A stretch of DNA of 64,000 nt. Source: Escherichia coli. Its GTDB lineage: Bacteria; Pseudomonadota; Gammaproteobacteria; Enterobacterales; Enterobacteriaceae. Of this stretch, positions 1 to 64,000 are shown piece after piece. Both the position numbers and the translations under genes were made by a program. The notes under the pieces are model-generated. The model was not told where the DNA came from and did no database searches. It saw nothing but the letters and a program-made list of their open reading frames with translations. Location of the stretch: the NCBI RefSeq assembly GCF_050320075.1, contig NZ_CP190018.1, one strand, 5' to 3'. How positions within the stretch are numbered: position 1 is the first letter of the stretch; each line of letters opens with the position of its first letter.

Positions 1-442
1 CGAAGTGAAAAAAGAAGATATGTCGATGCAGGCGATTCGTCACTGGGGCGAAACACACAGTGAAGCCGAGGTTCGCGAGCTGTTGGAACAGAACCCGTCT
101 TTCGTCTTCTTTAAACCGCAATCTTTTGCACCGGTGAAAGGGGCAAGTGCGGTGCCGCTGGTTGGCCGTGCTTCTGTTGCCTCCGATCGTTCAATTATTC
201 CGCCAGGTACTACCTTGCTGGCAGAAGTGCCGCTGCTGGATAATAACGGCAAATTTAACGGTCAGTACGAATTGCGTCTGATGGTGGCGCTGGATGTCGG
301 TGGCGCAATCAAAGGCCAACACTTCGATATCTATCAAGGGATCGGGCCGGAAGCCGGGCACCGCGCAGGTTGGTACAACCACTATGGACGTGTCTGGGTG
401 CTGAAAACGGCTCCGGGCGCAGGTAACGTCTTTAGCGGCTGA
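1..442 (+). CDS. mltA: membrane-bound lytic murein transglycosylase A, C-terminal part (5' end outside window)
   Basis: Frame open from window start to stop at 440-442; translation recognised as MltA C-terminus; followed by tcdA as in E. coli. Confidence 0.8.
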   Translation, partial: EVKKEDMSMQAIRHWGETHSEAEVRELLEQNPSFVFFKPQSFAPVKGASAVPLVGRASVASDRSIIPPGTTLLAEVPLLDNNGKFNGQYELRLMVALDVGGAIKGQHFDIYQGIGPEAGHRAGWYNHYGRVWVLKTAPGAGNVFSG

Positions 443-517
443 TGTGATATTCTGTATGCCGTTTTTACGGATACGACAGGGTGAGGGATAACCTCGCCCT
501 TTTTATTCTGAGGTGCT

Positions 518-1324
518 ATGTCTGTGGTAATTAGTGATGCATGGCGTCAGCGTTTTGGTGGCACAGCGCGTCTGTATGGTGAAAAAGCGTTGCAACTGTT
601 TGCTGACGCGCATATTTGTGTGGTCGGTATTGGCGGTGTCGGTTCCTGGGCGGCGGAAGCGCTGGCGCGCACAGGGATTGGCGCAATCACGCTTATCGAT
701 ATGGATGATGTGTGCGTCACCAATACCAATCGGCAAATTCATGCCCTGCGCGATAACGTTGGGCTGGCAAAAGCGGAAGTTATGGCGGAGCGTATTCGCC
801 AGATTAACCCGGAGTGCCGTGTAACGGTGGTGGATGATTTCGTGACGCCGGATAACGTAGCGCAGTATATGAGCGTGGGTTATTCATACGTGATTGATGC
901 CATTGATAGTGTACGGCCCAAAGCGGCGCTGATTGCTTATTGTCGGCGCAATAAAATCCCGCTGGTCACGACTGGTGGCGCGGGTGGGCAGATTGACCCG
1001 ACGCAGATTCAGGTTACCGATCTGGCGAAAACGATTCAGGACCCGCTGGCGGCGAAGTTGCGCGAGCGCCTGAAAAGCGATTTTGGCGTAGTGAAAAACA
1101 GCAAAGGTAAGCTCGGCGTGGATTGCGTGTTCTCTACCGAAGCGCTGGTGTACCCGCAGTCAGATGGCACGGTCTGTGCAATGAAAGCTACGGCGGAAGG
1201 GCCAAAGCGGATGGATTGTGCATCTGGATTTGGTGCCGCGACGATGGTGACCGCCACCTTTGGTTTTGTTGCGGTTTCTCATGCGCTGAAGAAGATGATG
1301 GCGAAAGCGGCCCGTCAGGGGTAA
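518..1324 (+). CDS. tcdA: tRNA threonylcarbamoyladenosine dehydratase (ThiF/MoeB-like E1 fold)
   Basis: 268-aa ORF with Rossmann GxGxxG motif (VVGIGGVGSW); recognised as TcdA/CsdL. Confidence 0.9.
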   Translation: MSVVISDAWRQRFGGTARLYGEKALQLFADAHICVVGIGGVGSWAAEALARTGIGAITLIDMDDVCVTNTNRQIHALRDNVGLAKAEVMAERIRQINPECRVTVVDDFVTPDNVAQYMSVGYSYVIDAIDSVRPKAALIAYCRRNKIPLVTTGGAGGQIDPTQIQVTDLAKTIQDPLAAKLRERLKSDFGVVKNSKGKLGVDCVFSTEALVYPQSDGTVCAMKATAEGPKRMDCASGFGAATMVTATFGFVAVSHALKKMMAKAARQG

Positions 1325-1374
1325 ACAATCAGGTCGAATGCGACGCGAACGTCTTATCCGACCTGGTTCTGTGC

Positions 1375-1818
1375 TTAAACCTGCTTCGCCACAGCGATAA
1401 TCGCCTCGCTTAACGCATTCAACCCCTGGCTTCGTGAGGCGCTAAGCTGCGCACGCAATCCCAGCTCATCAAACAATGCCAGCGGCGACTGTGCCTGCAA
1501 TTCGGCGGCGGTTTTCCCCTCAACGGCAGTCAACAACACCGCCAGCAGGCCGCGCACAATGCGCCCTTCGCTGTCGCCAAAGAAATGCATCTTGCCGTTT
1601 TCAGCCATGGTATATCCCAGCCAGACGCGGTTTTCGCATCCGGCAATCTCTTTAGCCTGCGCTTTTAACTCGTCTGGCAAAGCAGGAAGCTGTTTCCCCA
1701 GCATGATCAACTGGCGATATTTATCTTCCCATTGCGTCAACGGTGCGAAGGTATTGCGTAACGTTTCTGCGGTTACGGTTGTGCCGAACGGATGTCCGGC
1801 GAATTGCGGGTTCGTCAT
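1375..1818 (-). CDS. csdE: sulfur acceptor protein CsdE (SufE-like)
   Basis: 147-aa ORF recognised as CsdE; start overlaps csdA stop by 1 nt. Confidence 0.9.
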
Positions 1819-3023
1819 TAATCCACCAATAATTCCAGCGCGCGGTCAACGGCATTCACCAGCGCATCCACATCACTCTTTGTATTATATGGCGCAAAAG
1901 AGGCGCGCAGTGTGCCGGTTACGCCTAATTCTGCCAGTAGCGGCTGAGCGCAATGCTGCCCGGCCCGCAGGGCAATACCGTACTCCGCCAGCAGCGTCAC
2001 CATATCGCTGTGATGAACGCCAGCAAAATCAAAGGCCAGCAGGCTGGAATCCTGGCAGCGAAATGAGCGGAAGCCAGGACGTTTTGCCAGCGCATCTTCC
2101 GCTAGCGTTGCTAAGCTACGGCTCCAGCTTTCGGCCTGGTTGATATCGTAATCTGCCAGCCATTCCAGCGCCGCGCTTAATCCTATGACACCAGCGACAT
2201 TTGGCGTTCCGGCTTCCAGTTTCCACGGCGCAGATTGAGTCGTGAAGCCGTCAAAACTCACTTCGTGAATCATTTTGCCGCCACCCAGCCAGGGTGACAT
2301 CGCTTCCAGCAGTTCTGATTTGCCATACAGCACGCCGATACCCGTCGGGCCATACAGTTTGTGACCAGAGAAAGCATAGAAATCAATATCCAGTTGCTGA
2401 ACATCCGCAGGGAAATGCACCGCCCCCTGAGCACCATCAACCATCACCACCATCCCGGCTGAATGAGCAAAGGTAATCGCTCGCGCCAGATCCGGGCAAC
2501 CGCCAGTCACGTTCGACATCTGACCCAACGCCAGAATCCGACTACGGGGAGTAATCAGTTCTGGCAACAAATCGACATCCGGCAGTCGCTGCGCATTAAG
2601 CGGCAATTTCACCACTTTGGCTCCCGTTTGTTGGGCGACCATCAGCCAGGGGACGAGGTTGGCGTGGTGTTCTGCCACGCTGACAATAATCTCATCGCCC
2701 GGTTGCAGACGTGGACGCGCATAGCATTGTGCCACCATGTTGATGGATTCAGTGGTGCCGCGCGTCCAGACGATAGTTTTGTCATCTGGTGCATTCAGTA
2801 ATTGCGCCACTTTCTCTCGTGCAGCTTCATAACGCGCGGTCAGGCGTTGGGCTTCGGCAAACTGGCTGCGATGGACGTTTCCGGCGCTCAGGCTGTAAAA
2901 CTGTCGGGTGGCTTCAACCACGGCTTCAGGTTTAAGCGCGGTCGCGGCGCTGTCGAGATAGACGCCCGCATCCTGAAGTGCGGGAAACTGGGCGCGAAAC
3001 TGCGCGGGATTAAAAACGTTCAT
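1818..3023 (-). CDS. csdA: cysteine desulfurase CsdA (PLP-dependent)
   Basis: ORF 1818..3059; start placed at ATG 3021-3023 (MNVFNPAQF...) giving 401 aa; upstream extension likely an alternative-start artefact. Confidence 0.9.
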
Positions 3024-3211
3024 GGTACTCCTCGGCTTGATGAACCGATCGTGACGCAAAATTCACTTTGATACAAGGAGAGTGCTAACCATCAGAATTA
3101 TCTGGATATCCTGGCGAAGCCGCGTAAGTAACATATGCTGAATAGTGTTAGGCGTTAATTTTAGCCTGTTAATCAATACTATTAAGATTTATTAATCGCT
3201 TTAAGGAGAAG

Positions 3212-3442
3212 ATGATGAAAAAGACTGCCGCAATTATTTCTGCCTGTATGCTGACTTTTGCCCTGAGCGCCTGTTCCGGTTCGAACTATGTGATGCACAC
3301 CAATGACGGACGTACCATCGTCTCTGACGGCAAACCACAGACTGATAACGATACCGGTATGATTTCGTATAAAGACGCTAATGGCAACAAACAGCAGATC
3401 AACCGTACTGACGTGAAAGAGATGGTCGAACTGGATCAGTAA
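3212..3442 (+). CDS. ygdI: small lipoprotein (DUF903 family) with lipobox LSAC
   Basis: 76-aa ORF with signal peptide and lipobox cysteine (FALSACSGS); position between csdA and gcvB. Confidence 0.75.
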
Positions 3443-3458
3443 TTCGCGATCGCAAGGT

Positions 3459-3664
3459 AAAAAAAAGCACCGCAATTAGGCGGTGCTACATTAATCACTA
3501 TGGACAGACAGGGTAAATGTACAGGAAGTGAAAAAAGGTAGCTTTGCTACCATGGTCTGAATCGCAGACCAATTGCAAACACAACAACACAACATCACAA
3601 CCGTAAGCCAAAAGTTCACCAGAACACGCATTCCGATAAAACTTTTCGTTCCGGCTCAGGAAGT
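3459..3664 (-). ncRNA. gcvB: GcvB small regulatory RNA (Hfq-dependent, represses amino-acid and peptide transporters)
   Basis: Reverse complement begins ACTTCCTGAGCCGGAACGAAAAG and ends in hairpin GCACCGCCTAATTGCGGTGC plus T8; GU-rich stretch GTTGTGATGTTGTGTTGTTGTGTTTGC present; divergent from gcvA. Confidence 0.9.
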
Positions 3665-3792
3665 GCCGCCACTATAGGTATTTGCTGGTAGAAGCTCAAC
3701 GGACAATTTATAATGGCTCAGATTAAAAAAACTAATAGGTTACACAGTGTGATCTAATTGTTAAATTCATTTAACATCAAAGTTTAAAAGCC
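3665..3792. promoter_or_regulatory. divergent gcvB / gcvA promoter region
   Basis: 128-bp AT-rich interval between the gcvB 5' end and the gcvA start; location only, sites not mapped. Confidence 0.5.
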
Positions 3793-4710
3793 ATGTCTAA
3801 ACGATTACCACCGCTAAATGCCTTACGAGTTTTTGATGCCGCAGCACGCCATTTAAGTTTCACTCGCGCAGCAGAAGAGCTTTTTGTGACCCAGGCCGCA
3901 GTAAGTCATCAAATCAAGTCTCTTGAGGATTTTCTGGGGCTAAAACTGTTCCGCCGCCGTAATCGTTCACTCCTGCTGACCGAGGAAGGGCAAAGCTATT
4001 TCCTCGATATCAAAGAGATATTTTCGCAATTAACCGAAGCGACGCGTAAACTCCAGGCCCGTAGCGCCAAGGGGGCGTTGACGGTCAGTTTACTCCCCAG
4101 TTTCGCCATTCATTGGTTGGTTCCGCGACTTTCCAGCTTTAATTCAGCTTATCCGGGAATTGACGTTCGAATCCAGGCGGTTGATCGTCAGGAAGATAAG
4201 CTGGCGGATGATGTTGATGTGGCGATATTTTATGGTCGGGGCAACTGGCCGGGGCTACGGGTGGAAAAACTGTACGCCGAATATTTATTGCCGGTGTGTT
4301 CGCCGCTACTGCTGACTGGCGAAAAACCCTTGAAGACCCCGGAAGATCTGGCTAAACATACGTTATTACATGATGCGTCGCGCCGTGACTGGCAGACATA
4401 TACCCGACAGTTGGGGTTAAATCATATCAACGTTCAGCAAGGGCCAATTTTTAGCCATAGCGCCATGGTGCTGCAAGCGGCTATCCACGGGCAGGGAGTG
4501 GCGCTGGCAAATAACGTGATGGCGCAATCTGAAATTGAGGCTGGACGTCTTGTTTGCCCGTTTAATGATGTACTGGTCAGTAAAAACGCTTTTTATCTGG
4601 TTTGTCATGACAGCCAGGCAGAACTGGGTAAAATAGCCGCCTTTCGCCAATGGATCCTGGCGAAAGCCGCTGCTGAACAAGAAAAATTCCGCTTTCGTTA
4701 TGAACAATAA
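3793..4710 (+). CDS. gcvA: LysR-family transcriptional regulator of the glycine cleavage system
   Basis: 305-aa ORF with N-terminal LysR HTH (LNALRVFDAAARHLSFTRAAEELFVTQAAVSHQIKSLE); recognised as GcvA. Confidence 0.92.
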   Translation: MSKRLPPLNALRVFDAAARHLSFTRAAEELFVTQAAVSHQIKSLEDFLGLKLFRRRNRSLLLTEEGQSYFLDIKEIFSQLTEATRKLQARSAKGALTVSLLPSFAIHWLVPRLSSFNSAYPGIDVRIQAVDRQEDKLADDVDVAIFYGRGNWPGLRVEKLYAEYLLPVCSPLLLTGEKPLKTPEDLAKHTLLHDASRRDWQTYTRQLGLNHINVQQGPIFSHSAMVLQAAIHGQGVALANNVMAQSEIEAGRLVCPFNDVLVSKNAFYLVCHDSQAELGKIAAFRQWILAKAAAEQEKFRFRYEQ

Positions 4711-4728
4711 TTTACGTAGGGTACGACC

Positions 4729-5124
4729 ATGACCAGCCGTTTTATGCTGATTTTCGCCGCCATTAGCGGCTTCATTTTTGTGGCTCTGGGCGCTTTTGGC
4801 GCGCATGTGTTAAGTAAAACCATGGGGGCCGTTGAGATGGGCTGGATCCAGACCGGTCTCGAATATCAGGCGTTCCATACGCTGGCGATCTTAGGTCTGG
4901 CGGTGGCAATGCAGCGTCGCATCAGTATCTGGTTTTACTGGAGTAGCGTTTTCCTCGCGTTAGGCACGGTGCTGTTCAGCGGCAGCCTTTATTGCCTGGC
5001 GCTGTCCCATCTGCGTTTGTGGGCATTTGTCACACCGGTTGGCGGCGTGAGCTTCCTCGCGGGCTGGGCGTTAATGTTAGTTGGTGCTATCCGTTTAAAG
5101 CGCAAGGGCGTAAGTCATGAATAA
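4729..5124 (+). CDS. ygdD: DUF423 inner membrane protein
   Basis: 131-aa hydrophobic ORF with about four predicted TM segments; K-12-like position. Confidence 0.8.
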
Positions 5125-6217
5125 GGTTGTATTGCTGTGCCGTCCGGGCTTTGAAAAAGAGTGCGCCGCAGAAATTACCGATAAAGCCGGCCAGCGGGAA
5201 ATTTTCGGTTTTGCCCGCGTGAAAGAGAATGCGGGTTATGTCATTTATGAATGTTATCAACCTGATGATGGCGATAAGTTAATCCGTGAGCTGCCGTTCA
5301 GTTCATTAATTTTTGCCCGCCAGTGGTTTGTGGTGGGGGAACTCCTGCAGCATTTGCCGCCAGAAGATCGTATTACTCCCATTGTCGGCATGTTACAGGG
5401 CGTAGTAGAGAAGGGCGGTGAACTGCGTGTTGAAGTTGCCGATACCAACGAAAGCAAAGAGTTGCTGAAATTCTGCCGTAAATTCACCGTGCCGCTACGC
5501 GCTGCCTTGCGCGATGCGGGTGTGCTGGCGAACTATGAAACGCCGAAGCGTCCGGTTGTGCATGTATTCTTTATTGCACCAGGCTGCTGCTATACCGGTT
5601 ACTCATACAGCAACAATAATTCGCCGTTCTATATGGGCATTCCGCGCCTGAAATTTCCGGCAGATGCGCCGAGTCGTTCCACGCTCAAACTGGAAGAGGC
5701 ATTTCATGTGTTTATTCCTGCGGATGAGTGGGATGAACGCCTGGCGAACGGGATGTGGGCGGTGGATTTGGGCGCTTGCCCTGGTGGCTGGACCTACCAA
5801 CTGGTGAAGCGCAACATGTGGGTTTATTCCGTCGACAACGGCCCGATGGCGCAAAGTCTGATGGATACCGGGCAGGTGACGTGGCTGCGGGAAGATGGTT
5901 TCAAATTCCGTCCGACACGCAGCAATATTTCCTGGATGGTATGCGATATGGTTGAAAAACCGGCGAAAGTTGCGGCATTGATGGCGCAGTGGCTGGTTAA
6001 TGGCTGGTGCCGTGAAACCATTTTCAACCTCAAACTGCCGATGAAAAAACGCTACGAAGAAGTGTCACACAATCTGGCGTATATTCAGGCACAGCTTGAT
6101 GAACATGGCATAAATGCTCAGATTCAGGCGCGGCAGTTGTATCACGATCGCGAAGAAGTGACGGTGCACGTCCGCCGTATCTGGGCTGCGGTGGGTGGTC
6201 GTCGCGACGAGCGATAA
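5117..6217 (+). CDS. rlmM: 23S rRNA 2'-O-ribose C2498 methyltransferase
   Basis: 366-aa ORF recognised as RlmM (YgdE); 8-nt overlap with ygdD. Confidence 0.88.
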
Positions 6218-6225
6218 CAGGCAAG

Positions 6226-6250
6226 GCCGGGGCGTCGTCTCCGGCCTGCT
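6226..6250. terminator. intergenic hairpin between convergent rlmM and fucR (possible bidirectional terminator)
   Basis: AGGCCGG-10 nt loop-CCGGCCT stem-loop at 6224-6247; no strong U-tract on either strand. Confidence 0.3.
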
Positions 6251-6260
6251 ACCCTTTCCG

Positions 6261-6992
6261 TCAGGCTGTTACCAAAGAAGTTGCAACCTGGCGCTCATCA
6301 GAAATAATGTGCGTTACCTCATCCAGATGCCCGATGCGGGCTTCCCCTGAACGATTAAATTTACTTTTATCAATCAATAACAACGATTGCGCGGCGCGTT
6401 TTAATAGCATTGATTTGTAATCAGCGTTGATGGCATTGGAGTCCCACAGTGCGCCGCTGCTATCGATCCCTTCACAAGAAAAAATAAACAGATCGATTTC
6501 CAGCGATTTAAGTTGGGAAATCAGCGAGGGATTGACGTAACAGCCATATTTGCGCTCAAGTGTGCCGCCGGAACTGATTAGTTGAATGCGTTCGCGTTTA
6601 CCGAGTTCATGGCAAATCGGATGGCTATTGGTGAAGACCTGGATGTTGATGTCAGGCAACTGGCGTGCCAGATACCAGCAGGTTGAACTGGCGTCTAAGG
6701 CTATTACCATCCCTTCTTCAATCCACGCGAGCGCCTCGCGCGCGATATCTGCTTTATGCGCATAATGGCTTTTCAGCCGGATGTGAAAGGGATCGCCACT
6801 GTCTTGATTTTGACGGTGGATATATTTAGCGCGCCCATGATTGCGCAGAATTTTACCCTGCGTCTGTAATTCATTGAGATCGCGACGAATGGTTTCTTTA
6901 CTGACCTTTAGCTGTTCAGAGAGAGCTTCCGTGGTCAGGCTGGTATGGTTCAGCAGCAGGTCGACTATCGCTTGCTGGCGTGCCGCTTTCAT
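6261..6992 (-). CDS. fucR: DeoR-family L-fucose operon activator
   Basis: ORF 6261..7001; start placed at second ATG (MKAARQQAIVDLL) giving 243 aa; DeoR-type HTH near N-terminus. Confidence 0.9.
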   Translation of the reverse strand: MKAARQQAIVDLLLNHTSLTTEALSEQLKVSKETIRRDLNELQTQGKILRNHGRAKYIHRQNQDSGDPFHIRLKSHYAHKADIAREALAWIEEGMVIALDASSTCWYLARQLPDINIQVFTNSHPICHELGKRERIQLISSGGTLERKYGCYVNPSLISQLKSLEIDLFIFSCEGIDSSGALWDSNAINADYKSMLLKRAAQSLLLIDKSKFNRSGEARIGHLDEVTHIISDERQVATSLVTA

Positions 6993-7049
6993 ATTTTTCA
7001 CCCCATCATTCGATAACCGCCCGCGTCATGCGGGCGTACCGGTATGAGA

Positions 7050-7472
7050 TTACGGTGTTACCCCTTTTTTTAAAAGAATATTCCCGTACTTCGCTCGTTC
7101 GCCTGTGATAACGATCGCAAAGGCTTTTTGTGCCCGTTCATAAAACGCAAAACGATTGATGCGGATGATGTCAGGACACGGGGCTTGTAGTGAAAGCGCA
7201 TTACGATAACGTCGTTCTACTTCAGGATCGAGAGTGTCACCTTCTACCGCCGCCATCATCACCAGCGGCGGTGCATAACTGTCCAGTTCAAATAACGGGA
7301 TTATCGCCTGGAGCAAGTCGCTCACCAACAGGCCATCAGCGCGGATCACCTGCGGTCCCATCGAATGGGCGGGAAAGTGAGCATCGGAAAAAATAATTTC
7401 ATCTCCATGTCCCATCTCTGCCAGCACTTTCAATAGTTCGGGAGAAATTAACGGCGAAATTGTTTTCAGCAT
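7050..7472 (-). CDS. fucU: L-fucose mutarotase
   Basis: 140-aa ORF recognised as FucU (RbsD/FucU family). Confidence 0.9.
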
Positions 7473-7473
7473 T

Positions 7474-8892
7474 TCACACTTCCTCTATAAATTCAGGTTC
7501 AGTTTGCGGGTAGAAATAACGGTACTGATAATGAATCTGCGCGCGAGCTTCTTCCGGGCTGTTAAATTCCCCTACGCCATACCAACCGAACAGCGCAGCT
7601 CCTGCGACGGTCGTTTCGGCGTCGTCGAGAACTTTTACCGGAATATCAAGCATATTGGCTTTAATCTGATTCCACAATGTGTTGCGACTTCCTCCACCTA
7701 CTAACAATAATTCAGAGGCTTTAAAGTGCCCGATTTTTTCCAGCATCTGTAGATTGCGCTGTAATTGCGCGGTTAACCCTTCCAGCGCCGCGCGATAGAA
7801 ATGCCCCCGCGTGGTATTAAGCGTCACTCCTTGCCAGCCAGCGTTCTGACACGACAATAAATCACACTGCATTTTCACGCCATCCGCGCCAGGCGCGATC
7901 AGACGAGCCTCTTCAATCAACATTTGCCAGGGAGTTTCAGCCGTCCAGAACAGCTTTCTCACCCATTCCAGCACGCCGGATGCCAGCCATTGCATACCTG
8001 GGTTATACAACCCTGCCTGACTATCCAGTTCGCAGGTCGAACCGGCGTACTGACTTAACAGCGAAGTATCAACCTGGGCGCTACGGACCATTAAAATTTC
8101 CCATGTACCGGAAGAGAGCACGGGTTCATTTTGTTCGGCACCAGCGCCAAAAAGGGCGAACTGGGTATCGTGACCTGCGGAAATCACCGGTATGCCAACG
8201 GGTAAGCCGAGCATTGCTGCGGCGCTGTTCTGTAACGTACCAATCTGTTCACCCGCTTCCACCAGACGAGGGAAGAGTCGGCGTGGAATACCGGTGGCTT
8301 GTAAAATTTGCGGACTGAAATCGCGTTGCTGGATATCCAGCATCTGGCTGGTTCCGGCCATCGTGATATCAGTAGTGAATTCGCCGGTTAAACGGTGGTT
8401 AATCAGCGACGAAATAAACAGCCAGGCGTGCGCGCGTTCCAGCAGTTGTGGATGATTTTCTTTCAACCACACCAACTTATATAACGTATTGAAACTAAAG
8501 GCTCCGACGCCAGAAATAGCCTGCAACTGCTGTGCGGAGATCAACCGTTCAATATTGTCCATTACCGCTGCTGTTCGCGGACATTTCCAGCTAATGATCG
8601 GATAGAGCAGATTGCCTTGCTTATCTACCAGAGCGCCATCCACACCAAAGGTGGTGACGGCGATACCGCGGATGTGGCATTCAGTCAGTTTACTATTGAT
8701 TTGCCGACAGCAATCAGCAAAGCGTTGCAAAATGGCGTCTAAAGACCACTGGTGCCAGGTGTTGTTTTCCATCGCGATATCGCTGGCATTAGGCGTTGAG
8801 GCGCGGGCAACAATTTTTCCCTGCCGATTAACCGCGATGGTCCTGACATTGGTCGCGCCACAGTCGAGTACCAGGATAACTTCTTGTTTCAT
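7474..8892 (-). CDS. fucK: L-fuculokinase (FGGY kinase)
   Basis: ORF 7474..8922; start placed at [15 protein letters not shown] giving 472 aa. Confidence 0.9.
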
Positions 8893-8910
8893 AATCGCTC
8901 CTGCAATATA

Positions 8911-8978
8911 GCCGGATAACATTGCTTATCCGGCTAACCACTCTTGCTTGTTCAGGCCCGGTAGCCGGAGCGACCGGG
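8911..8978. repeat. REP-like palindromic hairpins in the fucI-fucK intergenic region
   Basis: GCCGGATAA-cattgc-TTATCCGGC (8911-8934) and CCCGGT-10 nt-ACCGGG (8957-8978). Confidence 0.45.
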
Positions 8979-9000
8979 CATCACATCAGGGAGTAATGTA

Positions 9001-10776
9001 TTAACGCTTGTACAACGGGCCGTAGTTCTGGCAAGCGCGATAATCCTGGCCTTCAATATCCATGCCGTGCGCGGCCCAGGCAGAAGGACGATACACTTTG
9101 GTCTCTTCAACGTTGTGCATACATACCGGGATACGCAGCATGGAGGCAAGAGTGATAAAGTCTGCGCCAACGTGGCCGATGGTTAGAACCCCGTGGTTAG
9201 CGCCCCAGTTCGCCATTACCGAGTACACATCCGTAAACGGCCCTTTACCGGTGAGGCGCGGTGCAAACCAGGTGGTTGGCCAGGTTGAGTTGGTGCGTTT
9301 GTTGAGGATGTCATGCACATCCTTCGGCAATTCCACGCTCCAGCCTTCCGCGATTTGCAGTACCGGTCCCAGGCCTTTGATGATGTTGACACGAGTCATG
9401 GTGAACGGGACGCCGCCTTCGGTAAGGAAGCGGGAAGAGTAACCGCCGCCACGGAAGTATTCGTGGATCGCCGGGCACCATTCGGTAGCGGCGAGGCAAG
9501 CGTCAGCCTCTTGCTGAGAGATTTCCCAGTGCGGCTTCATCGTCGGGTTACCTTCGCTGTCGCGTTGTTTACAGGAACCGTCCAGCGCAGCAGAACCGGA
9601 GTTGATCAAATGGATGATGCCGTGTTCTGCCAGTCCGTCCAGTTTATGCCCCGTTACACGCTCAATTGCTTCTGGTGACCAGTAGGTACGCACATCAGCA
9701 AATACCTGAGCGGTGCCGGTGAGCTGGTGACCCATTAGCATTGCCACGCCGTTAAGACTGTCGTTTTCGGTCGCCACGACAAAGGGTTCGCGCACGCCAT
9801 TCCAGTCAAATGAACTGTTAAGGATCGCTTCGGCGGTGTCGCCATTGGGATATTGATCGGTCCAGTGACGTTGTCCCTGGAAGCCCGCAGCGATGGCGTT
9901 GTAGCCAAGTGATTCTTCCACGCGACCAATATCGGCCAGTTTGCTGTTGCCTTGCATCATGTCGCGGATACACATTGCCATCAGTAAACTTTCGCGCAGA
10001 ACTGCGCGGCTTTGCTCGGCATTGCGTTGATACTGTTTGTTATTTTCATCTTCGCCATAGCGGAAGTTTTTATCAGCCCAGGCCAGCGCCATTTCCAGTT
10101 CGGCTTCGTCGTAAATCTTCTGATCGATACGGCGACGCAGTTCGGTCATATCCACCGCCTGGACTTTCATTCCCAGCCAGGATTCAAAGAAGTTGTGATC
10201 AACAATAGAACCGGCGATACCCATCGAAACGCCGCCCAGCGACAGATAGCTTTTACCTTTCATGCTGGCGACGGCCAAACCGGCGCGGGCAAAGCGCAGC
10301 AGTTTTTCTTCAACATCAGCAGGAATCGATGTGTCATCGGCATCCTGAACGTCATGACTGTAAATGGAGAATGCCGGGATACCTTTCTGGCTGTGAGCTG
10401 CCAGAGCCGCTGCCAGGTAAACAGCGCCGGGACGTTCAGTGCCGTTAAAGCCCCAAATGGCTTTCGGGCGGGTTGGATCCATGTCGATGGTTTCACTGCC
10501 ATAGCACCAGCAAGGCGTTACCGTAATGGTGAGGCCTACATTCTGGCTGCTGAATTTTTCTTCGCAAGCAGCGGCTTCAGCCATACCCGCGATACAGGTA
10601 TCGGAAATGACACACTCGACGGCAGCTCCGCAGGCATGGCGCAGTTTCTCGGTCAGCAGTGCGGCCGTAGCTTTCGCCATATTCATTGTTTGTTCTTCAA
10701 GCGACTCACGAACACCCATGCGACGACCGTCAATAACCGGGCGGATACCAATTTTCGGTAAGCTGATTTTTTTCAT
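9001..10776 (-). CDS. fucI: L-fucose isomerase
   Basis: 591-aa ORF recognised as FucI. Confidence 0.93.
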
Positions 10777-10808
10777 TACAGATTCCTCACTTTATTCGGA
10801 AAATATGT

Positions 10809-12125
10809 TCAGTTAGTTGCCGTTTGAGAACGGAAACGGGCAAAGATAAAGATGACTGCGAAGCAGAGTGCCGGGATCAGTTCGGCAGTGGGGATGTTGC
10901 CCGCTGCATCACTGACAAACCCCATGACCGGAGTGACAATACCGCCGCCAATAATGGTCATAACGATGAAGGACGAACCGTATTTGGTGTCCTGGCCGAG
11001 ATTTTTAATGCCCAGCGAGAAGATTGTTGGGTACTGAATCGACATAAAGGCACTGCATAAAGTCAGGGCTATTAAGCCCACATGACCGCCAGCGAAGGCT
11101 GAGATCAGGCACAGTGCCATAGCGATTAATGCGTAGGCTGCCAGGACTTTGTGTGGTGCGAAGCGACTGATGAGCCAGGTACCGGTGAAACGACCAATAA
11201 AGAAGCACACCATGGTTCCGGTTAAATAGTTAGCGGCAAAGCCTGCGGTCATACCTGGAATTTCTTCTACAGCGTAGCGAATCAAATAGCTCCAGCAGGC
11301 CGTTTGCGCGCCGACATAGCAGAATTGCGCTAATACCGCCCAGCGCCAGTGACGAATACGCGCCAGACGAGAAAGCGATGCGGAGAACGATCCTTGTTTG
11401 GCGTCACTGTGATTATCACTCTGCAATGCCGGGAATTTCGTCAGCATGATCAGCAGGGCGACCAGTAACACGATAGCCACGATGATCATATAAGGTGTCT
11501 GTACCGATAATACCAGGCTGTGTTTATACGCACTCAATTGCTCTGGAGACATTTTATCGAGAACGTCTTGCGATTGATGTGGCACGTTAGACAAAATAAG
11601 ACTTTGTCCAAAGACAACCGCGATAATTGCGCCAAACGAGTTAAATGTTTGCGCAAGATTTAAGCGGAAGTGACCACTGCTTTCCGGCCCTAATACCGTA
11701 ACAAAAGGGTTTGCGGCAGTTTCCAGACAACCTAATCCGGCTGCAATAATAAATAGGCCAACTAAAAATAAGGTGTAGTTCATTATTTCTGCAGCAGGCC
11801 AGAATAATGCAGCGCCCAAGGCATATAAAAATAATCCGGTAATAATCCCTGCTTTATAACTGAGTTTTTTCATCAATATCCCAGCAGGGATTGGGATAAT
11901 GAAATAACCAAAGTAAAAGGCCGATTGGATCAGGCCAGCCTGGAAATTTGTCAGCGTAAAAGCCTGCTGGAATTGAGGTAATAAAATGTCGTTAAGGTTA
12001 TTGGCTACCGCCCAAAGAAAAAACAGTGAGCACAGCAGCGCGAATGGAATAATGTAACTTCTGCTTTGCCCTGCATCTTTATCTACCGCACGGTAACTCT
12101 GCGTTTGTATTGATGTGTTTCCCAT
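10809..12125 (-). CDS. fucP: L-fucose:H+ symporter (MFS)
   Basis: 438-aa polytopic membrane ORF recognised as FucP. Confidence 0.92.
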   Translation of the reverse strand: MGNTSIQTQSYRAVDKDAGQSRSYIIPFALLCSLFFLWAVANNLNDILLPQFQQAFTLTNFQAGLIQSAFYFGYFIIPIPAGILMKKLSYKAGIITGLFLYALGAALFWPAAEIMNYTLFLVGLFIIAAGLGCLETAANPFVTVLGPESSGHFRLNLAQTFNSFGAIIAVVFGQSLILSNVPHQSQDVLDKMSPEQLSAYKHSLVLSVQTPYMIIVAIVLLVALLIMLTKFPALQSDNHSDAKQGSFSASLSRLARIRHWRWAVLAQFCYVGAQTACWSYLIRYAVEEIPGMTAGFAANYLTGTMVCFFIGRFTGTWLISRFAPHKVLAAYALIAMALCLISAFAGGHVGLIALTLCSAFMSIQYPTIFSLGIKNLGQDTKYGSSFIVMTIIGGGIVTPVMGFVSDAAGNIPTAELIPALCFAVIFIFARFRSQTATN

Positions 12126-12671
12126 AGCATCCTCTTAGGTTCAGAAGCTTAAGCACGTAATCGGTTATGTTTTCAAAAGTGCAAAACCAGCGAGTTCGGG
12201 CTTCATATCAGTGAATATTTGCCTGTCAGAAATGAACTCATGGATTCATTTTCAAATAAAAAACGCTCTGTAATATGACGGCGGTCACACTTATTAGCTG
12301 GGAGGTGACTTTATGTGACTACCATCACTTTAATAATCGAAATTTCATGCCCGTTTCAGAAAATAAATCATAAAAAACACAAACCCGATGACCGTATTAA
12401 TTGTTTGTGCCGAAAACGGGCATTTCTGGCGAGGGGGAATGGAAAAATGACCGTTTTGATAAATATTTTTAAGAGCGGTCATTTTTAATAGGGTTATAAA
12501 AAGAGAACTTGCGGTTATTTACTATGATTAGTTGAACCAGGTCACAAAATATAAGCTTGTGAATTTCTTTCTGGTTAATCAGGAAGAAGATGGTGGGTAA
12601 TTAAACGGCTAATTCAATAGTGTGAAAGGAACAACATTATTGCCCTGTTTTGAATCAGAGAGAGGTAGCTA
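12126..12671. promoter_or_regulatory. divergent fucPIKUR / fucAO control region
   Basis: 546-bp AT-rich interval between divergently oriented fucP and fucA; individual FucR/CRP sites not mapped here. Confidence 0.6.
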
Positions 12672-13319
12672 ATGGAACGAAATAAACTTGCTCGTCAGAT
12701 TATTGACACTTGCCTGGAAATGACCCGCCTGGGACTGAACCAGGGGACAGCGGGTAACGTCAGTGTACGTTATCAGGATGGGATGCTGATTACGCCTACA
12801 GGTATTCCATATGAAAAACTGACGGAGTCGCATATTGTCTTTATTGATGGCAACGGTAAACATGAGGAAGGAAAGCTCCCCTCAAGCGAATGGCGTTTCC
12901 ATATGGCGGCCTATCAAAGCAGACCGGATGCCAACGCGGTTGTTCACAATCATGCCGTTCATTGCACGGCAGTTTCCATTCTTAACCGACCAATCCCCGC
13001 TATTCACTACATGATTGCGGCGGCTGGCGGTAATTCTATTCCTTGCGCGCCTTATGCGACCTTTGGAACACGTGAACTTTCTGAACATGTTGCGCTGGCT
13101 CTCAAAAATCGTAAGGCAACTTTGTTACAACATCATGGGCTTATCGCTTGTGAGGTGAATCTGGAAAAAGCGTTATGGCTGGCGCATGAAGTTGAAGTGC
13201 TGGCGCAACTTTACCTGACGACCCTGGCGATTACGGACCCGGTGCCAGTGCTGAGCGATGAAGAGATTGCCGTAGTGCTGGAGAAATTCAAAACCTATGG
13301 GTTACGGATTGAAGAGTAA
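12672..13319 (+). CDS. fucA: L-fuculose-phosphate aldolase (class II)
   Basis: 215-aa ORF recognised as FucA. Confidence 0.93.
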   Translation: MERNKLARQIIDTCLEMTRLGLNQGTAGNVSVRYQDGMLITPTGIPYEKLTESHIVFIDGNGKHEEGKLPSSEWRFHMAAYQSRPDANAVVHNHAVHCTAVSILNRPIPAIHYMIAAAGGNSIPCAPYATFGTRELSEHVALALKNRKATLLQHHGLIACEVNLEKALWLAHEVEVLAQLYLTTLAITDPVPVLSDEEIAVVLEKFKTYGLRIEE

Positions 13320-13343
13320 TTTCGTAAAGCAACAAGGAGAAGG

Positions 13344-14495
13344 ATGATGGCTAACAGAATGATTCTGAACGAAACGGCATGGTTTGGTCGGGGTGCTGTT
13401 GGGGCTTTAACCGATGAGGTGAAACGCCGTGGTTATCAGAAGGCGCTGATCGTCACCGATAAAACGCTGGTGCAATGCGGCGTGGTGGCAAAAGTGACCG
13501 ATAAGATGGATGCTGCAGGGCTGGCATGGGCGATTTACGACGGCGTAGTGCCCAACCCAACAATTACTGTCGTCAAAGAAGGGCTCGGTGTATTCCAGAA
13601 TAGCGGCGCGGATTACCTGATCGCTATTGGTGGTGGTTCTCCACAGGATACTTGTAAAGCGATTGGCATTATCAGCAACAACCCGGAGTTTGCCGATGTG
13701 CGTAGCCTGGAAGGACTTTCCCCGACCAATAAACCCAGTGTACCGATTCTGGCAATCCCCACCACAGCAGGCACTGCGGCAGAAGTGACCATTAACTACG
13801 TGATCACTGACGAAGAAAAACGGCGCAAGTTTGTTTGCGTTGATCCGCATGATATCCCGCAGGTGGCGTTTATTGACGCTGACATGATGGATGGTATGCC
13901 TCCAGCGCTGAAAGCTGCGACGGGTGTCGATGCGCTCACTCATGCTATTGAGGGGTATATTACCCGTGGCGCGTGGGCGCTAACCGATGCACTGCACATT
14001 AAAGCGATTGAAATCATTGCTGGGGCGCTGCGAGGATCGGTTGCTGGTGATAAGGATGCCGGAGAAGAAATGGCGCTCGGGCAGTATGTTGCGGGTATGG
14101 GCTTCTCGAATGTTGGGTTAGGGTTGGTGCATGGTATGGCGCATCCACTGGGCGCGTTTTATAACACTCCACACGGTGTCGCGAACGCCATCCTGTTACC
14201 GCATGTCATGCGCTATAACGCTGACTTTACCGGTGAGAAGTACCGCGATATCGCGCGCGTTATGGGCGTGAAAGTGGAAGGTATGAGCCTGGAAGAGGCG
14301 CGTAATGCCGCTGTTGAAGCTGTGTTTGCTCTCAACCGTGATGTCGGTATTCCGCCACATTTGCGTGATGTTGGGGTACGCAAGGAAGACATTCCGGCAC
14401 TGGCGCAGGCGGCACTGGATGATGTTTGTACCGGTGGCAACCCGCGTGAAGCAACGCTTGAGGATATTGTAGAGCTTTACCATACCGCCTGGTAA
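13344..14495 (+). CDS. fucO: L-1,2-propanediol oxidoreductase / lactaldehyde reductase (iron-dependent ADH)
   Basis: 383-aa ORF (MMANRMILNE...) recognised as FucO; true start may be the second ATG at 13347. Confidence 0.92.
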   Translation: MMANRMILNETAWFGRGAVGALTDEVKRRGYQKALIVTDKTLVQCGVVAKVTDKMDAAGLAWAIYDGVVPNPTITVVKEGLGVFQNSGADYLIAIGGGSPQDTCKAIGIISNNPEFADVRSLEGLSPTNKPSVPILAIPTTAGTAAEVTINYVITDEEKRRKFVCVDPHDIPQVAFIDADMMDGMPPALKAATGVDALTHAIEGYITRGAWALTDALHIKAIEIIAGALRGSVAGDKDAGEEMALGQYVAGMGFSNVGLGLVHGMAHPLGAFYNTPHGVANAILLPHVMRYNADFTGEKYRDIARVMGVKVEGMSLEEARNAAVEAVFALNRDVGIPPHLRDVGVRKEDIPALAQAALDDVCTGGNPREATLEDIVELYHTAW

Positions 14496-14513
14496 ATGCG
14501 CTGATGTGATAAT

Positions 14514-14543
14514 GCCGGATGCGACGTTTGCGCCGTATCCGGC
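14514..14543. repeat. REP / palindromic unit between convergent fucO and xni
   Basis: GCCGGATGCGACGTTTGCGCCGTATCCGGC imperfect palindrome. Confidence 0.6.
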
Positions 14544-14549
14544 ACGCCG

Positions 14550-16783
<2,234 letters not shown>

Positions 16784-16840
16784 AGGAAATACATCGCGTT
16801 AAAACGGAGGAAGCGCCGCCCGAAAGCGGCGCGAAAGGAC

Positions 16841-18130
16841 TTAGTTGAACAGAGAGTAGAAGATTGCGGAGATTGCAATCAGACCCATCACGACAACGAA
16901 TACGTTGCTGATGTGACCGCTGTACTTACGCATTGCCGGTACTTTCTGAATTGCGTACATCGGCATCAGGAACAGGATCATCGCGATGATTGGGCCGCCC
17001 AGGGTTTCAATCATACCCAGGATGCTCGGGTTCAGGGTGGCAACAATCCAGGTCGTTACCAGCATGAACAGCGCAGTGATACGGTTCAGCTTGTTGATTT
17101 CGATAGACTTACCTTTACCACGCAGAGATTTAATCACCATACCGTTGAAGCCTTCACGTGCGCCCAGGTAGTGGCCGAGGAAGGATTTGGTGATAGCGAT
17201 AATCGCGATAATCGGAGCCATCCACGCGATAACCGGTGCGTTAAAGTGGTTAGCCAGGTAAGACAGAATCGAGATGTTCTGCTCTTTAGCCGCAGCCAGG
17301 TCTGCCGGAGTCAGGCTCAGTACGCAGCTGAAGACGAAGAACATTACGGTCAGCACCATCATGATGTGTGCGAATGCCAGGATCTTCGAACATTTCTGTT
17401 CTGCCATATCGCCGTACTCTTCACGCTTCGCAACGGCGAAAGAAGAGATGATCGGAGAGTGGTTGAACGAGAACACCATTACCGGAATTGCCAGCCACAG
17501 GGTCATCCACAGACCGTTTCCGGTTGCCGATGCAGTGTCCAGAGACAGCGTTTCCAGTGCTGCGCCGTTCCACTGCGGGATCAGGTACAGAGCCAGCAGC
17601 ATCAGTACGCCAACAAACGGGAATACCAGAATACTCATCGCTTTAACGATCATCTGCTCACCGAAGCGAACGATGGTCATCATACCCACGATCAGGATCA
17701 GCGACAGAATCGCACGCGGCGGTGGTGTCATACCCAGCTGGTGAGACATGAAGCTTTCAACTGTATTGGTGATTGCCACGCTATAAACCAGCAGGATCGG
17801 GTAGATAGCGAAGAAGTAGAGCAGGGTAATCAGTTTACCTGCGCCAATACCAAAGTGTTCTTCTACAACCTCGGTGATGTCTTCGCCTGGGTTTTTACCA
17901 GACAGTACGAAGCGAGTCAGGCCGCGGTGAGCAAAAAATGTCATCGGGAACGCAAGGATAGCCATGATGATCAGCGGGATCATACCGCCAACACCGGCGT
18001 TGATTGGCAGGAACAGCACGCCCGCGCCGATTGCCGTGCCGTAAAGGCCCAGCATCCACATGGTGTCTGTCTTGCGCCAGGCACTACGAGAGTCTTTCGA
18101 CGCAATCGTGCTGGTTTGAGTCGTTTCCAT
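16841..18130 (-). CDS. sdaC: serine:H+ symporter
   Basis: 429-aa polytopic membrane ORF recognised as SdaC; upstream of sdaB on the same strand. Confidence 0.92.
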
Positions 18131-18685
18131 CTATTTCTCCTGGAGGAATGCAAATAATTCAGCTTTTAGCCAGTTCAGCCCGGGAAGGTGCCTGACCGTA
18201 AAAATGAAATCTGTCTATCGGCGATGGCTTAATCATTTACCGCCGTAATAATTTGAGGGCGGAAAGATACACACAAGTTATGTATCTATCAGTGATCTTG
18301 ATCCCAAATACAATAATCTACTTGGAAGATAGATTATCCCAACGCTTTACTCTGTAAATCAAAAGTAAAAGAGAATTTAAGGGCAATATTTGCCCATTAA
18401 ACGACATCTGACTTCTTCCGGGGCGCGCAATATATGTAGGTTGAACTGAAAAAATCAATACTTTTAGTTAATCATGGCGATAATTTCTTTTTCGTAGCGA
18501 TAAAATGTGGTTTATGAAAATAGGGAAACGTTTGCGTTACGACATAAATTGTATGACATATTAACTGTAATGATATTTATCGCGTGAGGGTGGTAAGAAA
18601 CATTCATATAACAAATGAAATAAATTGATGGGTATGTGACCAAAAACGAGAAAACCCGGCAACAAACGTCACCGGGGGAGGGAGA
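18131..18685 (-). promoter_or_regulatory. long AT-rich sdaCB upstream / leader region
   Basis: 555-bp non-coding AT-rich interval upstream of sdaC with no ORF of 60 aa or more. Confidence 0.4.
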
Positions 18686-20050
18686 TTACGTGCAGATTTC
18701 GTAGCAAGGGATGTAGGCTGAGCCTGGCAACTTCATACGATGCTGGGCAACAAAACCCTGTAGCAGGTCATCCATACGACGCATAATCTCTTTATCGCCG
18801 TTGATTTTATAAGGACCAAACTCTTCAATGGCGCGAATACCGACTTCTTTTACGTTACCCGCCACAATACCGGAGAACGCACGGCGCAGGTCGGCAGCCA
18901 GCACTTCAACGGGTTGATCCGGGTAAAGCTTCAGATTAGCCATATTCTCGTGAGAGGGCTCAAACGGCATTTGCAAATCTGGCGCAATGCGCATTGACCA
19001 GTTAAAGCTGTAGGCATCGCCTGTGTCGCGGCGATTTTCTTTCACCAGCGGCATCGATTTTTTCATCTGACGAGCGACTTCAGCGGCGTCATCAATGATG
19101 ATGCGGTAATGGCGGCGCGCGTTTTCACCCAACGTATGCACGACAAACTCGTCCAGTACGCGGAAGTAGTCGGCGCTCTCTTTCGGGCCGGTGAGGATCA
19201 ATGGTAAAACCTGATCTTTGTTGGCCGGGTTCATTAAAATTCCCAGCAAATACAGCAACTCTTCTGCCGTACCCACACCGCCAGGGAAGATAATGATACC
19301 GTGAGCGATACGGACAAACGCTTCCAGACGTTTTTCGATATCCGGCATGATGATCAATTCGTTGACCAGCGGGTTAGGCGGTTCAGCGGCGATAATCGAC
19401 GGCTCTGTCATACCAATAAAACGACTGTCTTTGTAACGCTGCTGTGCGTGTCCGACCGCAGCACCTTTCATTGGCGCTTCCATCGCTCCCGGACCACAGC
19501 CGGTGCAGATATTCAGCTCACGCAGGCCCAGCTGATTCCCGACGCGACGGGCATACAAATATTCGTTTTCGTTAATTGAGTGCCCGCCCCAGCAGACCAC
19601 CATATTTGGCGCTTCACCGACATGCAGCGCACGAGCGTTACGCAAGATGGAAAAGACCAGGTTAGTGATGTGGACGGAGTTGTCGAGATTCAGGTTGGGA
19701 AAACGAACGGTGTTATGGATTTGCCCGTAAACGAAGAGAATGTCACGCAGAACCGCGAACAAGTTGGCCTGCAAAGCGCGAATAATTCGCCCATCGACAA
19801 AAGCCTCTTCCGGGGGATTAATCAGTTCCAGCTTTACGCCGCGTTCACGGCGCAGGACGTTAATATCGAAATTTTCAAAACGAGACAGCAATTCTTTGCT
19901 GTTATCGGTCAAGCTACCGGAGTTCAGTACGGCAAGTGAACAGTTGCGAAACAGTTGATAGAGGTCGCTGCTGGCGGTGCGTTTAAGCATATCCACTTCC
20001 AGCTGCGACAACATATCCATGGAGCCAAGCGGGCTAATATGTGTAATCAA
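18686..20050 (-). CDS. ppnN: pyrimidine/purine nucleotide 5'-monophosphate nucleosidase (LOG family)
   Basis: 454-aa ORF recognised as PpnN (YgdH); LOG-type PGGxGTxEE motif ([10 protein letters not shown]). Confidence 0.88.
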
Positions 20051-20161
20051 GAAAAACTCCTTATGGGACGAATATCGTCATTCCCTTTGATTACAATAGC
20101 CCTGCCTGATGACCTTTCACAACCTTCTGCGTGAATCCAGCACGCAAAATTGAGAAAAAAT

Positions 20162-21010
20162 TTATTGCCGAACCAGTCTTGTGGTCGATGGGACAAAATC
20201 GCTATTACTGCGCCACGGGTTAATGTCCAGACCGCCACGACGGGTATAACGTGCGTAAACGCTCAATTTCTCTGGCTGGCAGAAGCGTAACAGGTCATTA
20301 AAGATGCGTTCCACGCACTGTTCGTGGAACTCGTTGTGATGGCGGAAAGAAACCAGGTAACGCAGCAGTTTTTCTCTGTCAATTTGGCGTCCACGATACT
20401 GAATTTGGATCGAACCCCAATCTGGTTGATGGGTGATCAGGCAGTTTGATTTCAGCAGGTGGCTGACAAGCGTCTCTTCCACTACTTTTTCACCACTGGT
20501 GGCATTCTCCAGATAGTCAGTAGTGAATTCATAGTTATCGATAGTGATATCCTGGTCATCAATGCAAGTGCCATTGAAATGACCTATCGGTTGGCCTTCC
20601 AGTTCATCAAGACGATATAACGCCACGCTAACCTTACCCTGAGCGCAGGTGCTTAAGTCGCGCTCCAGCGTCTGGCGCACCTCATCCCAGTTATTAAAAC
20701 GCGTCTGGTTAAAACTGTTGAGATAGAGCTTAAAACTCTTCGACTCAATCAGATTTGCGCTGGTGTAATCAAGTTCAACATGACCGACGGCGACCTGCGG
20801 CAAACCTTTCGCATTCAGCCAGGAAAGTTCATATAGCGTCCAGATATCCGTACCGTGAAAAGGCAGGTTATCCGCTTTCAGACCCAGCGGATCGCGATTC
20901 AGACTACGCGGAACGCCTTGCAGTAGGCTGGCGTCATAGGTATCCCGGTAATCGGTTGATTTTCCAAGAGTCAGGCCCGCAAGTGCCTGATGGTTTGCAT
21001 AAGAAGACAT
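20162..21010 (-). CDS. queF: NADPH-dependent 7-cyano-7-deazaguanine reductase (queuosine biosynthesis)
   Basis: 282-aa ORF recognised as QueF (YqcD). Confidence 0.9.
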
Positions 21011-21077
21011 GTTTCACCGTCATAAACCAGATAAACTAAACGACAAGTGTATCTGGTTTAAGTGAAGAGAGAAATTA

Positions 21078-21623
21078 GTGGACGATTTGACCGCACAAGC
21101 CCTGAAAGATTTTACTGCACGCTACTGCGATGCGTGGCATGAAGAGCATAAAAGCTGGCCGTTGAGTGAGGAACTGTACGGCGTTCCTTCACCGTGCATT
21201 ATTTCAACCACCGAAGACGCCGTATACTGGCAACCCCAGCCGTTTACCGGGGAACAAAATGTAAACGCGGTTGAACGCGCTTTTGATATTGTGATACAAC
21301 CCACAATTCATACCTTTTATACGACTCAGTTTGCCGGGGATATGCACGCGCAGTTTGGCGATATTAAACTGACATTGCTGCAAACCTGGAGTGAAGACGA
21401 CTTCCGTCGGGTGCAGGAAAATCTGATTGGTCATCTGGTGACTCAGAAAAGGCTAAAATTGCCGCCCACGCTATTTATCGCGACGCTGGAAGAAGAGTTA
21501 GAGGTGATCTCGGTGTGTAATCTCTCCGGTGAAGTGTGTAAAGAGACGCTGGGAACACGTAAACGGGCGCATTTAGCCTCAAATCTTGCGGAATTCCTTA
21601 ATCAACTTAAGCCTCTTCTGTAA
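21078..21623 (+). CDS. syd: SecY-interacting protein Syd
   Basis: 181-aa ORF recognised as Syd. Confidence 0.9.
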
Positions 21624-21833
21624 TCCAAATACCCCATCTGGTTGTGAGAGATCTCTTACAGACTCTGTAGGAGATCGCCAGGAAATAAGCGATTACTTAA
21701 AAAGATAAGAATCGTTATTTTCATTTAAAATCAATATATTGCTTGTAAATCCTTAACTTTCATATGAAATTTTCCTTAAGGCATTGTCTGTAAGCGCCTT
21801 GTAAGACTTCGCGAAAAAGACGATTCTATCTTC

Positions 21834-22200
21834 GTCGACAGGGAGTCAGACAACGAAGTGAACATCAGGATGATGACACTTCTGAAGGACACACCAGGAT
21901 GGTGTTTCAGGGAAAGGCTTCTGGATGAAGCGAAGAGGATGACGCAGGACGCGTTAAAGGACACCTCCAGGATGGAGAATGAGAACCGGTCAGGATGATT
22001 CGGTGGGTCAGGAAGGCCAGGGACACTTCAGGATGAAGTATCACATCGGGGTGGTGTGAGCAGGAAGCAATAGTTCAGGATGAACGATTGGCCGCAAGGC
22101 CAGAGGAAAAGTTGTCAAGGATGAGCAGGGAGCAACAAAAGTAGCTGGAATGCTGCGAAACGAACCGGGAGCACTGTGAATACAGTGCTCCCTTTTTTTA
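21834..22200 (+). ncRNA. csrB: CsrB sRNA (CsrA-sequestering)
   Basis: About 365 nt with reiterated CAGGATG/AGGATG/AGGA motifs (at least 8 exact AGGATG plus many GGA variants); ends in intrinsic terminator GGGAGCACTGTGAATACAGTGCTCCC plus T7 (22163-22199); 5' end approximate. Confidence 0.9.
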
Positions 22201-22244
22201 TTCCTGCTATCCTTCGCGGCAGTTTTTCTTATTGAGGTTGCTTT

Positions 22245-22574
22245 ATGACCACTCATGACCGCGTTCGTCTCCAGCTGCAGGCGCTTGAAGCATTACTGCG
22301 TGAACATCAGCACTGGCAAAACGATGAACCCCAGCCGCATCAATTTAACAGTACCCAACCGTTCTTTATGGACACCATGGAACCACTGGAGTGGTTGCAG
22401 TGGGTGCTGATCCCGCGAATGCACGATTTGTTAGAAAACAACCAGCCGTTACCGGGCGCTTTTGCCGTTGCTCCCTATTATGAAATGGCGCTGGCGACGG
22501 ACCACCCGCAACGCGCGCTTATTCTGGCTGAGCTGGAAAAACTGGATGCTCTTTTTGCGGATGATGCGAGCTAA
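22245..22574 (+). CDS. yqcC: DUF446 family protein
   Basis: 109-aa ORF recognised as YqcC; stop overlaps truC start. Confidence 0.85.
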   Translation: MTTHDRVRLQLQALEALLREHQHWQNDEPQPHQFNSTQPFFMDTMEPLEWLQWVLIPRMHDLLENNQPLPGAFAVAPYYEMALATDHPQRALILAELEKLDALFADDAS

Positions 22575-23356
22575 TGCTGGAAATACTCTATCAGGATGAA
22601 TGGCTGGTTGCGGTAAATAAACCCTCCGGCTGGCTGGTTCACCGTAGCTGGCTGGATCGCGACGAGAAAGTAGTGGTCATGCAAACCGTGCGTGACCAGA
22701 TAGGCCAGCATGTGTTTACTGCTCATCGTCTGGACCGACCCACTTCTGGTGTGTTGTTGATGGGATTATCCAGCGAGGCCGGACGGCTGCTGGCACAACA
22801 GTTTGAACAGCACCAAATCCAGAAACGTTACCATGCGATTGTGCGCGGCTGGTTGATGGAAGAAGCAGTTCTGGATTATCCACTGGTGGAAGAACTGGAC
22901 AAAATCGCTGATAAATTTGCCCGCGAAGATAAAGGCCCACAGCCAGCAGTGACGCATTATCGCGGTCTGGCGACCGTAGAAATGCCGGTAGCGACCGGAC
23001 GTTACCCGACCACGCGCTACGGCCTGGTGGAACTGGAGCCGAAAACCGGACGTAAGCACCAGCTCCGTCGCCATCTTGCCCATTTGCGCCACCCGATTAT
23101 TGGCGACAGCAAACATGGTGATTTACGCCAGAATCGCAGCGGTGCTGAACATTTTGGCCTTCAGCGGTTAATGCTGCATGCCAGTCAGTTGTCATTGACG
23201 CATCCTTTTACTGGCGAGCCGTTGACTATTCACGCGGGCCTGGACGACACCTGGATGCAGGCGTTATCACAATTTGGCTGGCGGGGTCTGCTTCCTGAAA
23301 ATGAAAGGGTTGAGTTCAGTGCGCCATCGGGTCAGGATGGAGAGATAAGTTCCTAA
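22574..23356 (+). CDS. truC: tRNA pseudouridine(65) synthase
   Basis: 260-aa ORF with RluA-family catalytic motif ([13 protein letters not shown]). Confidence 0.9.
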
Positions 23357-23373
23357 TCCAGGGAGAAAACGGT

Positions 23374-23823
23374 ATGGCGGAAATTGGTATTTTTGTCGGC
23401 ACTATGTACGGAAATTCGCTGTTAGTGGCGGAAGAAGCGGAAGCAATTCTGACCGCGCAGGGCCACAAAGCAACGGTATTTGAAGATCCTGAATTAAGCG
23501 ACTGGCTGCCCTATCAGGATAAGTATGTTCTGGTGGTTACGTCCACGACCGGGCAGGGCGACCTTCCTGATAGCATTGTGCCGCTCTTTCAGGGAATCAA
23601 AGATACCCTGGGCTTCCAGCCGAATCTGCGTTATGGCGTGATTGCGCTCGGCGACAGTAGTTATGTGAATTTCTGCAATGGTGGCAAACAGTTCGATGCC
23701 TTGTTGCAGGAACAGAGCGCTCAGCGGGTTGGCGAAATGCTGTTGATTGACGCCAGTGAGAACCCGGAACCGGAAACGGAATCAAATCCGTGGGTCGAAC
23801 ATTGGGGCACGCTGCTGTCCTGA
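23374..23823 (+). CDS. yqcA: flavodoxin-like FMN-binding protein
   Basis: 149-aa ORF recognised as YqcA; flavodoxin fold motifs. Confidence 0.88.
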
Positions 23824-24257
23824 TACGTTCAGCGAGCGGTAAATGCCGTTTTAGCGGTGCTGAATCGAATCTTTTCAGGCAAATGCCAGTAAAAACTGCT
23901 TCATAGCGCGGATTTTTACTGGCGTTTGCCTGGAGTCAAGCGATCCATTTCATACTCTTCTTTATTTCTTCGTTTTAACCCTTCCTTTCTTGTTCTTGTT
24001 TTCATTTCCGTGAAGTGGATTCCACCGTCCAGGGCTAATGCCAAAATCGGGCCTCATTGAACGCATTAATGTTGTGTTGTTGCACGGTGAGCCGCTATGG
24101 CGCGCTTTTTATACTGCTATTGCCAGATATAAACACGCGCCGTATTCGGCGAACGACCTATAAAAACGGCAAAAAACACCCTACGTCACCTCTGATTTCC
24201 TGGCGATGTCGCAGTCCAGAGTGAGCGTGGCTAACGCGAATTTTCAGGAGTGCAACA

Positions 24258-25610
24258 ATGAGTTCTTTAAGTCAGGCTGCGAGCAGTGTGGAAAAACGCA
24301 CAAATGCTCGTTACTGGATAGTGGTGATGTTGTTTATCGTCACATCCTTCAACTACGGCGACCGCGCTACGCTCTCTATCGCCGGTTCGGAAATGGCCAA
24401 AGATATCGGCCTTGATCCTGTGGGAATGGGCTATGTGTTCTCTGCTTTCTCATGGGCTTATGTTATCGGGCAGATCCCAGGTGGTTGGTTGCTGGATCGT
24501 TTTGGTTCAAAACGCGTCTACTTCTGGTCGATCTTTATCTGGTCGATGTTTACCTTGCTGCAAGGCTTCGTCGATATCTTTAGTGGATTCGGCATTATCG
24601 TTGCCCTGTTTACGCTGCGCTTCCTGGTCGGGCTTGCTGAAGCGCCATCTTTCCCCGGCAACAGTCGCATTGTTGCGGCCTGGTTTCCGGCGCAGGAAAG
24701 GGGAACGGCGGTGTCTATTTTTAACTCCGCTCAATACTTCGCAACGGTGATCTTCGCGCCGATTATGGGCTGGCTGACTCATGAAGTGGGCTGGTCACAC
24801 GTCTTCTTCTTTATGGGCGGTCTGGGCATTGTCATCAGCTTTTTCTGGCTGAAAGTCATCCACGAGCCAAATCAACATCCGGGTGTAAATCAGAAAGAGC
24901 TGGAGTACATCGCCGCGGGTGGCGCGCTGATCAATATGGATCAGCAAAACACCAAAGTTAAAGTACCGTTCAGCGTGAAGTGGGGGCAGATCAAACAGCT
25001 GCTAGGGTCACGGATGATGATCGGCGTTTATATCGGTCAGTACTGTATCAACGCCCTGACTTACTTCTTTATTACCTGGTTCCCGGTTTATCTGGTGCAG
25101 GCACGCGGGATGTCGATTCTGAAAGCGGGCTTTGTGGCTTCCGTTCCGGCGGTTTGCGGTTTTATCGGCGGTGTGCTGGGTGGGATTATTTCCGACTGGC
25201 TGATGCGCCGCACGGGATCGCTGAACATTGCGCGTAAAACACCGATCGTAATGGGCATGTTGCTGTCGATGGTGATGGTGTTCTGCAACTACGTCAACGT
25301 TGAGTGGATGATCATCGGCTTTATGGCGCTGGCCTTCTTCGGTAAGGGCATCGGGGCGCTGGGTTGGGCAGTAATGGCAGATACCGCGCCAAAAGAGATC
25401 AGCGGTCTTTCCGGTGGCCTGTTCAACATGTTCGGTAACATTTCTGGCATCGTCACGCCAATCGCAATTGGTTATATCGTTGGCACGACTGGCTCGTTTA
25501 ATGGGGCGCTGATTTATGTTGGTGTTCATGCCTTAATCGCGGTACTGAGCTACCTGGTGCTGGTGGGCGATATCAAGCGTATCGAGCTGAAACCTGTCGC
25601 GGGGCAATAA
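24258..25610 (+). CDS. gudP: D-glucarate/galactarate MFS transporter
   Basis: 450-aa polytopic ORF recognised as GudP. Confidence 0.9.
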
Positions 25611-25611
25611 G

Positions 25612-26952
25612 ATGACGACACAATCCAGTCCTGTTATTACTGATATGAAAGTCATTCCGGTCGCCGGGCACGATAGCATGTTGCTTAATATTGGTGGGGC
25701 GCATAACGCATATTTCACTCGCAATATTGTGGTACTCACCGATAACGCCGGGCATACCGGCATTGGTGAAGCGCCAGGCGGAGAGGTGATTTATCAGACG
25801 CTTGTCGATGCTATTCCGATGGTGTTGGGCCAGGAAGTTGCGCGCCTGAATAAAGTGGTTCAGCAGGTGCATAAAGGTAATCAGGCAGCCGATTTTGATA
25901 CCTTCGGCAAAGGTGCCTGGACTTTTGAATTGCGCGTTAATGCCGTGGCGGCGCTGGAAGCCGCCTTGCTTGACCTGCTAGGTAAGGCGCTGAATGTTCC
26001 GGTCTGCGAACTGTTGGGGCCAGGCAAGCAACGCGAGGCTATTACCGTCCTCGGTTATCTGTTTTATATCGGTGATCGGACCAAAACCGATCTTCCTTAT
26101 CTGGAAAATACGCCGGGCAACCATGAGTGGTATCAGTTGCGCCATCAGAAAGCGATGAACAGCGAAGCCGTTGTGCGTCTGGCGGAAGCTTCACAGGATC
26201 GTTATGGCTTTAAAGATTTCAAACTTAAGGGCGGAGTGTTACCTGGCGAGCAAGAAATCGACACTGTTCGTGCATTGAAGAAACGCTTCCCGGATGCGCG
26301 GATTACCGTTGATCCCAACGGTGCATGGCTGCTTGATGAAGCCATTTCTTTGTGCAAAGGGCTGAATGATGTTCTTACCTATGCCGAAGATCCATGCGGC
26401 GCAGAACAGGGTTTCTCCGGTCGTGAAGTGATGGCGGAGTTTCGGCGGGCGACCGGCTTGCCCGTCGCGACTAACATGATCGCCACCAACTGGCGTGAAA
26501 TGGGTCATGCGGTAATGCTCAATGCAGTAGATATTCCACTTGCCGATCCGCACTTCTGGACGCTTTCCGGTGCAGTCCGCGTGGCGCAGCTTTGCGACGA
26601 CTGGGGGCTGACCTGGGGCTGTCATTCCAACAACCACTTTGATATCTCTCTGGCGATGTTTACCCATGTGGGTGCGGCGGCACCGGGTAATCCTACCGCT
26701 ATCGATACCCACTGGATTTGGCAGGAGGGAGATTGTCGCCTGACCCAAAATCCGCTGGAGATTAAAAACGGAAAAATTGCAGTTCCTGATGCGCCCGGTC
26801 TGGGCGTGGAACTGGACTGGGAACAGGTACAAAAGGCACATGAGGCCTATAAACGTCTGCCTGGCGGTGCGCGTAACGACGCAGGTCCGATGCAGTACCT
26901 GATCCCCGGCTGGACCTTTGACCGTAAACGTCCCGTTTTCGGCCGTCATTGA
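25612..26952 (+). CDS. gudX: glucarate dehydratase-related protein (enolase superfamily)
   Basis: 446-aa ORF, paralogous to the following gudD. Confidence 0.9.
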
Positions 26953-26972
26953 TTCTGAAAAAGGACATAAAT

Positions 26973-28313
26973 ATGAGTTCTCAATTTACGACGCCTGTTG
27001 TTACTGAAATGCAGGTCATCCCGGTGGCGGGTCATGACAGTATGCTGATGAATCTGAGTGGTGCACATGCACCGTTCTTCACGCGTAATATTGTGATTAT
27101 CAAAGATAATTCCGGTCACACTGGCGTAGGGGAAATTCCCGGCGGCGAGAAAATCCGTAAAACGCTGGAAGATGCGATTCCGCTGGTGGTGGGTAAAACG
27201 CTGGGTGAATACAAAAACGTTCTGACGCTGGTACGTAATACATTTGCCGATCGTGATGCCGGCGGGCGCGGTTTGCAGACATTTGACCTGCGGACCACTA
27301 TTCATGTGGTTACCGGGATAGAAGCGGCAATGCTGGATCTGCTGGGGCAGCATCTGGGGGTTAACGTGGCATCCCTGCTGGGCGATGGTCAACAGCGTAG
27401 CGAAGTCGAAATGCTCGGTTATCTGTTCTTCGTCGGTAATCGCAAAGCCACACCGCTGCCGTATCAAAGCCAGCCGGATGATAAATGTGACTGGTATCGC
27501 CTGCGTCACGAAGAAGCGATGACGCCGGATGCGGTGGTGCGCCTGGCGGAAGCGGCGTATGAAAAATATGGCTTCAACGATTTCAAACTGAAAGGCGGTG
27601 TACTGGCCGGGGAAGAAGAAGCCGAGTCTATTGTGGCACTGGCGAAACGTTTCCCGCAGGCGCGTATTACGCTCGATCCTAACGGTGCCTGGTCGCTGAA
27701 CGAAGCGATTAAAATTGGTAAATACCTGAAAGGGTCGCTGGCTTATGCAGAAGATCCGTGTGGTGCGGAGCAAGGTTTCTCCGGGCGTGAAGTGATGGCG
27801 GAGTTCCGTCGCGCGACTGGCCTGCCGACCGCAACCAATATGATCGCCACCGACTGGCGGCAGATGGGCCATACGCTCTCGTTACAATCCGTTGATATCC
27901 CGCTGGCGGATCCGCATTTCTGGACGATGCAAGGTTCGGTACGTGTGGCGCAAATGTGCCATGAATTTGGGCTGACCTGGGGTTCACACTCTAACAACCA
28001 CTTCGATATTTCCCTGGCGATGTTTACCCATGTAGCCGCTGCTGCACCGGGTAAAATTACTGCTATTGATACGCACTGGATCTGGCAGGAAGGCAATCAG
28101 CGTCTGACCAAAGAACCGTTTGAGATCAAAGGCGGGCTGGTACAGGTGCCGCAAAAACCAGGATTGGGCGTAGAAATCGATATGGATCAGGTGATGAAAG
28201 CCCACGAGCTGTATCAGAAACATGGGCTTGGTGCGCGTGACGATGCGATGGGAATGCAGTACCTGATTCCTGGCTGGACGTTTGATAACAAGCGCCCGTG
28301 CATGGTGCGTTAA
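26973..28313 (+). CDS. gudD: D-glucarate dehydratase
   Basis: ORF 26949..28313; start placed at [13 protein letters not shown] giving 446 aa. Confidence 0.92.
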
Positions 28314-28385
28314 GACAGAAAACCAAAACCGGCTTCATAAGAAGTCGGTTTGAGATTACTGACGAAGTGGTTTACGGGGCCGGTT

Positions 28386-28490
28386 TTCCCCCTCGCCCTT
28401 TCAGGGAGAGGGGCGGGGTGAGGGTAATCATTCGCACTTGCGTTGGCCTGTTCCCCTCACCCTAACCCTCTCCCCGGAGGGGCGAGGGGA
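28386..28490. repeat. GC-rich composite palindromic element between convergent gudD and barA
   Basis: Two inverted units of about 40 bp (28386-28427 and 28451-28490), each rich in CCCTC/GAGGG runs and mutually complementary; family not assigned. Confidence 0.5.
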
Positions 28491-28553
28491 CTGTCTGTGC
28501 TGCTCCCAGCATTGGCATTGGACGGAACCTATTTTGACTCGACAAGACGTCCA

Positions 28554-31310
28554 TTACCCGAGAATTTTGCTGGCTTCGCGCGCGACATTATCCATCTCGT
28601 CCAACAGTTCCAGCAGCTCCGGCTCCAAATCTTCTTCTTTAGTACCGCTACGTAGCTGTTGTTCGATCAGCTGGCAGAGATTCTTCATACGCGGCACACC
28701 GCTATAGCCGCAACTGCCATGCAGTTTATGAATCAAATCAACCAGGCCTTCCGGGTTTTCTCCAACCAGCTGTTCCTCAACTTTGTTGCGAACTTCAGGC
28801 AGGAAATCGAGTAACATTTGCAGCATATCGCGCGCTAAATCGGTTTTTCCTGCTGCCTGGCGTAGTGCCAGTTGCCAGTCGAGGGTCGCATTCGGGTTCA
28901 CCACAATTTCGTTGACTTCGGGCGTCACGACGCGAGACGAAATACCGCTGCCAGGCTTGTAGCGCAACAACAAATTATGCAATCGCTCTTCTTCAATCGG
29001 TTTCGCCAGATAATCGCTCATCCCTGCGCCAAGCAGCTTCTCTTTTTGCCCGGCCATTGCATGCGCCGTTACCGCGATAACTGGCGTTTGTTGCTGATGG
29101 GGGAGCTGGTGGATGAGTTCGCAGGCCCGAATGCCGTCCATGTCCGGCATTTGAATATCCATTAAGATCAAATCGAACGGCATCTGTTTCGCCCGTTCAA
29201 CCGCCTGATGCCCGCTATCGCAAAGTTCCACATGTTGCACCATATCTTCCAGCAATGCGCCGATAAGTTTCAGGTTAGCGGGGTTGTCATCAACCGCCAT
29301 GACTGTCATTGCCAGCTTACTTTCATCGGTTACAGGCAAAAGCGTGTTTTGTTTGTGATGACAAAATTCCGTCAGGGCAGGTAACAGGCGCGTAGGTGTT
29401 AATGGTTTCAGCAGACACGCGCCGATACCATCTTGCTTAAGTTTTTCAGCATTGACTTGTGCATGGCAAGGAAGTGCCAGCATCAGAAAATCGGTCATCG
29501 ATACCGCTTTCGCTAATCGCTCATGTTGCATTGTTAGCGGCTCGCGGAAGGTCACCGCAATGCCTAATAACATCATGTCGTAATGCGCGGGAGGCAGCGC
29601 GGAGAACGTTGGGCTATAAACCACTTCCAGCGGCGTTTCACTTAAAATATCCAGCGTGCATTGCGCTGCTGCGGAGTTTGGTTCGACATAGGCCAGGCGC
29701 TTGCCGGCTAGGCACTGGGTGGATGGCCCTTCGATAATAATGTTCGGGTTCAGATCGAGATTAATGTGGAACCAGAAAGTTGAACCGCGATTCGGCTGGC
29801 TATGGAACGAAATATCGCCGCCCATTTCATTAACCAGTTTTTGTGTAATCACCAGCCCCAGCCCGGTGCCACCATGACGGCGGGAAATACTGGCATCAGC
29901 CTGTCGGAAGGCCTGGAATAAGCGCGATTGATCGCGTTCAGGAATACCAATGCCGGTATCCCGAATCTGCACTTCAATCTGCACTTTGGTATTACTCAGC
30001 GCACGTTTTTCTACCAGAATATCAATGTTGCCATTCTCGGTGAATTTAATTGCATTCCCTACCAGGTTAGTGATGATTTGCTGTAATCGCAGTGGGTCGC
30101 CAATTACGTTATCGGGCACGTCGCTCTTAATATTGAGCGTCAGTTCCAGCCCTTTATCGTGAGAAGAATGTGCCAGCAGGGTAACGACTTCATCCAGCGT
30201 GCTGCGTAGTGGGAATGGAATACTTTCCAGAATCAGCTTACCTGCTTCCAGTTTCGAGAAGTCGAGAACATCATTAATAATTGCCAGCAAATTATTTGCC
30301 GAACGTTCAATCGTATTCAGGTGATCGCGCTGCGTTGGTGTTAATTCTGTTTTCAGCGTCAGGCGAGTAAAGCCAATAACACCATTCAGTGGTGTACGCA
30401 GCTCGTGTGACATATTTGCCAGAAACTCGGATTTAATACGCGCCGCTTCCTGGGCACGCTTTTTCGCCAGATCCAACTCAACGTTCTGAATTTCCATCTG
30501 CTCCAGCGTTTCACGCAGATCGGACGTCGCCTGGTCGATATTGTGCTGCATCTCTTCGTGATAAGCAGCCAGCGACATTGCCATCGAGTTGATACCGTTT
30601 TTCAGCATATCCAGCTCGCCGAGCATAAATCCTTCCACCCGGCTGTCGAGTTGCCCGCGACGGATGCGGTCGACGGTATTCACCATGTTGCGAATCGGAC
30701 CGGTTACATCGCGCATTAAGCGCCAGCCAAAAATAAGCGCAATACCGATACAAAACAGCATCATCACGCTGGAAATAAAGATCTCTTTATATTGCTGCAA
30801 GCGAACCGATTTAAGATCCAGCTCAAGCGCAATATATCCCAACATATTTTGACTATTTTTGGCATCGCTACTGGGCGATTCGTCGGGGGAGTAACTCTCA
30901 GAAATAATCGGCGTGCGGAGGATCATAATATCGCCGTCACGAGTGACAGTGAGCTGGCGAGGAAACGGCACGTTGCTGCCGAGCTGCATTGATGAGGGAT
31001 CAAGATGAAAATTGGAGGTGACAAAGAGTCGGTTATTTTCATCATAAACCGAAATCGCGCGAACAATATCGGAATGGCGACGATGCAGTACGCTTATTAA
31101 CTGACCGATAGATTCGCGATTTTGCAGGCTCATGCCATATTCAGTAGAAACTGCAAGCGGCTCAATAATGCTGGCTCCGGCATCTTCCAGTTGACGCTGC
31201 AAGTCGTTATAGCGATGCACAACGAAAAAGATACTCAGCAATAAACCAATAAGGACGGTCGGTGCCAGGATCAGAATCATCATGCGTGCGCGCAGGCTGT
31301 AGTTGGTCAT
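28554..31310 (-). CDS. barA: hybrid sensor histidine kinase BarA (BarA/UvrY two-component system)
   Basis: 918-aa ORF with TM, HAMP, HisKA (H-box SHELRTPLN), HATPase, receiver and HPt regions; recognised as BarA. Confidence 0.93.
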
Positions 31311-31366
31311 GGAGTTCCGTTATGGGACAATTAAGGTCACACTGTTAAATTGAGAAAGTCTCGCCA

Positions 31367-32668
31367 ATGGCGCAATTCTACTCTGCAAAACGACGCACGA
31401 CGACGCGTCAGATCATAACTGTTTCAGTCAACGACCTCGACTCTTTTGGTCAGGGCGTGGCACGACATAACGGCAAAGCGTTATTTATTCCTGGATTATT
31501 GCCACAGGAAAACGCGGAAGTTACTGTTACTGAAGATAAAAAACAATACGCCCGCGCTAAAGTCGTACGCCGGTTAAGCGATAGCCCGGAACGCGAAACG
31601 CCACGCTGCCCTCATTTTGGCGTATGCGGCGGCTGTCAGCAACAACACGCCAGCGAGGATTTACAGCAGCGAAGCAAAAGTGCGGCACTCGCCCGATTAA
31701 TGAAACACGAGGTCTCTGAAGTGATCGCCGATGTTCCCTGGGGCTATCGCCGTCGCGCGCGTTTAAGTTTGAACTACTTACCGAAAACACAGCAACTTCA
31801 GATGGGCTTTCGCAAAGCGGGCTCCAGTGACATTGTCGACGTTAAACAATGCCCCATTTTAGTGCCCCAACTTGAAGCATTGCTGCCCAAAGTCAGGGCA
31901 TGCCTGGGCAGCTTACAAGCTATGCGCCATCTTGGTCATGTTGAACTGGTACAGGCAACCAGCGGCACGCTGATGATTTTGCGCCATACCGCACCGCTAA
32001 GTTCGGCAGATCGCGAAAAACTGGAACGCTTTTCGCATTCTGAAGGCCTGGATCTGTATCTCGCCCCCGATAGTGAGATACTCGAAACCGTCGCTGGTGA
32101 GATGCCCTGGTATGACTCAAACGGGTTGCGCTTAACTTTTAGCCCGCGCGATTTTATTCAGGTCAATGCGGGTGTGAACCAAAAAATGGTAGCGTGTGCG
32201 TTGGAATGGCTGGATGTGCAACCTGAAGATCGCGTACTGGATCTGTTCTGCGGTATGGGCAACTTTACACTGCCATTGGCGACACAAGCTGCCAGTGTGG
32301 TGGGTGTAGAAGGTGTTCCGGCGCTGGTGGAAAAAGGCCAGCAGAATGCGCGTCTTAATGACTTACACAATGTGACGTTTTATCACGAAAATCTTGAAGA
32401 AGATGTCACAAAGCAGCCGTGGGCGAAAAACGGCTTCGATAAAGTGTTGCTGGACCCCGCGCGAGCAGGTGCCGCAGGTGTTATGCAGCAAATTATAAAA
32501 CTGGAACCTATTCGTATAGTTTATGTATCCTGTAACCCTGCAACGCTGGCTCGGGATAGCGAAGTGTTATTAAAAGCAGGATATACCATTGCGCGACTGG
32601 CGATGCTGGATATGTTCCCACACACGGGACATCTGGAATCGATGGTACTTTTCTCGCGCGTTAAATAG
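31367..32668 (+). CDS. rlmD: 23S rRNA m5U1939 methyltransferase (RumA)
   Basis: 433-aa ORF with TRAM domain and four-Cys Fe-S cluster ([14 protein letters not shown]); recognised as RlmD. Confidence 0.92.
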
Positions 32669-32715
32669 TTACGATTTGCCGATTTCGGCAGGTCTGGTCC
32701 CTAAAGGAGAGGACG

Positions 32716-34950
32716 ATGGTTGCGGTAAGAAGTGCACATATCAATAAGGCTGGTGAATTTGATCCGGAAAAATGGATCGCAAGTCTGGGTATTACCAGCC
32801 AGAAGTCGTGTGAGTGCTTAGCCGAAACCTGGGCGTATTGTCTGCAACAGACGCAGGGGCATCCGGATGCCAGTCTGTTATTGTGGCGTGGTGTTGAGAT
32901 GGTGGAGATCCTCTCGACATTAAGTATGGACATTGACACGCTGCGGGCGGCGCTGTTGTTCCCTCTGGCCGATGCCAACGTAGTCAGCGAAGATGTGCTG
33001 CGTGAGAGCGTCGGTAAGTCGGTCGTTAACCTTATTCACGGCGTGCGTGATATGGCGGCGATCCGCCAGCTGAAAGCGACGCATACCGATTCTGTTTCCT
33101 CCGAACAGGTCGATAACGTTCGCCGGATGTTATTGGCGATGGTCGATGATTTTCGCTGCGTGGTCATCAAACTGGCAGAGCGTATTGCTCATCTGCGCGA
33201 AGTAAAAGATGCGCCGGAAGATGAACGTGTACTGGCGGCAAAAGAGTGCACCAATATCTACGCGCCGTTGGCGAACCGTCTTGGGATTGGACAACTGAAA
33301 TGGGAGCTGGAAGATTACTGCTTCCGTTATCTCCACCCGACCGAATACAAACGCATCGCAAAACTGCTGCATGAACGCCGTCTCGACCGCGAACACTATA
33401 TCGAAGAGTTTGTCGGCCATCTGCGCGCTGAGATGAAAGCTGAAGGCGTTAAAGCTGAAGTGTATGGTCGACCGAAACACATCTACAGCATCTGGCGCAA
33501 AATGCAGAAAAAGAACCTCGCCTTCGATGAGCTGTTTGATGTGCGTGCGGTACGTATTGTCGCCGAGCGTTTACAGGATTGCTATGCCGCACTGGGGATA
33601 GTGCACACTCACTATCGCCACCTGCCGGATGAGTTTGACGATTACGTCGCTAACCCGAAACCAAACGGTTATCAGTCTATTCATACCGTGGTTCTGGGAC
33701 CAGGTGGCAAAACCGTTGAGATCCAAATCCGCACTAAACAGATGCATGAAGATGCAGAGTTGGGTGTTGCTGCGCACTGGAAATATAAAGAGGGCGCGGC
33801 AGCTGGCGGCGCACGTTCGGGACATGAAGACCGGATTGCCTGGCTGCGTAAACTGATTGCGTGGCAGGAAGAGATGGCTGATTCCGGCGAAATGCTCGAC
33901 GAAGTACGCAGCCAGGTCTTTGACGACCGGGTGTACGTCTTTACGCCGAAAGGTGACGTCGTTGATTTGCCTGCGGGATCAACGCCGCTGGACTTCGCTT
34001 ACCACATCCACAGTGATGTCGGGCACCGCTGCATCGGGGCAAAAATTAGCGGGCGCATTGTGCCGTTCACCTACCAGCTGCAGATGGGCGACCAGATTGA
34101 AATTATCACCCAGAAACAGCCGAACCCCAGCCGTGACTGGTTAAACCCAAACCTCGGTTACGTCACAACCAGCCGTGGGCGTTCGAAAATTCACGCCTGG
34201 TTCCGTAAACAGGACCGTGACAAAAACATTCTGGCTGGGCGGCAAATCCTTGACGACGAGCTGGAACATCTGGGGATCAGCCTGAAAGAAGCAGAAAAAC
34301 ATCTGCTGCCGCGTTACAACTTCAATGATGTCGACGAGTTGCTGGCGGCAATTGGTGGCGGGGATATCCGTCTCAATCAGATGGTGAACTTCCTGCAATC
34401 GCAATTTAATAAGCCGAGTGCCGAAGAGCAGGATGCCGCCGCGCTGAAGCAACTTCAGCAAAAAAGCTATACGCCGCAAAACCGCAGTAAAGATAACGGT
34501 CGTGTGGTGGTTGAAGGTGTCGGTAACCTGATGCACCACATCGCGCGCTGCTGCCAGCCGATTCCTGGAGATGAGATTGTCGGCTTCATTACCCAGGGAC
34601 GCGGTATTTCAGTGCATCGTGCAGACTGTGAGCAACTGGCGGAACTGCGCTCCCATGCGCCAGAACGCATTGTTGACGCGGTATGGGGCGAGAGCTACTC
34701 CGCCGGATATTCGCTAGTGGTCCGCGTGGTGGCTAATGATCGTAGTGGGTTGTTACGTGATATCACGACCATTCTCGCCAACGAGAAGGTGAACGTGCTT
34801 GGCGTTGCCAGCCGTAGCGACACCAAACAGCAACTGGCGACCATCGACATGACCATTGAGATTTACAACCTGCAGGTGCTGGGTCGCGTGCTGGGTAAAC
34901 TCAACCAGGTGCCGGATGTTATCGACGCGCGTCGGTTGCACGGGAGTTAG
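32716..34950 (+). CDS. relA: GTP pyrophosphokinase ((p)ppGpp synthetase I)
   Basis: 744-aa ORF recognised as RelA. Confidence 0.95.
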   Translation: MVAVRSAHINKAGEFDPEKWIASLGITSQKSCECLAETWAYCLQQTQGHPDASLLLWRGVEMVEILSTLSMDIDTLRAALLFPLADANVVSEDVLRESVGKSVVNLIHGVRDMAAIRQLKATHTDSVSSEQVDNVRRMLLAMVDDFRCVVIKLAERIAHLREVKDAPEDERVLAAKECTNIYAPLANRLGIGQLKWELEDYCFRYLHPTEYKRIAKLLHERRLDREHYIEEFVGHLRAEMKAEGVKAEVYGRPKHIYSIWRKMQKKNLAFDELFDVRAVRIVAERLQDCYAALGIVHTHYRHLPDEFDDYVANPKPNGYQSIHTVVLGPGGKTVEIQIRTKQMHEDAELGVAAHWKYKEGAAAGGARSGHEDRIAWLRKLIAWQEEMADSGEMLDEVRSQVFDDRVYVFTPKGDVVDLPAGSTPLDFAYHIHSDVGHRCIGAKISGRIVPFTYQLQMGDQIEIITQKQPNPSRDWLNPNLGYVTTSRGRSKIHAWFRKQDRDKNILAGRQILDDELEHLGISLKEAEKHLLPRYNFNDVDELLAAIGGGDIRLNQMVNFLQSQFNKPSAEEQDAAALKQLQQKSYTPQNRSKDNGRVVVEGVGNLMHHIARCCQPIPGDEIVGFITQGRGISVHRADCEQLAELRSHAPERIVDAVWGESYSAGYSLVVRVVANDRSGLLRDITTILANEKVNVLGVASRSDTKQQLATIDMTIEIYNLQVLGRVLGKLNQVPDVIDARRLHGS

Positions 34951-34959
34951 GCCGAAATT

Positions 34960-35012
34960 AGCTCGTATCTACAATGTAGATTGATATATACTGTATCTAC
35001 ATATGATAGCGG
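34960..35012 (+). promoter_or_regulatory. mazEF promoter region with alternating palindrome
   Basis: ATCTACAATGTAGAT and TATCTACATAT palindromic elements 15-60 bp upstream of mazE. Confidence 0.6.
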
Positions 35013-35027
35013 TTTGAGGAAAGGGTT

Positions 35028-35276
35028 ATGATCCACAGTAGCGTAAAGCGTTGGGGAAATTCACCGGCGGTGCGGATCCCGGCTACGTTAATGCAGGCGC
35101 TCAATCTGAATATTGATGATGAAGTGAAGATTGACCTGGTGGATGGCAAATTAATTATTGAGCCAGTGCGTAAAGAGCCCGTATTTACGCTTGCTGAACT
35201 GGTCAACGACATCACGCCGGAAAACCTCCACGAGAATATCGACTGGGGAGAGCCGAAAGATAAGGAAGTCTGGTAA
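35028..35276 (+). CDS. mazE: type II antitoxin MazE
   Basis: 82-aa ORF recognised as MazE (AbrB/SpoVT fold); stop overlaps mazF start. Confidence 0.95.
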
Positions 35277-35611
35277 TGGTAAGCCGATACGTACCCGATA
35301 TGGGCGATCTGATTTGGGTTGATTTTGACCCGACAAAAGGTAGCGAGCAAGCCGGACATCGTCCGGCTGTTGTCCTGAGTCCGTTCATGTACAACAACAA
35401 AACAGGTATGTGTCTGTGTGTTCCTTGTACAACGCAATCAAAAGGATATCCGTTCGAAGTTGTTTTATCCGGTCAGGAACGTGATGGCGTAGCGTTAGCT
35501 GATCAGGTAAAAAGTATCGCCTGGCGGGCAAGAGGAGCAACGAAGAAAGGAACGGTTGCCCCAGAGGAATTACAGCTCATTAAAGCCAAAATTAACGTGC
35601 TGATTGGGTAG
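35276..35611 (+). CDS. mazF: type II toxin MazF (ACA-specific mRNA interferase)
   Basis: 111-aa ORF recognised as MazF (PemK/CcdB fold). Confidence 0.95.
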   Translation: MVSRYVPDMGDLIWVDFDPTKGSEQAGHRPAVVLSPFMYNNKTGMCLCVPCTTQSKGYPFEVVLSGQERDGVALADQVKSIAWRARGATKKGTVAPEELQLIKAKINVLIG

Positions 35612-35682
35612 GTGTTACTAACTCACTTCTATTCTGGTCACAGGTTTCCACCTGACGGACCCGCAATTTTCAGGACATTCTA

Positions 35683-36474
35683 ATGAATCAAATCGACCGT
35701 TTGCTCACCATCATGCAGCGCCTGCGCGATCCGGAAAACGGCTGCCCGTGGGATAAAGAGCAGACATTTGCCACCATTGCGCCTTACACCCTTGAAGAAA
35801 CCTACGAGGTGCTGGACGCCATCGCCCGTGAAGATTTTGACGATCTTCGCGGTGAACTGGGCGATCTGCTGTTCCAGGTGGTGTTTTACGCACAAATGGC
35901 TCAGGAAGAAGGGCGCTTTGACTTTAATGATATATGCGCCGCGATCAGCGATAAATTAGAACGTCGCCATCCGCATGTTTTTGCTGACAGTTCTGCCGAA
36001 AACAGTAGTGAAGTGCTTGCCCGTTGGGAGCAAATCAAAACCGAAGAGCGCGCGCAGAAAGCGCAGCATTCGGCGCTGGACGATATTCCTCGTAGTTTAC
36101 CGGCTTTAATGCGTGCGCAAAAAATCCAGAAACGTTGCGCCAACGTTGGTTTTGACTGGACGACGCTTGGTCCGGTAGTCGATAAAGTCTACGAAGAGAT
36201 CGACGAGGTGATGTACGAGGCACGGCAGGCTGTTATCGACCAGGCTAAACTGGAGGAGGAAATGGGCGACCTGCTGTTTGCCACGGTCAATCTGGCTCGT
36301 CATTTAGGGACAAAAGCGGAAATCGTATTGCAAAAAGCGAACGAAAAATTCGAGCGTCGTTTTCGCGAAGTGGAGCGTATTGTTGCCGCGCGTGGACTGG
36401 AAATGACAGGTGTTGACCTCGAAACAATGGAAGAAGTCTGGCAACAGGTAAAACGGCAGGAAATTGATCTCTAA
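35683..36474 (+). CDS. mazG: nucleoside triphosphate pyrophosphohydrolase
   Basis: 263-aa ORF recognised as MazG (tandem MazG domains). Confidence 0.92.
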   Translation: MNQIDRLLTIMQRLRDPENGCPWDKEQTFATIAPYTLEETYEVLDAIAREDFDDLRGELGDLLFQVVFYAQMAQEEGRFDFNDICAAISDKLERRHPHVFADSSAENSSEVLARWEQIKTEERAQKAQHSALDDIPRSLPALMRAQKIQKRCANVGFDWTTLGPVVDKVYEEIDEVMYEARQAVIDQAKLEEEMGDLLFATVNLARHLGTKAEIVLQKANEKFERRFREVERIVAARGLEMTGVDLETMEEVWQQVKRQEIDL

Positions 36475-36487
36475 GGGAATTACGTGG

Positions 36488-36533
36488 TCAAGCGCGATTT
36501 GTGTCATTTTTTAAATGACAAGCGCTTGATTTG
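36488..36533 (+). terminator. hairpin downstream of mazG (terminator or attenuator ahead of pyrG)
   Basis: Nested inverted repeat TCAAGCGC...GTCATT-tttta-AATGAC...GCGCTTGA followed by TTTGCG. Confidence 0.4.
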
Positions 36534-36686
36534 CGTCAAAAACATTTACCCCAAAGGGGCTATTTTCTCACTCCTGATTTCAATAGTGCGCTGGCGAAGA
36601 GGAGGGATAATGAAAGTTTGTGGCACTGGTCATGTTCGGGTATACTGCTTTCCCGTCCTGGTTATTCCATCGTCTTTTCAACCTAA

Positions 36687-38339
<1,653 letters not shown>

Positions 38340-38411
38340 GTAAAAAAGTTAGAACGGCAACGCGTACCCTGGGTACGCGTTGTTTGTCTGGAGTTTCAGT
38401 TTAACTAGTGA

Positions 38412-39725
<1,314 letters not shown>

Positions 39726-39750
39726 GTCTGACTTTATCTGATTTAAAAAT

Positions 39751-39776
39751 GCCAGCCTTCGGGCTGGCATTTTTTA
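39751..39776 (+). terminator. intrinsic terminator after eno
   Basis: GCCAGCC-ttcg-GGCTGGC stem-loop followed by ATTTTTTAT. Confidence 0.8.
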
Positions 39777-39784
39777 TGGTTGAG

Positions 39785-40657
39785 TTACCAGCGACCGGAC
39801 GCGCCGCCACCGCCAGAAGAACCGCCCCCGCCGCTAAATCCGCCGCCACTTGAGCCGCCACCGGAACCGCTGTTGTCTGAATGATAACTTCTACCAGATG
39901 CTTTTTTCTGAAGTACACATAAACAGGTAAAGACCATAATGGTGGTGAAAGTAAAAAAGAAGAAAAATACAGCACTGGAAAAAGTTTTATCGGAGAACAG
40001 GAATAAATCTAAAAGATAGATTGCTGAAATACAGACACTGCTTTTACATGCGCGACAAAAATTACTGCCTTGATGAAAAAACCAGAAAGGGAAGAACATC
40101 ACTGCAAATACCCAAAAAATAGCAAAGTAATAATGATCACTGGAAGACGCTGATTCAATTTCTGAAGGATTAGCCGGATATTGGTGTTGTGAAGTGAGTT
40201 GGTTATTCAAAGCGTTTATAGCTAGCTCTAATCCCTGAGCTAATTTTTGTTGTTTAAATGCGGGTATCATGTTGCTACGGATGATATCTCCAGCCAGAGC
40301 ATCGGTTACCTTTTCTTCCAGCCCATAACCTACCTGGATGCGGACAGTACGATCCGACCAGGCAACAATGATCAGTATCCCATCATTACGTTTGGCATCT
40401 CCTAAACGCCAATTGTCAAAAACCCGTGTAGCATATTTTTCAATTGTCTCGTCTTTGGTTGTGGGAACAATTAATACAGCAATTTGCACTTGGGTATTAT
40501 TGAAAATAGATTCTAACTTGTACGTCAGTTCTTTCTTTTCTTGTGAGTTTAAGCTACTCGTAAGATCCGTAACTTGTTGCTGTAATGATGGGACAATAGT
40601 TGGTTGGGCTGCAACAAAGGAACACACGAATGTGAATATTAGTATGAAATAGCGCAT
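39785..40657 (-). CDS. ygcG: TPM-domain membrane protein with Gly/Ser-rich C-terminal tail
   Basis: ORF 39785..40702; start placed at [10 protein letters not shown] giving 290 aa; signal/anchor, TPM-like region, TM segments, C-terminal [23 protein letters not shown]. Confidence 0.8.
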
Positions 40658-40950
40658 TATAAATGTCCCATTAAAGCTGGATAAATAAATTGACGGCGGC
40701 ATCGGTAATTTGAGATTCGTTATAATTAAAAACGAACACAGAAAAAATAAGTATAATTTTGGTGAATGTTTTTGACATGATTAAATCCCTTTACTTTATT
40801 TATTTCTGACATAATACGTTACTCCCTTTTATTATTAACGATCTGTTTCTCATTTTTCTTTAAACCTGCCTGTAACAGAATGTTAATAAGACATGATTGT
40901 TGTGGCAGGATCTGCAATAATTAACAATTATCCACTTCACAGAGAATGCT

Positions 40951-41622
40951 ATGCAGTACCCGATTAACGAGATGTTCCAGACCCTGCAAGGTGAGGGTTA
41001 CTTTACCGGCGTCCCCGCCATTTTTATTCGTTTACAGGGATGCCCGGTTGGCTGTGCCTGGTGCGACACCAAACACACCTGGGAAAAGCTTGAGGATCGG
41101 GAAGTCTCCCTTTTCAGCATTCTGGCGAAGACCAAAGAGAGTGATAAGTGGGGGGCGGCGAGCAGTGAAGACTTGCTGGCTGTCATTGGTCGCCAGGGAT
41201 ACACCGCGCGGCATGTGGTGATTACGGGTGGTGAGCCTTGCATTCATGATTTGCTGCCACTTACTGACCTGCTCGAAAAGAACGGTTTTAGCTGCCAGAT
41301 AGAAACCAGCGGTACTCATGAAGTGCGTTGTACGCCGAATACCTGGGTCACCGTGTCGCCAAAGCTAAATATGCGTGGTGGTTATGAAGTATTGTCGCAA
41401 GCCCTGGAGCGAGCTAACGAAATCAAACACCCAGTTGGACGCGTACGTGATATCGAAGCACTGGATGAATTGCTTGCGACGCTGACCGATGATAAACCGC
41501 GAGTCATTGCACTGCAGCCGATTAGCCAAAAGGATGATGCCACACGTTTGTGCATTGAAACCTGCATTGCGCGTAATTGGCGTTTGTCGATGCAAACACA
41601 TAAATATTTAAATATTGCCTGA
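40951..41622 (+). CDS. queE: 7-carboxy-7-deazaguanine synthase (radical SAM)
   Basis: 223-aa ORF with radical-SAM Cys motif (CPVGCAWCDTKHT); recognised as QueE (YgcF). Confidence 0.9.
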   Translation: MQYPINEMFQTLQGEGYFTGVPAIFIRLQGCPVGCAWCDTKHTWEKLEDREVSLFSILAKTKESDKWGAASSEDLLAVIGRQGYTARHVVITGGEPCIHDLLPLTDLLEKNGFSCQIETSGTHEVRCTPNTWVTVSPKLNMRGGYEVLSQALERANEIKHPVGRVRDIEALDELLATLTDDKPRVIALQPISQKDDATRLCIETCIARNWRLSMQTHKYLNIA

Positions 41623-41960
41623 TTACACATTTATAAGCGTTATAAATGGGTGGAACCTGTAAAGACTTCTACTCATTTATATTCTTTGTCGCCTCTAAAA
41701 AACCTCCATTTTGCCCATCCTGGACTAATCATTATCATTTTCTACAAATTCTGTGGCGTTAATTTTTCGTTGGAGTGAAAATTATTACGTCGGAGTTTGG
41801 TGGATTTTAGTCGGTATAGAATTACTTTAAATATTTGGCTTTTCAATCAATGAATTAAGTGCTCTTTAACATAATGGATGTGTTGTTTGTGTGTTTCTGT
41901 TAAGTTGGTAGATTGTGACTGACTTAAAAAATCAATAATTAATAATAGGTTATGTTTAGT
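41623..41960 (+). promoter_or_regulatory. CRISPR leader (AT-rich), inferred promoter side of the array
   Basis: 338-bp AT-rich non-coding region immediately 5' of the first consensus repeat; degenerate repeat lies at the opposite end of the array. Confidence 0.6.
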
Positions 41961-43209
41961 GAGTTCCCCGCGCCAGCGGGGATAAACCGTTTGCTGAGTG
42001 TGCATACACACTTGAACATCAGAGTTCCCCGCGCCAGCGGGGATAAACCGCTATCAGTAACAACCTGGTAAATATCGGTTTTGAGTTCCCCGCGCCAGCG
42101 GGGATAAACCGTTTTCGGGGCCATAAATGGCGCTCATTTATGTGAGTTCCCCGCGCCAGCGGGGATAAACCGGGAAAATAAACGCGTTATTCCTTGATGG
42201 GTGCGAGTTCCCCGCGCCAGCGGGGATAAACCGAGCAACAGGTATTTCATATGGCCTGCCGTGCTGAGTTCCCCGCGCCAGCGGGGATAAACCGGCCAGC
42301 GGCGCTGAGTACGACGACCTGATTAAGAGTTCCCCGCGCCAGCGGGGATAAACCGTCAATACAACAGCAATGCTGGAGCTGGAAAAAGAGTTCCCCGCGC
42401 CAGCGGGGATAAACCGTGGTGGGATAGCTGCTCTGCCAGCGTGTCGCGGAGTTCCCCGCGCCAGCGGGGATAAACCGTGGGCGCAGCTCATGTATTCCAA
42501 TAAGGATATGAGTTCCCCGCGCCAGCGGGGATAAACCGAGATTCGCGCAATGTACGGTAAAGACAGCACCGAGTTCCCCGCGCCAGCGGGGATAAACCGC
42601 CATTCTTGTTGTCGTTCATCAAGCGCAGGGGGAGTTTCCCGCGCCAGCGGGGATAAACCGTTTGTTTTGATGATTTATCAGTATATGAATTGGAGTTCCC
42701 CGCGCCAGCGGGGATAAACCGATTTTTGCGCGGCCTGCATGAAACCAGTGGCAAAGTTCCCCGCGCCAGCGGGGATAAACCGGTACCGTTGAGCAATGGT
42801 GGGTAAATGGTGCTGAGTTCCCCGCGCCAGCGGGGATAAACCGATTTAGATACGGCACACAGGAATGCGCTGGATGAGTTCCCCGCGCCAGCGGGGATAA
42901 ACCGCATGGGAGTCCAGATTACAAATTCCAGAATGGGAGTTCCCCGCGCCAGCGGGGATAAACCGCGCCAGTCTGAGGTTTTCCGGTCATACATCGTGAG
43001 TTCCCCGCGCCAGCGGGGATAAACCGACCGTTGCTACACATATGATCAGGCATGTGCCGAGTTCCCCGCGCCAGCGGGGATAAACCGGACGATGAGACGC
43101 CCTGGTGTGCCGCGTTCGTGAGTTCCCCGCGCCAGCGGGGATAAACCGCGTTTAGCTCCGCAATGTTGGATATCACTGATGAGTTCCCCGCACCAGCGGG
43201 AATAAACCA
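41961..43209 (+). CRISPR. type I-E CRISPR array, 21 repeats and 20 spacers
   Basis: 29-bp repeat GAGTTCCCCGCGCCAGCGGGGATAAACCG recurring with exact 61-bp periodicity (41961 + 61n); all spacers 32 bp and unique; last repeat (43181-43209) degenerate. Confidence 0.98.
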
Positions 43210-43680
43210 CCATATAACCCGTTATCTCTTTCTCAAGTTTTTATATTAGCAGTACTCGTATTAAGCAACATATCCACGTAACACCTCATGTTCAAAATAG
43301 CTCTCCATATATGAGAAGTTCACAATTATCGATACAAAAAATCAAATTTAATCAAAGTGTTATTTGTATAATCCTTAAACCGTTAAGAAATTTTAACATA
43401 TTATTTTTTTAATATTAATTAATGCCTGTTAATTTTTTCTTTAGAATAACAGTGTATTTTTTAAGCTTGTTATTCATTGATTAAGTAATAAATCTGGAAA
43501 TTTGTCTTTGTTTTGAGGCTAATGAGTGGTTTTACATAATCGCCTCTATACGCTGTTGATGAATAGTTCTTATGAATAAAGATATCCAGTTCATACTTTA
43601 AGTGAAAATTGATAAAGTGCGATTCGTATTGTCTTTTATTCTAAAGACATCGAGTGTAGTTAATATTCCTTGTAAAAACA

Positions 43681-43800
43681 GGGATAAACCGAACTAGTTA
43701 AAGTTTTTATTATGTTCCCTGCATCAGCGGGGATAAACCGGACTTGTTATCATTTTTTAAGTTGTCGAACTTATGTTCCCCGCGCCAGCGGGGATAACCA
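43681..43800 (+). CRISPR. remnant mini-array (partial repeat, two degenerate repeats, two spacers)
   Basis: GGGATAAACCG fragment (43681-43691), degenerate repeat ATGTTCCCTGCATCAGCGGGGATAAACCG (43712-43740), 32-bp spacer (43741-43772), degenerate repeat ATGTTCCCCGCGCCAGCGGGGATAACCA (43773-43800). Confidence 0.8.
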
Positions 43801-43846
43801 TTCAGGTATGTTCAGGCCGGGCAGTTTCCCGCCCGGTCTTCCTCAC

Positions 43847-45325
43847 TTACGCATTCGACCAGCTCTGGATCGAATCCGCATTCCCCAATTCCCCATGCAT
43901 CACTTCATACGATTTTTTCAGGATTACATCAGTATGTTTGGTTAACTCCTTGAAAATGCCTTTATTCATCGCGTTGTAGCGTTTGGCGTTGCTCTCAACA
44001 GGCATAAAGATATCTTTCACGCGAACCATTTTGTCGACAGCCGTTGCGTAATCCGGGTATAGCCCCAGACCTACCGCCGTATTAATCGCTGCCCCCAGGC
44101 TTGCACAACCATTAATGGCGTTACGGCGTGCCGGAAGGTTGAACACGTCGGCAAAAATCTGCATAAACAGATCGCTGTTCGAACCGCCGCCAGTAATGAT
44201 CACATGCTTTGCAAAGTGATTCATTTCATTACACATATTGTCGTAATTGTTCTTCAGCGTCAGCGCCACGCTTTCCAGTATCGAACGATATATCCATGCG
44301 TAATCCATGCTGGAATCAAAGCCAATCATAATCCCGCGTTTGTACGGTTCCCACGGATTGGTCAGCCAGTCCAGCACCGTCATCAGACCATTACAGCCTG
44401 GCGGCACACAAGACGCTTTTTTGTTGAGCAAATCTTCCGGTGAAAGATCCTGTGCTTTGGCATCCTGAATTAACGACTCGCCTAACATGTCGCGTAGCCA
44501 GCTCACCGTCCACATGCCTTTGCGAATACCGTAACCTTCATACAGCAAGGTTTGCGGAATAGAAGACATAATCGGCCAGTACGCTACCGGATCTTTCGGT
44601 AGTAATTTGCCGTTCATCATCAACGCGATGTAAGTGCCAAGAGAAATTACCGCAGTTTCATCATCCAGTAACCCGGCTCCCAGTGCTTCTACCGGTTTAT
44701 CACTGGTGGTACAAACAACCGGCAGCCCAGCCGGGAAATGTGTCGCCAGCGCGGCTTGAGGAGTGATATGCCCAAGAACAGTGCCCGGCATTTGCACATC
44801 AAACAGCATATGACGGGGGATATTAAACTTCTCCATGACTGCGGCATCTTCACTCCATGCCCAGGTCTTATAATCCACCGGCCACTGACCAAAATAGTTG
44901 GCGATATTGTCTTTAAACTCGCCGGTTAAGCGATGCGTCAGATAACCCGAAAAAGAGGTGACATATGCCACGTCAGGATTCGTATGTTCGTAAGGGCGTG
45001 TAACGCGTGCATCCTGCCAGCTAATCAACGGCGCAGCTGGCGTGCCATCGGCTTTCAATAACGCACGGCAGCAACGGATGGATCCCAGACCAATACCGAC
45101 AATATCTTCTTTATTTCCGGCAAACTGACTCATCAAATCGTGACCGGCAAAGCATAATGATGCCCATAAATCGTCGTCAGGATGTTCTGCGGTATCGGCA
45201 TCTGGCGTGTGCATCGGCTGCAATAAGCCTTTGCCTTCGCAAACCACATTACCTTCCAGATCGTACATCACCACTTTTGTGCTCTGACTTCCACCATCAA
45301 TCCCTATGATGTATTTTTTCGACAT
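43847..45325 (-). CDS. ygcE: FGGY-family carbohydrate kinase
   Basis: 492-aa ORF with FGGY kinase N- and C-terminal domain signatures. Confidence 0.85.
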   Translation of the reverse strand: MSKKYIIGIDGGSQSTKVVMYDLEGNVVCEGKGLLQPMHTPDADTAEHPDDDLWASLCFAGHDLMSQFAGNKEDIVGIGLGSIRCCRALLKADGTPAAPLISWQDARVTRPYEHTNPDVAYVTSFSGYLTHRLTGEFKDNIANYFGQWPVDYKTWAWSEDAAVMEKFNIPRHMLFDVQMPGTVLGHITPQAALATHFPAGLPVVCTTSDKPVEALGAGLLDDETAVISLGTYIALMMNGKLLPKDPVAYWPIMSSIPQTLLYEGYGIRKGMWTVSWLRDMLGESLIQDAKAQDLSPEDLLNKKASCVPPGCNGLMTVLDWLTNPWEPYKRGIMIGFDSSMDYAWIYRSILESVALTLKNNYDNMCNEMNHFAKHVIITGGGSNSDLFMQIFADVFNLPARRNAINGCASLGAAINTAVGLGLYPDYATAVDKMVRVKDIFMPVESNAKRYNAMNKGIFKELTKHTDVILKKSYEVMHGELGNADSIQSWSNA

Positions 45326-45351
45326 GATTTTTCTCCTGTAATTTTCTGGAC

Positions 45352-46629
45352 TTACTTGCTGCTAGCCATAGCAGGGGCGCTATCAGCAGTACGAATTTTT
45401 TGGAACAGCAAAAAGGTAAAGACGATCACCATGGCAAGCGCCGCCATGCCCATCAGCCACATATTGCGGTAGGCTTCTGCAGCGGGCAGGGTGTCTTGCC
45501 AGTAGCCGATAATCGGGTAAACGAAGACATCCGGCAGGAATCCAATCACCGAACAAATACCTACCGTGGTGCCCATAATGTAAGACGGTGTTCTCGCTTC
45601 GCCAGGGCAGGCCCAGTACAGCCCGCGTGAGGCGTAACAGGTGAATCCCAGCAGTAAAATCAGGCCAATCCCCATCGCGACCGATTGCGGGTTAGAGTTC
45701 GTGACGAGCAGGGCAGTTAACGCCAGCAAGCCGAGTACGGAAAGGATTTGGATCACGCGGGTAGGGGATTTCACTTTGCTGTAGGTGGTGATAATGCCGC
45801 CAAGTGGGCCGCACAGCGCGCGGAAGATTTTGTTGATCACAATCCCCATGTAGCTCGCCGCCACCAGCGACATGCCGTACATTTCGGTCAGATAGTTGGT
45901 GGAGTAACTCAGAATGGCGTAGATGGTGAAGACGCCAAAAATCACCATGCTGCAATACCAGGTGGTGCTGATGCGCAAAACGGCCAGGATGTCGCTAAGC
46001 TGGAATGACTGTTTTTCTTCGTTATTGGCACTGCGCAGATTGTTGTTATCGCTAACAAAAAACCAGCACAGAATCCCCAACAAGATGTAAACCACACTAT
46101 AGATGATGATGACCGTTTTCAGACTGGCGCTGTCATCCGGAGCGAAGCGAGAAAAGACCCACATGGTAAACACCGCCAGCGACATTACACCGACGCCGCG
46201 CAGCCCTTCCATCCAGCCCATAATTTTCCCTTGCTCGCTATGATCGCCCAGCAATGAGGCGGCTTTAATCGACACCGACCACAGCATTAAAATAGTGGTT
46301 ATCGCAAAGGCGACCTGAATACAGAGCATTACCCACAGCGGTGGATATGTTGCCATTAACAGACCCAGTAATCCGGTAATGATCATCGCGGAAGTAATCA
46401 TTTTGCGGTGTGAAAATTTATCGGCAATAACGCCGCTGGGGGCATAAAGAATAATGGCCGCAATACCAAATGTACTCATTATTAAACCTATCTCGGTATT
46501 GCTGAATCCCATAAATTTCGCTATGGGAATTTGATAAATATAACGTAAATAAGCCAGGTCGAAACTAACGCCGCCGCTAAAACTAATTATCGCGAGGGTT
46601 ATCCAACGGCGATATGAGTTGTGTTGCAT
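45352..46629 (-). CDS. yqcE: MFS transporter
   Basis: 425-aa polytopic membrane ORF, 26 bp upstream of ygcE on the same strand. Confidence 0.85.
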   Translation of the reverse strand: MQHNSYRRWITLAIISFSGGVSFDLAYLRYIYQIPIAKFMGFSNTEIGLIMSTFGIAAIILYAPSGVIADKFSHRKMITSAMIITGLLGLLMATYPPLWVMLCIQVAFAITTILMLWSVSIKAASLLGDHSEQGKIMGWMEGLRGVGVMSLAVFTMWVFSRFAPDDSASLKTVIIIYSVVYILLGILCWFFVSDNNNLRSANNEEKQSFQLSDILAVLRISTTWYCSMVIFGVFTIYAILSYSTNYLTEMYGMSLVAASYMGIVINKIFRALCGPLGGIITTYSKVKSPTRVIQILSVLGLLALTALLVTNSNPQSVAMGIGLILLLGFTCYASRGLYWACPGEARTPSYIMGTTVGICSVIGFLPDVFVYPIIGYWQDTLPAAEAYRNMWLMGMAALAMVIVFTFLLFQKIRTADSAPAMASSK

Positions 46630-46653
46630 ATCGTATTCCCATTTGTAATAGAC

Positions 46654-46701
46654 AAAAAAAAGAGAAAAGTAAGCCGCCCTTTCAGGTGGATTACTTTTCT
46701 C
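46654..46701 (-). terminator. intrinsic-terminator-like hairpin in the yqcE leader
   Basis: On the minus strand GAGAAAAGTAA-18 nt loop-TTACTTTTCTC followed by U8, ending 25 nt upstream of the yqcE ATG. Confidence 0.6.
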
Positions 46702-46876
46702 AGGTCTCTAGTAATTGCAATAAGAAATAACATGGAAAGCAGTGGTGTTGTGTGAGAGTAATCACGCTTCTGCTTTTTAAAATTATTTGACAATTCGAAT
46801 ATCACACTGTGATTACGATCACATTAGCGATTATGCCCTTATGATAAAAATTATCTCCAGTTACCAGAGATAATGA

Positions 46877-46923
46877 GAAAGGTAACTTCCCTCTCGCGGG
46901 GGAAGTTACCTTTCTTTTTTTTT
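46877..46923 (+). terminator. intrinsic-terminator-like hairpin in the ygcW leader
   Basis: Perfect 15-bp stem GAAAGGTAACTTCCC / GGGAAGTTACCTTTC with 8-nt loop, followed by T9; ends 25 nt upstream of the ygcW ATG. Confidence 0.65.
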
Positions 46924-46947
46924 GCCTTACGGAAATTGGAGCTAACT

Positions 46948-47733
46948 ATGTCAATCGAATCTCTCAATGCGTTCTCAATGGATTTTTTCTCCCTGAAAGG
47001 TAAAACCGCAATTGTTACCGGCGGGAATAGCGGTTTAGGCCAGGCATTTGCCATGGCGCTGGCCAAAGCAGGCGCAAATATCTTTATTCCAAGCTTCGTT
47101 AAAGATAACGGCGAAACAAAGGAAATGATTGAAAAACAGGGTGTTGAGGTGGACTTCATGCAGGTGGATATCACCGCAGAAGGCGCGCCGCAGAAGATAA
47201 TCGCCGCCTGTTGCGAACGTTTCGGTACCGTCGATATTCTGATTAACAATGCCGGTATTTGTAAGCTGAATAAGGTGCTGAACTTCGGTCGTGCCGACTG
47301 GGACCCGATGATTGATGTGAACCTGACCGCCGCATTCGAGTTAAGCTATGAAGCTGCAAAAATTATGATCCCGCAGAAAAGCGGTAAAATCATTAATATC
47401 TGTTCATTATTCTCTTACTTAGGTGGACAATGGTCACCTGCATATTCTGCCACTAAACATGCTCTTGCCGGATTCACCAAAGCTTACTGTGATGAACTAG
47501 GTCAATATAATATTCAGGTAAATGGTATTGCCCCTGGCTATTATGCAACAGATATTACGCTGGCGACACGCAGTAATCCAGAAACCAATCAGCGCGTTCT
47601 TGATCATATTCCGGCAAACCGTTGGGGCGATACTCAGGATTTAATGGGCGCAGCCGTATTCCTCGCAAGTCCGGCATCGAATTATGTCAACGGACATTTA
47701 TTAGTGGTTGATGGTGGTTATTTAGTGCGCTAA
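46948..47733 (+). CDS. ygcW: short-chain dehydrogenase/reductase (KduD / gluconate-5-dehydrogenase-like)
   Basis: ORF 46873..47733; start placed at MSIESLNAF giving 261 aa; SDR motifs TGGNSGLG and YxxxK. Confidence 0.85.
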   Translation: MSIESLNAFSMDFFSLKGKTAIVTGGNSGLGQAFAMALAKAGANIFIPSFVKDNGETKEMIEKQGVEVDFMQVDITAEGAPQKIIAACCERFGTVDILINNAGICKLNKVLNFGRADWDPMIDVNLTAAFELSYEAAKIMIPQKSGKIINICSLFSYLGGQWSPAYSATKHALAGFTKAYCDELGQYNIQVNGIAPGYYATDITLATRSNPETNQRVLDHIPANRWGDTQDLMGAAVFLASPASNYVNGHLLVVDGGYLVR

Positions 47734-47802
47734 TCCATAACGGTGGTTTCTGTTTTCTCTTATTAATGATTATTCCATTTTTATTATCAGGAAGGAATTA
47801 CT

Positions 47803-49257
47803 ATGTCTTTATCTCGCGCAGCGATTGTCGACCAGCTAAAGGAAATTGTTGGTGCAGATCGCGTAATTACCGATGAAACAGTATTAAAGAAGAACAGTAT
47901 TGACCGTTTTCGCAAATTTCCGGATATTCATGGCATTTATACTTTGCCGATTCCGGCAGCGGTCGTAAAACTCGGTTCCACAGAACAAGTATCCCGTGTG
48001 CTGAATTTTATGAATGCGCACAAAATTAACGGTGTGCCGCGTACCGGTGCTTCCGCTACCGAAGGTGGGCTGGAAACCGTTGTGGAAAACTCGGTGGTGC
48101 TCGACGGCTCTGCCATGAATCAAATCATTAATATTGATATTGAGAATATGCAGGCCACGGCGCAATGCGGAGTTCCGCTGGAAGTGCTGGAAAACGCGTT
48201 GCGTGAAAAAGGTTACACCACGGGGCATTCTCCGCAGTCAAAGCCGCTGGCGCAGATGGGCGGCCTGGTAGCAACCCGCAGTATCGGGCAGTTCTCCACA
48301 CTCTACGGCGCAATCGAAGATATGGTCGTTGGTCTGGAAGCAGTATTGGCTGATGGCACCGTAACACGCATTAAAAACGTACCACGCCGCGCGGCAGGCC
48401 CGGACATTCGTCACATCATCATCGGCAACGAAGGTGCATTGTGCTATATCACTGAAGTAACTGTGAAAATCTTTAAGTTCACCCCGGAAAACAACCTCTT
48501 CTACGGCTATATCCTGGAAGACATGAAAACCGGCTTCAACATCCTGCGTGAAATCATGGTGGAAGGGTATCGTCCGTCGATCGCTCGTTTGTATGACGCT
48601 GAAGATGGCACCCAACACTTCACCCATTTTGCTGACGGAAAATGCGTGCTGATCTTTATGGCTGAAGGTAACCCTCGCATTGCGAAGGCGACGGGCGAAG
48701 GGATTGCTGAAATCGTGGCACGTTACCCGCAATGCCAGCGAGTGGACAGCAAGCTGATCGAAACCTGGTTTAACAACCTGAACTGGGGACCGGATAAAGT
48801 AGCTGCCGAACGTGTGCAGATCCTCAAAACCGGCAACATGGGCTTTACCACCGAAGTGTCCGGCTGCTGGAGCTGCATTCACGAAATCTACGAAAGCGTT
48901 ATTAACCGTATTCGTACCGAGTTCCCGCACGCCGACGACATCACCATGCTGGGCGGTCACTCCTCTCACAGCTACCAGAACGGCACCAACATGTACTTCG
49001 TTTACGACTACAACGTTGTTGACTGTAAGCCGGAAGAGGAAATCGACAAGTACCACAATCCGCTCAACAAAATCATCTGCGAAGAAACCATTCGCCTCGG
49101 TGGTTCGATGGTGCACCACCACGGCATTGGTAAACATCGCGTTCACTGGAGCAAGCTGGAACACGGCAGCGCGTGGACGTTGCTGGAAGGTCTGAAAAAG
49201 CAGTTCGATCCTAACGGCATTATGAATACGGGTACTATCTATCCGATTGAAAAATAA
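47803..49257 (+). CDS. ygcU: FAD-linked oxidase (GlcD / alkyl-DHAP-synthase-like)
   Basis: 484-aa ORF with FAD-binding PCMH-type domain. Confidence 0.85.
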   Translation: MSLSRAAIVDQLKEIVGADRVITDETVLKKNSIDRFRKFPDIHGIYTLPIPAAVVKLGSTEQVSRVLNFMNAHKINGVPRTGASATEGGLETVVENSVVLDGSAMNQIINIDIENMQATAQCGVPLEVLENALREKGYTTGHSPQSKPLAQMGGLVATRSIGQFSTLYGAIEDMVVGLEAVLADGTVTRIKNVPRRAAGPDIRHIIIGNEGALCYITEVTVKIFKFTPENNLFYGYILEDMKTGFNILREIMVEGYRPSIARLYDAEDGTQHFTHFADGKCVLIFMAEGNPRIAKATGEGIAEIVARYPQCQRVDSKLIETWFNNLNWGPDKVAAERVQILKTGNMGFTTEVSGCWSCIHEIYESVINRIRTEFPHADDITMLGGHSSHSYQNGTNMYFVYDYNVVDCKPEEEIDKYHNPLNKIICEETIRLGGSMVHHHGIGKHRVHWSKLEHGSAWTLLEGLKKQFDPNGIMNTGTIYPIEK

Positions 49258-49298
49258 TGTGTCAGGCAGCGTTCCGCGATGACGGGGCGTTGCCTTTT

Positions 49299-49328
49299 CG
49301 GCTTCTCAGGCGAGAAGCCGTTCTTATT
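49299..49328 (+). terminator. hairpin between ygcU and ygcS (weak terminator or attenuator)
   Basis: CGGCTTCTC-aggc-GAGAAGCCG followed by TTCTTATT. Confidence 0.45.
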
Positions 49329-49350
49329 ACCGGACAATGAAGGGATAAAG

Positions 49351-50688
49351 ATGAACACTTCACCGGTGCGAATGGATGATTTACCACTTAACCGTTTTCA
49401 CTGCCGCATTGCTGCGCTCACTTTCGGCGCACACCTGACCGACGGTTATGTCCTCGGCGTCATTGGTTACGCCATTATTCAGCTTACGCCCGCCATGCAA
49501 CTGACGCCGTTTATGGCGGGAATGATTGGCGGCTCAGCACTCCTTGGTTTGTTTCTTGGCAGCCTGGTTCTGGGCTGGATCTCCGACCATATTGGGCGAC
49601 AAAAAATCTTCACCTTCAGCTTTTTGCTGATTACGCTTGCTTCGTTTTTACAATTTTTTGCCACCACGCCAGAGCATCTTATTGGACTGCGCATTTTGAT
49701 TGGCATTGGTCTGGGAGGCGATTACTCAGTCGGTCACACCTTGCTGGCTGAATTTTCCCCGCGCCGCCACCGCGGTATTTTGCTGGGCGCGTTCAGCGTG
49801 GTGTGGACTGTAGGCTATGTGCTGGCAAGTATTGCCGGACATCACTTTATTAGCGAAAGCCCGGAGGCCTGGCGCTGGCTGCTGGCATCGGCAGCTCTGC
49901 CCGCATTGTTGATTACGTTATTACGCTGGGGAACGCCAGAATCGCCACGCTGGCTACTGCGCCAGGGGCGTTTTGCAGAAGCTCACGCTATCGTGCATCG
50001 CTATTTTGGTCCCCATGTTTTACTGGGCGATGAAGTGGCAACGGCGACCCATAAACACATCAAAACCTTGTTCTCTTCGCGCTACTGGCGGCGCACAGCG
50101 TTTAACAGCGTCTTCTTTGTCTGCCTCGTAATCCCATGGTTTGTGATTTATACCTGGCTGCCAACTATCGCCCAGACTATTGGTCTGGAAGATGCGTTGA
50201 CCGCTAGCCTGATGCTTAATGCGTTGTTAATTGTGGGTGCGCTGCTGGGATTAGTTCTGACGCACCTGCTGGCACATCGCAAATTTTTGCTGGGAAGTTT
50301 TTTGCTGCTGGCGGCAACGCTGGTAGTGATGGCTTGTTTGCCTTCCGGCAGTTCATTAACGCTGCTGCTTTTTGTTCTCTTCAGCACCACCATTTCGGCA
50401 GTCAGTAATCTGGTGGGCATTTTGCCTGCGGAAAGTTTTCCTACTGACATTCGCTCGCTGGGCGTCGGTTTTGCCACCGCCATGAGTCGGTTGGGCGCGG
50501 CGGTAAGTACTGGCCTGCTGCCGTGGGTGCTGGCGCAGTGGGGAATGCAAGTCACCTTATTGCTCCTGGCGGCAGTGTTGTTGGTTGGTTTTGTCGTGAC
50601 CTGGCTATGGGCACCAGAAACCAAAGCACTCCCGCTGGTGGCGGCGGGAAATGTTGGAGGTGCGAATGAACATTCTGTTAGCGTTTAA
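49351..50688 (+). CDS. ygcS: MFS sugar-porter-type transporter
   Basis: ORF 49279..50688; start placed at MNTSPVRMDDL giving 445 aa; 12-TM profile. Confidence 0.85.
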   Translation: MNTSPVRMDDLPLNRFHCRIAALTFGAHLTDGYVLGVIGYAIIQLTPAMQLTPFMAGMIGGSALLGLFLGSLVLGWISDHIGRQKIFTFSFLLITLASFLQFFATTPEHLIGLRILIGIGLGGDYSVGHTLLAEFSPRRHRGILLGAFSVVWTVGYVLASIAGHHFISESPEAWRWLLASAALPALLITLLRWGTPESPRWLLRQGRFAEAHAIVHRYFGPHVLLGDEVATATHKHIKTLFSSRYWRRTAFNSVFFVCLVIPWFVIYTWLPTIAQTIGLEDALTASLMLNALLIVGALLGLVLTHLLAHRKFLLGSFLLLAATLVVMACLPSGSSLTLLLFVLFSTTISAVSNLVGILPAESFPTDIRSLGVGFATAMSRLGAAVSTGLLPWVLAQWGMQVTLLLLAAVLLVGFVVTWLWAPETKALPLVAAGNVGGANEHSVSV

Positions 50689-51445
50689 AGCCGAACCGGA
50701 TGCCGGAATGCTGGCGGAAAAAGAGTGGCAGGCGGCGGCTCAGGGTAATAGCGGACCGGATGTTTCGCTTCTGCGAAGTTTGCTCGGTGCTGATGAACAG
50801 GCTGCCGCCGCGCTGCTGTTGGCGCAGAGAAAAAACGGTACGTCGATGTCTTTAACCGCGTTGAGCATGGGGGATGAACGGGCGTTGCACTGGCTGCGCT
50901 ATCTTATGGCTCTTGGGTTTGAGGAAGCTGTATTGCTGGAGACGGCGGCAGATCTGCGCTTTGCGCCGGAATTTGTCGCTCGCCATATTGCCGAATGGCA
51001 GTACCAGAATCCGCTGGAGCTGATAATTACTGGCTGCCAAAGCAGCGAAGGGCAGAATGGGCAAACGCCATTTTTGCTGGCGGAAATGCTGGGCTGGCCC
51101 TGCTTCACCCAGGTGGAGCGTTTTACTCTCGACGCGCCGTTTATCACCCTTGAACAGCGTACTGAAAACGGGCTGCGCTGTTGCCGGGTTCGCTTGCCTG
51201 CGGTGATTGCCGTGCGTCAGTGCGGTGAAGTGGCCTTGCCAGTACCGGGAATGCGTCAGCGAATGGCGGTGGGGAAAGCAGCAATTATCCGTAAAACTGT
51301 TGCTGCCGAATCGCCAGCGATGCAGTGTCTGCAACTGGCAAGAGCAGAGCAACAACGCGGAGCGACGCTGATTGATGGGCAAACGGTAGCAGAAAAAGCG
51401 CAAAAGCTATGGCAGGACTATTTACGCCAAAGGATGCAGCCATGA
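50666..51445 (+). CDS. ygcR: electron-transfer flavoprotein beta-subunit-like (FixA-like)
   Basis: ORF 50651..51445; start placed at MNILLAFK giving 259 aa; overlaps ygcS 3' end. Confidence 0.8.
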   Translation: MNILLAFKAEPDAGMLAEKEWQAAAQGNSGPDVSLLRSLLGADEQAAAALLLAQRKNGTSMSLTALSMGDERALHWLRYLMALGFEEAVLLETAADLRFAPEFVARHIAEWQYQNPLELIITGCQSSEGQNGQTPFLLAEMLGWPCFTQVERFTLDAPFITLEQRTENGLRCCRVRLPAVIAVRQCGEVALPVPGMRQRMAVGKAAIIRKTVAAESPAMQCLQLARAEQQRGATLIDGQTVAEKAQKLWQDYLRQRMQP

Positions 51446-52302
51446 ATATCGCAATTGTGACAATAAATCAGGAGAATGCCGCAACAGCGAGCTGGCAGGC
51501 GGCGCAGGATTTCAGCGGTTGTACCCTGGCGCACTGGAAGATTGAACCTCAGCCCGCTGTGGCGGAACAGGTGCTGGATGCGCTGGTGGAACAGTGGCAG
51601 CGAACGCCAGCGGACGTTGTTCTCTTTCCGCCGGGAACGTTTGGCGATGAACTGTCGACCCGGCTGGCCTGGCGTTTACATGGTGCAAGCATCTGCCAGG
51701 TGACTTCGTTAGATATTCCAACCGTAAGCGTGCGCAAATCCCACTGGGGAAATGCGCTAACGGCGACGCTGCAAACAGAAAAACGCCCGCTATGCCTTTC
51801 GCTGGCACGTCAGGCGGGAGCAGATAAAAACGCCACGTTGCCCTCTGGTATGCAGCAACTGAACATTGTCCCAGGTGCGCTTCCCGACTGGCTGGTTAGC
51901 ATAGAAAACCTGAAAAATGTTACCCGCGACCCATTAGCTGAGGCCAGACGGGTGCTGGTGGTGGGGCAGGGCGGAGAGGCAGATAACCAGGAAATCGCTA
52001 TGCTGGCAGAAAAGCTGGGAGCCGAAGTGGGCTACAGTCGGGCACGAGTGATGAACGGTGGCGTTGATGCCGAAAAAGTGATTGGTATTTCTGGACATCT
52101 GCTGGCACCTGAGGTGTGTATTGTTGTTGGCGCTTCCGGCGCAGCAGCGTTAATGGCGGGCGTACGCAATAGCAAGTTTGTGGTGGCGATTAATCATGAC
52201 GCCAGCGCAGCGGTATTTTCACAGGCAGATGTTGGCGTGGTTGATGACTGGAAAGTGGTGCTGGAGGCACTGGTGACAAACATTCACGCAGAATGCCAAT
52301 AA
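51442..52302 (+). CDS. ygcQ: electron-transfer flavoprotein alpha-subunit-like (FixB-like)
   Basis: ORF 51409..52302; start placed at MNIAIVTINQ giving 286 aa; ATGA overlap with ygcR. Confidence 0.8.
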   Translation: MNIAIVTINQENAATASWQAAQDFSGCTLAHWKIEPQPAVAEQVLDALVEQWQRTPADVVLFPPGTFGDELSTRLAWRLHGASICQVTSLDIPTVSVRKSHWGNALTATLQTEKRPLCLSLARQAGADKNATLPSGMQQLNIVPGALPDWLVSIENLKNVTRDPLAEARRVLVVGQGGEADNQEIAMLAEKLGAEVGYSRARVMNGGVDAEKVIGISGHLLAPEVCIVVGASGAAALMAGVRNSKFVVAINHDASAAVFSQADVGVVDDWKVVLEALVTNIHAECQ

Positions 52303-52350
52303 CGTGCAGCCGGATGATCCTGCCTACGGTTTCGGGCTGGGGACTTGTAA

Positions 52351-53124
<774 letters not shown>

Positions 53125-53228
53125 ATCAGCATACTTGTCCTTAGCCTTCTGCAGTGACAGCTGGTAGTACAGCGTGCTTCTGGCCAGCCCTGCAGCCTTT
53201 AACAGGTCAGACTGGCAGTGTCCGCACC

Positions 53229-53750
53229 TCAGGCTCCGGATGACTTTCGTTTTTTCTCCAGCTCCTGGCGCTTTTTTTCCAGGAGATGCTCCTGCATGGC
53301 TTTCAGATATGCATTTTCTGCGCGAAGATAACGTAGCTCATTCTTCATCTCTTCCGGCGTCATGTTTGCCTCGTTTTCATGGGTATCATCAGAACGGGTC
53401 ATGCTTTTCTCCTTCCTGCGCCTGATAAAGGCCTCATTACCAGATTTGCGGTAGCCTTTTATCCAGTTTTTAACCGTGTTGTGGCTGGGAATGTTAAACC
53501 GGGCAGCTACCCGGGGTAGAGACTCAGAATGCCCGAGAGCATAAAGAACCACGCAAAGTTTATCTTCAGGAGAATAGCTACGCTTGTGTCTGCAATCCAG
53601 TGCCCGAGGACCGTGAAGAAGAAAAAGATTAATCCAGTGTGAGAGGCTGGTGTGAGAAAGTTGAAAGAGTTTTGCCGTAGAAATGATGCCTGCATGACCA
53701 GCCAGGTAATGATTTACAGCGGCAAGTTTTACTTCAAATGAATGTTTCAT
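53229..53750 (-). CDS. IS3-family transposase OrfA (HTH DNA-binding, leucine-zipper region)
   Basis: ORF 53229..53759; likely ATG start at 53748-53750 (MKHSFEVKLAAVNHY) giving 173 aa. Confidence 0.85.
   Translation of the reverse strand: MKHSFEVKLAAVNHYLAGHAGIISTAKLFQLSHTSLSHWINLFLLHGPRALDCRHKRSYSPEDKLCVVLYALGHSESLPRVAARFNIPSHNTVKNWIKGYRKSGNEAFIRRRKEKSMTRSDDTHENEANMTPEEMKNELRYLRAENAYLKAMQEHLLEKKRQELEKKRKSSGA
53271..53278 (-). other. candidate -1 programmed ribosomal frameshift site (A AAA AAG)
   Basis: Minus-strand A7G run about 45 nt upstream of the orfA stop, at the orfA/orfB overlap. Confidence 0.6.
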
Positions 53751-53801
53751 AAACTGCACCTTCAGATGTCAGATTATGTCCAACATTTGGGGTGCAGTTC
53801 A

Positions 53802-53819
53802 TCAAGCGTCGCATCAGGC
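53802..53819. repeat. right half of the REP split by the IS insertion (TCAA plus arm)
   Basis: TCAA + GCGTCGCATCAGGC, complementary to the left half at 52351-52365. Confidence 0.7.
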
Positions 53820-53884
53820 GCTGAATGTCGGATGTGGCGTGCAGCCTACAAATCACACAAATTCAACTCGTTACGAGTATCCCG

Positions 53885-54460
53885 TCAAAGCAATTTTTTC
53901 GCTAACGTCCAGACCCCGGTATTCGTGGTGGAAAGCGCCACAACACCCGCGTTAATCGCATTACGCGCATCTTCTTCATCGCACACCAGCCCGCCGGCAA
54001 TCAGCGGTTGGCGGATTTTCTCCGTCACCCAGCCCAGCACTTTAGGCATACAGCCTGGCAGGATCTCAATACAATCCGGATTCGATTGCGCAACTTGCTT
54101 ATCAATGTTGTGAAACGAAATCGAATCAACAATAAACAGGCGATGAATACAGAAAAAACCTTCCGCTCTTGCCGCTTTCAGCATCGATGCTTTCGTGCTG
54201 ATAATGCCGTCCGCCTCGGTCACCAGTTTCAGAAACTGAATCACCACTTCTTTGTTCGATGCGCCTTCCAGCAAATCAACATGAATAAAGGCATATTTTC
54301 CGGCGTTTTTAATCTTTTTAACGATATTACTGATGGTGCAGATATTGCCGTACAACACTGAAATAAACTGGCATTCAGAATCGATTGCCAGTTGCAGGCT
54401 GGCATTATCTTTAACGGCAGCAATCACCGGATTCTGGCGGAGCAGGTGTAAGAGGGGCAT
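53885..54460 (-). CDS. ygcP: GlpP-like glycerol-3-phosphate-responsive antiterminator family protein
   Basis: 191-aa ORF recognised as YgcP (G3P-antiterminator family). Confidence 0.8.
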   Translation of the reverse strand: MPLLHLLRQNPVIAAVKDNASLQLAIDSECQFISVLYGNICTISNIVKKIKNAGKYAFIHVDLLEGASNKEVVIQFLKLVTEADGIISTKASMLKAARAEGFFCIHRLFIVDSISFHNIDKQVAQSNPDCIEILPGCMPKVLGWVTEKIRQPLIAGGLVCDEEDARNAINAGVVALSTTNTGVWTLAKKLL

Positions 54461-54476
54461 AAATTATCCTTATTAT

Positions 54477-54737
54477 TTATCCAAAGCGGTAGGTGATGCC
54501 GAATCCGGAAGGCGGATAGCGCCACTGTTGTAGTGTTGATTCGTCGCACAGCAAACGGCAGGTGCCACACTCCAGGCAGCCGCGATAATCAACGCGTAAG
54601 TCACCTTCCGGTGTGAGCGAAAAAAGACCAGCCGGACAAGCGTTAATCAACCGTTGTACCGTCTGGCGCTCAACGGAGTCAGCCGGAACAATGTGCGGCG
54701 CATCGGCAACGCGCCAGAGATTACGGGCTACAGACAT
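54477..54737 (-). CDS. ygcO: FixX-like ferredoxin
   Basis: ORF 54477..54773; start placed at MSVARNLW giving 86 aa; Cys cluster CLECGTCRLLC. Confidence 0.8.
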   Translation of the reverse strand: MSVARNLWRVADAPHIVPADSVERQTVQRLINACPAGLFSLTPEGDLRVDYRGCLECGTCRLLCDESTLQQWRYPPSGFGITYRFG

Positions 54738-55999
54738 CGCAGACTCCTGATAACATCGCCCGCCAGATGCCACAGGCCGTGACGACGTAAATGACGCCAG
54801 AATAACTGGCGCAGCGGTGGAACAGGTTTATCACCCTGATCCCATAAATCGCGGGAAATATCCTGCATTAACGCAGGCCACGCACGGTACCAGCCAGGGC
54901 GTTGCAAAAGCGCCGGAACATGCTGATAACGTTGTAGAACATCCCATAGCAGGCTGCGCTCGACGTTGTGATGATAAAGCGGAAACAGATTTTGCGGCTC
55001 GCGGTGCTGGCAGGCGCTTATCAGCGTTTGTGCCGCCGCCTGCGCGCCAGTTAGCGCCATATCCATGCCGCGCACGGAAATTCCGGTATTGACGCAACTG
55101 CGCAACGCATCGCCCAGCAGCAGCCAGCCGTTACCGGCGTATTGCACCGGCATACTGTGCAAGCCACCTTCTGGCACCAGATGCGCACCATACTCCAGTG
55201 ATTCCGTGTTTTTGATAAGCGGGCGCACTGCCGGATGCGTTTTAAAGCGAGCCAGCAGCTCGCTTGCCGGAACACGACTTTGCGTAAGGGAAGAGAGCGG
55301 GCAAACAATCCCTAACGAGAGCGTTTGTTGATTAGTATAAAGAAATGCGCCGCCGGGTAAGTCATCACAGATCCCGCCGCTGAACAGCAACGCTGCGTCT
55401 TCGTTATTCTCCAGATGAAAACGTTCTTCAATAGCGGATGTTTCCAGCGACAGCACTTCTTTGATCCCCAACGCCATCGCTTCGCCAGCAGGACGAGTCA
55501 CTAACCCGTGACGTTCAGCCAGGACGCTGTTGGCACCTTCTGCCAGCACCACATAACGGGCGCGGAGAATATCGTCACCACAAATGACACCACACACCCT
55601 GCCGTTTTCTTCATACAGCGCATCCACCGTCGCACCGGGGATGCATTCGACACCTTCTTTTTCGGCTTCGGCAACCAGCCACGGATCGAACCGTGCACGT
55701 AATACACTCCAGGATTCACCGCCGGGCTGTAAGCTGGAAAACGTCGTTGCGCCATCCGGCGTTAGCAGAGAAAGGCTTTCGTGAGTGATGCGTCGTTCAA
55801 GAGGCGCGGTCAGATGAAATTGCGGGAGGAGTTCCGCGAGCGCATGGGTGTATAAACGCCCGCCGGAAAGATTTTTGCTGCCGGGGATTTCAGCGCGTTC
55901 CAGTAACAGAACGGACAAACCTGCCCGCGCGCAGCGTAAAGCACAAGCGGTACCTGCTATACCGGCACCAATAATAATAATGTCGCAGTTGTCTTCCAT
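54728..55999 (-). CDS. ygcN: FixC-like FAD-dependent oxidoreductase (ETF-quinone oxidoreductase family)
   Basis: ORF 54728..56029; start placed at MEDNCDIIIIGAGIAG giving 423 aa; FAD-binding GxGxxG. Confidence 0.82.
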   Translation of the reverse strand: MEDNCDIIIIGAGIAGTACALRCARAGLSVLLLERAEIPGSKNLSGGRLYTHALAELLPQFHLTAPLERRITHESLSLLTPDGATTFSSLQPGGESWSVLRARFDPWLVAEAEKEGVECIPGATVDALYEENGRVCGVICGDDILRARYVVLAEGANSVLAERHGLVTRPAGEAMALGIKEVLSLETSAIEERFHLENNEDAALLFSGGICDDLPGGAFLYTNQQTLSLGIVCPLSSLTQSRVPASELLARFKTHPAVRPLIKNTESLEYGAHLVPEGGLHSMPVQYAGNGWLLLGDALRSCVNTGISVRGMDMALTGAQAAAQTLISACQHREPQNLFPLYHHNVERSLLWDVLQRYQHVPALLQRPGWYRAWPALMQDISRDLWDQGDKPVPPLRQLFWRHLRRHGLWHLAGDVIRSLRCL

Positions 56000-56076
56000 G
56001 TCATGCCCCAGATATCCAGAACACAACACCCTAACATGGCGTTACTTAAGGGAAATTGACCGCCGACACACTCTTA

Positions 56077-56442
56077 TCATTCGCCGCGATAGATACAGCC
56101 TGCAGTACAGGTTTCTTTTACCATCACCGCACTTAACAGCGGCACAACGGGTTTAACCTGATCCCAAATCCATTTTGCTAAAACTTCGCTGGTTGGGTTT
56201 TCCAGACCTGGAATATCATTGAGATAATGGTGATCGAGGCGCTCGTAGGTTGGCTTAAACGCCGCTTTCAGTTCAGCGAAATCGATAATCCAGCCCGTAT
56301 GCGGATCGACTTCCCCGGTAATTTCCAGTCGCACCATAAAGGAATGCCCGTGCAGGCGACCACATTTATGCCCTTCCGGGACGTGTGGTAAGCGGTGAGC
56401 GGCTTCGAAGGTGAAATCTTTAAATAACGTGGTGGACATCAT
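56077..56442 (-). CDS. queD: 6-carboxy-5,6,7,8-tetrahydropterin synthase (queuosine biosynthesis)
   Basis: ORF 56077..56526; start placed at [10 protein letters not shown] giving 121 aa; PTPS His motifs (CGRLHGHSF). Confidence 0.88.
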
Positions 56443-56757
56443 AATTTCTCTACAGGACGATAAAACCGCCGTAGAGTACCGGAAAGGCTGTTTTTTCGCA
56501 TTATCTAAAACGACTTTGTTGCGCAAAATCGCTGATTTATCTTATTGATGGGCAATATTCATTTGTTTTTCATTGGGTTGGTTAATCTATTTTGTTGTTA
56601 AAGACTATTGCTAAAACAGGTTAGTCGATTTGGTTATTAGTTATCGCTATCCCGTCTTTAATCCACACCGTTCACCCCGTTAACCTTATCTTCTCTTCTG
56701 TTTTATGGGCGCTGACAGGGCGCAGAAACAGCTTTGCTTACTGGAACATAACGACGC
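56443..56757. promoter_or_regulatory. cysJIH promoter region (divergent from queD)
   Basis: 315-bp AT-rich interval upstream of cysJ; CysB sites expected from established knowledge but not mapped here. Confidence 0.5.
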
Positions 56758-58557
56758 ATGACGACACAGGTCCCACCTTCCGCGTTGCTTCCGTTGAACC
56801 CGGAGCAACTGGCACGCCTTCAGGCGGCCACGACCGATTTAACTCCCACCCAGCTTGCCTGGGTTTCTGGCTATTTCTGGGGCGTGCTCAACCAGCAGCC
56901 AGCTGCGCTTGCAGCGACGCCAGCGCCCGCCGCAGAAATGCCGGGTATAACTATTATCTCCGCTTCGCAAACCGGCAATGCGCGCCGGGTTGCTGAAGCA
57001 TTACGCGATGATTTATTGGCGGCAAAACTGAACGTTAAGCTGGTGAACGCGGGCGACTATAAATTCAAACAAATCGCCAGCGAAAAACTGCTTATCGTGG
57101 TGACGTCAACGCAAGGAGAAGGGGAACCGCCGGAAGAAGCCGTCGCGCTGCATAAGTTCCTGTTCTCCAAAAAAGCGCCGAAGCTGGAAAACACCGCATT
57201 TGCCGTGTTTAGCCTCGGCGATAGCTCTTATGAATTTTTCTGCCAGTCCGGGAAAGATTTTGACAGCAAGCTGGCGGAACTGGGCGGTGAACGCCTGCTC
57301 GACCGTGTCGATGCCGACGTTGAATACCAGGCTGCTGCCATCGAGTGGCGCGCCCGCGTGGTTGATGCGCTTAAATCGCGTGCGCCTGTCGCGGCACCTT
57401 CGCAATCCGTCGCTACTGGCGCGGTAAATGAAATCCACACCAGCCCGTACAGCAAAGACGCGCCGCTGGTGGCGAGCCTCTCTGTTAACCAGAAAATTAC
57501 CGGGCGTAACTCTGAAAAAGACGTTCGCCATATCGAAATTGACTTAGGTGACTCGGGCCTGCGTTACCAGCCGGGTGACGCGCTGGGCGTCTGGTATCAG
57601 AACGATCCGGCACTGGTGAAAGAACTTGTCGAACTGCTGTGGCTGAAAGGTGATGAACCTGTCAACGTTGAGGGCAAAACCCTGCCGCTGAACGAAGCGC
57701 TACAGTGGCACTTCGAACTGACCGTCAACACCGCCAACATTGTTGAGAACTATGCCACGCTTACCCGCAGCGAAACGCTGCTGCCGCTGGTGGGCGATAA
57801 AGCGAAGTTACAGCATTACGCCGCGACGACGCCGATTGTCGACATGGTGCGTTTCTCTCCGGCGCAACTGGATGCCGAAGCGCTGATTAACCTGCTGCGC
57901 CCGCTGACCCCGCGCCTGTATTCCATCGCCTCCTCGCAGGCGGAAGTCGAGAACGAAGTACACGTCACCGTTGGCGTGGTGCGTTACGACGTGGAAGGCC
58001 GCGCCCGTGCCGGTGGTGCCTCCAGCTTCCTCGCGGATCGCGTGGAAGAAGAGGGTGAAGTCCGCGTCTTTATCGAACATAACGATAACTTCCGCCTGCC
58101 CGCTAACCCGCAAACGCCGGTGATTATGATTGGCCCAGGCACCGGCATCGCGCCGTTCCGCGCCTTTATGCAGCAACGCGCCGCCGACGAAGCGCCGGGG
58201 AAAAACTGGCTGTTCTTTGGCAACCCGCACTTTACGGAAGATTTCCTCTACCAGGTGGAATGGCAGCGCTACGTCAAAGAGGGCGTGCTGACGCGTATCG
58301 ATCTTGCCTGGTCGCGCGATCAAAAAGAAAAAATTTACGTACAAGACAAACTGCGCGAACAGGGCGCAGAGCTGTGGCGCTGGATCAATGACGGTGCCCA
58401 CATTTATGTCTGCGGCGACGCTAATCGCATGGCGAAAGACGTTGAGCAGGCACTTCTGGAAGTGATTGCCGAATTTGGTGGCATGGACACCGAAGCGGCG
58501 GATGAATTTTTAAGTGAGCTGCGCGTAGAGCGCCGTTATCAGCGAGATGTCTACTAA
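56758..58557 (+). CDS. cysJ: sulfite reductase [NADPH] flavoprotein alpha component
   Basis: 599-aa ORF recognised as CysJ (flavodoxin and FNR-like domains). Confidence 0.95.
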
Positions 58558-60269
58558 TGAGCGAAAAACATCCAGGGCCTTTAGTGGTCGAAGGAAAACT
58601 GACAGACGCCGAGCGCATGAAGCTTGAAAGCAACTACCTGCGCGGCACCATTGCGGAAGATTTAAACGACGGTCTGACCGGCGGCTTTAAGGGCGATAAC
58701 TTCCTGCTGATCCGCTTCCACGGCATGTATCAGCAGGATGACCGCGACATCCGCGCCGAACGTGCTGAACAGAAGCTGGAGCCACGTCATGCAATGCTGT
58801 TGCGCTGCCGTCTGCCGGGTGGCGTGATTACCACCAAACAGTGGCAGGCGATCGATAAATTTGCCGGTGAAAACACCATCTATGGCAGCATTCGCCTGAC
58901 CAACCGCCAGACGTTTCAGTTCCACGGCATTCTGAAAAAGAACGTCAAACCGGTGCACCAGATGCTGCACTCGGTCGGTCTTGATGCGCTGGCGACTGCT
59001 AACGACATGAACCGTAACGTACTCTGCACCTCGAACCCTTACGAGTCGCAGCTACACGCGGAAGCGTATGAATGGGCGAAGAAAATCTCTGAACATCTGC
59101 TGCCGCGTACCCGCGCGTATGCGGAGATCTGGCTCGATCAGGAAAAAGTCGCCACCACCGATGAAGAACCGATCCTCGGTCAGACTTATTTGCCGCGTAA
59201 ATTCAAAACTACGGTAGTGATCCCGCCGCAGAACGATATCGATCTGCATGCCAACGACATGAACTTCGTGGCAATCGCCGAAAACGGCAAGCTGGTGGGC
59301 TTTAACCTGTTGGTGGGCGGTGGGCTTTCTATCGAACACGGCAACAAGAAAACCTACGCCCGCACGGCGAGTGAGTTTGGCTATCTGCCGCTGGAGCATA
59401 CGCTGGCGGTGGCAGAAGCCGTCGTGACGACTCAGCGCGACTGGGGTAACCGTACCGATCGTAAAAATGCCAAAACCAAATACACGCTGGAGCGCGTGGG
59501 GGTTGAGACGTTTAAAGCGGAAGTGGAGCGTCGCGCGGGGATCAAATTTGAACCGATCCGTCCATATGAGTTCACCGGACGCGGCGATCGTATTGGCTGG
59601 GTTAAAGGCATTGATGATAACTGGCACCTGACGCTGTTTATCGAAAATGGTCGCATCCTTGATTATCCTGGGCGTCCGCTGAAAACCGGCCTGCTGGAGA
59701 TCGCGAAGATCCACAAAGGCGATTTCCGCATTACGGCGAACCAGAATCTGATCATCGCCGGTGTGCCGGAAAGCGAGAAAGCGAAGATCGAGAAGATTGC
59801 CAAAGAGAGCGGGTTAATGAATGCCGTCACGCCGCAGCGTGAAAACTCAATGGCCTGCGTGTCATTCCCGACTTGCCCGCTGGCGATGGCCGAAGCCGAG
59901 CGTTTCCTGCCGTCTTTTATCGACAACATCGATAATTTAATGGCGAAACATGGTGTCAGCGATGAGCATATCGTGATGCGTGTAACAGGCTGCCCGAACG
60001 GTTGTGGTCGCGCGATGCTGGCGGAAGTGGGCCTGGTGGGTAAAGCGCCGGGTCGCTACAACCTGCATCTTGGCGGCAACCGCATTGGGACACGTATCCC
60101 ACGGATGTATAAAGAAAACATCACCGAACCGGAAATCCTGGCGTCGCTTGATGAACTGATAGGGCGCTGGGCGAAAGAGCGCGAAGCGGGTGAAGGCTTC
60201 GGCGACTTTACGGTGCGTGCGGGCATCATTCGCCCGGTGCTCGATCCGGCGCGCGATTTGTGGGATTAA
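58557..60269 (+). CDS. cysI: sulfite reductase [NADPH] hemoprotein beta component
   Basis: 570-aa ORF recognised as CysI; TAATG overlap with cysJ. Confidence 0.95.
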
Positions 60270-60288
60270 CCATCAGCCCGGTCTTGTA

Positions 60289-60321
60289 GGCCTGATAAGA
60301 CGCGTGAGCGTCGCATCAGGC
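60289..60321. repeat. REP / palindromic unit between cysI and cysH
   Basis: GGCCTGATAAGACGCGTGAGCGTCGCATCAGGC, same arms as the REP split by the IS. Confidence 0.7.
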
Positions 60322-60342
60322 AAGGCAAACAGTGAGGAATCT

Positions 60343-61077
60343 ATGTCCAAACTCGATCTAAACGCCCTGAACGAACTGCCGAAGGTAGATCGCATTCTGG
60401 CGCTGGCAGAAACTAACGCCGAACTGGAAAAACTGGACGCTGAAGGCCGCGTTGCCTGGGCGCTGGATAATCTGCCCGGTGAATATGTACTTTCTTCCAG
60501 TTTCGGCATTCAGGCGGCGGTGAGCCTGCATCTGGTGAATCAGATTCGCCCGGATATTCCAGTGATCCTCACCGATACGGGTTACTTGTTCCCGGAAACC
60601 TACCGCTTTATTGACGAGTTAACGGACAAACTCAAGCTCAACCTGAAAGTGTACCGCGCTACCGAAAGCGCCGCCTGGCAGGAAGCACGTTACGGAAAAC
60701 TGTGGGAGCAGGGTGTTGAAGGCATTGAAAAGTACAATGACATCAACAAAGTCGAACCGATGAACCGGGCGCTGAAAGAACTGAATGCGCAAACCTGGTT
60801 TGCTGGCCTGCGCCGTGAACAATCCGGCAGCCGCACCAATTTACCGGTGCTGGCAATTCAGCGTGGCGTATTTAAAGTGCTGCCGATTATCGACTGGGAT
60901 AACCGAACTATTTATCAGTACCTGCAAAAACATGGCCTGAAATATCACCCATTATGGGATGAAGGATATTTATCGGTCGGTGATACCCATACAACCCGTA
61001 AATGGGAACCCGGCATGGCGGAAGAAGAAACGCGTTTCTTTGGCTTAAAAAGAGAATGTGGGTTACACGAAGGGTAA
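60343..61077 (+). CDS. cysH: phosphoadenosine phosphosulfate (PAPS) reductase
   Basis: ORF 60190..61077; start placed at [12 protein letters not shown] giving 244 aa; upstream extension overlaps the REP and is rejected. Confidence 0.93.
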
Positions 61078-61094
61078 ATATTGCCGGATAAATT

Positions 61095-61128
61095 AAACGC
61101 CTCTGTCAGAAATGATGGGGGCGTTTTT
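61095..61128 (+). terminator. putative terminator after cysH
   Basis: AAACGCC...GGCGTTT stem with TTTTT run; loop is long, so only moderate support. Confidence 0.4.
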
Positions 61129-61341
61129 ATTTTGCGAGCAGCATTCCTGATTTTAAACGTGAACGCCGCTGGAAGAATTATCAGGTATAGAATGGCGTTG
61201 GGTGCTTGAGGCTGTCTGGCGTTAAGCATTCGCGAGGTTCCAGATGGACAAAAGCCCCAGGCGATATTTCTATCAACCTGAGGCCAGCGTTCGAACCTAA
61301 GCAATTCGAATGTTAGTCTCTTCTTTGCAGGGAGGCAAGAC

Positions 61342-61494
61342 ATGCTGACAAAATATGCCCTTGTGGCAATCATCGTACTGTGTTGTACAGTACTGGGATT
61401 CACGCTGATGGTAGGCGACTCGTTGTGTGAGTTGAGTATCAGAGAACGTGGTATGGAGTTTAAGGCAGTTCTCGCTTACGAATCGAAGAAGTAG
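61342..61494 (+). CDS. Hok-family type I toxin (50 aa, HokE/HokX-like)
   Basis: ATG 61342 preceded by GGGAGG; product [50 protein letters not shown] has one TM helix and the conserved Hok C-terminal region; below the ORF-track size cutoff. Confidence 0.8.
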
Positions 61495-61688
61495 CCACCA
61501 CGCGGGGGTAAAACCCCGCGTATTGAATTGTGATGGTTTGGTCTCCTGCACCCTTTTTTAATTTATATTGTTTATGTGAATATTATGCCTATGTTTATTA
61601 TTCATATATATTACGGATGAAAATTATTTGATTATTCATAATGTAAATATTTTATTGAACGATATATATCACAGATAATTTTTAATAT
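61495..61688 (+). promoter_or_regulatory. AT-rich cas3 upstream region
   Basis: About 190 bp of more than 75 percent A+T immediately upstream of cas3; expected H-NS-silenced promoter from established knowledge of I-E cas loci. Confidence 0.4.
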
Positions 61689-64000
61689 ATGCGTAAATAT
61701 CCTTTAAGTTTACTGAAGGATAAAAATATTGTGACTTTTTTTGATTTCTGGGGAAAAACCCGACGCGGCGAGAAAGACGGGGGCGACGACTATCACCTTC
61801 TTTGCTGGCATTCGCTGGATGTAGCCGCGATGGGCTATTTAATGGTTAAAAGCAATTGCTTCGGGCTGACTGACTATTTTCGTCAACTAGGTTTCGCTGA
61901 TACGGAGCAGGCAGCACAATTTTTCGCCTGGCTATTGTGCTGGCACGATACTGGAAAATTTGCCCGCTCTTTTCAGCAACTTTACCTGCACCCACAACTC
62001 AAGGTTCCGGAAGGCGCAAGAAAGAATTACGAAAAGATCTCTCATTCAACGCTGGGCTACTGGCTGTGGCATCATTATTTAAGTGAATACGAAGAATTGC
62101 TTCCTTCATCTTCACTCTCTCCGCGCAAACTTAAACGGGTGATGGAGATGTGGATGCCCATGACTACCGGGCATCATGGTCGGCCCCCTGACCGTATTGA
62201 TGAACTGGATAATTTTCTGCCTGAAGACAAAGCTGCCGCACGAGATTTTCTCCTTGAAATCAAGGTACTGTTTCCGCTCATCGAGATCCCCGCATTCTGG
62301 GATGATGACGAGGGCATTGAACTTTTAAAACAACTTTCCTGGTATATCTCTGCAACCGTCGTACTCGCAGACTGGACGGGATCGTCAACGCGGTTTTTTC
62401 CACGCGTTGCACAGGCAATGGATATTAAAGATTACTGGCAGAAGGCTTTAGTTCAGGCTCAAAACGCCTTAACCGTCTTTCCTCCAAAAGCACAAACCGC
62501 GCCTTTCACCGGAATTAATACGCTGTTTCCTTTTATTGAGCACCCGACACCGTTACAGCAAAAGGTGCTGGATCTGGATATCAGCCAGCCTGGGCCACAG
62601 TTATTTATTCTGGAGGATGTGACTGGCGCAGGTAAAACAGAAGCGGCGCTTATCCTGGCCCACAGGTTGATGGCTGCGGGGAAAGCACAGGGTTTGTTTT
62701 TTGGCCTGCCAACAATGGCAACGGCCAATGCCATGTACGATCGGCTGGTAAAAACCTGGCTTGCTTTCTATTCGCCAGAATCCCGCCCCAGCCTGGTGCT
62801 GGCACACAGTGCCCGCACATTAATGGACCGCTTTAATGAATCACTCTGGTCCGGTGATTTAGTCGGGTCAGAAGAACCGGATGAACAAGCGTTCAGTCAG
62901 GGATGTGCGGCCTGGTTTGCCGACAGTAACAAGAAGGCGTTGCTGGCTGAAATTGGCGTCGGCACGCTGGATCAGGCGATGATGGCGGTGATGCCGTTTA
63001 AACATAATAATCTGCGGCTTCTGGGACTGAGTAACAAAATCCTGCTGGCTGATGAGATCCATGCCTGTGACGCTTACATGTCGTGCATTCTTGAAGGATT
63101 GATTGAGCGGCAGGCGCGTGGAGGAAACAGCGTTATTTTGCTTTCTGCCACGTTATCTCAACAGCAGCGCGACAAACTCGTTGCTGCCTTTGCGCGTGGT
63201 GCAGAGGGCCAGCAAGAAGCTCCGTTCCTGGAAAAGGATGATTACCCCTGGCTGACGCACGTTACGAAATCGGATGTGCATTCACACCGGGTAGCAACGC
63301 GCAAAGACGTTGAGCGTAGCGTGAGCGTGGGTTGGCTTCATAGCGAACAAGAATGTATTGCGCGTATCGAATCGGCAGTAAGTCAGGGGAAATGCATCGC
63401 CTGGATCCGGAATTCTGTCGATGACGCTATTAAGGTTTATCGTCAGTTGCTTGCCCGCGGCGTCATTCCTGCTTCCAGCCTTTCTCTGTTTCATAGCCGC
63501 TTTGCTTTTAGCGATCGCCAGCGAATTGAAACGGAAACGCTGGCACGCTTCGGTAAAAGTTGTAGTTTACAGAGATCATCGCAAGTCATTGTTTGTACAC
63601 AAGTAATTGAACAAAGTGTGGATATTGACCTGGACGAAATGATATCCGACCTGGCCCCTGTTGATTTGCTGATCCAACGGGCGGGGCGATTACAGCGGCA
63701 TATCCGCGATATTAATGGTCAGTTAAAGCGTGACGGAAAAGACGAGCGTTCCCCTCCTGAATTGCTGATTCTGGCCCCCGTCTGGGACGACGCTCCAGGT
63801 GACGAATGGTTCGGCAGTGCCATGCGTAACAGTGCATATGTCTATCCCGATCATGGACGAATCTGGCTGACGCAGCGTGTACTGCGTGAGCAAGGCGCGA
63901 TTCAAATGCCACACGCAGCCCGCCTTCTTATTGAATCAGTCTACGGTGAGGACGTGGTAATGCCGGAAGGATTTGCCCGCAGCGAGCAGGAACAAGTGGG
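61689..64000 (+). CDS. cas3: type I-E Cas3 (HD nuclease plus DExH helicase), 3' end outside window
   Basis: Frame open from ATG 61689 (alternative GTG 61731 with AGGA upstream) to the window end; HD-domain motifs (HLLCWHSLDVAAMG, LLCWHDTGKF), Walker A GAGKTEAA, DExH-like LADEIHACD. Confidence 0.9.
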   Translation, partial: MRKYPLSLLKDKNIVTFFDFWGKTRRGEKDGGDDYHLLCWHSLDVAAMGYLMVKSNCFGLTDYFRQLGFADTEQAAQFFAWLLCWHDTGKFARSFQQLYLHPQLKVPEGARKNYEKISHSTLGYWLWHHYLSEYEELLPSSSLSPRKLKRVMEMWMPMTTGHHGRPPDRIDELDNFLPEDKAAARDFLLEIKVLFPLIEIPAFWDDDEGIELLKQLSWYISATVVLADWTGSSTRFFPRVAQAMDIKDYWQKALVQAQNALTVFPPKAQTAPFTGINTLFPFIEHPTPLQQKVLDLDISQPGPQLFILEDVTGAGKTEAALILAHRLMAAGKAQGLFFGLPTMATANAMYDRLVKTWLAFYSPESRPSLVLAHSARTLMDRFNESLWSGDLVGSEEPDEQAFSQGCAAWFADSNKKALLAEIGVGTLDQAMMAVMPFKHNNLRLLGLSNKILLADEIHACDAYMSCILEGLIERQARGGNSVILLSATLSQQQRDKLVAAFARGAEGQQEAPFLEKDDYPWLTHVTKSDVHSHRVATRKDVERSVSVGWLHSEQECIARIESAVSQGKCIAWIRNSVDDAIKVYRQLLARGVIPASSLSLFHSRFAFSDRQRIETETLARFGKSCSLQRSSQVIVCTQVIEQSVDIDLDEMISDLAPVDLLIQRAGRLQRHIRDINGQLKRDGKDERSPPELLILAPVWDDAPGDEWFGSAMRNSAYVYPDHGRIWLTQRVLREQGAIQMPHAARLLIESVYGEDVVMPEGFARSEQEQV

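What the first reader, a model, noticed from the sequence alone, without database searches (positions are those of the whole stretch)
41961..43209. Large type I-E CRISPR array (21 repeats, 20 unique 32-bp spacers) with leader on the queE side
The repeat GAGTTCCCCGCGCCAGCGGGGATAAACCG recurs with exact 61-bp periodicity. The terminal repeat (43181-43209, GAGTTCCCCGCACCAGCGGGAATAAACCA) is degenerate, which places the leader at 41623-41960. The array is longer than what I recall for this locus in K-12 laboratory strains, so the spacer content is a strain-specific record of past invaders.
Basis: seen in the sequence. Interest (0 to 1): 0.6.

Follow-up and report, generated by a model that had tools for sequence, protein, structure and literature searches.

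The report
Known E. coli type I-E CRISPR array
This is the well-known second CRISPR array of Escherichia coli (between queE and ygcE), here with 20 spacers, at least eight of them copied from phages and plasmids; it is real and correctly read, but ordinary and already annotated in public genomes.

Summary
There are 21 copies of a 29-nt repeat at 41961-43209 on the + strand, with a strict 61-nt period and 20 different 32-nt spacers. The last repeat is degenerate. A 338-nt, 31% G+C leader lies on the queE side.

NCBI's annotation of a near-identical genome (E. coli YZLc1-3, chicken faeces) marks a CRISPR at the same coordinates. This is the CRISPR-II locus (array CRISPR2.3) of E. coli. K-12 has only 6 spacers there and shares none.

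A complete type I-E cas operon starts 18.5 kb downstream; cas3 runs off the window end. It is the common non-K-12 variant of these genes.

Eight spacers match temperate phages, a prophage or plasmids. All eight protospacers carry the type I-E motif AAG or ATG.

The "strain-specific" claim holds only for the combination of spacers. Every spacer also occurs in other E. coli arrays, and 332 of 5,426 genomes carry at least one of the 20 sequences, nearly all within CRISPR arrays. The window array looks like a common array of at least 27 spacers that has lost internal spacers.

Novelty: already known. Interest: low.

The parts
40951..41622 (+). queE (ygcF), upstream flanking gene; its stop codon marks the start of the leader
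   Evidence: ORF list; PGAP annotation of the near-identical record
41623..41960 (+). Leader of the array (leader 2.3): 338 nt, 31% G+C, non-coding
   Evidence: Composition. 306/338 identical to the K-12 leader at the same site. Shares the blocks CTCTTTAA..ATAA.GGA and GTTGGTAGATTGT and the terminal TTAGT with the leader of the cas-adjacent array
41930..41942 (+). IHF-like site AATCAATAATTAA, 1 mismatch to WATCAANNNNTTR, at -31 to -19 from the first repeat; a perfect match lies further upstream at 41845-41857
   Evidence: Pattern scan. The position falls in the -9 to -35 window reported for the K-12 leader (PMC10011333). Binding was not tested
41961..43209 (+). CRISPR array (CRISPR2.3 of the CRISPR-II locus): 21 repeats of 29 nt and 20 spacers of 32 nt
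   Evidence: PGAP 'CRISPR' feature at identical coordinates
41990..42021 (+). Spacer 1. Protospacer 32/32 in the 110-kb non-mobilizable E. coli plasmid p009_B and 31/32 in phage D6 and the P22-like phage JEP4 (the matched gene is annotated Eae in JEP4 and hypothetical in p009_B and D6); PAM ATG
42051..42082 (+). Spacer 2. Protospacer 29/32 in a 37-kb Klebsiella plasmid (read directly, PAM ATG) and a comparable BLAST hit in a 33-kb Salmonella plasmid (not read); the Klebsiella target is a zincin-like metallopeptidase gene
42112..42143 (+). Spacer 3. Protospacer 32/32 in four ~31-kb plasmids from chicken or chicken meat (pGF50-E and relatives), intergenic; PAM ATG. The spacer is also present in 14 chromosomal arrays
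42173..42204 (+). Spacer 4. Protospacer 32/32 in a tail-protein gene of the prophage next to zinT in E. coli GF43; PAM ATG
   Evidence: 30/32 in strain E62
42234..42265 (+). Spacer 5. Protospacer 30/32 in phiV10 (read directly, PAM AAG); BLAST reports the same 93.8% match in HK629 and O157 typing phages 9 and 10
42356..42387 (+). Spacer 7. Protospacer 32/32 in the tail-fibre gene of the same GF43 prophage; PAM ATG
42632..42660 (+). Repeat 12, variant C6T. It keeps the hairpin as a U-G pair and always follows spacer 11 in related arrays
42754..42782 (+). Repeat 14, variant G1A, outside the hairpin. It follows spacer 13 in related arrays
43027..43058 (+). Spacer 18. Protospacer 29/32 in the same GF43 tail-fibre gene, on the same strand and 365 nt from the spacer 7 target; PAM AAG
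43088..43119 (+). Spacer 19. Protospacer 30/32 in the gene between holin and Rz of Aeromonas phage phiARM81ld (the plasmid homologues that match this spacer are annotated TIGR02594 family); PAM AAG
43181..43209 (+). Degenerate terminal repeat GAGTTCCCCGCACCAGCGGGAATAAACCA. G21A breaks the base pair at the foot of the hairpin
   Evidence: identical in 12 of the 13 related arrays examined (Ch1 was not parsed to its end)
43210..43662 (+). AT-rich trailer between the two arrays; conserved in K-12
43663..43801 (+). Vestigial array CRISPR2.2: three degenerate repeats (43663, 43712, 43773) with spacers of 20 and 32 nt; both spacers are identical in K-12
   Evidence: nomenclature from PMC3903273
43847..45325 (-). 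ygcE, downstream flanking gene
61689..64000 (+). cas3 (first 770 of 899 codons; runs off the window), the first gene of the cognate type I-E cas operon, preceded by hok/sok
   Evidence: PGAP annotation. NCBIfam cas3_core 225 bits and cas3_HD 89 bits, both above cut-off. 30% identical to K-12 Cas3

Best explanation
This is the CRISPR2.3 array of the E. coli CRISPR-II locus (queE/ygcF to ygcE). [quoted passage not shown]

**Shown here**
- The repeat-spacer anatomy and the 7-bp hairpin with a 4-nt loop in each repeat.
- An AT-rich leader homologous to the K-12 leader, and a degenerate terminal repeat.
- An intact cas3-casA-casB-cas7-cas5-cas6e-cas1-cas2 operon with a second array 18.5 kb away, seen in the near-identical genome.
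- Eight spacers copied from temperate phages, a prophage and plasmids, each next to an AAG or ATG motif.
- Spacer order and content that fit inheritance from a common array of at least 27 spacers, with internal spacer-repeat units lost in different lineages.

**Inferred from established type I-E biology**
- The array is transcribed from a promoter in the leader.
- Cas6e cuts each repeat after the hairpin. This yields 61-nt crRNAs: an 8-nt 5' handle AUAAACCG, a 32-nt spacer and a 21-nt 3' hairpin.
- Cascade loaded with these crRNAs finds PAM-flanked protospacers and recruits Cas3 to degrade the invader.
- Cas1-Cas2 with IHF adds new spacers at the leader-repeat junction.
- Expression is probably limited by H-NS, as in K-12.

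The cas genes are the common E1 ('O157-type') variant, which accepts both AAG and ATG. This fits the 5 ATG and 3 AAG PAMs found.
For: - **Array and chance expectation:**. An independent PGAP CRISPR call sits at the same coordinates.
- **Hairpin:** -15.1 kcal/mol, z = -3.6. It is kept by the C6T variant and weakened in the terminal repeat.
- **Position and leader:** orthologous position, leader and trailer in K-12, with the leader 90.5% identical.
- **cas genes:** the full cas operon plus CRISPR2.1 (10 repeats) in NZ_CP123240.1. Cas3 domains score above the NCBIfam cut-offs. The E1 variant is indicated by Cas3 at 30%, Cas6e at 27% and Cas1 at 85% identity to K-12 and by the adjacent hok/sok (PMC3903273).
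- **Protospacers and PAM:** S1, S2, S5, S19, S3, S4, S7 and S18. All 8 have AAG or ATG, against a chance rate of about 1/32 each. The E1 variant accepts CTT and CAT, which are AAG and ATG on the other strand (PMC3737337).
- **Polarity:** trailer-end spacers S18-S20 are the most widely shared, and many genomes share only S20. The only single-array spacer found at the leader end is n31 of strain KE55.
- **Common ancestry:** spacer order across 14 arrays merges without conflict.
Against: - Nothing contradicts the identification.
- Activity is untested. No promoter stood out above chance in the leader (7 sites found against 4.9 expected).
- No spacer is private to this genome, so there is no sign of acquisition since it diverged from its relatives.
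- Twelve of 20 spacers have no match outside CRISPR arrays in the collections searched.
- Rfam 15 gave no CRISPR repeat family hit.
- The cas operon beyond cas3 lies outside the window. It is read from a record that differs from the window at 2 of 43,001 bases, not from the window itself.
Confidence: 0.95

Rival explanations
1. Fossil array. The array is a silent, inherited relic that no longer acquires spacers or protects the cell, and it changes only by losing spacers.
For: All 20 spacers are shared with other genomes from several hosts and continents. Differences from relatives are internal deletions. Published work describes E. coli arrays as stable and H-NS-silenced, with diversity driven by deletion (PMC10910852, PMC10011333).
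Against: The cas operon is intact and the repeats are nearly uniform. The leader-proximal spacers S1 and S3 match present-day plasmids at 32/32, and S4 and S7 match a present-day prophage at 32/32, all with correct PAMs. In the 5,426-genome search the source chromosome matched only at its own array, so it carries no exact protospacer elsewhere.
Confidence: 0.35
2. Strain-specific record. The spacers were acquired by this strain itself, with the newest ones next to the leader.
For: The exact 20-spacer combination occurs in only one of 5,426 complete genomes.
Against: S1 and S2 are present in 10 of the 13 related arrays examined. S3 is in 14 chromosomal arrays. Every other spacer is in at least one relative. 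The window lacks n34, n30, n32, n27, n28 and n29, which relatives carry at internal positions.
Confidence: 0.03
3. Opposite polarity. The leader lies on the ygcE side and the array is read on the minus strand.
For: The 454-nt stretch after the array is also AT-rich.
Against: The repeat reads in the crRNA sense of K-12 on the + strand. The degenerate repeat abuts the ygcE side. The queE-side sequence is homologous to the K-12 leader and shares motifs with the CRISPR2.1 leader. PAMs lie 5' of the protospacers in + orientation. Shared spacers cluster at the ygcE end.
Confidence: 0.01
4. Not a CRISPR. The repeats could be another interspersed repeat (REP/BIME), a minisatellite, coding repeats or an assembly artefact.
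For: Three ORFs of more than 100 aa lie on the minus strand inside the array.
Against: The spacers are unrelated to one another and several derive from mobile elements. The same locus is present in thousands of complete genomes. PGAP annotates no gene there, and the ORFs are by-products of the repeat period.
Confidence: 0.005

Closest known systems
E. coli K-12 MG1655 CRISPR-II locus (array CRISPR2.3, often called 'CRISPR-2', between ygcE and ygcF/queE)
   Same: Same chromosomal site and the same flanking genes. The leader is 90.5% identical. The trailer and the vestigial CRISPR2.2 array, including its spacers, are the same. Repeat length (29 nt) and spacer length (32 nt) are the same.
   Different: K-12 has 7 repeats and 6 spacers and shares none with the window. 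Six of its seven repeats begin GTG instead of GAG. Its terminal repeat differs from the consensus only at the last base. Its cas operon is the minor E2 variant, with Cas3 30% and Cas6e 27% identical to this strain's.
CRISPR2.3 arrays of the same spacer group in other E. coli (for example strains Z142-4, 144, F1140, 746, Ecol_545, C1)
   Same: Identical leader. The degenerate terminal repeat is identical in 12 of the 13 arrays (Ch1 was not parsed to its end). Spacers are shared in the same order and the same repeat variants are linked to S11 and S13. Sixteen genomes hold at least 80% of the window's spacers.
   Different: Each array lacks a different subset of a common series of at least 27 spacers. 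The window uniquely combines S3 with S4-S10 and lacks n34, n30, n32, n27, n28 and n29.
Type I-E system of E. coli O157:H7 (cas-E1 / 'cas-EO' variant; Diez-Villasenor 2013, Almendros 2014)
   Same: hok/sok lies beside cas3. The cas-adjacent array uses GTG-type repeats. Both AAG and ATG PAMs are used, as reported for that variant (PMC3737337, PMC3903273).
   Different: I made no direct sequence comparison with O157:H7. The assignment rests on divergence from K-12 and on the markers published for the variant.

Membership tests
Type I-E CRISPR array (E. coli CRISPR-II / CRISPR2.3) | Regularly spaced direct repeats of about 29 nt separated by unique spacers of about 32 nt | tested here: met
   21 repeats with a 61-nt period and 20 distinct 32-nt spacers; 0 matches expected by chance
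Type I-E CRISPR array (E. coli CRISPR-II / CRISPR2.3) | Repeat of the E. coli type 2 / I-E sequence class, with the stem-loop recognised by Cas6e | tested here: met
   The repeat differs from the K-12 CRISPR2.3 repeat at one base, outside the stem. Predicted 7-bp stem with a GCCA loop, -15.1 kcal/mol. Cas6e binding itself was not tested
Type I-E CRISPR array (E. coli CRISPR-II / CRISPR2.3) | Location between ygcF (queE) and ygcE, with the leader next to queE | tested here: met
   Annotation and ORFs; leader 306/338 identical to K-12; locus definition in PMC3903273
Type I-E CRISPR array (E. coli CRISPR-II / CRISPR2.3) | Cognate type I-E cas genes in the genome (cas3, cse1, cse2, cas7, cas5, cas6e, cas1, cas2) | tested here: met
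   cas3 starts at window 61689. All eight genes are annotated as intact in the near-identical record. Only cas3 is partly inside the window
Type I-E CRISPR array (E. coli CRISPR-II / CRISPR2.3) | Protospacers flanked 5' by the I-E PAM (AAG, or AWG for the E1 variant), with the final G matching the last repeat base | tested here: met
   8 of 8 identified protospacers: ATG for S1, S2, S3, S4, S7 and AAG for S5, S18, S19
Type I-E CRISPR array (E. coli CRISPR-II / CRISPR2.3) | Polarised growth: old shared spacers at the trailer end, variable spacers at the leader end, degenerate last repeat | tested here: met
   S18-S20 are the most widely shared and many genomes share S20 alone. The only single-array spacer at the leader end is n31 of KE55. 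The terminal repeat has 3 changes
Type I-E CRISPR array (E. coli CRISPR-II / CRISPR2.3) | Transcription from the leader and processing into 61-nt crRNAs | not testable with these tools
   The consensus promoter scan was not above chance. The K-12 start site about 95 nt upstream of the first repeat (PMC10011333) would map near window 41866 by alignment; this is inference only
Type I-E CRISPR array (E. coli CRISPR-II / CRISPR2.3) | Interference against matching invaders, and acquisition of new spacers | not testable with these tools
   Needs experiments. No spacer private to this genome was found

The most novel reading that the evidence does not exclude
The array may hold a natural trace of primed adaptation by the E1 variant of the E. 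coli type I-E system. An old spacer with three mismatches (S18) and two younger perfect spacers (S7, S4) all target the same strand of the tail module of one prophage family. S3 and its former neighbour n34 both target the same strand of one ~31-kb poultry-associated plasmid, about 650 nt apart. This would mean the system has worked in the wild against these elements, in a species where natural CRISPR activity is still debated.
Probability: 0.35. Interest if true: 0.3.

Novelty: already known. Interest (0 to 1): 0.1.

Why it matters
It matters little beyond confirmation. The locus, its leader, its repeat, its PAM and its mode of evolution are textbook material for E. coli, and this exact array is already annotated in RefSeq. 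Its practical uses are as a typing marker for this spacer group and as a small list of targets: phage-plasmids of the D6 and 110-kb type, lambdoid and P22-like phages, a prophage with a P2-like tail next to zinT, and ~31-kb plasmids from poultry isolates. That list could be used to test whether the common E1 variant of the E. coli system is active in nature.

Tried and rejected
- **Rfam.** A whole-window scan at gathering thresholds and a permissive scan of 41600-43900 gave no CRISPR repeat family, only chance-level hits. This is uninformative rather than negative.
- **Tandem Repeats Finder.** It reported only two partial rows because the spacers are unrelated. It is not a suitable CRISPR caller.
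- **Promoter and terminator scan.** The leader showed nothing above the shuffled expectation, so I did not assign a promoter.
- **Unmatched spacers.** S6, S8-S17 and S20 gave no match outside CRISPR arrays in 50,697 phage records, 72,556 plasmids or 5,426 E. coli genomes at E up to 10.
- **GF43 prophage.** S1, S5 and S19 are not in it within 3 mismatches, so not all phage-derived spacers come from one element.
- **Weak hits.** BLAST hits to Mycobacterium, Pseudomonas, Streptomyces, Caulobacter, Vibrio and Klebsiella phages (E from 2 to 8, 20-37 nt) were treated as chance.
- **S20 in a 4.9-Mb 'plasmid'.** This 100% hit is a mislabelled chromosome carrying the same array, not a target.
- **S3 as a private spacer.** It first looked private to the window among ten relatives. 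A dedicated search found it in 14 arrays, so that idea was dropped.
- **Technical limit.** Most fetched loci did not reach the Python sandbox. Spacer parsing therefore used alignment files, and the GF43 prophage could be searched only spacer by spacer.
- **Not run.** I did not scan the viral or metagenome contig collections for the unmatched spacers.

Full report
**1. The observation**

The sequence at 41961-43209 contains 21 copies of a 29-nt repeat on the + strand. Each copy starts exactly 61 nt after the previous one. Eighteen copies equal GAGTTCCCCGCGCCAGCGGGGATAAACCG. Repeat 12 (42632) carries C6T and repeat 14 (42754) carries G1A.

In 100 dinucleotide-preserving shuffles of the window, no match to this pattern occurred. 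The 20 spacers are all 32 nt and all different; the closest pair differs at 15 positions. Tandem Repeats Finder saw only two fragments, as expected for an array with unrelated spacers.

An independent CRISPR call exists. The window from 21000 to 64000 differs at only 2 of 43,001 bases from E. coli YZLc1-3 (NZ_CP123240.1, chicken faeces, Yangzhou). NCBI's pipeline annotates a 'CRISPR' direct repeat there at precisely the window coordinates 41961-43209.

**2. Where it sits**

The array lies between queE (ygcF; 40951-41622, +) and ygcE (43847-45325, -). This is the CRISPR-II locus of E. coli. The literature places array CRISPR2.3, with its leader, next to ygcF. It places a small array, CRISPR2.2, about 0.5 kb further on (PMC3903273).

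Both are present here. The 21-repeat array is CRISPR2.3. Three degenerate repeats at 43663, 43712 and 43773 are CRISPR2.2. K-12 MG1655 has the same leader (306/338 identical), the same trailer and the same vestigial array, including its two spacers. Its CRISPR2.3 has only 7 repeats and 6 spacers, and none is shared with the window.

**3. The cognate cas genes**

An Rfam sok match (61200-61357) and a hok gene precede cas3. cas3 starts at 61689 and runs off the window end. The 770 residues inside the window hit cas3_core and cas3_HD above the NCBIfam cut-offs.

In the near-identical genome the operon continues as casA, casB, cas7e, cas5e, cas6e, cas1e and cas2e. All are annotated as intact. A 10-repeat array (CRISPR2.1) and iap follow.

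These proteins are far from those of K-12: Cas3 30%, Cas6e 27% and Cas1 85% identical. Together with the adjacent hok/sok, this identifies the common E1 ('O157-type') variant rather than the minor K-12 E2 variant (PMC3903273).

**4. Polarity**

Five lines of evidence agree that the leader is on the queE side.

- The repeat reads in crRNA sense on the + strand.
- The degenerate repeat is at the ygcE end.
- The 338 nt after the queE stop are 31% G+C, against 51% for the window. They are homologous to the K-12 leader. They also share conserved blocks with the leaders of the cas-adjacent arrays of both this strain and K-12.
- An IHF-like site (AATCAATAATTAA, one mismatch to the consensus) lies at -31 to -19 from the first repeat. 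This is inside the -9 to -35 window described for K-12 (PMC10011333).
- Both the PAM orientation and the distribution of shared spacers, described below, fit only this orientation.

I could not assign a promoter, because consensus matches in the leader do not exceed chance. The K-12 start site, about 95 nt upstream of the first repeat (PMC10011333), would map near 41866. That position is inference only.

**5. Repeat structure**

As RNA the repeat folds into a 7-bp stem with a GCCA loop (-15.1 kcal/mol, z = -3.6). The C6T variant keeps the stem as a U-G pair. The G1A change lies outside the stem. The terminal repeat loses the pair at the foot of the stem.

By established type I-E biology, Cas6e cuts after this hairpin. 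The products would be 61-nt crRNAs with an 8-nt AUAAACCG 5' handle. This step is inferred, not shown here.

**6. What the spacers record**

I searched the concatenated spacers against phage, plasmid and E. coli genome collections and then read the flanks of each hit. Eight spacers have targets.

| Spacer | Match | Target | PAM |
|---|---|---|---|
| S1 | 32/32; 31/32 | 110-kb non-mobilizable E. coli plasmid p009_B; phage D6 and P22-like phage JEP4 (gene annotated Eae in JEP4) | ATG |
| S2 | 29/32 | 37-kb Klebsiella plasmid, zincin-like metallopeptidase gene (a 33-kb Salmonella plasmid gave a comparable BLAST hit that I did not read) | ATG |
| S3 | 32/32 | four ~31-kb plasmids from chicken or chicken meat | ATG |
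| S4 | 32/32 | tail-protein gene of a prophage next to zinT in E. coli GF43 | ATG |
| S5 | 30/32 | phiV10 (HK629 and O157 typing phages gave the same BLAST identity) | AAG |
| S7 | 32/32 | tail-fibre gene of the same GF43 prophage | ATG |
| S18 | 29/32 | same tail-fibre gene, same strand, 365 nt from the S7 target | AAG |
| S19 | 30/32 | gene between holin and Rz in an Aeromonas phage | AAG |

All eight protospacers are preceded by AAG or ATG. The chance rate is about 1 in 32 each, and the G was not part of the search query. The predominance of ATG fits the E1 variant, which accepts CAT as well as CTT on the other strand; K-12 uses CTT only (PMC3737337). The other twelve spacers have no match outside CRISPR arrays in these collections.

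**7. Is the content strain-specific?**

Only as a combination. Of 5,426 complete E. coli genomes, 332 carry at least one of the 20 spacer sequences, nearly all within CRISPR arrays. Sixteen hold at least 80% of them, and only YZLc1-3 holds all 20.

I parsed 13 related arrays. Every window spacer recurs in at least one of them. The order of spacers across all 14 arrays merges without conflict into one series:

S1 S2 S3 (n31) n34 n30 n32 n27 n28 S4-S10 n29 S11 S12 n33 S13-S20

The window lacks n34, n30, n32, n27, n28 and n29. S3 looked private at first, but it is in 14 chromosomal arrays.

The C6T repeat always follows S11 and the G1A repeat always follows S13. Losses therefore remove whole spacer-repeat units. 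Trailer-end spacers are the most widely shared, and many genomes share only S20. The only single-array spacer found at the leader end is n31 of strain KE55.

This matches published descriptions of E. coli arrays as stable, clonally inherited and diversified mainly by deletion (PMC3903273, PMC10910852).

**8. A possible trace of priming**

S18 (three mismatches) and S7 and S4 (both perfect) hit the same strand of the tail module of one prophage. S3 and n34, its neighbour in three related arrays, hit the same strand of one ~31-kb plasmid about 650 nt apart, both with ATG.

Same-strand clustering around an imperfect older spacer is the signature of primed adaptation in type I-E systems (PMC10011333). 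With so few spacers the pattern is suggestive, not proven.

**9. Verdict**

The finding is a correct reading of a well-known element: the cas-distal CRISPR array of a complete type I-E system of the common E. coli variant. It is real, correctly oriented and longer than in K-12, and it does record past mobile elements. It is already annotated in RefSeq. Its spacers are inherited within a lineage rather than acquired by this strain. Whether the system is expressed and active in this strain cannot be decided from sequence.

Noticed in passing
window 43663-43801: Vestigial array CRISPR2.2: three degenerate repeats with spacers of 20 and 32 nt; both spacers are identical in K-12. Its most diverged repeat (AUAUUCCUUGUAAAAACAGGGAUAAACCG) still folds into the same 7-bp hairpin through changes on both arms of the stem (-7.9 kcal/mol).
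   Followed up: partly
window 41990-43119 (spacers S1-S5, S7, S18, S19): PAM usage is 5 ATG to 3 AAG. The leader-proximal spacers S1-S4 all have ATG, while the old S18 and S19 have AAG. This fits the E1 cas variant, which accepts both, unlike K-12.
   Followed up: partly
L025 1872-1903, 4001-4032, 4366-4397 (E. coli GF43 prophage next to zinT): Three spacers of the array (S4, S7, S18) target the same strand of the tail module of one prophage, which has a lambda-like head and a P2-like tail. The oldest of the three has 3 mismatches. The pattern resembles priming.
   Followed up: partly
L019 3001-3032 and 3653-3684 (plasmid pGF50-E, 31 kb, chicken meat): S3 and the spacer n34 both match this plasmid 32/32 with an ATG PAM, on the same strand about 650 nt apart. 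n34 follows S3 in strains Ecol_545, C1 and CFSAN061763 and is lost in the window. The source strain of the window is also from chicken.
   Followed up: partly
window 42632-42660 and 42754-42782: The two variant repeats are linked to their upstream spacers across related arrays: C6T always follows S11 and G1A always follows S13. They are absent when that spacer is absent, so deletions remove spacer-repeat units.
   Followed up: yes
window 52402-53750: An IS3-family transposase with a programmed frameshift is annotated between ygcQ and ygcP in the near-identical record.
   Followed up: no
window 61200-61494: A hok/sok toxin-antitoxin module (Rfam sok, 111.7 bits; Hok/Gef CDS at 61342-61494) lies between cysH and cas3. 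It is a published marker of strains that do not carry the K-12 cas variant.
   Followed up: partly
L002 9052-9629 (same genome, outside the window): The cas-adjacent array CRISPR2.1 has 10 repeats beginning GTG, some with C13T, whereas the window array uses GAG. K-12 shows the opposite pairing of repeat types between its two arrays.
   Followed up: partly
window 42138-42994, minus strand: Three ORFs of 118-168 aa lie entirely inside the array. They are by-products of the repeat period and are not annotated as genes.
   Followed up: yes
window 21843-22202 and 3459-3664: The CsrB sRNA (382.9 bits) and the GcvB sRNA (199 bits) are present in full length.
   Followed up: no
window 40671-40812, minus strand: A short CDS between ygcG and queE, at the position of K-12 yqcG, is annotated as a frameshifted pseudogene in this lineage and in all the related strains fetched with enough upstream flank.
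   Followed up: no

Follow-up and report, generated by a model that had tools for sequence, protein, structure and literature searches.

CRISPR locus between queE and ygcE

The DNA analyzed was a 64-kb stretch of E. coli, which is referred to as the window. Compared with the chromosome of E. coli YZLc1-3 (NZ_CP123240.1), a strain from chicken faeces, the window showed 2 mismatches over 42.2 kb. The 2.2-kb stretch around the array was 100% identical between the two and is annotated as CRISPR in YZLc1-3. The features identified at the locus were as follows.

40951..41622, + strand: queE (ygcF), the left flanking marker, an ORF of 223 amino acid residues, annotated as queE in NZ_CP123240.1
41623..41960, + strand: AT-rich leader (leader2.3) of 338 nt, recognized by its similarity to the leader of K-12 MG1655 and with the same 338 nt in four further E. 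coli strains
41930..41942, + strand (-31 to -19 from the first repeat): IHF-like motif AATCAATAATTAA, matching the IHF consensus WATCAANNNNTTR at 12 of 13 positions, read from the sequence
41961..43209, + strand: CRISPR array in which 21 repeats (29 nt each) alternate with 20 spacers (32 nt each), located by fuzzy repeat search and annotated as CRISPR in NZ_CP123240.1
43181-43209, + strand: degenerate terminal repeat GAGTTCCCCGCACCAGCGGGAATAAACCA with 3 substitutions, located by fuzzy repeat search
43663..43801, + strand: remnant mini-array CRISPR2.2 with three degenerate repeats at 43663, 43712, and 43773, found by repeat search and comparison with K-12
43847..45325, - strand: ygcE, the right flanking marker, from the ORF and the annotation of the near-identical genome
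61689..64000, + strand: 5' part of cas3 (type I-E), 770 codons, running past the end of the window, identified with domain profiles

The repeats were located with a repeat finder and by fuzzy search with the 29-nt consensus GAGTTCCCCGCGCCAGCGGGGATAAACCG. All 21 repeats were on the + strand and followed a strict period of 61 bp. Eighteen of them matched GAGTTCCCCGCGCCAGCGGGGATAAACCG perfectly, while repeat 12 (at 42632) and repeat 14 (at 42754) each had one substitution. A degenerate trailer repeat, such as the one that closes this array, is usual. The spacers, designated S1 to S20, were all 32 nt in length, and spacer Si extended from position 41990+61(i-1) over the following 31 positions. A 61-bp periodicity maintained over 21 copies cannot be a chance feature. 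In addition, the repeat was predicted to fold into a 7-bp GC stem with a 4-nt loop (-15.1 kcal/mol, z = -3.6, with none of 200 shuffled sequences as stable), and its palindromic core could form a hairpin of the Cas6e type. The search of positions 41600-43900 against Rfam release 15, which may no longer contain CRISPR repeat families, gave no match at gathering score.

The first-pass annotation had placed a set of CRISPR spacers here, listed with the leader-proximal spacer first. The 21 repeats at 61-bp spacing bore out the former claim, and the 20 spacer strings that it gave were letter-for-letter identical to the ones extracted in this study. The order was confirmed by the AT-rich leader upstream, the degenerate repeat at the far end and the PAMs located 5' of the matches. 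That annotation did not name the array; the locus is the long-described CRISPR2/CRISPR2.3 of E. coli.

The order of queE, array, CRISPR2.2 remnant and ygcE is like that of K-12. Of the 339 aligned positions of the leader, 305 (90%) were identical to those in the leader of the queE-ygcE array of K-12 MG1655. IHF binds the type I-E leader at about the position at which the IHF-like motif was found. Moreover, the CRISPR2.2 remnant contained one 32-nt spacer, GACTTGTTATCATTTTTTAAGTTGTCGAACTT, which is the same as in K-12. The array is the classical second array of E. coli, CRISPR2 or CRISPR2.3, between queE/ygcF and ygcE.

The cas3 fragment in the window scored 89 bits against cas3_HD (cutoff 43) and 225 bits against cas3_core (cutoff 102), which were above the NCBIfam cutoffs. 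Against the PRK09694 equivalog, the partial Cas3 encoded in the window scored 423 bits, under the cutoff of 569 bits. The cas operon beyond cas3 lies outside the 64-kb window and was read from the near-identical genome of YZLc1-3. There, a complete cas3-casABCDE-cas1-cas2 operon was followed by a second array (CRISPR1) and iap, with no pseudogene flags. The lengths of the Cas proteins of YZLc1-3 were 899, 520, 178, 351, 248, 216, 307, and 97 amino acid residues, respectively, which presumably differ from those of K-12.

Protospacers

The spacers, joined end to end, were compared with three collections (about 38 Gb in total): 50,697 phage records, 72,556 plasmids and 5,426 complete E. coli genomes. 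IMG/VR was searched with eight spacers, and the flanks of the matches were then read. In the IMG/VR scans, S6, S8, and S9 were used over their whole length, every sixth base being replaced by N, and S10, S11, and S16 with their first 25 nt. Firm protospacers, matching at 29-32 of 32 positions, were found for 10 of the 20 spacers: S1-S5, S7, S13, S17, S18, and S19. The matches of seven of these (S1-S4, S7, S13, and S17) were 32/32. The E-values of the full-length matches in the three collections other than IMG/VR were 1e-5 or lower. The results for individual spacers, with the motif directly 5' of the match, were as follows.

S1, 41990..42021, + strand: 32/32, ATG, eaE-like small early gene, plasmid p009_B (NZ_CP048306.1)
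S2, 42051..42082, + strand: 32/32, ATG, ArdC gene of pGF47-C (NZ_CP172172.1, 6806..6775)
S3, 42112..42143, + strand: 32/32, ATG, intergenic in pGF47-C (2940..2909), on the same strand as the S2 target
S4, 42173..42204, + strand: 32/32, ATG, gene for a tail protein in a myovirus prophage from E. coli GF43 (NZ_CP172127.1, 199150-199181)
S5, 42234..42265, + strand: 30/32 (mismatches at 7 and 17), AAG, early gene of 74 amino acid residues (phiV10p47/HK629_033)
S6, 42295..42326, + strand: no credible protospacer
S7, 42356..42387, + strand: 32/32, ATG, tail-fibre gene of the GF43 prophage (201279-201310)
S8, 42417..42448, + strand: protospacer not found in the phage, plasmid, E. coli and IMG/VR collections
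S9, 42478..42509, + strand: protospacer not found in the same four collections
S10, 42539..42570, + strand: protospacer not found in the same four collections
S11, 42600..42631, + strand: protospacer not found in the same four collections; the spacer occurs in other E. coli arrays
S12, 42661..42692, + strand: protospacer not found in the phage, plasmid and E. coli collections
S13, 42722..42753, + strand: 32/32, AAG, tape-measure gene of the P2-like contig IMGVR_UViG_3300011584_000016
S14, 42783..42814, + strand: 26/32, AGG, terL gene on a 727-kb Klebsiella plasmid, a tentative match
S15, 42844..42875, + strand: protospacer not found in the phage, plasmid and E. coli collections
S16, 42905..42936, + strand: protospacer not found in the phage, plasmid, E. 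coli and IMG/VR collections
S17, 42966..42997, + strand: 32/32, AAG, terminase large-subunit gene of the P2-like contigs IMGVR_UViG_3300028969_000137 and _3300012155_000029
S18, 43027..43058, + strand: 29/32 (mismatches at 26, 29, and 32), AAG, tail-fibre gene of the GF43 prophage
S19, 43088..43119, + strand: 30/32, AAG, gene at the endolysin position (between holin and Rz) of Aeromonas phage phiARM81ld
S20, 43149..43180, + strand: trailer-end anchor spacer, common to many E. coli arrays; protospacer not found

Comparison of the spacers with phages, plasmids and the host genome, together with a check for a PAM of the AAG or ATG type beside the matches, had been proposed in the first-pass annotation. 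Ten spacers matched phages, prophages or plasmids, and all ten firm protospacers carried such a PAM, five AAG and five ATG. The window, the near-identical chromosome and the portions of its plasmids that were read contained no self-target. At least half of the spacers derive from enterobacterial plasmids and temperate phages.

The target of S1 in p009_B adjoins an ead/Ea22 gene. S1 also matched phage D6, the P22-like Salmonella phage SE16 and an O157:H7 prophage at 31/32, for which the flanks were read and contained ATG, as well as other P22-like phages, Escherichia phages JEP4 and HEMP4 and many plasmids of about 110 kb at 31/32. The plasmid pGF47-C, targeted by both S2 and S3, is a 31-kb conjugative plasmid of the VirB type. 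S2 was also found at 29/32 in a Klebsiella plasmid, in which the PAM was read as ATG, and, with only the match read, in a Salmonella plasmid and a second Klebsiella plasmid. For S5, AAG was read in phiV10, the lambdoid phage HK629 and a 91-kb plasmid, and matches of 29-30/32 also occurred in O157 typing phages and further plasmids of 85-216 kb.

The S4 target was also found in strain D217-5, at 30/32 with ATG. The S18 target is 366 bp from the S7 target, in the same gene and on the same strand of the GF43 prophage, whose tail module was 88% identical to those of induced coliphages such as vB_EcoM-720R5. The contigs with the S17 target also contained a copy of the S13 target at 27/32 on the same strand. 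The named phages nearest to these contigs were peduoviruses, such as Yersinia phage vB_YenM_324 and Cronobacter phage ESSI-2, with about 68% identity.

The match of S19 was also found at 30/32 with AAG in an Aeromonas veronii plasmid, whose flanks were read. By match scores alone, weaker matches of 28-29/32 were found in other Aeromonas phages and a Roseobacter phage. Because all S19 mismatches were synonymous (KDDETPWCAAFV), the true donor of S19 was probably a relative of these elements, an enterobacterial phage that has not been sampled. Similarly, the differences between S14 and terL were synonymous except one, and the peptide TVEQWWVNG was kept. If the donor had the synonymous codon CAA in place of CAG, the PAM would be AAG. 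The 26/32 match weakly suggests that the S14 target is probably a terminase gene.

No credible match was found for S6, S8-S12, S15, S16, and S20 (9 of 20 spacers) in the approximately 38 Gb searched. When the unmatched spacers were searched against phages and plasmids with E-values up to 10, only the weak match of S14 to terL was added, and IMG/VR yielded nothing for S6, S8, S9, S10, S11, and S16. Two candidate matches were rejected. The match of S6 to Pseudomonas phages (26/30, E = 8) was at chance level. The 100% match of S20 to a "plasmid" (NZ_CP134663.1) was to a 4.9-Mb chromosome filed as a plasmid, in which the matching sequence was inside a CRISPR array with repeats on both sides.

PAMs and the cas variant

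In the leader-to-trailer orientation, AWG was directly 5' of the protospacer in all ten firm matches, for which the chance expectation is 1/32 per site. Therefore, the matches are genuine and the spacer orientation is right. ATG was associated with S1-S4 and S7 and AAG with S5, S13, S17, S18, and S19. Besides AAG, type I-E systems permit ATG, AGG, and GAG as PAMs.

Previous results showed that the Cas proteins of K-12 (cas-EK) acquire spacers beside CTT (= AAG) but did not sample CAT (= ATG) at all, and that the cas-EO variant of the O157:H7 type, which goes together with type A repeats in the array beside the cas genes, acquires spacers next to CWT (= AWG) (Diez-Villasenor et al., 2013; PMC3737337). 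Among the natural spacers of strains of the cas-EO type, CAT occurs more often than any other motif (Diez-Villasenor et al., 2013). All 10 repeats of the cas-adjacent CRISPR2.1 array, located by cas2 in NZ_CP123240.1, begin with GTGTT, which is type A. The repeat variant of the queE-ygcE array differs, beginning with GAGTT. With GTGTT at the start of every cas-adjacent repeat in the near-identical genome, the PAM spectrum of this array is exactly the one published for cas-EO. Judged by repeat type and PAM spectrum, the mixture of ATG and AAG fits acquisition by a non-K12 Cas1-Cas2 variant of the cas-EO type.

Distribution of targets and of the array in relatives

Three elements were each targeted by two or three spacers on one strand. 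The targets of S2 and S3 were both on the - strand of pGF47-C. In the GF43 prophage, a 2.5-kb stretch contained the targets of S4, S7, and S18, all of them on the + strand; the oldest of the three spacers, S18, was the one that matched at 29/32. Similar to these, the targets of S13 and S17 were both on the + strand of L027. Altogether there were four strand coincidences, with a p of about 0.06 by chance. The same-strand clustering, with the oldest spacer as the imperfect match in one group, has the geometry that priming would produce, and may reflect primed adaptation in nature.

At least 80% of the spacer set was present in 16 of the 5,426 complete E. coli genomes. The arrays of the four other strains with identical leaders had spacers in common with the array of this study. 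S1 and S2, at the leader end, were common to two of the four strains, and most of S4-S20 to three of them; the remaining strain, 961, had only S17 and S20. Internally, the arrays differed in the presence or absence of S3, S5, S11, and three extra spacers, and S20 was a widespread anchor at the trailer end. This is the usual pattern of addition and turnover at the leader end, followed by internal deletion. In some genomes older spacers were found at two to three places, which were suspected to be prophage targets; in strain 961, the one genome read, they were tandem duplications of S17 inside the array.

Interpretation

The repeat and spacer lengths, the hairpin, the leader and degenerate end repeat, the cas genes in the genome and the PAMs were all found to be those of a type I-E array. 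We hold with high confidence that this is the chromosomal CRISPR2 (CRISPR2.3) array of a type I-E system, whose 20 spacers record past temperate phages, phage-plasmids and a conjugative plasmid. By analogy with known type I-E systems, the array would be transcribed from the leader, and Cas6e would cut the repeats at the base of the hairpin to give crRNAs of 61 nt. Cascade with a crRNA would then find DNA that matches the spacer beside AAG or ATG, in a seed- and PAM-dependent manner, followed by recruitment of Cas3, which would degrade the target DNA. New spacers would be inserted at the leader end by Cas1-Cas2 and IHF. What the sequence shows is the anatomy of the array, its locus, the leader homology, cas3, ten targets with their PAMs and the lack of self-targets in the sequences read, whereas expression, crRNA processing and present-day interference of the system are inferred.

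The array could also be a silent fossil record, that is, a genuine type I-E array whose cas genes are repressed and which provides no present-day defence, its spacers merely documenting former encounters. The cas operon of K-12 is silenced by H-NS under laboratory conditions, and a silent record would agree with the sharing of most spacers (S4-S20) with other E. coli lineages, with arrays that differ mainly by deletions, and with the nine spacers that were unmatched in the sequences searched. However, seven spacers matched sequenced elements at 32/32 with functional PAMs, the cas operon of the near-identical genome was without pseudogene flags and no protospacer-bearing element was found in that genome (chromosome, IncX3 plasmid and the first 50 kb of the 161-kb plasmid). 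To a silent record we give somewhat less than an even chance.

For the type I-E array as a record of past invaders, a further reading concerns how the spacers were gained: the array may be a natural record of primed adaptation by a non-K12 (cas-EO) system, which we propose tentatively and consider rather unlikely. Older spacers (S18 and S17, flanked by AAG, and possibly S3) would have primed the later acquisitions (S7 and S4, S13, and S2, respectively), which are mostly flanked by ATG. Each later spacer would derive from the strand, and the element, that its primer matches, whether the prophage, the P2-like phage or the plasmid. If this reading is true, the system of E. coli, supposedly dormant, would have been at work in nature in this lineage.

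It is very improbable that some spacers target the host genome and thereby cause autoimmunity or regulate genes. The best match outside the array in the 64-kb window, by BLASTN-short and an ungapped scan, was 22/32, which is the level reached by shuffled spacers in the window (mean best 19.8, maximum 22/32). In the chromosome of YZLc1-3, the array itself was the only place with a match of at least 29/32. Moreover, matches did not exceed 22/32 in its 46-kb IncX3 NDM-5 plasmid. Of its 161-kb ColV plasmid (pYZLc1-3_160k), the first 50 kb was read and gave matches of at most 23/32.

The last alternative, that the spacer-target matches reflect chance or gene homology rather than true protospacers, has a negligible probability and is effectively refuted for the ten firm spacers by the seven 32/32 matches, the E-values, the AWG at the right position in every case and the ceiling of 22/32 for shuffled spacers, although S19 (Aeromonas phages) and S14 (Klebsiella terL) do match via conserved coding sequence with synonymous differences, so that the records found for these two are relatives of the donor and not the donor.

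The array, as the chromosomal CRISPR2 of a type I-E system, is normal and already understood immune memory. Its locus, repeat, leader, PAM and typical targets have been described in E. coli for more than a decade. The results matter little beyond annotation, and the spacer list is now half annotated. The table of spacers and targets may help strain typing and work on the host range of phages and plasmids in avian and ExPEC-like E. coli. An expressed system would be expected to exclude pGF47-C-like plasmids and the GF43-type prophage. The clustering of targets on the same strand is a small data point for natural priming and the sole mildly interesting feature.

Comparison with known systems

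Similar to priming in the laboratory by the type I-E system of E. coli K-12, the targets form same-strand groups, and in one group the imperfect spacer (S18) is the older one, with the targets of the younger spacers 366 bp to 2.5 kb away. Different from laboratory priming, in which the motif used with the K-12 Cas proteins is almost only AAG, the young spacers here have ATG, and the evidence is observational, from sequence. The cas-EO system of the O157:H7 type is similar in the type A repeats of the cas-adjacent array and in the mixture of ATG and AAG (CWT) motifs. Compared with CRISPR2 of K-12, the array is at the same locus with the same flanking genes, and has repeats of the same 29-nt family, 32-nt spacers, the 61-bp period, a leader that is 90% identical and the identical spacer in the CRISPR2.2 remnant. 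However, the K-12 array has 6 spacers, none in common with the 20 found here, and its repeats begin with GTGTT, whereas those of this array begin with GAGTT.

Spacer targets

The CRISPR2 array of the E. coli O9:H10 genome (NZ_CP062851.1; L014), at the same locus as in the window, included the spacer CACGGCTGGCCATTTGAAATACCTGTTGCTCT at L014 1501-1531. This spacer was the opposite strand of the protospacer of S5, the main-array spacer at window 42234-42265, with a 2-nt shift, and its target in phiV10 and HK629 had its own AAG PAM. Because CACGGCTGGCCATTTGAAATACCTGTTGCTCT is a shifted opposite strand with a PAM of its own, the small phage gene targeted by S5 was sampled independently on both strands, in separate E. 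coli lineages.

For S17, which targets P2-like viral contigs, the array of strain 961 (NZ_CP103645.1, L021 20001-20154) contained three copies in tandem, and the extra "places" returned for this genome by the similarity search were these tandem duplications. The start of one target contig (IMGVR_UViG_3300012155_000029, L028 1-130) contained an inverted duplication of ~40 nt that holds the S17 protospacer on both strands, at 8-39 (+) and 123-92 (-). This inverted duplication is probably an assembly artefact of the contig end.

The 100% "plasmid" match of S20 was false. NZ_CP134663.1 (L010), entered in PLSDB as "plasmid unnamed1", is a 4.9-Mb E. coli chromosome, and the match was to the CRISPR array of that chromosome itself.

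The near-identical strain YZLc1-3 possesses a 46-kb IncX3-type NDM-5 plasmid (NZ_CP123242.1, L029) and a 161-kb ColV-type virulence plasmid (NZ_CP123241.1, L020). No main-array target was found in the parts of these plasmids that were read, although another small conjugative plasmid of VirB type carries the targets of S2 and S3.

Neighboring features and repeat variants

Features of the main array and its neighborhood (window positions)
42632-42660, repeat 12 of the main array, one substitution (C6T)
42754-42782, repeat 14 of the main array, one substitution (G1A)
43663-43801, CRISPR2.2 remnant, a mini-array of three degenerate repeats and one 32-nt spacer
52402-53750 (-), IS3-family transposase, inserted between ygcQ and ygcP
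61342-61494 (+), Hok/Gef-family toxin gene, between cysH and cas3

The CRISPR2.2 remnant was located 450 bp past the end of the main array, and its sole spacer, GACTTGTTATCATTTTTTAAGTTGTCGAACTT, had the same sequence in K-12 MG1655 and strain 961 as in the window. The transposase, IS1397-like by annotation in strain 961, lay in the interval that separates the CRISPR2 array from the cas operon; the toxin gene was directly upstream of cas3.

The single-substitution repeats 12 and 14 may be of use as lineage markers. The queE-ygcE array of the window (41961-43209) possessed GAGTT repeats and the cas-adjacent array of YZLc1-3 (L012 9452-10029) GTGTT repeats. In K-12 (L030), however, the repeats of the queE-ygcE array were GTGTT, and those of the cas-adjacent array are type T, which equals GAGTT (PMC3737337). 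Compared with K-12, whose cas-adjacent type is taken from that publication, the repeat variants of the queE-ygcE and cas-adjacent arrays were exchanged.

Follow-up and report, generated by a model that had tools for sequence, protein, structure and literature searches.

Two singleton variant repeats in an Escherichia coli CRISPR2.3 array are inherited with their upstream spacers

The closest described arrays and the layout of the locus

The closest described counterparts of the array considered here are the CRISPR2.3 arrays of Escherichia coli K-12 and of natural isolates, which share with it the repeat consensus, the 32-nt spacers and the 61-nt period, as well as the chromosomal position, the side on which the leader lies, the terminal repeat, the CRISPR2.2 remnant and the presence of a cas operon in the genome. 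Repeat mutations have been surveyed in 4,418 type I-E arrays, where internal repeats average 5.34 mutations per 1000 nt and terminal repeats contain far more (Mitrofanov et al. 2026, PMC12839519). In K-12, two internal repeats of CRISPR-I (11 and 12) are variants.

There is no categorical difference between these E. coli CRISPR2.3 arrays and the array in the window (the whole 64,000-nt stretch of E. coli DNA that was analyzed): its spacers are lineage-specific, it is long (20 spacers), and two of its repeats are singleton variants. Given 2 changes in 19 x 29 = 551 nt of internal repeat, that is 3.6 per 1000 nt as compared to 5.34 in the survey, and a degenerate terminal repeat, the array is typical. 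The catalogued internal repeat polymorphisms (PMC12839519; K-12 CRISPR-I) are likewise singletons in non-terminal repeats and occur at a similar density. The two variants are an ordinary property of a known array, already known in kind; what they have beyond the catalogued polymorphisms is population data that show a link to the upstream spacer.

The window is 100% identical to strain YZLc1-3, an isolate from chicken faeces (NZ_CP123240.1), and a window coordinate equals the coordinate in the respective YZLc1-3 locus (L001) plus 29639. The type I-E CRISPR2.3 (CRISPR-II) array occupies positions 41961..43209 of the + strand and consists of 21 repeats of 29 nt and 20 spacers with a period of 61; by parsing, all 20 spacers (S1 to S20) are 32 nt long and each is unique within the array. 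With up to three mismatches allowed, the repeat core matches 23 sites in the window compared to 0 in 100 shuffles, which places the array far beyond chance. In NZ_CP123240.1, a feature annotated as 'CRISPR' is located at the same coordinates, between queE and ygcE, and this position between queE (ygcF) and ygcE is the classical CRISPR2.3/CRISPR-II site. According to the ORF list and the RefSeq annotation of YZLc1-3, queE (40951..41622, + strand) flanks the leader side of the array and ygcE (43847..45325, - strand) flanks its distal side. Given that the leader lies on the queE side, the array runs from the leader to the distal end on the + strand. The AT-rich leader itself (41623..41960, + strand), recognized in the sequence, ends in GGTTATGTTTAGT, which abuts the first repeat. 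It is only partially similar to the K-12 CRISPR-I leader, and the promoter-like hexamers at 41919-41946 represent a consensus match only; the counts obtained in a promoter and terminator scan were not above those in shuffled sequences and are uninformative. A search of Rfam retrieved no family at the gathering score, and the hits at E<1 (GadY, Chlorobi-1) are at chance level; none of the CRISPR repeat models gave a match, which says little in the case of an element of 29 nt.

Among the 21 repeat copies, 18 (repeats 1-11, 13 and 15-20) read exactly GAGTTCCCCGCGCCAGCGGGGATAAACCG, a partially palindromic 29-nt sequence, two contain one substitution each, and one contains three. The latter is the degenerate terminal repeat 21 (43181..43209, + strand; G12A, G21A and G29A), which is identical in all related arrays examined. 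Further downstream, a degenerate CRISPR2.2 remnant (43663..43801, + strand) includes repeat-like copies at 43712-43740 and 43773-43801 and a weaker one at about 43663-43691, that is, 2-3 decayed repeats and one spacer. This remnant was found in 11 of the 11 related arrays whose DNA reached that far (complete in 10, truncated by the parsing in 1) and also in strain NS-NP030, whose array is unrelated and in which one base of the remnant repeat differs. The layout of queE, leader, array, CRISPR2.2 remnant and ygcE is the same in all related genomes fetched.

The type I-E cas operon (cas3, casA-E, cas1, cas2) lies outside the window and is annotated as intact about 20 kb away in YZLc1-3, along with a second CRISPR array located beside iap. 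Two features of the surroundings can be mentioned in passing. Upstream of queE, the small gene yqcG (40671-40812) is annotated as a frameshifted pseudogene in YZLc1-3 and in 10 of the 10 related genomes fetched at CRISPR2.3, and is intact in NS-NP030; between ygcQ and ygcP, the YZLc1-3 annotation places an IS3-family transposase (52402-53750, - strand) encoded in two ORFs with a programmed frameshift.

Two variant repeats and their recurrence in other genomes

Repeat 12 (42632..42660, + strand) carries C6T at base 42637 and reads GAGTTTCCCGCGCCAGCGGGGATAAACCG, starting with GAGTTTCCCGCG; repeat 14 (42754..42782, + strand) carries G1A at base 42754 and reads AAGTTCCCCGCGCCAGCGGGGATAAACCG, starting with AAGTTCCCCGCG. 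We refer to the variant bases as T6 and A1. Both are transitions (C to T and G to A on the + strand) and singletons, with canonical repeats on either side. An earlier note on this DNA had reported precisely these two changes, which proved exact on re-reading and parsing, and had described all other internal repeats as identical, as the 18 non-terminal copies of GAGTTCCCCGCGCCAGCGGGGATAAACCG indeed are.

The recurrence of the variants was assessed in a census of all complete RefSeq E. coli genomes (n = 5,426), with 61-nt spacer-plus-repeat junctions as queries; the genome counts given below are not independent events, many of the carriers probably stemming from a few clones. The junction of T6 with spacer 11 (42600..42631, + strand; CCATTCTTGTTGTCGTTCATCAAGCGCAGGGG) is found exactly in 25 genomes, which is every CRISPR2.3 array that contains this spacer. 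The junction of A1 with spacer 13 (42722..42753, + strand; ATTTTTGCGCGGCCTGCATGAAACCAGTGGCA) is exact in 124 of the 125 genomes that carry spacer 13, the single exception being strain Ch1, where spacer 13 is followed by the canonical GAGTTCC. Thus, T6 co-segregates with spacer 11 and A1 with spacer 13. On its other side, T6 shows no such constancy: spacer 12 (42661..42692, + strand) is preceded by the T6 repeat in 21 genomes and by a repeat with the canonical C6 in 83. A single scan of metagenome contigs with a pattern ambiguous for A and G retrieved four contigs, all four with A after spacer 13, and one of these also contains the junction of spacer 11 with T6.

The earlier note had stated that a sequencing error would undo its reading of the repeats. 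Each change concerns a single base, and the array was read from one assembly, such that an error of sequencing or assembly in this record could in principle account for both of them. However, identical variant-plus-spacer junctions are present in 25 (T6) and 124 (A1) independently assembled genomes and also in the metagenome contigs, which come from separate projects, and we know of no precedent for a systematic error common to all assemblies at non-homopolymer sites. Given this recurrence, an error was rejected as the source of the variants, its probability being practically nil.

Linkage to the upstream spacers and the origin of the variants

Altogether 13 arrays were parsed, namely that in the window, eight genome loci and the four metagenome contigs. 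In these arrays, T6 always follows spacer 11, and the next spacer is either S12 or S19 (strains GMF065 and KE55); A1 always follows spacer 13, and the next spacer is S14, S17 (CFSAN061763) or S18 (266917_2 and two metagenome contigs). Arrays that lack S11, such as those of strains 144 and 266917_2, contain a canonical repeat before S12. Each variant is inherited together with its upstream spacer, whatever spacer comes next. The comparison proposed in the earlier note, namely whether the variant repeats are inherited along with their adjacent spacers in related strains, is therefore answered positively for the leader-side neighbor and negatively for the downstream one.

A simple geometric account would explain this asymmetry. 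When units are deleted through recombination or slippage between repeats, a hybrid repeat would remain, with the 5' part derived from the upstream partner and the 3' part from the downstream partner. The variants are located at positions 1 and 6 of 29, so most of the possible crossover points would fall 3' of them. Because of this location in the 5' part of the repeat, a variant would survive the deletion of downstream units and would vanish when the upstream spacer is deleted. This appears to be the simplest reason for the linkage to the upstream spacer and fits every array seen; the linkage would then be a consequence of where in the repeat the variants lie and, to our knowledge, involves no new principle.

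All 13 arrays conform to a common spacer order, S1 S2 S3 S26 S22 S27 S25 S23 S4-S10 S24 S11 S12 [S28] S13-S20, to which lineage-specific spacers are added at the leader end in a few strains only; three blocks of this superset are missing from the window array. The arrays of the carrier clade would thus differ mainly by the loss of spacer-repeat units from a common ancestral order, which implies that T6 and A1 predate much of the diversification of the arrays in this clade.

Some of the related arrays show further peculiarities. The array of Ch1 (L008 2533-2900) has an additional spacer, S28, located between S12 and S13, a repeat with a 1-nt insertion (GAGTTCCCCAGCG...) and a deletion in which the repeat bases GAGTTCCCCGCGCCAG are joined to the interior of spacer 17 via a 9-nt microhomology, CCGCGCCAG; spacer 17 starts with CGCCAG, which resembles the repeat loop. 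A C28A repeat variant is present in 266917_2 (L006 1891-1919), and a 33-nt spacer is tandemly duplicated in LHM10-1 (L009 2684-2778).

With respect to the origin of the variants, the relevant background is that type I-E acquisition duplicates the leader-proximal repeat, and a change in this template is thus copied into all newer repeats. An example is available in YZLc1-3 itself, in the CRISPR2.1 array outside the window (L002 15052-15629), where C13T is present in repeats 1-5 and in the terminal repeat 10 and is absent from repeats 6-9. This leader-proximal propagated variant belongs to the same repeat family and represents the same kind of base change, but unlike C13T, T6 and A1 each remained in a single repeat and did not spread to newer copies. 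Given their placement between canonical repeats, both appear to have originated in leader-distal copies, whether by mutation after integration or by fill-in errors at integration. At the time of the change, the repeat concerned would already have lost, or would never have played, the role of leader-proximal template for duplication, and such an origin away from the template would account for their singleton state. The scenario that we favor with considerable confidence is that T6 and A1 are near-neutral transitions that became fixed in two internal, non-leader repeats and have been inherited vertically within an E. coli clade.

The evidence on timing differs between the two. For A1, the canonical G that follows spacer 13 in Ch1 argues for a later, post-integration point mutation, with the ancestral G inferred from this one genome, whose array has other oddities (the 1-nt insertion and the microhomology deletion). 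For T6, the census of complete E. coli genomes revealed no CRISPR2.3 array in which S11 precedes a canonical repeat, so this variant could date from the integration of S11, as a gap-fill error, instead of being a later change.

An altogether different reading of A1 takes base 42754 as the final base of an off-register 33-nt spacer, which replaced base 1 of the repeat, so that the A was born together with spacer 13. The base indeed lies exactly at the spacer-repeat junction, A follows spacer 13 in all but one of 125 genomes and in all four metagenome contigs, and E. coli does have 33-nt spacers (spacers 4 and 5 of K-12). However, in Ch1 the canonical GAGTTCC stands after the same spacer 13, the period remains exactly 61 where genuine 33-nt spacers give 62, and two compensating changes would be required as opposed to one transition. 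An off-register spacer accordingly appears improbable, and a transition in a pre-existing repeat is the reading adopted here.

Predicted effects on the crRNA and the case for selection

The mature type I-E crRNA consists of a 32-nt spacer between a 5' handle of 8 nt and a 3' handle of 21 nt; the latter forms a 7-bp stem capped by a tetraloop, and the Cas6e cleavage site is at the 3' base of this stem (PMC5965381). Numbered along the repeat, the stem comprises the pair U5-A22 followed by C6-G21 through C11-G16. ViennaRNA predicts the 7-bp stem and tetraloop, which is the form of the Cas6e substrate, for the canonical, T6 and A1 repeats, with fold energies of -15.1, -12.2 and -15.1 kcal/mol, respectively. 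In the spacer-13 crRNA, A1 occupies the first position of the 3' handle, a position outside the hairpin. T6 affects C6-G21, at the hairpin base beside the Cas6e cut, and turns this pair into a U-G wobble; the hairpin is retained in the prediction. T6 would thus weaken but preserve this hairpin, which serves as the 3' handle of the spacer-11 crRNA and is also expected to direct the cut that releases the spacer-12 crRNA.

Strain 582 has acquired C6T independently, in a K-12-like CRISPR-I array (repeat 4; L019 2501-2529), at a position where K-12 itself is canonical. Given this second origin of the same change and the persistence of the variants in many genomes, T6 and A1 are most likely neutral or nearly so. 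It is conceivable, if unlikely, that the C6U wobble measurably impairs cleavage by Cas6e, in which case spacers 11 and 12 would be under-produced or would be released as an unprocessed dimer, forming a natural 'muted' pair fixed in the lineage; the recurrence of C6T in strain 582 would then suggest that silencing single spacers in this way is tolerated or even favored. PMC5965381 and PMC11317134 describe crRNA anatomy and contain no mutational data for this position that would bear on the tolerance of Cas6e for a wobble at the base of the stem.

A more general proposal would be that the variants are under selection, either because reduced homology shields the adjacent spacers from deletion or because T6 tunes or silences the spacer-11 and spacer-12 crRNAs. 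A link between repeat mutation and spacer retention has been proposed (PMC12839519), T6 lowers the predicted stability of the hairpin by 2.9 kcal/mol at the pair adjoining the cleavage site, and the independent C6T in strain 582 can be taken in the same sense. The arrays themselves suggest otherwise: S11, the spacer beside T6, is missing in 83 of the 104 genomes that keep S12 (clonal counts), with no sign of protection, and S14-S17, downstream of A1, have been deleted in several arrays. Moreover, the density of variants is at or below the type I-E background (PMC12839519), and one mismatch per 29 nt hardly alters the homology. Finally, for S11-S14, the spacers around the variants, a search for protospacers yielded no match in phage or plasmid collections at E<=1, which also speaks against selection. 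Taken together, these observations make selection on either variant very doubtful, and near-neutral change remains the preferred explanation.

When the whole array was used as the query, spacer-length matches in phages or plasmids were obtained for spacers 1 and 5 only, among the matches listed, the other matches listed being further CRISPR arrays or chance hits. Spacer 1 together with the preceding repeat-final G (41989-42021) matches at 32-33 of 33 nt P22-like Salmonella phages (in the EaE gene), Escherichia phage D6 and many E. coli plasmids of roughly 50-150 kb; for spacer 5 (42233-42265), 31 of 33 nt agree with phiV10, HK629 and an O157 typing phage.

An exact copy of spacer 11 also occupies the first spacer position of a short CRISPR2.1 array on the iap side, with a GTGTTCC-type repeat, in 12 other genomes, among them LHM10-1 and VE-T9. 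In both of the iap-side spacer-11 loci that were fetched (L009 and L010; 2472-2561), the cas operon is deleted, with cas3 truncated after 1,471 nt and fused precisely to position 1 of a repeat at a junction without homology. Self-targeting of cas3 or local DNA by spacer 11 was considered as an explanation of its place beside the truncated cas3 and rejected, as no match was found at up to 8-9 mismatches in the window or in the cas regions of YZLc1-3 and K-12. The presence of the same spacer in two different arrays of two lineages may reflect either independent acquisition or exchange between arrays.

The variants as lineage markers

The suggestion in the earlier note that the variants mark lineage history and can aid the analysis of spacer deletion is borne out by their co-inheritance with spacers. 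Its further description of the variants as breakpoints was loosely worded: they serve as markers that bound the positions of repeat-repeat crossovers and are not breakpoints themselves. T6 and A1 are stable, clade-specific markers that are of use in strain typing and for little beyond that, and they open no new question in CRISPR biology. In combination with the spacer order, they allow related E. coli CRISPR2.3 arrays to be placed on one deletion history, and they provide a worked example of how variants in the 5' part of a repeat co-segregate with the upstream spacer and how singleton variants arise in leader-distal copies.

Follow-up and report, generated by a model that had tools for sequence, protein, structure and literature searches.

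A probable CRISPR2.2 mini-array with low between-strain variability at the ygcE-proximal end of the Escherichia coli CRISPR-II locus

The CRISPR-II locus of Escherichia coli holds either CRISPR2.2 and CRISPR2.3, placed 0.5 kb apart, or one fused CRISPR2.2-3 array (PMC3903273, PMC3737337). CRISPR2.2 has been described as three repeats with two invariable spacers that lie 0.5 kb from CRISPR2.3 and have no leader of their own (PMC4489801, PMC3903273, PMC3737337). Leaders adjoin CRISPR2.1 and CRISPR2.3 only (PMC3903273, PMC3737337), and the CRISPR2.3 promoter has been placed in the leader 2.3 region (PMC3903273). CRISPR2.2 also occurs in BL21, a strain devoid of cas genes (PMC3737337). The CRISPR2.x nomenclature stems from Díez-Villaseñor and co-workers and is used in PMC3903273, PMC3737337, and PMC4489801; PMC4524480 applies the name 'CRISPR2.2' to another locus and was set aside. 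A ChIP-seq study reported weak expression of the CRISPR-II crRNAs (PMC5904413), and Shmakov et al. 2023 (PMC10120712) described a repeat-like element between cas3 and cse1 of K-12 as a putative regulatory mini-array.

The window analyzed here, i.e., the whole 64,000-nucleotide stretch of E. coli DNA, contains a locus in which ORFs and synteny give the order queE, leader, CRISPR2.3, an AT-rich gap of ~0.45 kb, CRISPR2.2, and ygcE. Its flanking genes, queE (ygcF) and ygcE, identify it as the E. coli CRISPR-II locus. The features referred to throughout are as follows.

40951-41622, plus strand: queE (ygcF), left boundary gene of the CRISPR-II locus; a 223-aa ORF, annotated as queE in syntenic E. 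coli records
41623-41960, plus strand: leader 2.3 and upstream intergenic DNA; 31% GC; directly 5' of the first repeat; aligns with leader 2.3 of other strains
41961-43209, plus strand: CRISPR2.3 main array; 21 repeats and 20 spacers of 32 nt, period 61
43210-43662: AT-rich gap; 453 nt, 27% GC, no ORF of at least 40 aa
43663-43691, plus strand: repeat R1, ATATTCCTTGTAAAAACAGGGATAAACCG; 18/29 consensus matches, perfect GGGATAAACCG 3' part
43692-43711, plus strand: spacer S1, AACTAGTTAAAGTTTTTATT; 20 nt (32 minus 12), 15% GC
43712-43740, plus strand: repeat R2, ATGTTCCCTGCATCAGCGGGGATAAACCG; 24/29 matches, stem kept with one G-U pair, loop AUCA
43741-43772, plus strand: spacer S2, GACTTGTTATCATTTTTTAAGTTGTCGAACTT; 32 nt, 28% GC
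43773-43800, plus strand: repeat R3, ATGTTCCCCGCGCCAGCGGGGATAA-CCA; 24/29 ungapped matches, perfect stem-loop
43815-43838: GC-rich hairpin CCGGGC...GCCCGG between R3 and the ygcE stop; conserved in E. albertii
43847-45325, minus strand: ygcE, FGGY-family carbohydrate kinase of 492 aa; stop codon at 43847-43849; convergent with the arrays

We assign the feature, with a probability of roughly 85%, to CRISPR2.2, a fixed mini-array of three repeats and two spacers at that end of the type I-E CRISPR-II locus which is nearest ygcE. It has the same flanking genes as published E. coli CRISPR2.2, the same distance of 0.45-0.5 kb to CRISPR2.3, three repeats, and two invariable spacers. Differences from the K-12 copy are slight: over R1-R3 the two align with a single mismatch (position 43785 in the R3 loop, C here and T in K-12), and the main array here, with its 21 repeats, is longer. 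Synteny, this one-nucleotide difference, and the literature descriptions thus bear out the original prediction that a CRISPR2.2-type remnant lies here, oriented like the main array. The mini-array is an already known element, ordinary apart from its low variability between strains. Of 5,426 complete E. coli genomes, 4,533 carry the segment 43210-43830, invariably on the chromosome, and 4,123 have it at nearly full length; the mini-array itself is full-length in 4120-4123 of the 5426 and absent from ~24%. None of the records examined carries a PGAP annotation of the mini-array, the main array alone being marked. A practical use of the present description lies in this omission by automated annotation.

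The mini-array (43663-43800) comprises three type I-E repeats, all on the plus strand like those of the main array; it begins 453 nt past the main array and ends 46 nt short of the ygcE stop. In the 29-nt frame, the type I-E consensus repeat reads GAGTTCCCCGCGCCAGCGGGGATAAACCG, and the last main-array repeat (43181-43209) is itself degenerate, GAGTTCCCCGCACCAGCGGGAATAAACCA. R2 and R3 follow each other at 61 nt and R1 and R2 at 49 nt, the shorter spacing arising because S1 has only 20 nt. Both spacers are also poorer in GC than those of the main array, which average 49%. Two degenerate repeats bracketing a full 32-nt spacer, accompanied by a short spacer of about 20 nt, had been predicted, and R2, R3, S2, and S1 correspond to this description. 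The first element, originally taken for only a partial 3' repeat fragment, is instead a full-length, degenerate repeat whose hairpin is kept by compensatory changes: R1 retains the 7-bp stem and the 4-nt loop through two double changes and one G-U pair. A gap of 470 bp is accordingly right when measured to the obvious 3' fragment and shortens to 453 nt when R1 is counted whole. Nor does the array abut the ygcE stop codon, as had been thought; the 46 nt between them accommodate the GC-rich hairpin.

A hairpin in the canonical register is kept in R1, R2, and R3, with 96.8% of cells paired according to pair counts. R1 adopts the stem (7 bp) and loop (4 nt) of the canonical repeat without a shift in register, at -7.9 kcal/mol, a stability equaled by 2 of 200 shuffles. 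The changes in the R1 stem are all GC-to-AT transitions, located on both arms, and could be a by-product of AT-biased decay. Any selection on the hairpin appears lenient rather than strict, as a natural R2 T9>A variant, carried by strains CV839-06 and 4012, breaks a stem pair. The GCATCAGC variant with loop AUCA is common to R2 and the penultimate repeat of K-12 CRISPR2.1, which fits an old repeat.

The relatives of this locus were charted by scanning 80 queE loci, with one genome per species. In E. albertii, the leader, three repeats, and an R3-type terminal repeat lead directly into the ygcE flank; in E. whittamii, a single R3-type repeat follows the leader; a divergent "E. coli" record lacks an array altogether. 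Fused E. coli arrays (UTME-7, PMV-1, and 06-00048) end in GAGTTCCCCGCG(T/C)(C/T)AGCGGGGATAACCAT, after which the R3 flank begins. The fused CRISPR2.2-3, E. albertii, and E. whittamii arrays have the same terminal repeat (...GGGGATAACCAT) and the same ygcE-side flank as the mini-array, and are without the gap, R1, S1, R2, and S2. They differ from R3 at the start of that repeat, which reads GAGTT or GGGTT in them and ATGTT here. The 3' end of R3, ATAA-CCA, has one A deleted. Judged from these shared sequences, R3, missing A included, represents the ancestral terminal repeat of the CRISPR-II locus. The ~0.6-kb segment made up of the gap, R1, S1, R2, and S2 is E. coli-specific in this sample. In most E. 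coli, the 453-nt AT-rich segment and two further degenerate repeat-spacer units stand between R3 and the active, leader-driven CRISPR2.3. The split could go back to an insertion ancestral to E. coli, or other lineages could repeatedly have lost the segment by deletion between repeats; two informative outgroups were available for this comparison. As in the degenerate repeats of ordinary trailer ends, substitutions have accumulated far from the leader. Unlike in ordinary trailer ends, degeneration is strongest in the repeat closest to the main array (R1) and not in the final one, and a 453-nt non-repeat segment interrupts the series.

What sets the mini-array apart is its low variability among strains. 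A nearly invariant block of 247 nt spans the last 111 nt of the gap and R1-S1-R2-S2-R3, with only 4 variable sites among 11 diverse strains that were picked to span the range of identities; S1 and S2 are identical in all 11. Over 43512-43800, nucleotide diversity (pi) in these strains was 0.008-0.016. Pi was further resolved by segment in the same 11 strains, and queries of 247 nt each were compared with all complete genomes at a threshold of at least 99% identity to the window allele.

First two thirds of the gap: pi 0.046-0.072
Last third of the gap: pi 0.016
R1-R3: pi 0.008
46 nt from R3 to the ygcE stop: pi 0.058
ygcE third codon positions: pi 0.067
43552-43798, nearly invariant block: 3,563 of 4,162 genomes at or above 99% (86%), most others at 95-99%
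43265-43511, left part of the gap (gap-left): 294 of 4,089 genomes, most others at 90-95%
43900-44146, ygcE: 300 of 5,369 genomes, most others at 90-95%
41714-41960, leader 2.3: 326 of 4,553 genomes, most others at 80-90%

The window allele is therefore matched at this threshold by 86% of the genomes in the block and by 6-7% in the equal-sized flanks, and, outside the block, the haplotype of the window is divergent and in the minority across the entire locus. The outgroups lack gap-left just as they lack the block, and equal age is therefore to be expected for the two. Equal age combined with this contrast in diversity points indirectly to constraint on the block. 'Decayed', the word originally chosen for the mini-array, suits its degenerate repeats and does not suit a sequence almost frozen across E. 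coli in which all three hairpins are kept. The accompanying notion of a 'second array' is likewise doubtful, R3 being most readily seen as the ancestral terminal repeat of a single CRISPR-II array, as found in E. albertii, E. whittamii, and fused E. coli arrays.

Of the traits of a functional type I-E array, the mini-array shows the repeat match (18, 24, and 24 of 29) and the Cas6e-type hairpin. No adjacent leader with a promoter or IHF site was recognized in the sequence, nor any strain-to-strain spacer variation of the kind generated by polarized acquisition, both spacers being the same in all strains examined. The mini-array would no longer acquire spacers, because Cas1-Cas2 integration in E. 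coli requires the leader-repeat junction. Its transcription would depend on read-through from the CRISPR2.3 promoter or on a weak promoter in the gap. A consensus promoter scan returned sites no more numerous than in shuffles. The -10 element of the sole plus-strand promoter predicted near the mini-array (43513-43540) reads CATAAC in K-12; as this element is not conserved, the promoter was rejected as a driver of the block. With hairpin, cleavage site, and 5' handle all intact in R2 and R3, a normal-shaped S2 crRNA could be released if the mini-array is transcribed in the presence of Cas6e; its S1 counterpart would lack 12 nt of the normal length. Targets were found for neither spacer: S1 is too short to search, and S2 gave no protospacer in phage or plasmid collections, where its best phage match had E=0.3 and its perfect 'plasmid' matches were all to 4.8-4.9-Mb E. 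coli records. With no target known for either spacer, an inactive relic is the default reading. The mini-array is most likely a leaderless array end in which spacer acquisition has ended. The label 'inactive relic' nonetheless sits uneasily with a sequence that is 5-8 times less variable than neighboring neutral-like sites.

The origin of the gap was approached from several sides. No gap-like sequence occurs in the 80 enterobacterial queE loci; no terminal inverted repeats were found that would indicate a MITE or IS; and matches in plasmids were only to mislabeled E. coli chromosomes. A string of decayed repeat-spacer units was discarded as an explanation, TRF having found nothing in the gap and a single match being marginal (S2 versus 43466-43486, 8/500 before correction for 14 tests, with an indel). 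R1-S1 as a decayed duplicate of R2-S2 was also discarded, as the S1-S2 similarity was equaled or beaten by 231 of 2000 shuffles. Two features of the gap were noticed on inspection. A perfect match to the IHF-type motif WATCAANNNNTTR was read by eye at 43351-43363, and AATCCTTAAACCG at 43370-43382 resembles a repeat with its stem deleted. K-12 has GATTCTTAAATCG at this place, and AATCCTTAAACCG is therefore not used as evidence of a stem-less repeat.

Several other explanations of the feature deserve consideration. Chance matching in AT-rich DNA can hardly be credited as the source of the repeat-like segments. Window shuffles give an expectation of 0 matches with at most 3 mismatches for R2 and R3, and nhmmer E-values are ~3e-7 and ~5e-7, which refutes chance for both. 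R1 taken by itself, with 18/29 matches, is at a level that occurs 10 times among 29-mers in ~124 kb of background (18 or more matches), or ~0.07 times expected in the gap. This score, however, was reached by 0 of 300 shuffles of the region, and R1 lies in register, on the same strand, and 49 nt 5' of R2, its hairpin is canonical, and its 11-nt 3' part is free of mismatches; moreover, the entire arrangement is conserved across E. coli. Scarcely more probable is an independent, still active second array that uses the AT-rich gap as its leader. The gap is indeed AT-rich like leaders (27% versus 31% GC), and strict local alignment relates 29 nt of it (43335-43363) to the repeat-proximal end of leader 2.3, a similarity reached by 6 of 200 shuffles (p ~0.03) and overlapping the WATCAANNNNTTR match. 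Yet the similarity lies 300 nt from R1 and is insignificant otherwise: with lenient gap costs, the best alignment between the gap and leaders was attained by 422 of 1000 shuffles (p=0.42), and an nhmmer profile of seven leaders, including leaders 2.3 of five strains and K-12 leader 2.1, returned E-values of 0.6 or worse for the gap, with R2 and R3 as the sole significant matches. Leader homology was thus dismissed as not robust, and the sequence lends no support to the leader-like gap of the original prediction. An active array is also at odds with spacers that are invariant over thousands of genomes (see also PMC4489801), with R1, its supposed leader-proximal repeat, being the most degenerate of the three, and with a literature that places leaders only at CRISPR2.1 and CRISPR2.3 (PMC3903273, PMC3737337).

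The remaining alternatives concern the low diversity of the block. It might have arisen without selection if the flanks have been repeatedly replaced by divergent donors, through array exchange on the left and in the variable ygc sugar cluster on the right, while the block keeps clonal-frame diversity. We regard this as conceivable but doubtful. It would account for the minority haplotype at the leader, gap-left, and ygcE, where ~300 genomes reach 99% identity and the majority lies at 80-95%, as well as for haplotype blocks that switch at R3 in CV839-06 and 4012; CRISPR repeats are known recombination sites (cf. the fused arrays), and the ygcE-queD segment is deleted in some strains. Against it, gap-left and the block, both absent from the outgroups and expected to be of the same age, differ 5-8 fold in diversity, and at least five distinct flank haplotypes carry one and the same block. 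Rather unlikely, in our assessment, is conservation for a non-CRISPR reason, for instance as a terminator or insulator between the convergent CRISPR2.3 and ygcE transcripts, as a site bound by a nucleoid protein such as H-NS, or as a small RNA not yet described, with the repeats kept merely by lying inside the block. Conservation does begin 111 nt 5' of R1, in non-repeat DNA, and the block lies between convergent transcription units and forms four consecutive hairpins, its fold being more stable than that of shuffles on either strand (z = -4.9 and -4.2). The repeat hairpins themselves, however, supply much of this z-score. There is no Rfam family match (nothing above chance in 43100-43900) and no hairpin with a clear U-run, the terminator scan of 43210-43860 being empty, and the small ORFs in the block were rejected as unsupported, among them one of 31 aa at 43602-43697 with a GTG start, no visible Shine-Dalgarno sequence, and a start-destroying polymorphism. 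Less probable still is a block kept by selection as a regulatory mini-array outside the cas locus, in which CRISPR2.2 and the conserved 111 nt would give rise to crRNA-like RNAs, and partial (seed) pairing of their fixed pseudo-spacers would bring Cascade to a chromosomal site. CreA antitoxin RNAs act in this manner, and the putative regulatory mini-array between E. coli cas3 and cas8e is proposed to do so too. The cas3-cas8e mini-array (PMC10120712) and CreA-type antitoxins resemble CRISPR2.2 in their degenerate, hairpin-keeping repeats, GGGATAAACCG 3' part, short fixed spacer-like sequence, and lack of an IHF-type leader; they differ from it in lying inside cas loci and in having a spacer with a PAM-flanked match of at least 10 nt to a nearby promoter, CRISPR2.2 lying ~18 kb from cas3 and S1 and S2 having shown no such match in the regions scanned. 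Type I-E mini-arrays with degenerate repeats have been described, E. coli included (PMC10120712), and Cascade binds chromosomal sites with AAG and a 5-10-nt seed alone (PMC5904413). Both R1-S1-R2 and R2-S2-R3 consist of two degenerate repeats flanking a fixed spacer-like sequence. Further in favor of a regulatory role, the block is nearly invariant while its flanks, ygcE coding DNA included, differ by 5-11%; three hairpins are kept, as are the AUAAACCG 5' handles of R1 and R2; R1 degenerates in the style of the K-12 cas3-cse1 repeat-like element; and S1 is exactly 12 nt short, i.e., two Cas7 steps. On the other side, the 64-kb window and the K-12 cas3-cse1, cas3-cysH, and CRISPR-I regions hold no PAM-flanked seed match of at least 10 nt to S1 or S2, the best local one (AAG+AACTAtT, 7 nt, 43549-43571, minus strand) being near chance level. 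The mini-array lies outside the cas locus, ~18 kb from cas3, which starts within the window at ~61689; ~24% of E. coli genomes are without it, as are E. albertii and E. whittamii; BL21 carries it yet has no cas genes (PMC3737337); a natural variant has a broken R2 stem; and the predicted promoter at 43513-43540 is not conserved, with CATAAC as the K-12 -10 element. As for a CreT-type toxin gene, the only candidate is a 31-aa GTG ORF (43602-43697) with no visible Shine-Dalgarno sequence and with two polymorphisms, which abolish its start codon or alter an amino acid.

To conclude, CRISPR2.2 remains the preferred identification of this feature, and two aspects of our analysis go slightly past published descriptions: the ancestry of R3 together with the 0.6-kb segment that is E. 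coli-specific in this sample, and a block less variable than its surroundings, which is a modest lead. Should this conservation be due to selection, an array regarded as dead would turn out to be functional, at a time when regulatory crRNA-like RNAs are a current topic.

Judged by sequence identity, the whole CRISPR-II locus of the window is a minority, divergent haplotype. Leader 2.3 (41714-41960), the left part of the AT-rich gap (43265-43511) and ygcE (43900-44146) reach at least 99% identity in only ~300 of >4,000 genomes, with the majority being 80-95% identical to the window at these three segments; for the central 247-nt block (43552-43798), which comprises the end of the gap and the CRISPR2.2 mini-array, 86% of genomes are at least 99% identical to it. 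SCPM-O-B-8794 (locus L012, 6669-6830), which represents a separate GTDB species though it is named 'E. coli', has a queE-ygcE interval of only ~160 nt. Leader, repeat and gap are all absent from this interval, and with them the entire CRISPR-II locus.

Gene content next to the locus also differs between strains. In E. coli UTME-7 (L005), APEC E18005 (L096) and BS15R-A (L097), a truncated ygcE is followed directly by queD, and therefore the ~12-kb yqcE-ygcN sugar gene cluster that adjoins CRISPR-II is deleted; the CRISPR2.2 block is intact in two of the three. Elsewhere in the window, the fucI-fucA interval spans ~1.9 kb (10789-12693), versus a ~6.8-kb island in CUVET16-819 carrying an ABC sugar transporter, an FGGY kinase and a LacI regulator. 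The window further contains the following RNAs, genes and mobile element.

3459-3664, minus strand: GcvB (Rfam match, gathering level)
21843-22202, plus strand: CsrB (Rfam match, gathering level)
~52400-53750: IS1397 (IS3 family), between ygcQ and ygcP, inferred because the window is 99.7% colinear with NZ_CP150989.1, whose annotation includes this element
61200-61357, plus strand: sok antitoxin RNA (Rfam match, gathering level)
~61342-61494: predicted Hok/Gef coding sequence, placed by synteny
~61689-64000: start of type I-E cas3, which continues past the window end

The sok match is part of a hok/sok-type locus in the cysH-cas3 interval. In NZ_CP150989.1 an IS421 copy separates hok/sok from cas3; the window has none there (junction near 61505-61516). 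Because cas3 starts at ~61689, the cas-E genes are probably present in the window strain; CRISPR2.1 lies past the window end.

In K-12 (NZ_CP011342.2), the cas3-cse1 intergenic region, outside the window, holds a lone repeat-like element, CCTTCCCTACTTAAGTAGGGATAAACCG (L098, 4353-4380). It is oriented antisense to the cas genes, and two compensatory double changes preserve its stem, a style of degeneration shared with R1, the most degenerate CRISPR2.2 repeat. This element has already been described as a putative regulatory mini-array (Shmakov et al. 2023, PMC10120712).

In the window's main array, a C>T change (GTTTCCCGCG...) in a single internal repeat (42634-42660) converts the outermost C-G stem pair into a U-G wobble; the remaining internal repeats are all identical. 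At the trailer end of K-12 CRISPR2.1 (L010), the penultimate repeat reads GTGTTCCCCGCATCAGCGGGGATAAACCG, and its loop variant GCATCAGC is also that of CRISPR2.2 R2. This sequence match suggests that GCATCAGC may be an old repeat variant common to the trailer ends of both loci.

Follow-up and report, generated by a model that had tools for sequence, protein, structure and literature searches.

In Bacillus subtilis, GlpP-dependent antitermination at leader terminators has been shown experimentally (PMC9604022, PMC10573289). In plain glycerol-type GlpP loci, hairpins with a GAGA...GAGA loop are fused to terminators (12, against 1.1 in shuffled sequences), and this loop is shared with the leaders of the ygc cluster of Escherichia coli. 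The yqcE/ygcW region of that cluster is among the top CRP predictions of PhyloScan (PMC1794230), and the enzyme that its flavoprotein YgcU most resembles, alkyl-DHAP synthase (AGPS), carries out chemistry without net redox change (PMC3509576). From sequence comparison we consider it probable that ygc is a regulon under the control of CRP and of antitermination by YgcP, with a small, hydroxylated substrate that is probably a quaternary-ammonium or glycerol-like compound.

Gene content and conservation of the ygc cluster

The window, a stretch of 64,000 nucleotides, gave a 100% match to the chromosome of E. coli YZLc1-3. RefSeq annotation and the list of open reading frames bear out the ygc genes that the initial annotation had listed at 43847–56029. 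On the minus strand, yqcE (45352–46629) encodes an MFS transporter of 425 aa and is followed in its operon by ygcE (43847–45325), which encodes an FGGY-family kinase of 492 aa. The divergent plus-strand operon encodes an SDR dehydrogenase of 261 aa that resembles KduD and gluconate-5-dehydrogenase (ygcW, 46948–47733), an alkyl-DHAP-synthase-like, VAO-type flavoenzyme of 484 aa (ygcU, 47803–49257), a second MFS transporter (ygcS, 49279–50688; 469 aa in the PGAP annotation and 445 aa in that of K-12, which starts 72 nt further downstream), a very divergent ETF beta-like protein of 259 aa (ygcR, 50666–51445) and a divergent ETF alpha/FixB-like protein of 286 aa (ygcQ, 51442–52302). Three further minus-strand genes form ygcNOP and encode a FixC-like FAD oxidoreductase of 423 aa (ygcN, 54728–55999), a FixX-like ferredoxin of 86 aa (ygcO, 54477–54737) and a GlpP-family antiterminator protein of 191 aa (ygcP, 53885–54460). 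Position 56029 is the GTG start of the longest ygcN open reading frame. The cluster had been placed next to cysJIH; this needs correction, as queD (56077–56439) intervenes between ygcN and cysJ, with ygcN, the first gene of ygcNOP, lying 77 bp downstream of it.

The assignments proposed for these proteins hold at family level (FGGY, two MFS, SDR, VAO-type FAD, EtfB/EtfA, FixC-like, FixX-like and PF04309), and no ygc protein scored above the cut-off of an NCBIfam profile for any named function. The best matches of YgcE, XylB (142 bits) and LsrK (139 bits), are far under cut-off, and its closest PDB entry is the AI-2 kinase 5YA0. YgcW reaches 349 bits against the KduD equivalog NF005390 (cut-off 369), and the families closest to it produce terminal hydroxy-ketones. 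YqcE weakly matches the D-galactonate (ACS) and PgtP (OPA) subfamilies, and YgcS matches the AAHS family (183 bits), sugar porters (143 bits) and the organic-cation-transporter family TIGR00898 (137 bits). ETF-beta models give YgcR 28–43 bits at best, and EtfA/FixB models give YgcQ 63–76 bits; YgcO scores 84 bits with the FixX model NF011993 (cut-off 166), and YgcN 376 bits with PRK10015 and 361 bits with FixC PRK10157, both under cut-off.

The genes are clustered far beyond chance. In E. coli, the cluster comes close to being core (at least 80% query coverage in 5045 of 5426 complete genomes), its synteny is kept in many Enterobacterales genera, and purifying selection acts on all ten genes (dN/dS 0.01–0.27). 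This near-core status and an ordinary base composition do not fit the earlier term 'island'. An insertion sequence does lie between ygcQ and ygcP, as had been reported, but it does not interrupt the cluster: it sits between their convergent 3' ends, and no gene or promoter is broken. Sequence and alignment with K-12 define it as IS1397 (52370–53801, minus strand; 1432 bp, IS3 family; 'IS3-like element IS1397 family transposase' in RefSeq), which is no part of the ygc system. It is flanked by TCAA target duplications (52366–52369 and 53802–53805) and, by alignment with the empty site of K-12, entered the loop of the REP GCCTGATAAGACGCG-TCAA-GCGTCGCATCAGGC; the specificity of IS1397 for REPs has been described (PMC1525189). 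Of 5426 complete E. coli genomes, 290 have the element at this site, and K-12 lacks it there; it is a harmless strain polymorphism.

A shared leader element and CRP sites at both divergent operons

Both divergent operons, yqcE-ygcE and ygcWUSRQ, are headed by the same conserved 75-nt leader, in which an intrinsic terminator overlaps an antiterminator hairpin with covarying pairs. The yqcE element (46654–46726, minus strand), located by motif scan and covariance model R1 (77.1 bits, E=7e-15), has the antiterminator arms AAUUACU (46716–46710) and AGUAAU (46695–46690), followed by the terminator hairpin and a U8 run, and ends 25 nt short of the start codon of yqcE. In the ygcW element (46850–46923, plus strand), located by terminator scan and the same model (78.4 bits, E=3.5e-15), the arms AGUUACC (46859–46865) and GGUAACU (46881–46887) enclose the loop AGAGAUAAUGAGAAA; a 19-bp terminator (46875–46916) and a U9 run (46915–46923) end 25 nt before the ygcW ATG. 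The terminators fold at -22.3 kcal/mol (yqcE) and -34.2 kcal/mol (ygcW, z=-7.0), and the antiterminators alone at -1.4 and -6.7 kcal/mol, respectively; being so much weaker, the latter should need a stabilising factor. Model R1 had no other match across the 64 kb, including at ygcN, so that ygcNOP has no such leader, and the element has no entry in Rfam 15.

Across the alignment, 91% of cells in the antiterminator helix are paired, with exchanges at pair 12–42 (GC:42, AU:18) and pair 17–37 (UA:46, CG:12), as are 88% of those in the terminator, where double changes occur at 9 pairs. Column 37 covaries with column 17 and also with column 72, as expected of mutually exclusive helices; both signals come from a single enterobacterial lineage and thus probably record one event.

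Each operon also has a CRP-consensus site. Site 1, TGTGAgagtaaTCACg (46751–46766), would serve the yqcE promoter and is centred 43.5 bp upstream of the antiterminator arm of the yqcE leader. Site 2, TGTGAttacgaTCACA (46808–46823; 10/10 match), would serve the ygcW promoter and is centred 44.5 bp upstream of the AGUUACC at 46859, a spacing that implies a class-II promoter with transcription starting near 46857. Loci of Enterobacterales and Vibrionaceae keep a distance of 43.5–44.5 bp from site to arm almost without exception, although the spacer varies in length from 105 to 316 bp. Identical leaders and CRP sites before both operons point to co-regulation, on which the initial annotation had hung its proposal of one functional unit for uptake, kinase, dehydrogenase, flavoenzyme, ETF/FixCX and GlpP-like antiterminator; that proposal is upheld.

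YgcP as the predicted antiterminator

YgcP matches Pfam PF04309 over its full length (E=1.6e-62), and its PDB relatives 3KTS and 1VKF are GlpP-type. The leader element occurs in 52 of 81 YgcP-anchored loci, in one to three copies each; these are essentially all of the loci that keep the ygcW/ygcU/ygcE region, which three truncated enteric loci are without, and the plain-GlpP loci among the 81 have no ygc leader element. Every sufficiently long contig with the element also carries ygcP, and a motif-first metagenome scan returned no contig with enough flank that had the element alone; since YgcP served to retrieve most of the loci, this co-occurrence is in part a product of the sampling.

Binding of RNA by YgcP is so far only predicted, and ygcP of E. 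coli belongs to a different operon, downstream of the Fix genes. The leaders might work independently of YgcP, as metabolite riboswitches, whose ligand pocket might in principle be the conserved 15-nt loop, or as constitutive attenuators or insulators, with YgcP acting elsewhere or inactive in E. coli. We regard this as very improbable: the hairpin is very small, and the comparison of leaders found no further conserved structure; the same loop motif recurs in glycerol-operon leaders, for which the requirement for GlpP is proven in B. subtilis; the element is never seen apart from ygcP where flank suffices; and, of all the ygc proteins, YgcP is the most strongly constrained by purifying selection (dN/dS 0.01–0.04).

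A conserved core, an accessory redox module and an AGPS-like flavoenzyme

From E. coli to Firmicutes, the leader occurs with ygcP, ygcW, ygcE and ygcU. This core is conserved across phyla (dN/dS 0.01–0.03; 0.02–0.03 for ygcE and 0.01–0.03 for ygcW, whose product is 63–79% identical to its Firmicute orthologues). The ETF and FixCX genes evolve 5–10 times faster (dN/dS 0.11–0.25 for ygcR and 0.13–0.21 for ygcQ) and are missing from the loci of aerobic Bacillaceae, Pantoea and S. proteamaculans; in Budvicia, Fix and ETF genes also stand behind ygc leaders. Comparison of loci thus makes ETF/FixCX look like an accessory redox module of the regulon, not the core that 'ETF-coupled oxidation' had made of it.

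Outside Enterobacterales, 14 of 16 loci have linked transporters of the BCCT or Opu betaine type. Genes for MttB-family quaternary-amine methyltransferases share a transcript with the module or lie behind the same leader, which precedes them in three metagenome loci (two on a single contig). These neighbours speak against the earlier label 'carbohydrate/polyol'. The E. coli carriers are MFS proteins and not BCCT or Opu, so the substrate in E. coli may differ.

YgcU contains Pfam domains PF01565 and PF02913, and its best PDB sequence matches are AGPS 4BBY (5e-40) and 2UUU. R262, Y398 and H438–440 align with R419, Y578 and H615–617 of AGPS, and this Arg/Tyr/HHH set is kept in 53 of 53 orthologues. 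In Foldseek searches with a moderately confident model (pLDDT 77, below 50 in the HHH loop), the top 35 matches were all AGPS (TM ~0.80). The xEHGxG motif is absent from YgcU and present in GlcD-like paralogues or neighbours of the same loci. In sequence, residues and fold, YgcU is therefore nearer to AGPS than to GlcD, and the description 'GlcD-like oxidase' gives way; resemblance to an ether-lipid synthase suggests that the substrate is probably no ordinary sugar. Chemistry without net redox change would be a poor fit with a dedicated ETF/FixCX module; in four loci, the ETF genes adjoin a true GlcD-like dehydrogenase that may be their actual partner (L041, L044, L046 and L049).

After AGPS, YgcU is closest in sequence and fold to LctD and D-lactate dehydrogenases, and these favour catabolism of a sugar acid or polyol, taken up by an MFS carrier and phosphorylated by YgcE, with YgcU as a GlcD-like oxidase of the phospho-polyol or 2-hydroxy acid that passes electrons through ETF (YgcRQ) to FixCX (YgcNO), as LctD does with LctBC. 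The protein families fit this scheme, YgcS scores as a sugar-porter-like MFS, and ETF genes lie directly 3' of ygcU in L057, L060, L076 and enterics. We nevertheless judge it unlikely, although the most plausible of the alternatives, given the AGPS residues and missing motif of YgcU, the many loci that keep ygcW, ygcE and ygcU without ETF and FixCX, the betaine-type transporters and the leader shared with MttB genes. Nor is any aldolase, isomerase or dehydratase of the kind usual in sugar pathways conserved in the cluster among the loci compared.

We found no residues that set YgcP-type proteins apart from plain GlpP, with which they share 41 near-invariant positions, so the effector could be glycerol-3-phosphate (G3P) itself. 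A route for glycerol or G3P would go further, with YgcE as a glycerol-kinase paralogue and YgcU, ETF and FixCX as an anaerobic G3P dehydrogenase yielding DHAP; some of the solved structures closest to YgcE are glycerol kinases, and a DHAP-binding, AGPS-like pocket would suit the G3P/DHAP pair. That route is improbable in our view, as YgcE scores 102 bits with the GlpK model (cut-off 590), the cluster has no conserved glpF-like facilitator among the loci compared, and neither the strongly conserved YgcW nor the BCCT, Opu and MttB genes would have a role. E. coli, moreover, already has GlpK, GlpD and GlpABC.

A proposed substrate-inducible regulon

We propose that the ygc genes make up a conserved catabolic regulon, inducible by its substrate, with YgcP, the SDR YgcW, the FGGY kinase YgcE and the AGPS-like YgcU at its core, to which transporters and, in enterics and anaerobes, the ETF/FixCX module would have been added. 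Two divergent class-II promoters, predicted to be activated by cAMP–CRP, would start transcripts about 2 nt before the 7-nt arm. By default, the RNA would fold into the strong intrinsic terminator and transcription would end 25 nt short of the first start codon. If YgcP behaves as GlpP of B. subtilis does with glycerol-3-phosphate, it would, when carrying a phosphorylated effector, bind the weak hairpin, which presents AGAGA...GAGAAA in a 14–15-nt loop and whose 3' arm doubles as the 5' half of the terminator's stem, and RNA polymerase could then read into yqcE-ygcE and ygcWUSRQ. The leaderless ygcNOP would supply the regulator independently.

The substrate taken up may be a small terminal 1,2-diol, X-CH2-CHOH-CH2OH, that YgcW would oxidise to a hydroxy-ketone and YgcE phosphorylate to a DHAP-like keto-phosphate, probably also the effector. 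AGPS-type flavin chemistry of YgcU at C1 might then release DHAP and X, or YgcU might carry out an oxidation instead, with YgcRQ and YgcNO passing electrons to quinone or keeping the FAD oxidised. To judge from the neighbouring genes, X probably is or bears a quaternary ammonium group, in taxa other than the enterics at least. The initial annotation is thus confirmed as an observation and partly supported in its interpretation. The ygc cluster of E. coli was already well known; the leader hairpin/terminator switch, predicted to be read by YgcP, was previously uncatalogued.

Results

The ygc cluster comprises ten genes within 43847-55999: ygcE and yqcE on the minus strand; ygcW, ygcU, ygcS, ygcR and ygcQ on the plus strand; and ygcP, ygcO and ygcN on the minus strand. 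RefSeq annotation, the ORF list and profile searches confirmed this gene set as the initial annotation had described it, and the profile searches upheld every family name that it had given; its reading as a whole was borne out in part. Across the cluster the window is 100% identical to the chromosome of E. coli YZLc1-3. K-12 MG1655 carries the same ten genes, all labelled 'putative', and none of the ten proteins reached a curated NCBIfam cut-off for a named function. The cluster does lie between the CRISPR array and cysJIH, as had been stated, with the omission of queD (56077-56439), which precedes cysJIH on that flank. Upstream of ygcE are the type I-E CRISPR array (41961-43209; repeat GAGTTCCCCGCGCCAGCGGGGATAAACCG) and, on the same flank, queE (40951-41622) and an annotated small frameshifted ORF at the yqcG position (40671-40812); a hok/gef toxin gene (about 61342-61494) and cas3 (from about 61689) are found beyond cysH. 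The queuosine biosynthesis genes queE and queD flank the CRISPR array plus the entire ygc cluster, and queD adjoins ygcN in all enterobacterial loci. Because queE and queD bracket it, the stretch of ~14.5 kb between them suggests an insertion into an ancestral queD/queE neighbourhood. The term 'island' did not hold: G+C content is ordinary (0.42-0.55), so that horizontal acquisition by composition was rejected, and 5045 of 5426 complete E. coli genomes contain 80% or more of the region.

An insertion sequence had been said to interrupt the cluster. An element is present between ygcQ and ygcP, named IS1397 (IS3 family) by RefSeq, spanning 52370-53801 (1432 bp) with a TCAA duplication on both sides. 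Alignment with the empty site of K-12 placed the insertion in the loop of a REP (GCCTGATAAGACGCG-TCAA-GCGTCGCATCAGGC), and REPs are the preferred target of IS1397 (PMC1525189). Nothing is disrupted: ygcQ and ygcP converge at the insertion, and thus no gene or promoter was hit. IS1397 occupies this site in 290 of the 5426 complete E. coli genomes; at 80% coverage of the element or more, copies were found in 1707 genomes. Size, family, REP-loop site and 4-bp duplication all match the known element, with no notable difference; this is an ordinary copy and a bystander, outside the cluster's make-up. We also observed a G+C-rich hairpin, CGGCUUCUCAGGCGAGAAGCCG, at 49299-49320, inside the 469-aa ygcS ORF called by PGAP. 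The K-12 start (445 aa) is 72 nt further on, leaving the hairpin upstream of it; the two annotations apparently differ on the start codon, and an intercistronic stem-loop may lie between ygcU and ygcS.

We fetched 80 loci around YgcP relatives and mapped the ten ygc proteins onto them. The complete E. coli arrangement was found in Escherichia, Citrobacter, Klebsiella spallanzanii, Raoultella, Enterobacter, Yokenella, Lelliottia, Mixta, Pluralibacter and others, and gene order was rearranged in Serratia, Rahnella, Budvicia and Limnobaculum. Among the fetched loci, only ygcP, ygcW, ygcE and ygcU travel together between phyla. This four-gene core was present in Vibrio, Photobacterium, Halobacillus, Virgibacillus, Thalassobacillus, Sporomusa, Geosporobacter and Syntrophomonadaceae, with 63-79% (YgcW) and 59-72% (YgcU) identity to E. 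coli. In other loci, several of the neighbouring genes were housekeeping genes with no relation to the cluster, for example CwlD and ApbC. ETF genes were present in enterics and anaerobes and absent from the loci of aerobic Bacillaceae, Pantoea and S. proteamaculans; FixCX-like genes were confined to Enterobacterales among the fetched loci.

Within Escherichia and Citrobacter, dN/dS was 0.01-0.03 for ygcW, ygcU, ygcP and ygcE and 0.06-0.27 for ygcR, ygcQ, ygcO and ygcN (50666-52302 and 54477-55999), 5-10 times faster. Between enterobacterial genera, the ETF- and FixCX-like proteins were 42-78% identical and the core proteins 88-97%. By these sequence measures, the redox module is under looser constraint than the core. 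Pseudogenisation or decay was rejected, as dN/dS did not exceed 0.27 for any gene, and this range argues that all ten genes are functional. The earlier description of a FixABCX-like module held for the profile matches of YgcN (361 bits to FixC, 376 to PRK10015) and YgcO (84 bits to FixX). These scores are below the equivalog cut-offs, indicating paralogues and not FixCX itself, and the ETF models gave weak matches of just 28-43 bits for YgcR and 63-76 bits for YgcQ.

A terminator scan identified a 19-bp hairpin followed by U9 directly upstream of ygcW (46875-46916, plus strand), and an equivalent element on the opposite strand, with U8, before yqcE (46654-46702, minus strand); each terminator lies 25 nt before the start codon. 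The two leaders that contain them span 46850-46923 and 46654-46726, respectively. Their consensus is RGUUACY-AGAG-N4-6-GAGAAAAGUAAC-(stem-loop)-GCUUUUCUC-U7-9, with the 3' end ~25 nt from the start codon. Leaders were found in 52 of 81 loci, corresponding to practically every locus in which the ygcW/ygcU/ygcE region is kept; this region is missing from three truncated enteric loci. No leader was present in loci that carry only plain glpP, that is, glycerol-type loci without ygc genes. One leader usually stands before each cluster operon, and two Firmicute loci have a third copy before ygcU. We built a covariance model (R1) from 66 leader copies, which found only two matches in the whole 64-kb window (78.4 and 77.1 bits) and the same two leaders in K-12, at 2,900,298-2,900,371 and 2,900,496-2,900,567 of the MG1655 chromosome. 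Neither R1 nor inspection of the sequence revealed a leader before ygcNOP or elsewhere in the window.

Alignment of the leaders revealed two helices. In the terminator helix, 88% of cells were paired and nine pairs had changed on both sides; in the upstream 7-bp helix (AGUUACY/RGUAACU), 91% of cells were paired. The pair of alignment columns 12 and 42 was G-C in 42 sequences and A-U in 18, a switch that recurred in several lineages. Columns 17 and 37 were U-A in 46 sequences and C-G in 12; the C-G variant was seen only in the ygcW leaders of enterobacteria and may have arisen once. Column 37 covaries with its antiterminator partner, column 17, and also with its terminator partner, column 72, and two mutually exclusive helices are supported by this comparative analysis. 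The upstream hairpin alone is weak (-6.7 and -1.4 kcal/mol) and the terminators are strong (-34.2 and -22.3 kcal/mol), which argues that termination is the default and that the hairpin needs a stabilising factor. A search of positions 40-60 kb of the window with the 4227 covariance models of Rfam 15 (E<=1) returned no relevant match, and four relatives' loci (L050, L064, L069 and L072; E<=0.1) returned none. Rfam 15 has no model for the ygc leader class or for the glycerol-type class with a GAGA loop described below. The E. coli intergenic region that holds the leaders is without any annotated feature in RefSeq and is found at 95% identity or more in 5046 genomes.

YgcP matched PF04309 (G3P_antiterm) with E=1.6e-62 over model positions 1-173 of 173, and the structures 3KTS and 1VKF in the PDB. 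In B. subtilis, GlpP with glycerol-3-phosphate overrides the leader terminators of glpD, glpFK and glpTQ (PMC9604022, PMC10573289). In the plain glpP loci we found 12 terminator-fused hairpins with variable stems and the same GAGA...GAGA loop, compared with 1.1 in shuffled sequence, and most were directly after glpP. In the glpP loci of Lachnospiraceae and relatives such hairpins were at 4737 (L061), 3067 (L064), 10613 (L068), 3378 and 6762 (L069), 13468 (L074), 10608 (L075), 10598 (L078) and 10615 (L079). As it is common to ygc leaders and plain-glpP hairpins, the GAGA...GAGA loop looks like a GlpP-family recognition element, and the ygc leader class looks like a fixed-stem subclass of such elements. 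When metagenomes were scanned starting from the motif, ygcP was present on every element-bearing contig that had sufficient flank; 12 short-pattern hits without ygc genes failed the covariance model and were dismissed as chance matches. At the 90% level, no specificity-determining residues separated YgcP-type proteins from plain GlpP. The link between YgcP and the leaders is backed by strong circumstantial evidence, which is not proof of binding. Given the co-occurrence and the analogy with B. subtilis, the leaders are probably YgcP-dependent antitermination switches.

The B. subtilis GlpP system shares with ygc a PF04309 regulator, an intrinsic-terminator leader directly upstream of the regulated genes, a GAGA...GAGA hairpin that overlaps the terminator (in the glycerol-type loci fetched) and coupling to catabolite control, through CcpA in B. 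subtilis and CRP for ygc. However, the ygc targets, yqcE-ygcE and ygcWUSRQ, are not glpF, glpK, glpD or glpT: no NCBIfam glp equivalog was reached, and YgcE scored 102 bits against a GlpK cut-off of 590. The ygc stem is fixed between phyla (RGUUACY/RGUAACU), the element is present as two divergent copies in a single promoter region, the Gram-negative host has predicted class-II CRP promoters, and the match of YgcP to the solved GlpP-type structure 3KTS reached just 100 bits. Contigs from lake and soda-lake metagenomes have the leader before other operons (L125, 6224-6291; L161, 381-449; L089, 5562-5629; L124, 8465-8533; L146, 1417-1485). Some of these encode an MttB-family methyltransferase, a PanB-like protein and a betaine-type ABC transporter, and others the ABC transporter alone; the YgcP-type regulon thus extends beyond the ygc genes.

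In essentially all loci of Enterobacterales and Vibrionaceae, each leader is accompanied by a CRP-consensus site of its own, centred 43.5-44.5 bp upstream of the first arm (the 7-nt antiterminator strand), and the spacer between leaders is 105-316 bp. In E. coli, these sites occupy 46751-46766 and 46808-46823. Class-II promoters have the CRP site centred at -41.5, and applying this spacing predicts transcription to start 2-3 nt before the arm. In the window the predicted starts are close to 46857 (plus strand) and 46717 (minus strand), and the predicted 3' ends of terminated transcripts fall within the U runs at 46915-46923 and 46654-46661. PhyloScan listed the intergenic region among its best CRP predictions (PMC1794230). 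In Budvicia, Fix and ETF genes lie behind leaders, which ties them to the regulon. Overall, we lean towards a catabolic regulon controlled by CRP and YgcP, a judgement made on the whole and not multiplied up from those on its parts.

YgcU had been described as a GlcD-like FAD oxidase. It has the VAO-type FAD and cap domains (PF01565 and PF02913), and matched alkyl-DHAP synthase (AGPS) with an E-value of 5e-40 versus 1e-25 and 1e-21 for GlcD and LctD. Against the GlcD model TIGR00387 it scored 144 bits, missing the cut-off of 568, and its C-terminal motif is HHHG(I/V)G, with no xEHG(I/V)G; GlcD-like paralogues in the Firmicute loci L041 and L044 have SEHGVG and TEHGVG. The GlcD label therefore gave way to AGPS as the nearest family. 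R262, Y398 and H438-440 of YgcU align with R419, Y578 and H615-617 of guinea-pig AGPS (R352 and Y508 are the Dictyostelium counterparts of the first two), positions confirmed by the mutant entries 4BCA (Y578F) and 4BC7 (R419H), and are kept in 53 of 53 YgcU orthologues. The roles of the Arg, Tyr and HHH residues in AGPS have been described (PMC3509576). With the AlphaFold model of YgcU (pLDDT 77), the top 35 Foldseek hits were all AGPS at a TM of about 0.80 (0.80 for 4BBY and 5AE2). AGPS is thus the best match in sequence and fold, with the catalytic Arg, Tyr and HHH loop in common.

YgcU is 484 aa long versus 584-658 aa for AGPS and has no N-terminal extension; its residue ~50-60 aligns with AGPS residue ~138-215. 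In the alignment the N-terminal domain and gating helix, which form the fatty-alcohol tunnel of AGPS, are absent, and YgcU is thus not AGPS proper. Gating elements for fatty chains have been described in AGPS (PMC3509576); by alignment, YgcU probably lacks them. Unlike the eukaryotic ether-lipid enzyme, YgcU is bacterial, catabolic by context and linked to ETF in many genomes. In LctBCD of Acetobacterium woodii (PDB 7QH2), too, the gene of a VAO-type FAD enzyme adjoins those of EtfB and EtfA. Against this likeness, the match of YgcU to LctD is weaker than that to AGPS (1e-21 versus 5e-40), its motif is HHHG(I/V)G whereas GlcD/LctD-type neighbours have xEHGVG, and many ygc loci dispense with ETF. 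Four of the non-enterobacterial ygc loci encode, next to their ETF genes, an additional flavoenzyme of true GlcD type (L041, 2348-3826, and L044, 14904-16442, both with xEHGVG confirmed; L046, 369-1820; L049, 168-1955), accompanied in L041 by a second ETF pair; in these loci this enzyme may be the actual partner of ETF.

YgcW fell slightly under the KduD cut-off and is near gluconate 5-dehydrogenases, both of which oxidise the penultimate hydroxyl of a terminal diol. YgcE reached no FGGY equivalog cut-off of known specificity (XylB, LsrK, GlpK, GntK, AraB, FucK and RhaB), with a best score of 142 bits and a cut-off of 380. From the chemistry of YgcW's relatives and the FGGY kinase, we propose that YgcW and YgcE would convert X-CH2-CHOH-CH2OH to X-CH2-CO-CH2OP, followed by action at C1. 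The product that this dehydrogenase and kinase would make from a terminal diol is a C1-substituted DHAP, the type of substrate used by AGPS, which swaps the C1 substituent of acyl-DHAP via a flavin adduct and without net oxidation or reduction (PMC3509576). That the order dehydrogenase, kinase, AGPS-like enzyme is right even in outline is a tentative suggestion. We think it unlikely, but worth stating, that YgcU is a catabolic counterpart of AGPS in which covalent chemistry at flavin N5 expels the C1 substituent and releases DHAP. Candidate substituents would be ether- or N-linked quaternary ammonium groups, such as a deacylated betaine-lipid head group or trimethylamine.

A 'carbohydrate/polyol' substrate had been proposed for the cluster, and the transporters and linked genes speak against it. 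An adjacent betaine-type transporter was found in 14 of 16 non-enterobacterial ygc loci (nine BCCT, five Opu/ProVWX-type ABC) and in none of the plain glpP loci, and in L047, L054, L055, L124 and L146 it has its own copy of the leader. A non-pyrrolysine MttB-family methyltransferase gene is co-transcribed after etfA in L060 and L115, and the leader precedes an MttB-family gene in L125 (followed by a betaine-type ABC transporter), L089 and L161; these are not five independent cases, because L089 and L060 are parts of one metagenome contig. The E. coli ygc transporters are MFS carriers, and YgcS also scores against the organic-cation-transporter family. Together, the transporters, the MttB-family genes and the YgcS score point to a quaternary-ammonium-bearing compound as the likely substrate rather than a common sugar acid or polyol, although E. 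coli, with its MFS carriers, may use a different substrate.

The BCCT proteins of six loci (L043, L044, L046, L047, L050 and L054) all carry the signature W-T-x-F-Y-W-x-N-W-(M/L)-A-W-A-P. None matched the canonical BCCT Trp motif exactly; the alignment gives WTTFYWSNWMAWAP, with one Trp replaced by Asn. This Asn presumably occupies the place of one of the three Trp of betaine carriers such as BetP, which hints at a cationic substrate other than glycine betaine. Glycerophosphocholine was set aside, as a simple phosphodiesterase route already exists. In three anaerobe loci we also observed a gene of the proline-racemase/hydroxyproline-epimerase family between the ETF genes and the betaine-type ABC transporter (L057, 16333-17331; L060, about 10004-11038; L076, 6723-7808).

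Discussion

The ygc cluster itself is long known and annotated, and we found no functional study of any of its genes in the searchable literature; matches were SELEX lists, screens and acronym collisions, and 'YgcO' in PMC13104625 is a typo for YcgO. Nor did we find a paper that joins BCCT and FGGY proteins. The pair of leader switches and their conservation alongside YgcP across phyla, the resemblance of YgcU to AGPS, and the link to betaine-type transporters and MttB-family genes were not found in Rfam, RefSeq annotation or the searchable literature.

Two catabolic systems invite comparison. Like ygc, the E. coli carnitine respiration genes caiTABCDE-fixABCX place FixC/FixX-like and ETF-like proteins beside a catabolic operon. 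CaiT is a BCCT, as are ygc transporters in other phyla, and a quaternary-amine substrate is likely for ygc as well. The cai/fix system is also CRP-dependent, as predicted for the ygc promoters. In contrast, ygc has no CoA ligase, CoA transferase, acyl-CoA dehydrogenase or hydratase, YgcR and YgcQ reach only 28-63 bits against the FixA and FixB models, and its control is predicted to be by antitermination and not by CaiF. In the erythritol pathway of Brucella, with the FGGY kinase EryA and the FAD dehydrogenase EryB, the flavoprotein acts on the phosphorylated product, as proposed for ygc. EryB is of GlpD type, whereas YgcU is of VAO/AGPS type; the regulator there is the repressor EryD, and there are no betaine-type transporters.

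Ten conserved K-12 genes have been 'putative' since genome sequencing. Our analysis turns an annotation list into testable claims: two RNA switches with defined coordinates and the regulator predicted to pair with them, two CRP promoters of class II, a key enzyme reclassified as AGPS-like, and a substrate narrowed to diol-bearing or quaternary-ammonium compounds in place of common sugars. Removal of both leader terminators should render the 'cryptic' operons constitutive, offering a practical route to the substrate. The GAGA-loop hairpin common with glycerol operons may represent a general recognition rule for the GlpP family, which has no Rfam model. If the C1 substituent is indeed cleaved in this way, C-O or C-N bonds would be broken by a three-enzyme route that is new, under the control of a new class of GlpP-family RNA antiterminator elements found across phyla, and E. 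coli would have its first GlpP-type antitermination switch. Should the AGPS-like chemistry hold, it would give bacteria of the gut and of saline habitats a new route for glycerol-linked or quaternary-amine compounds.
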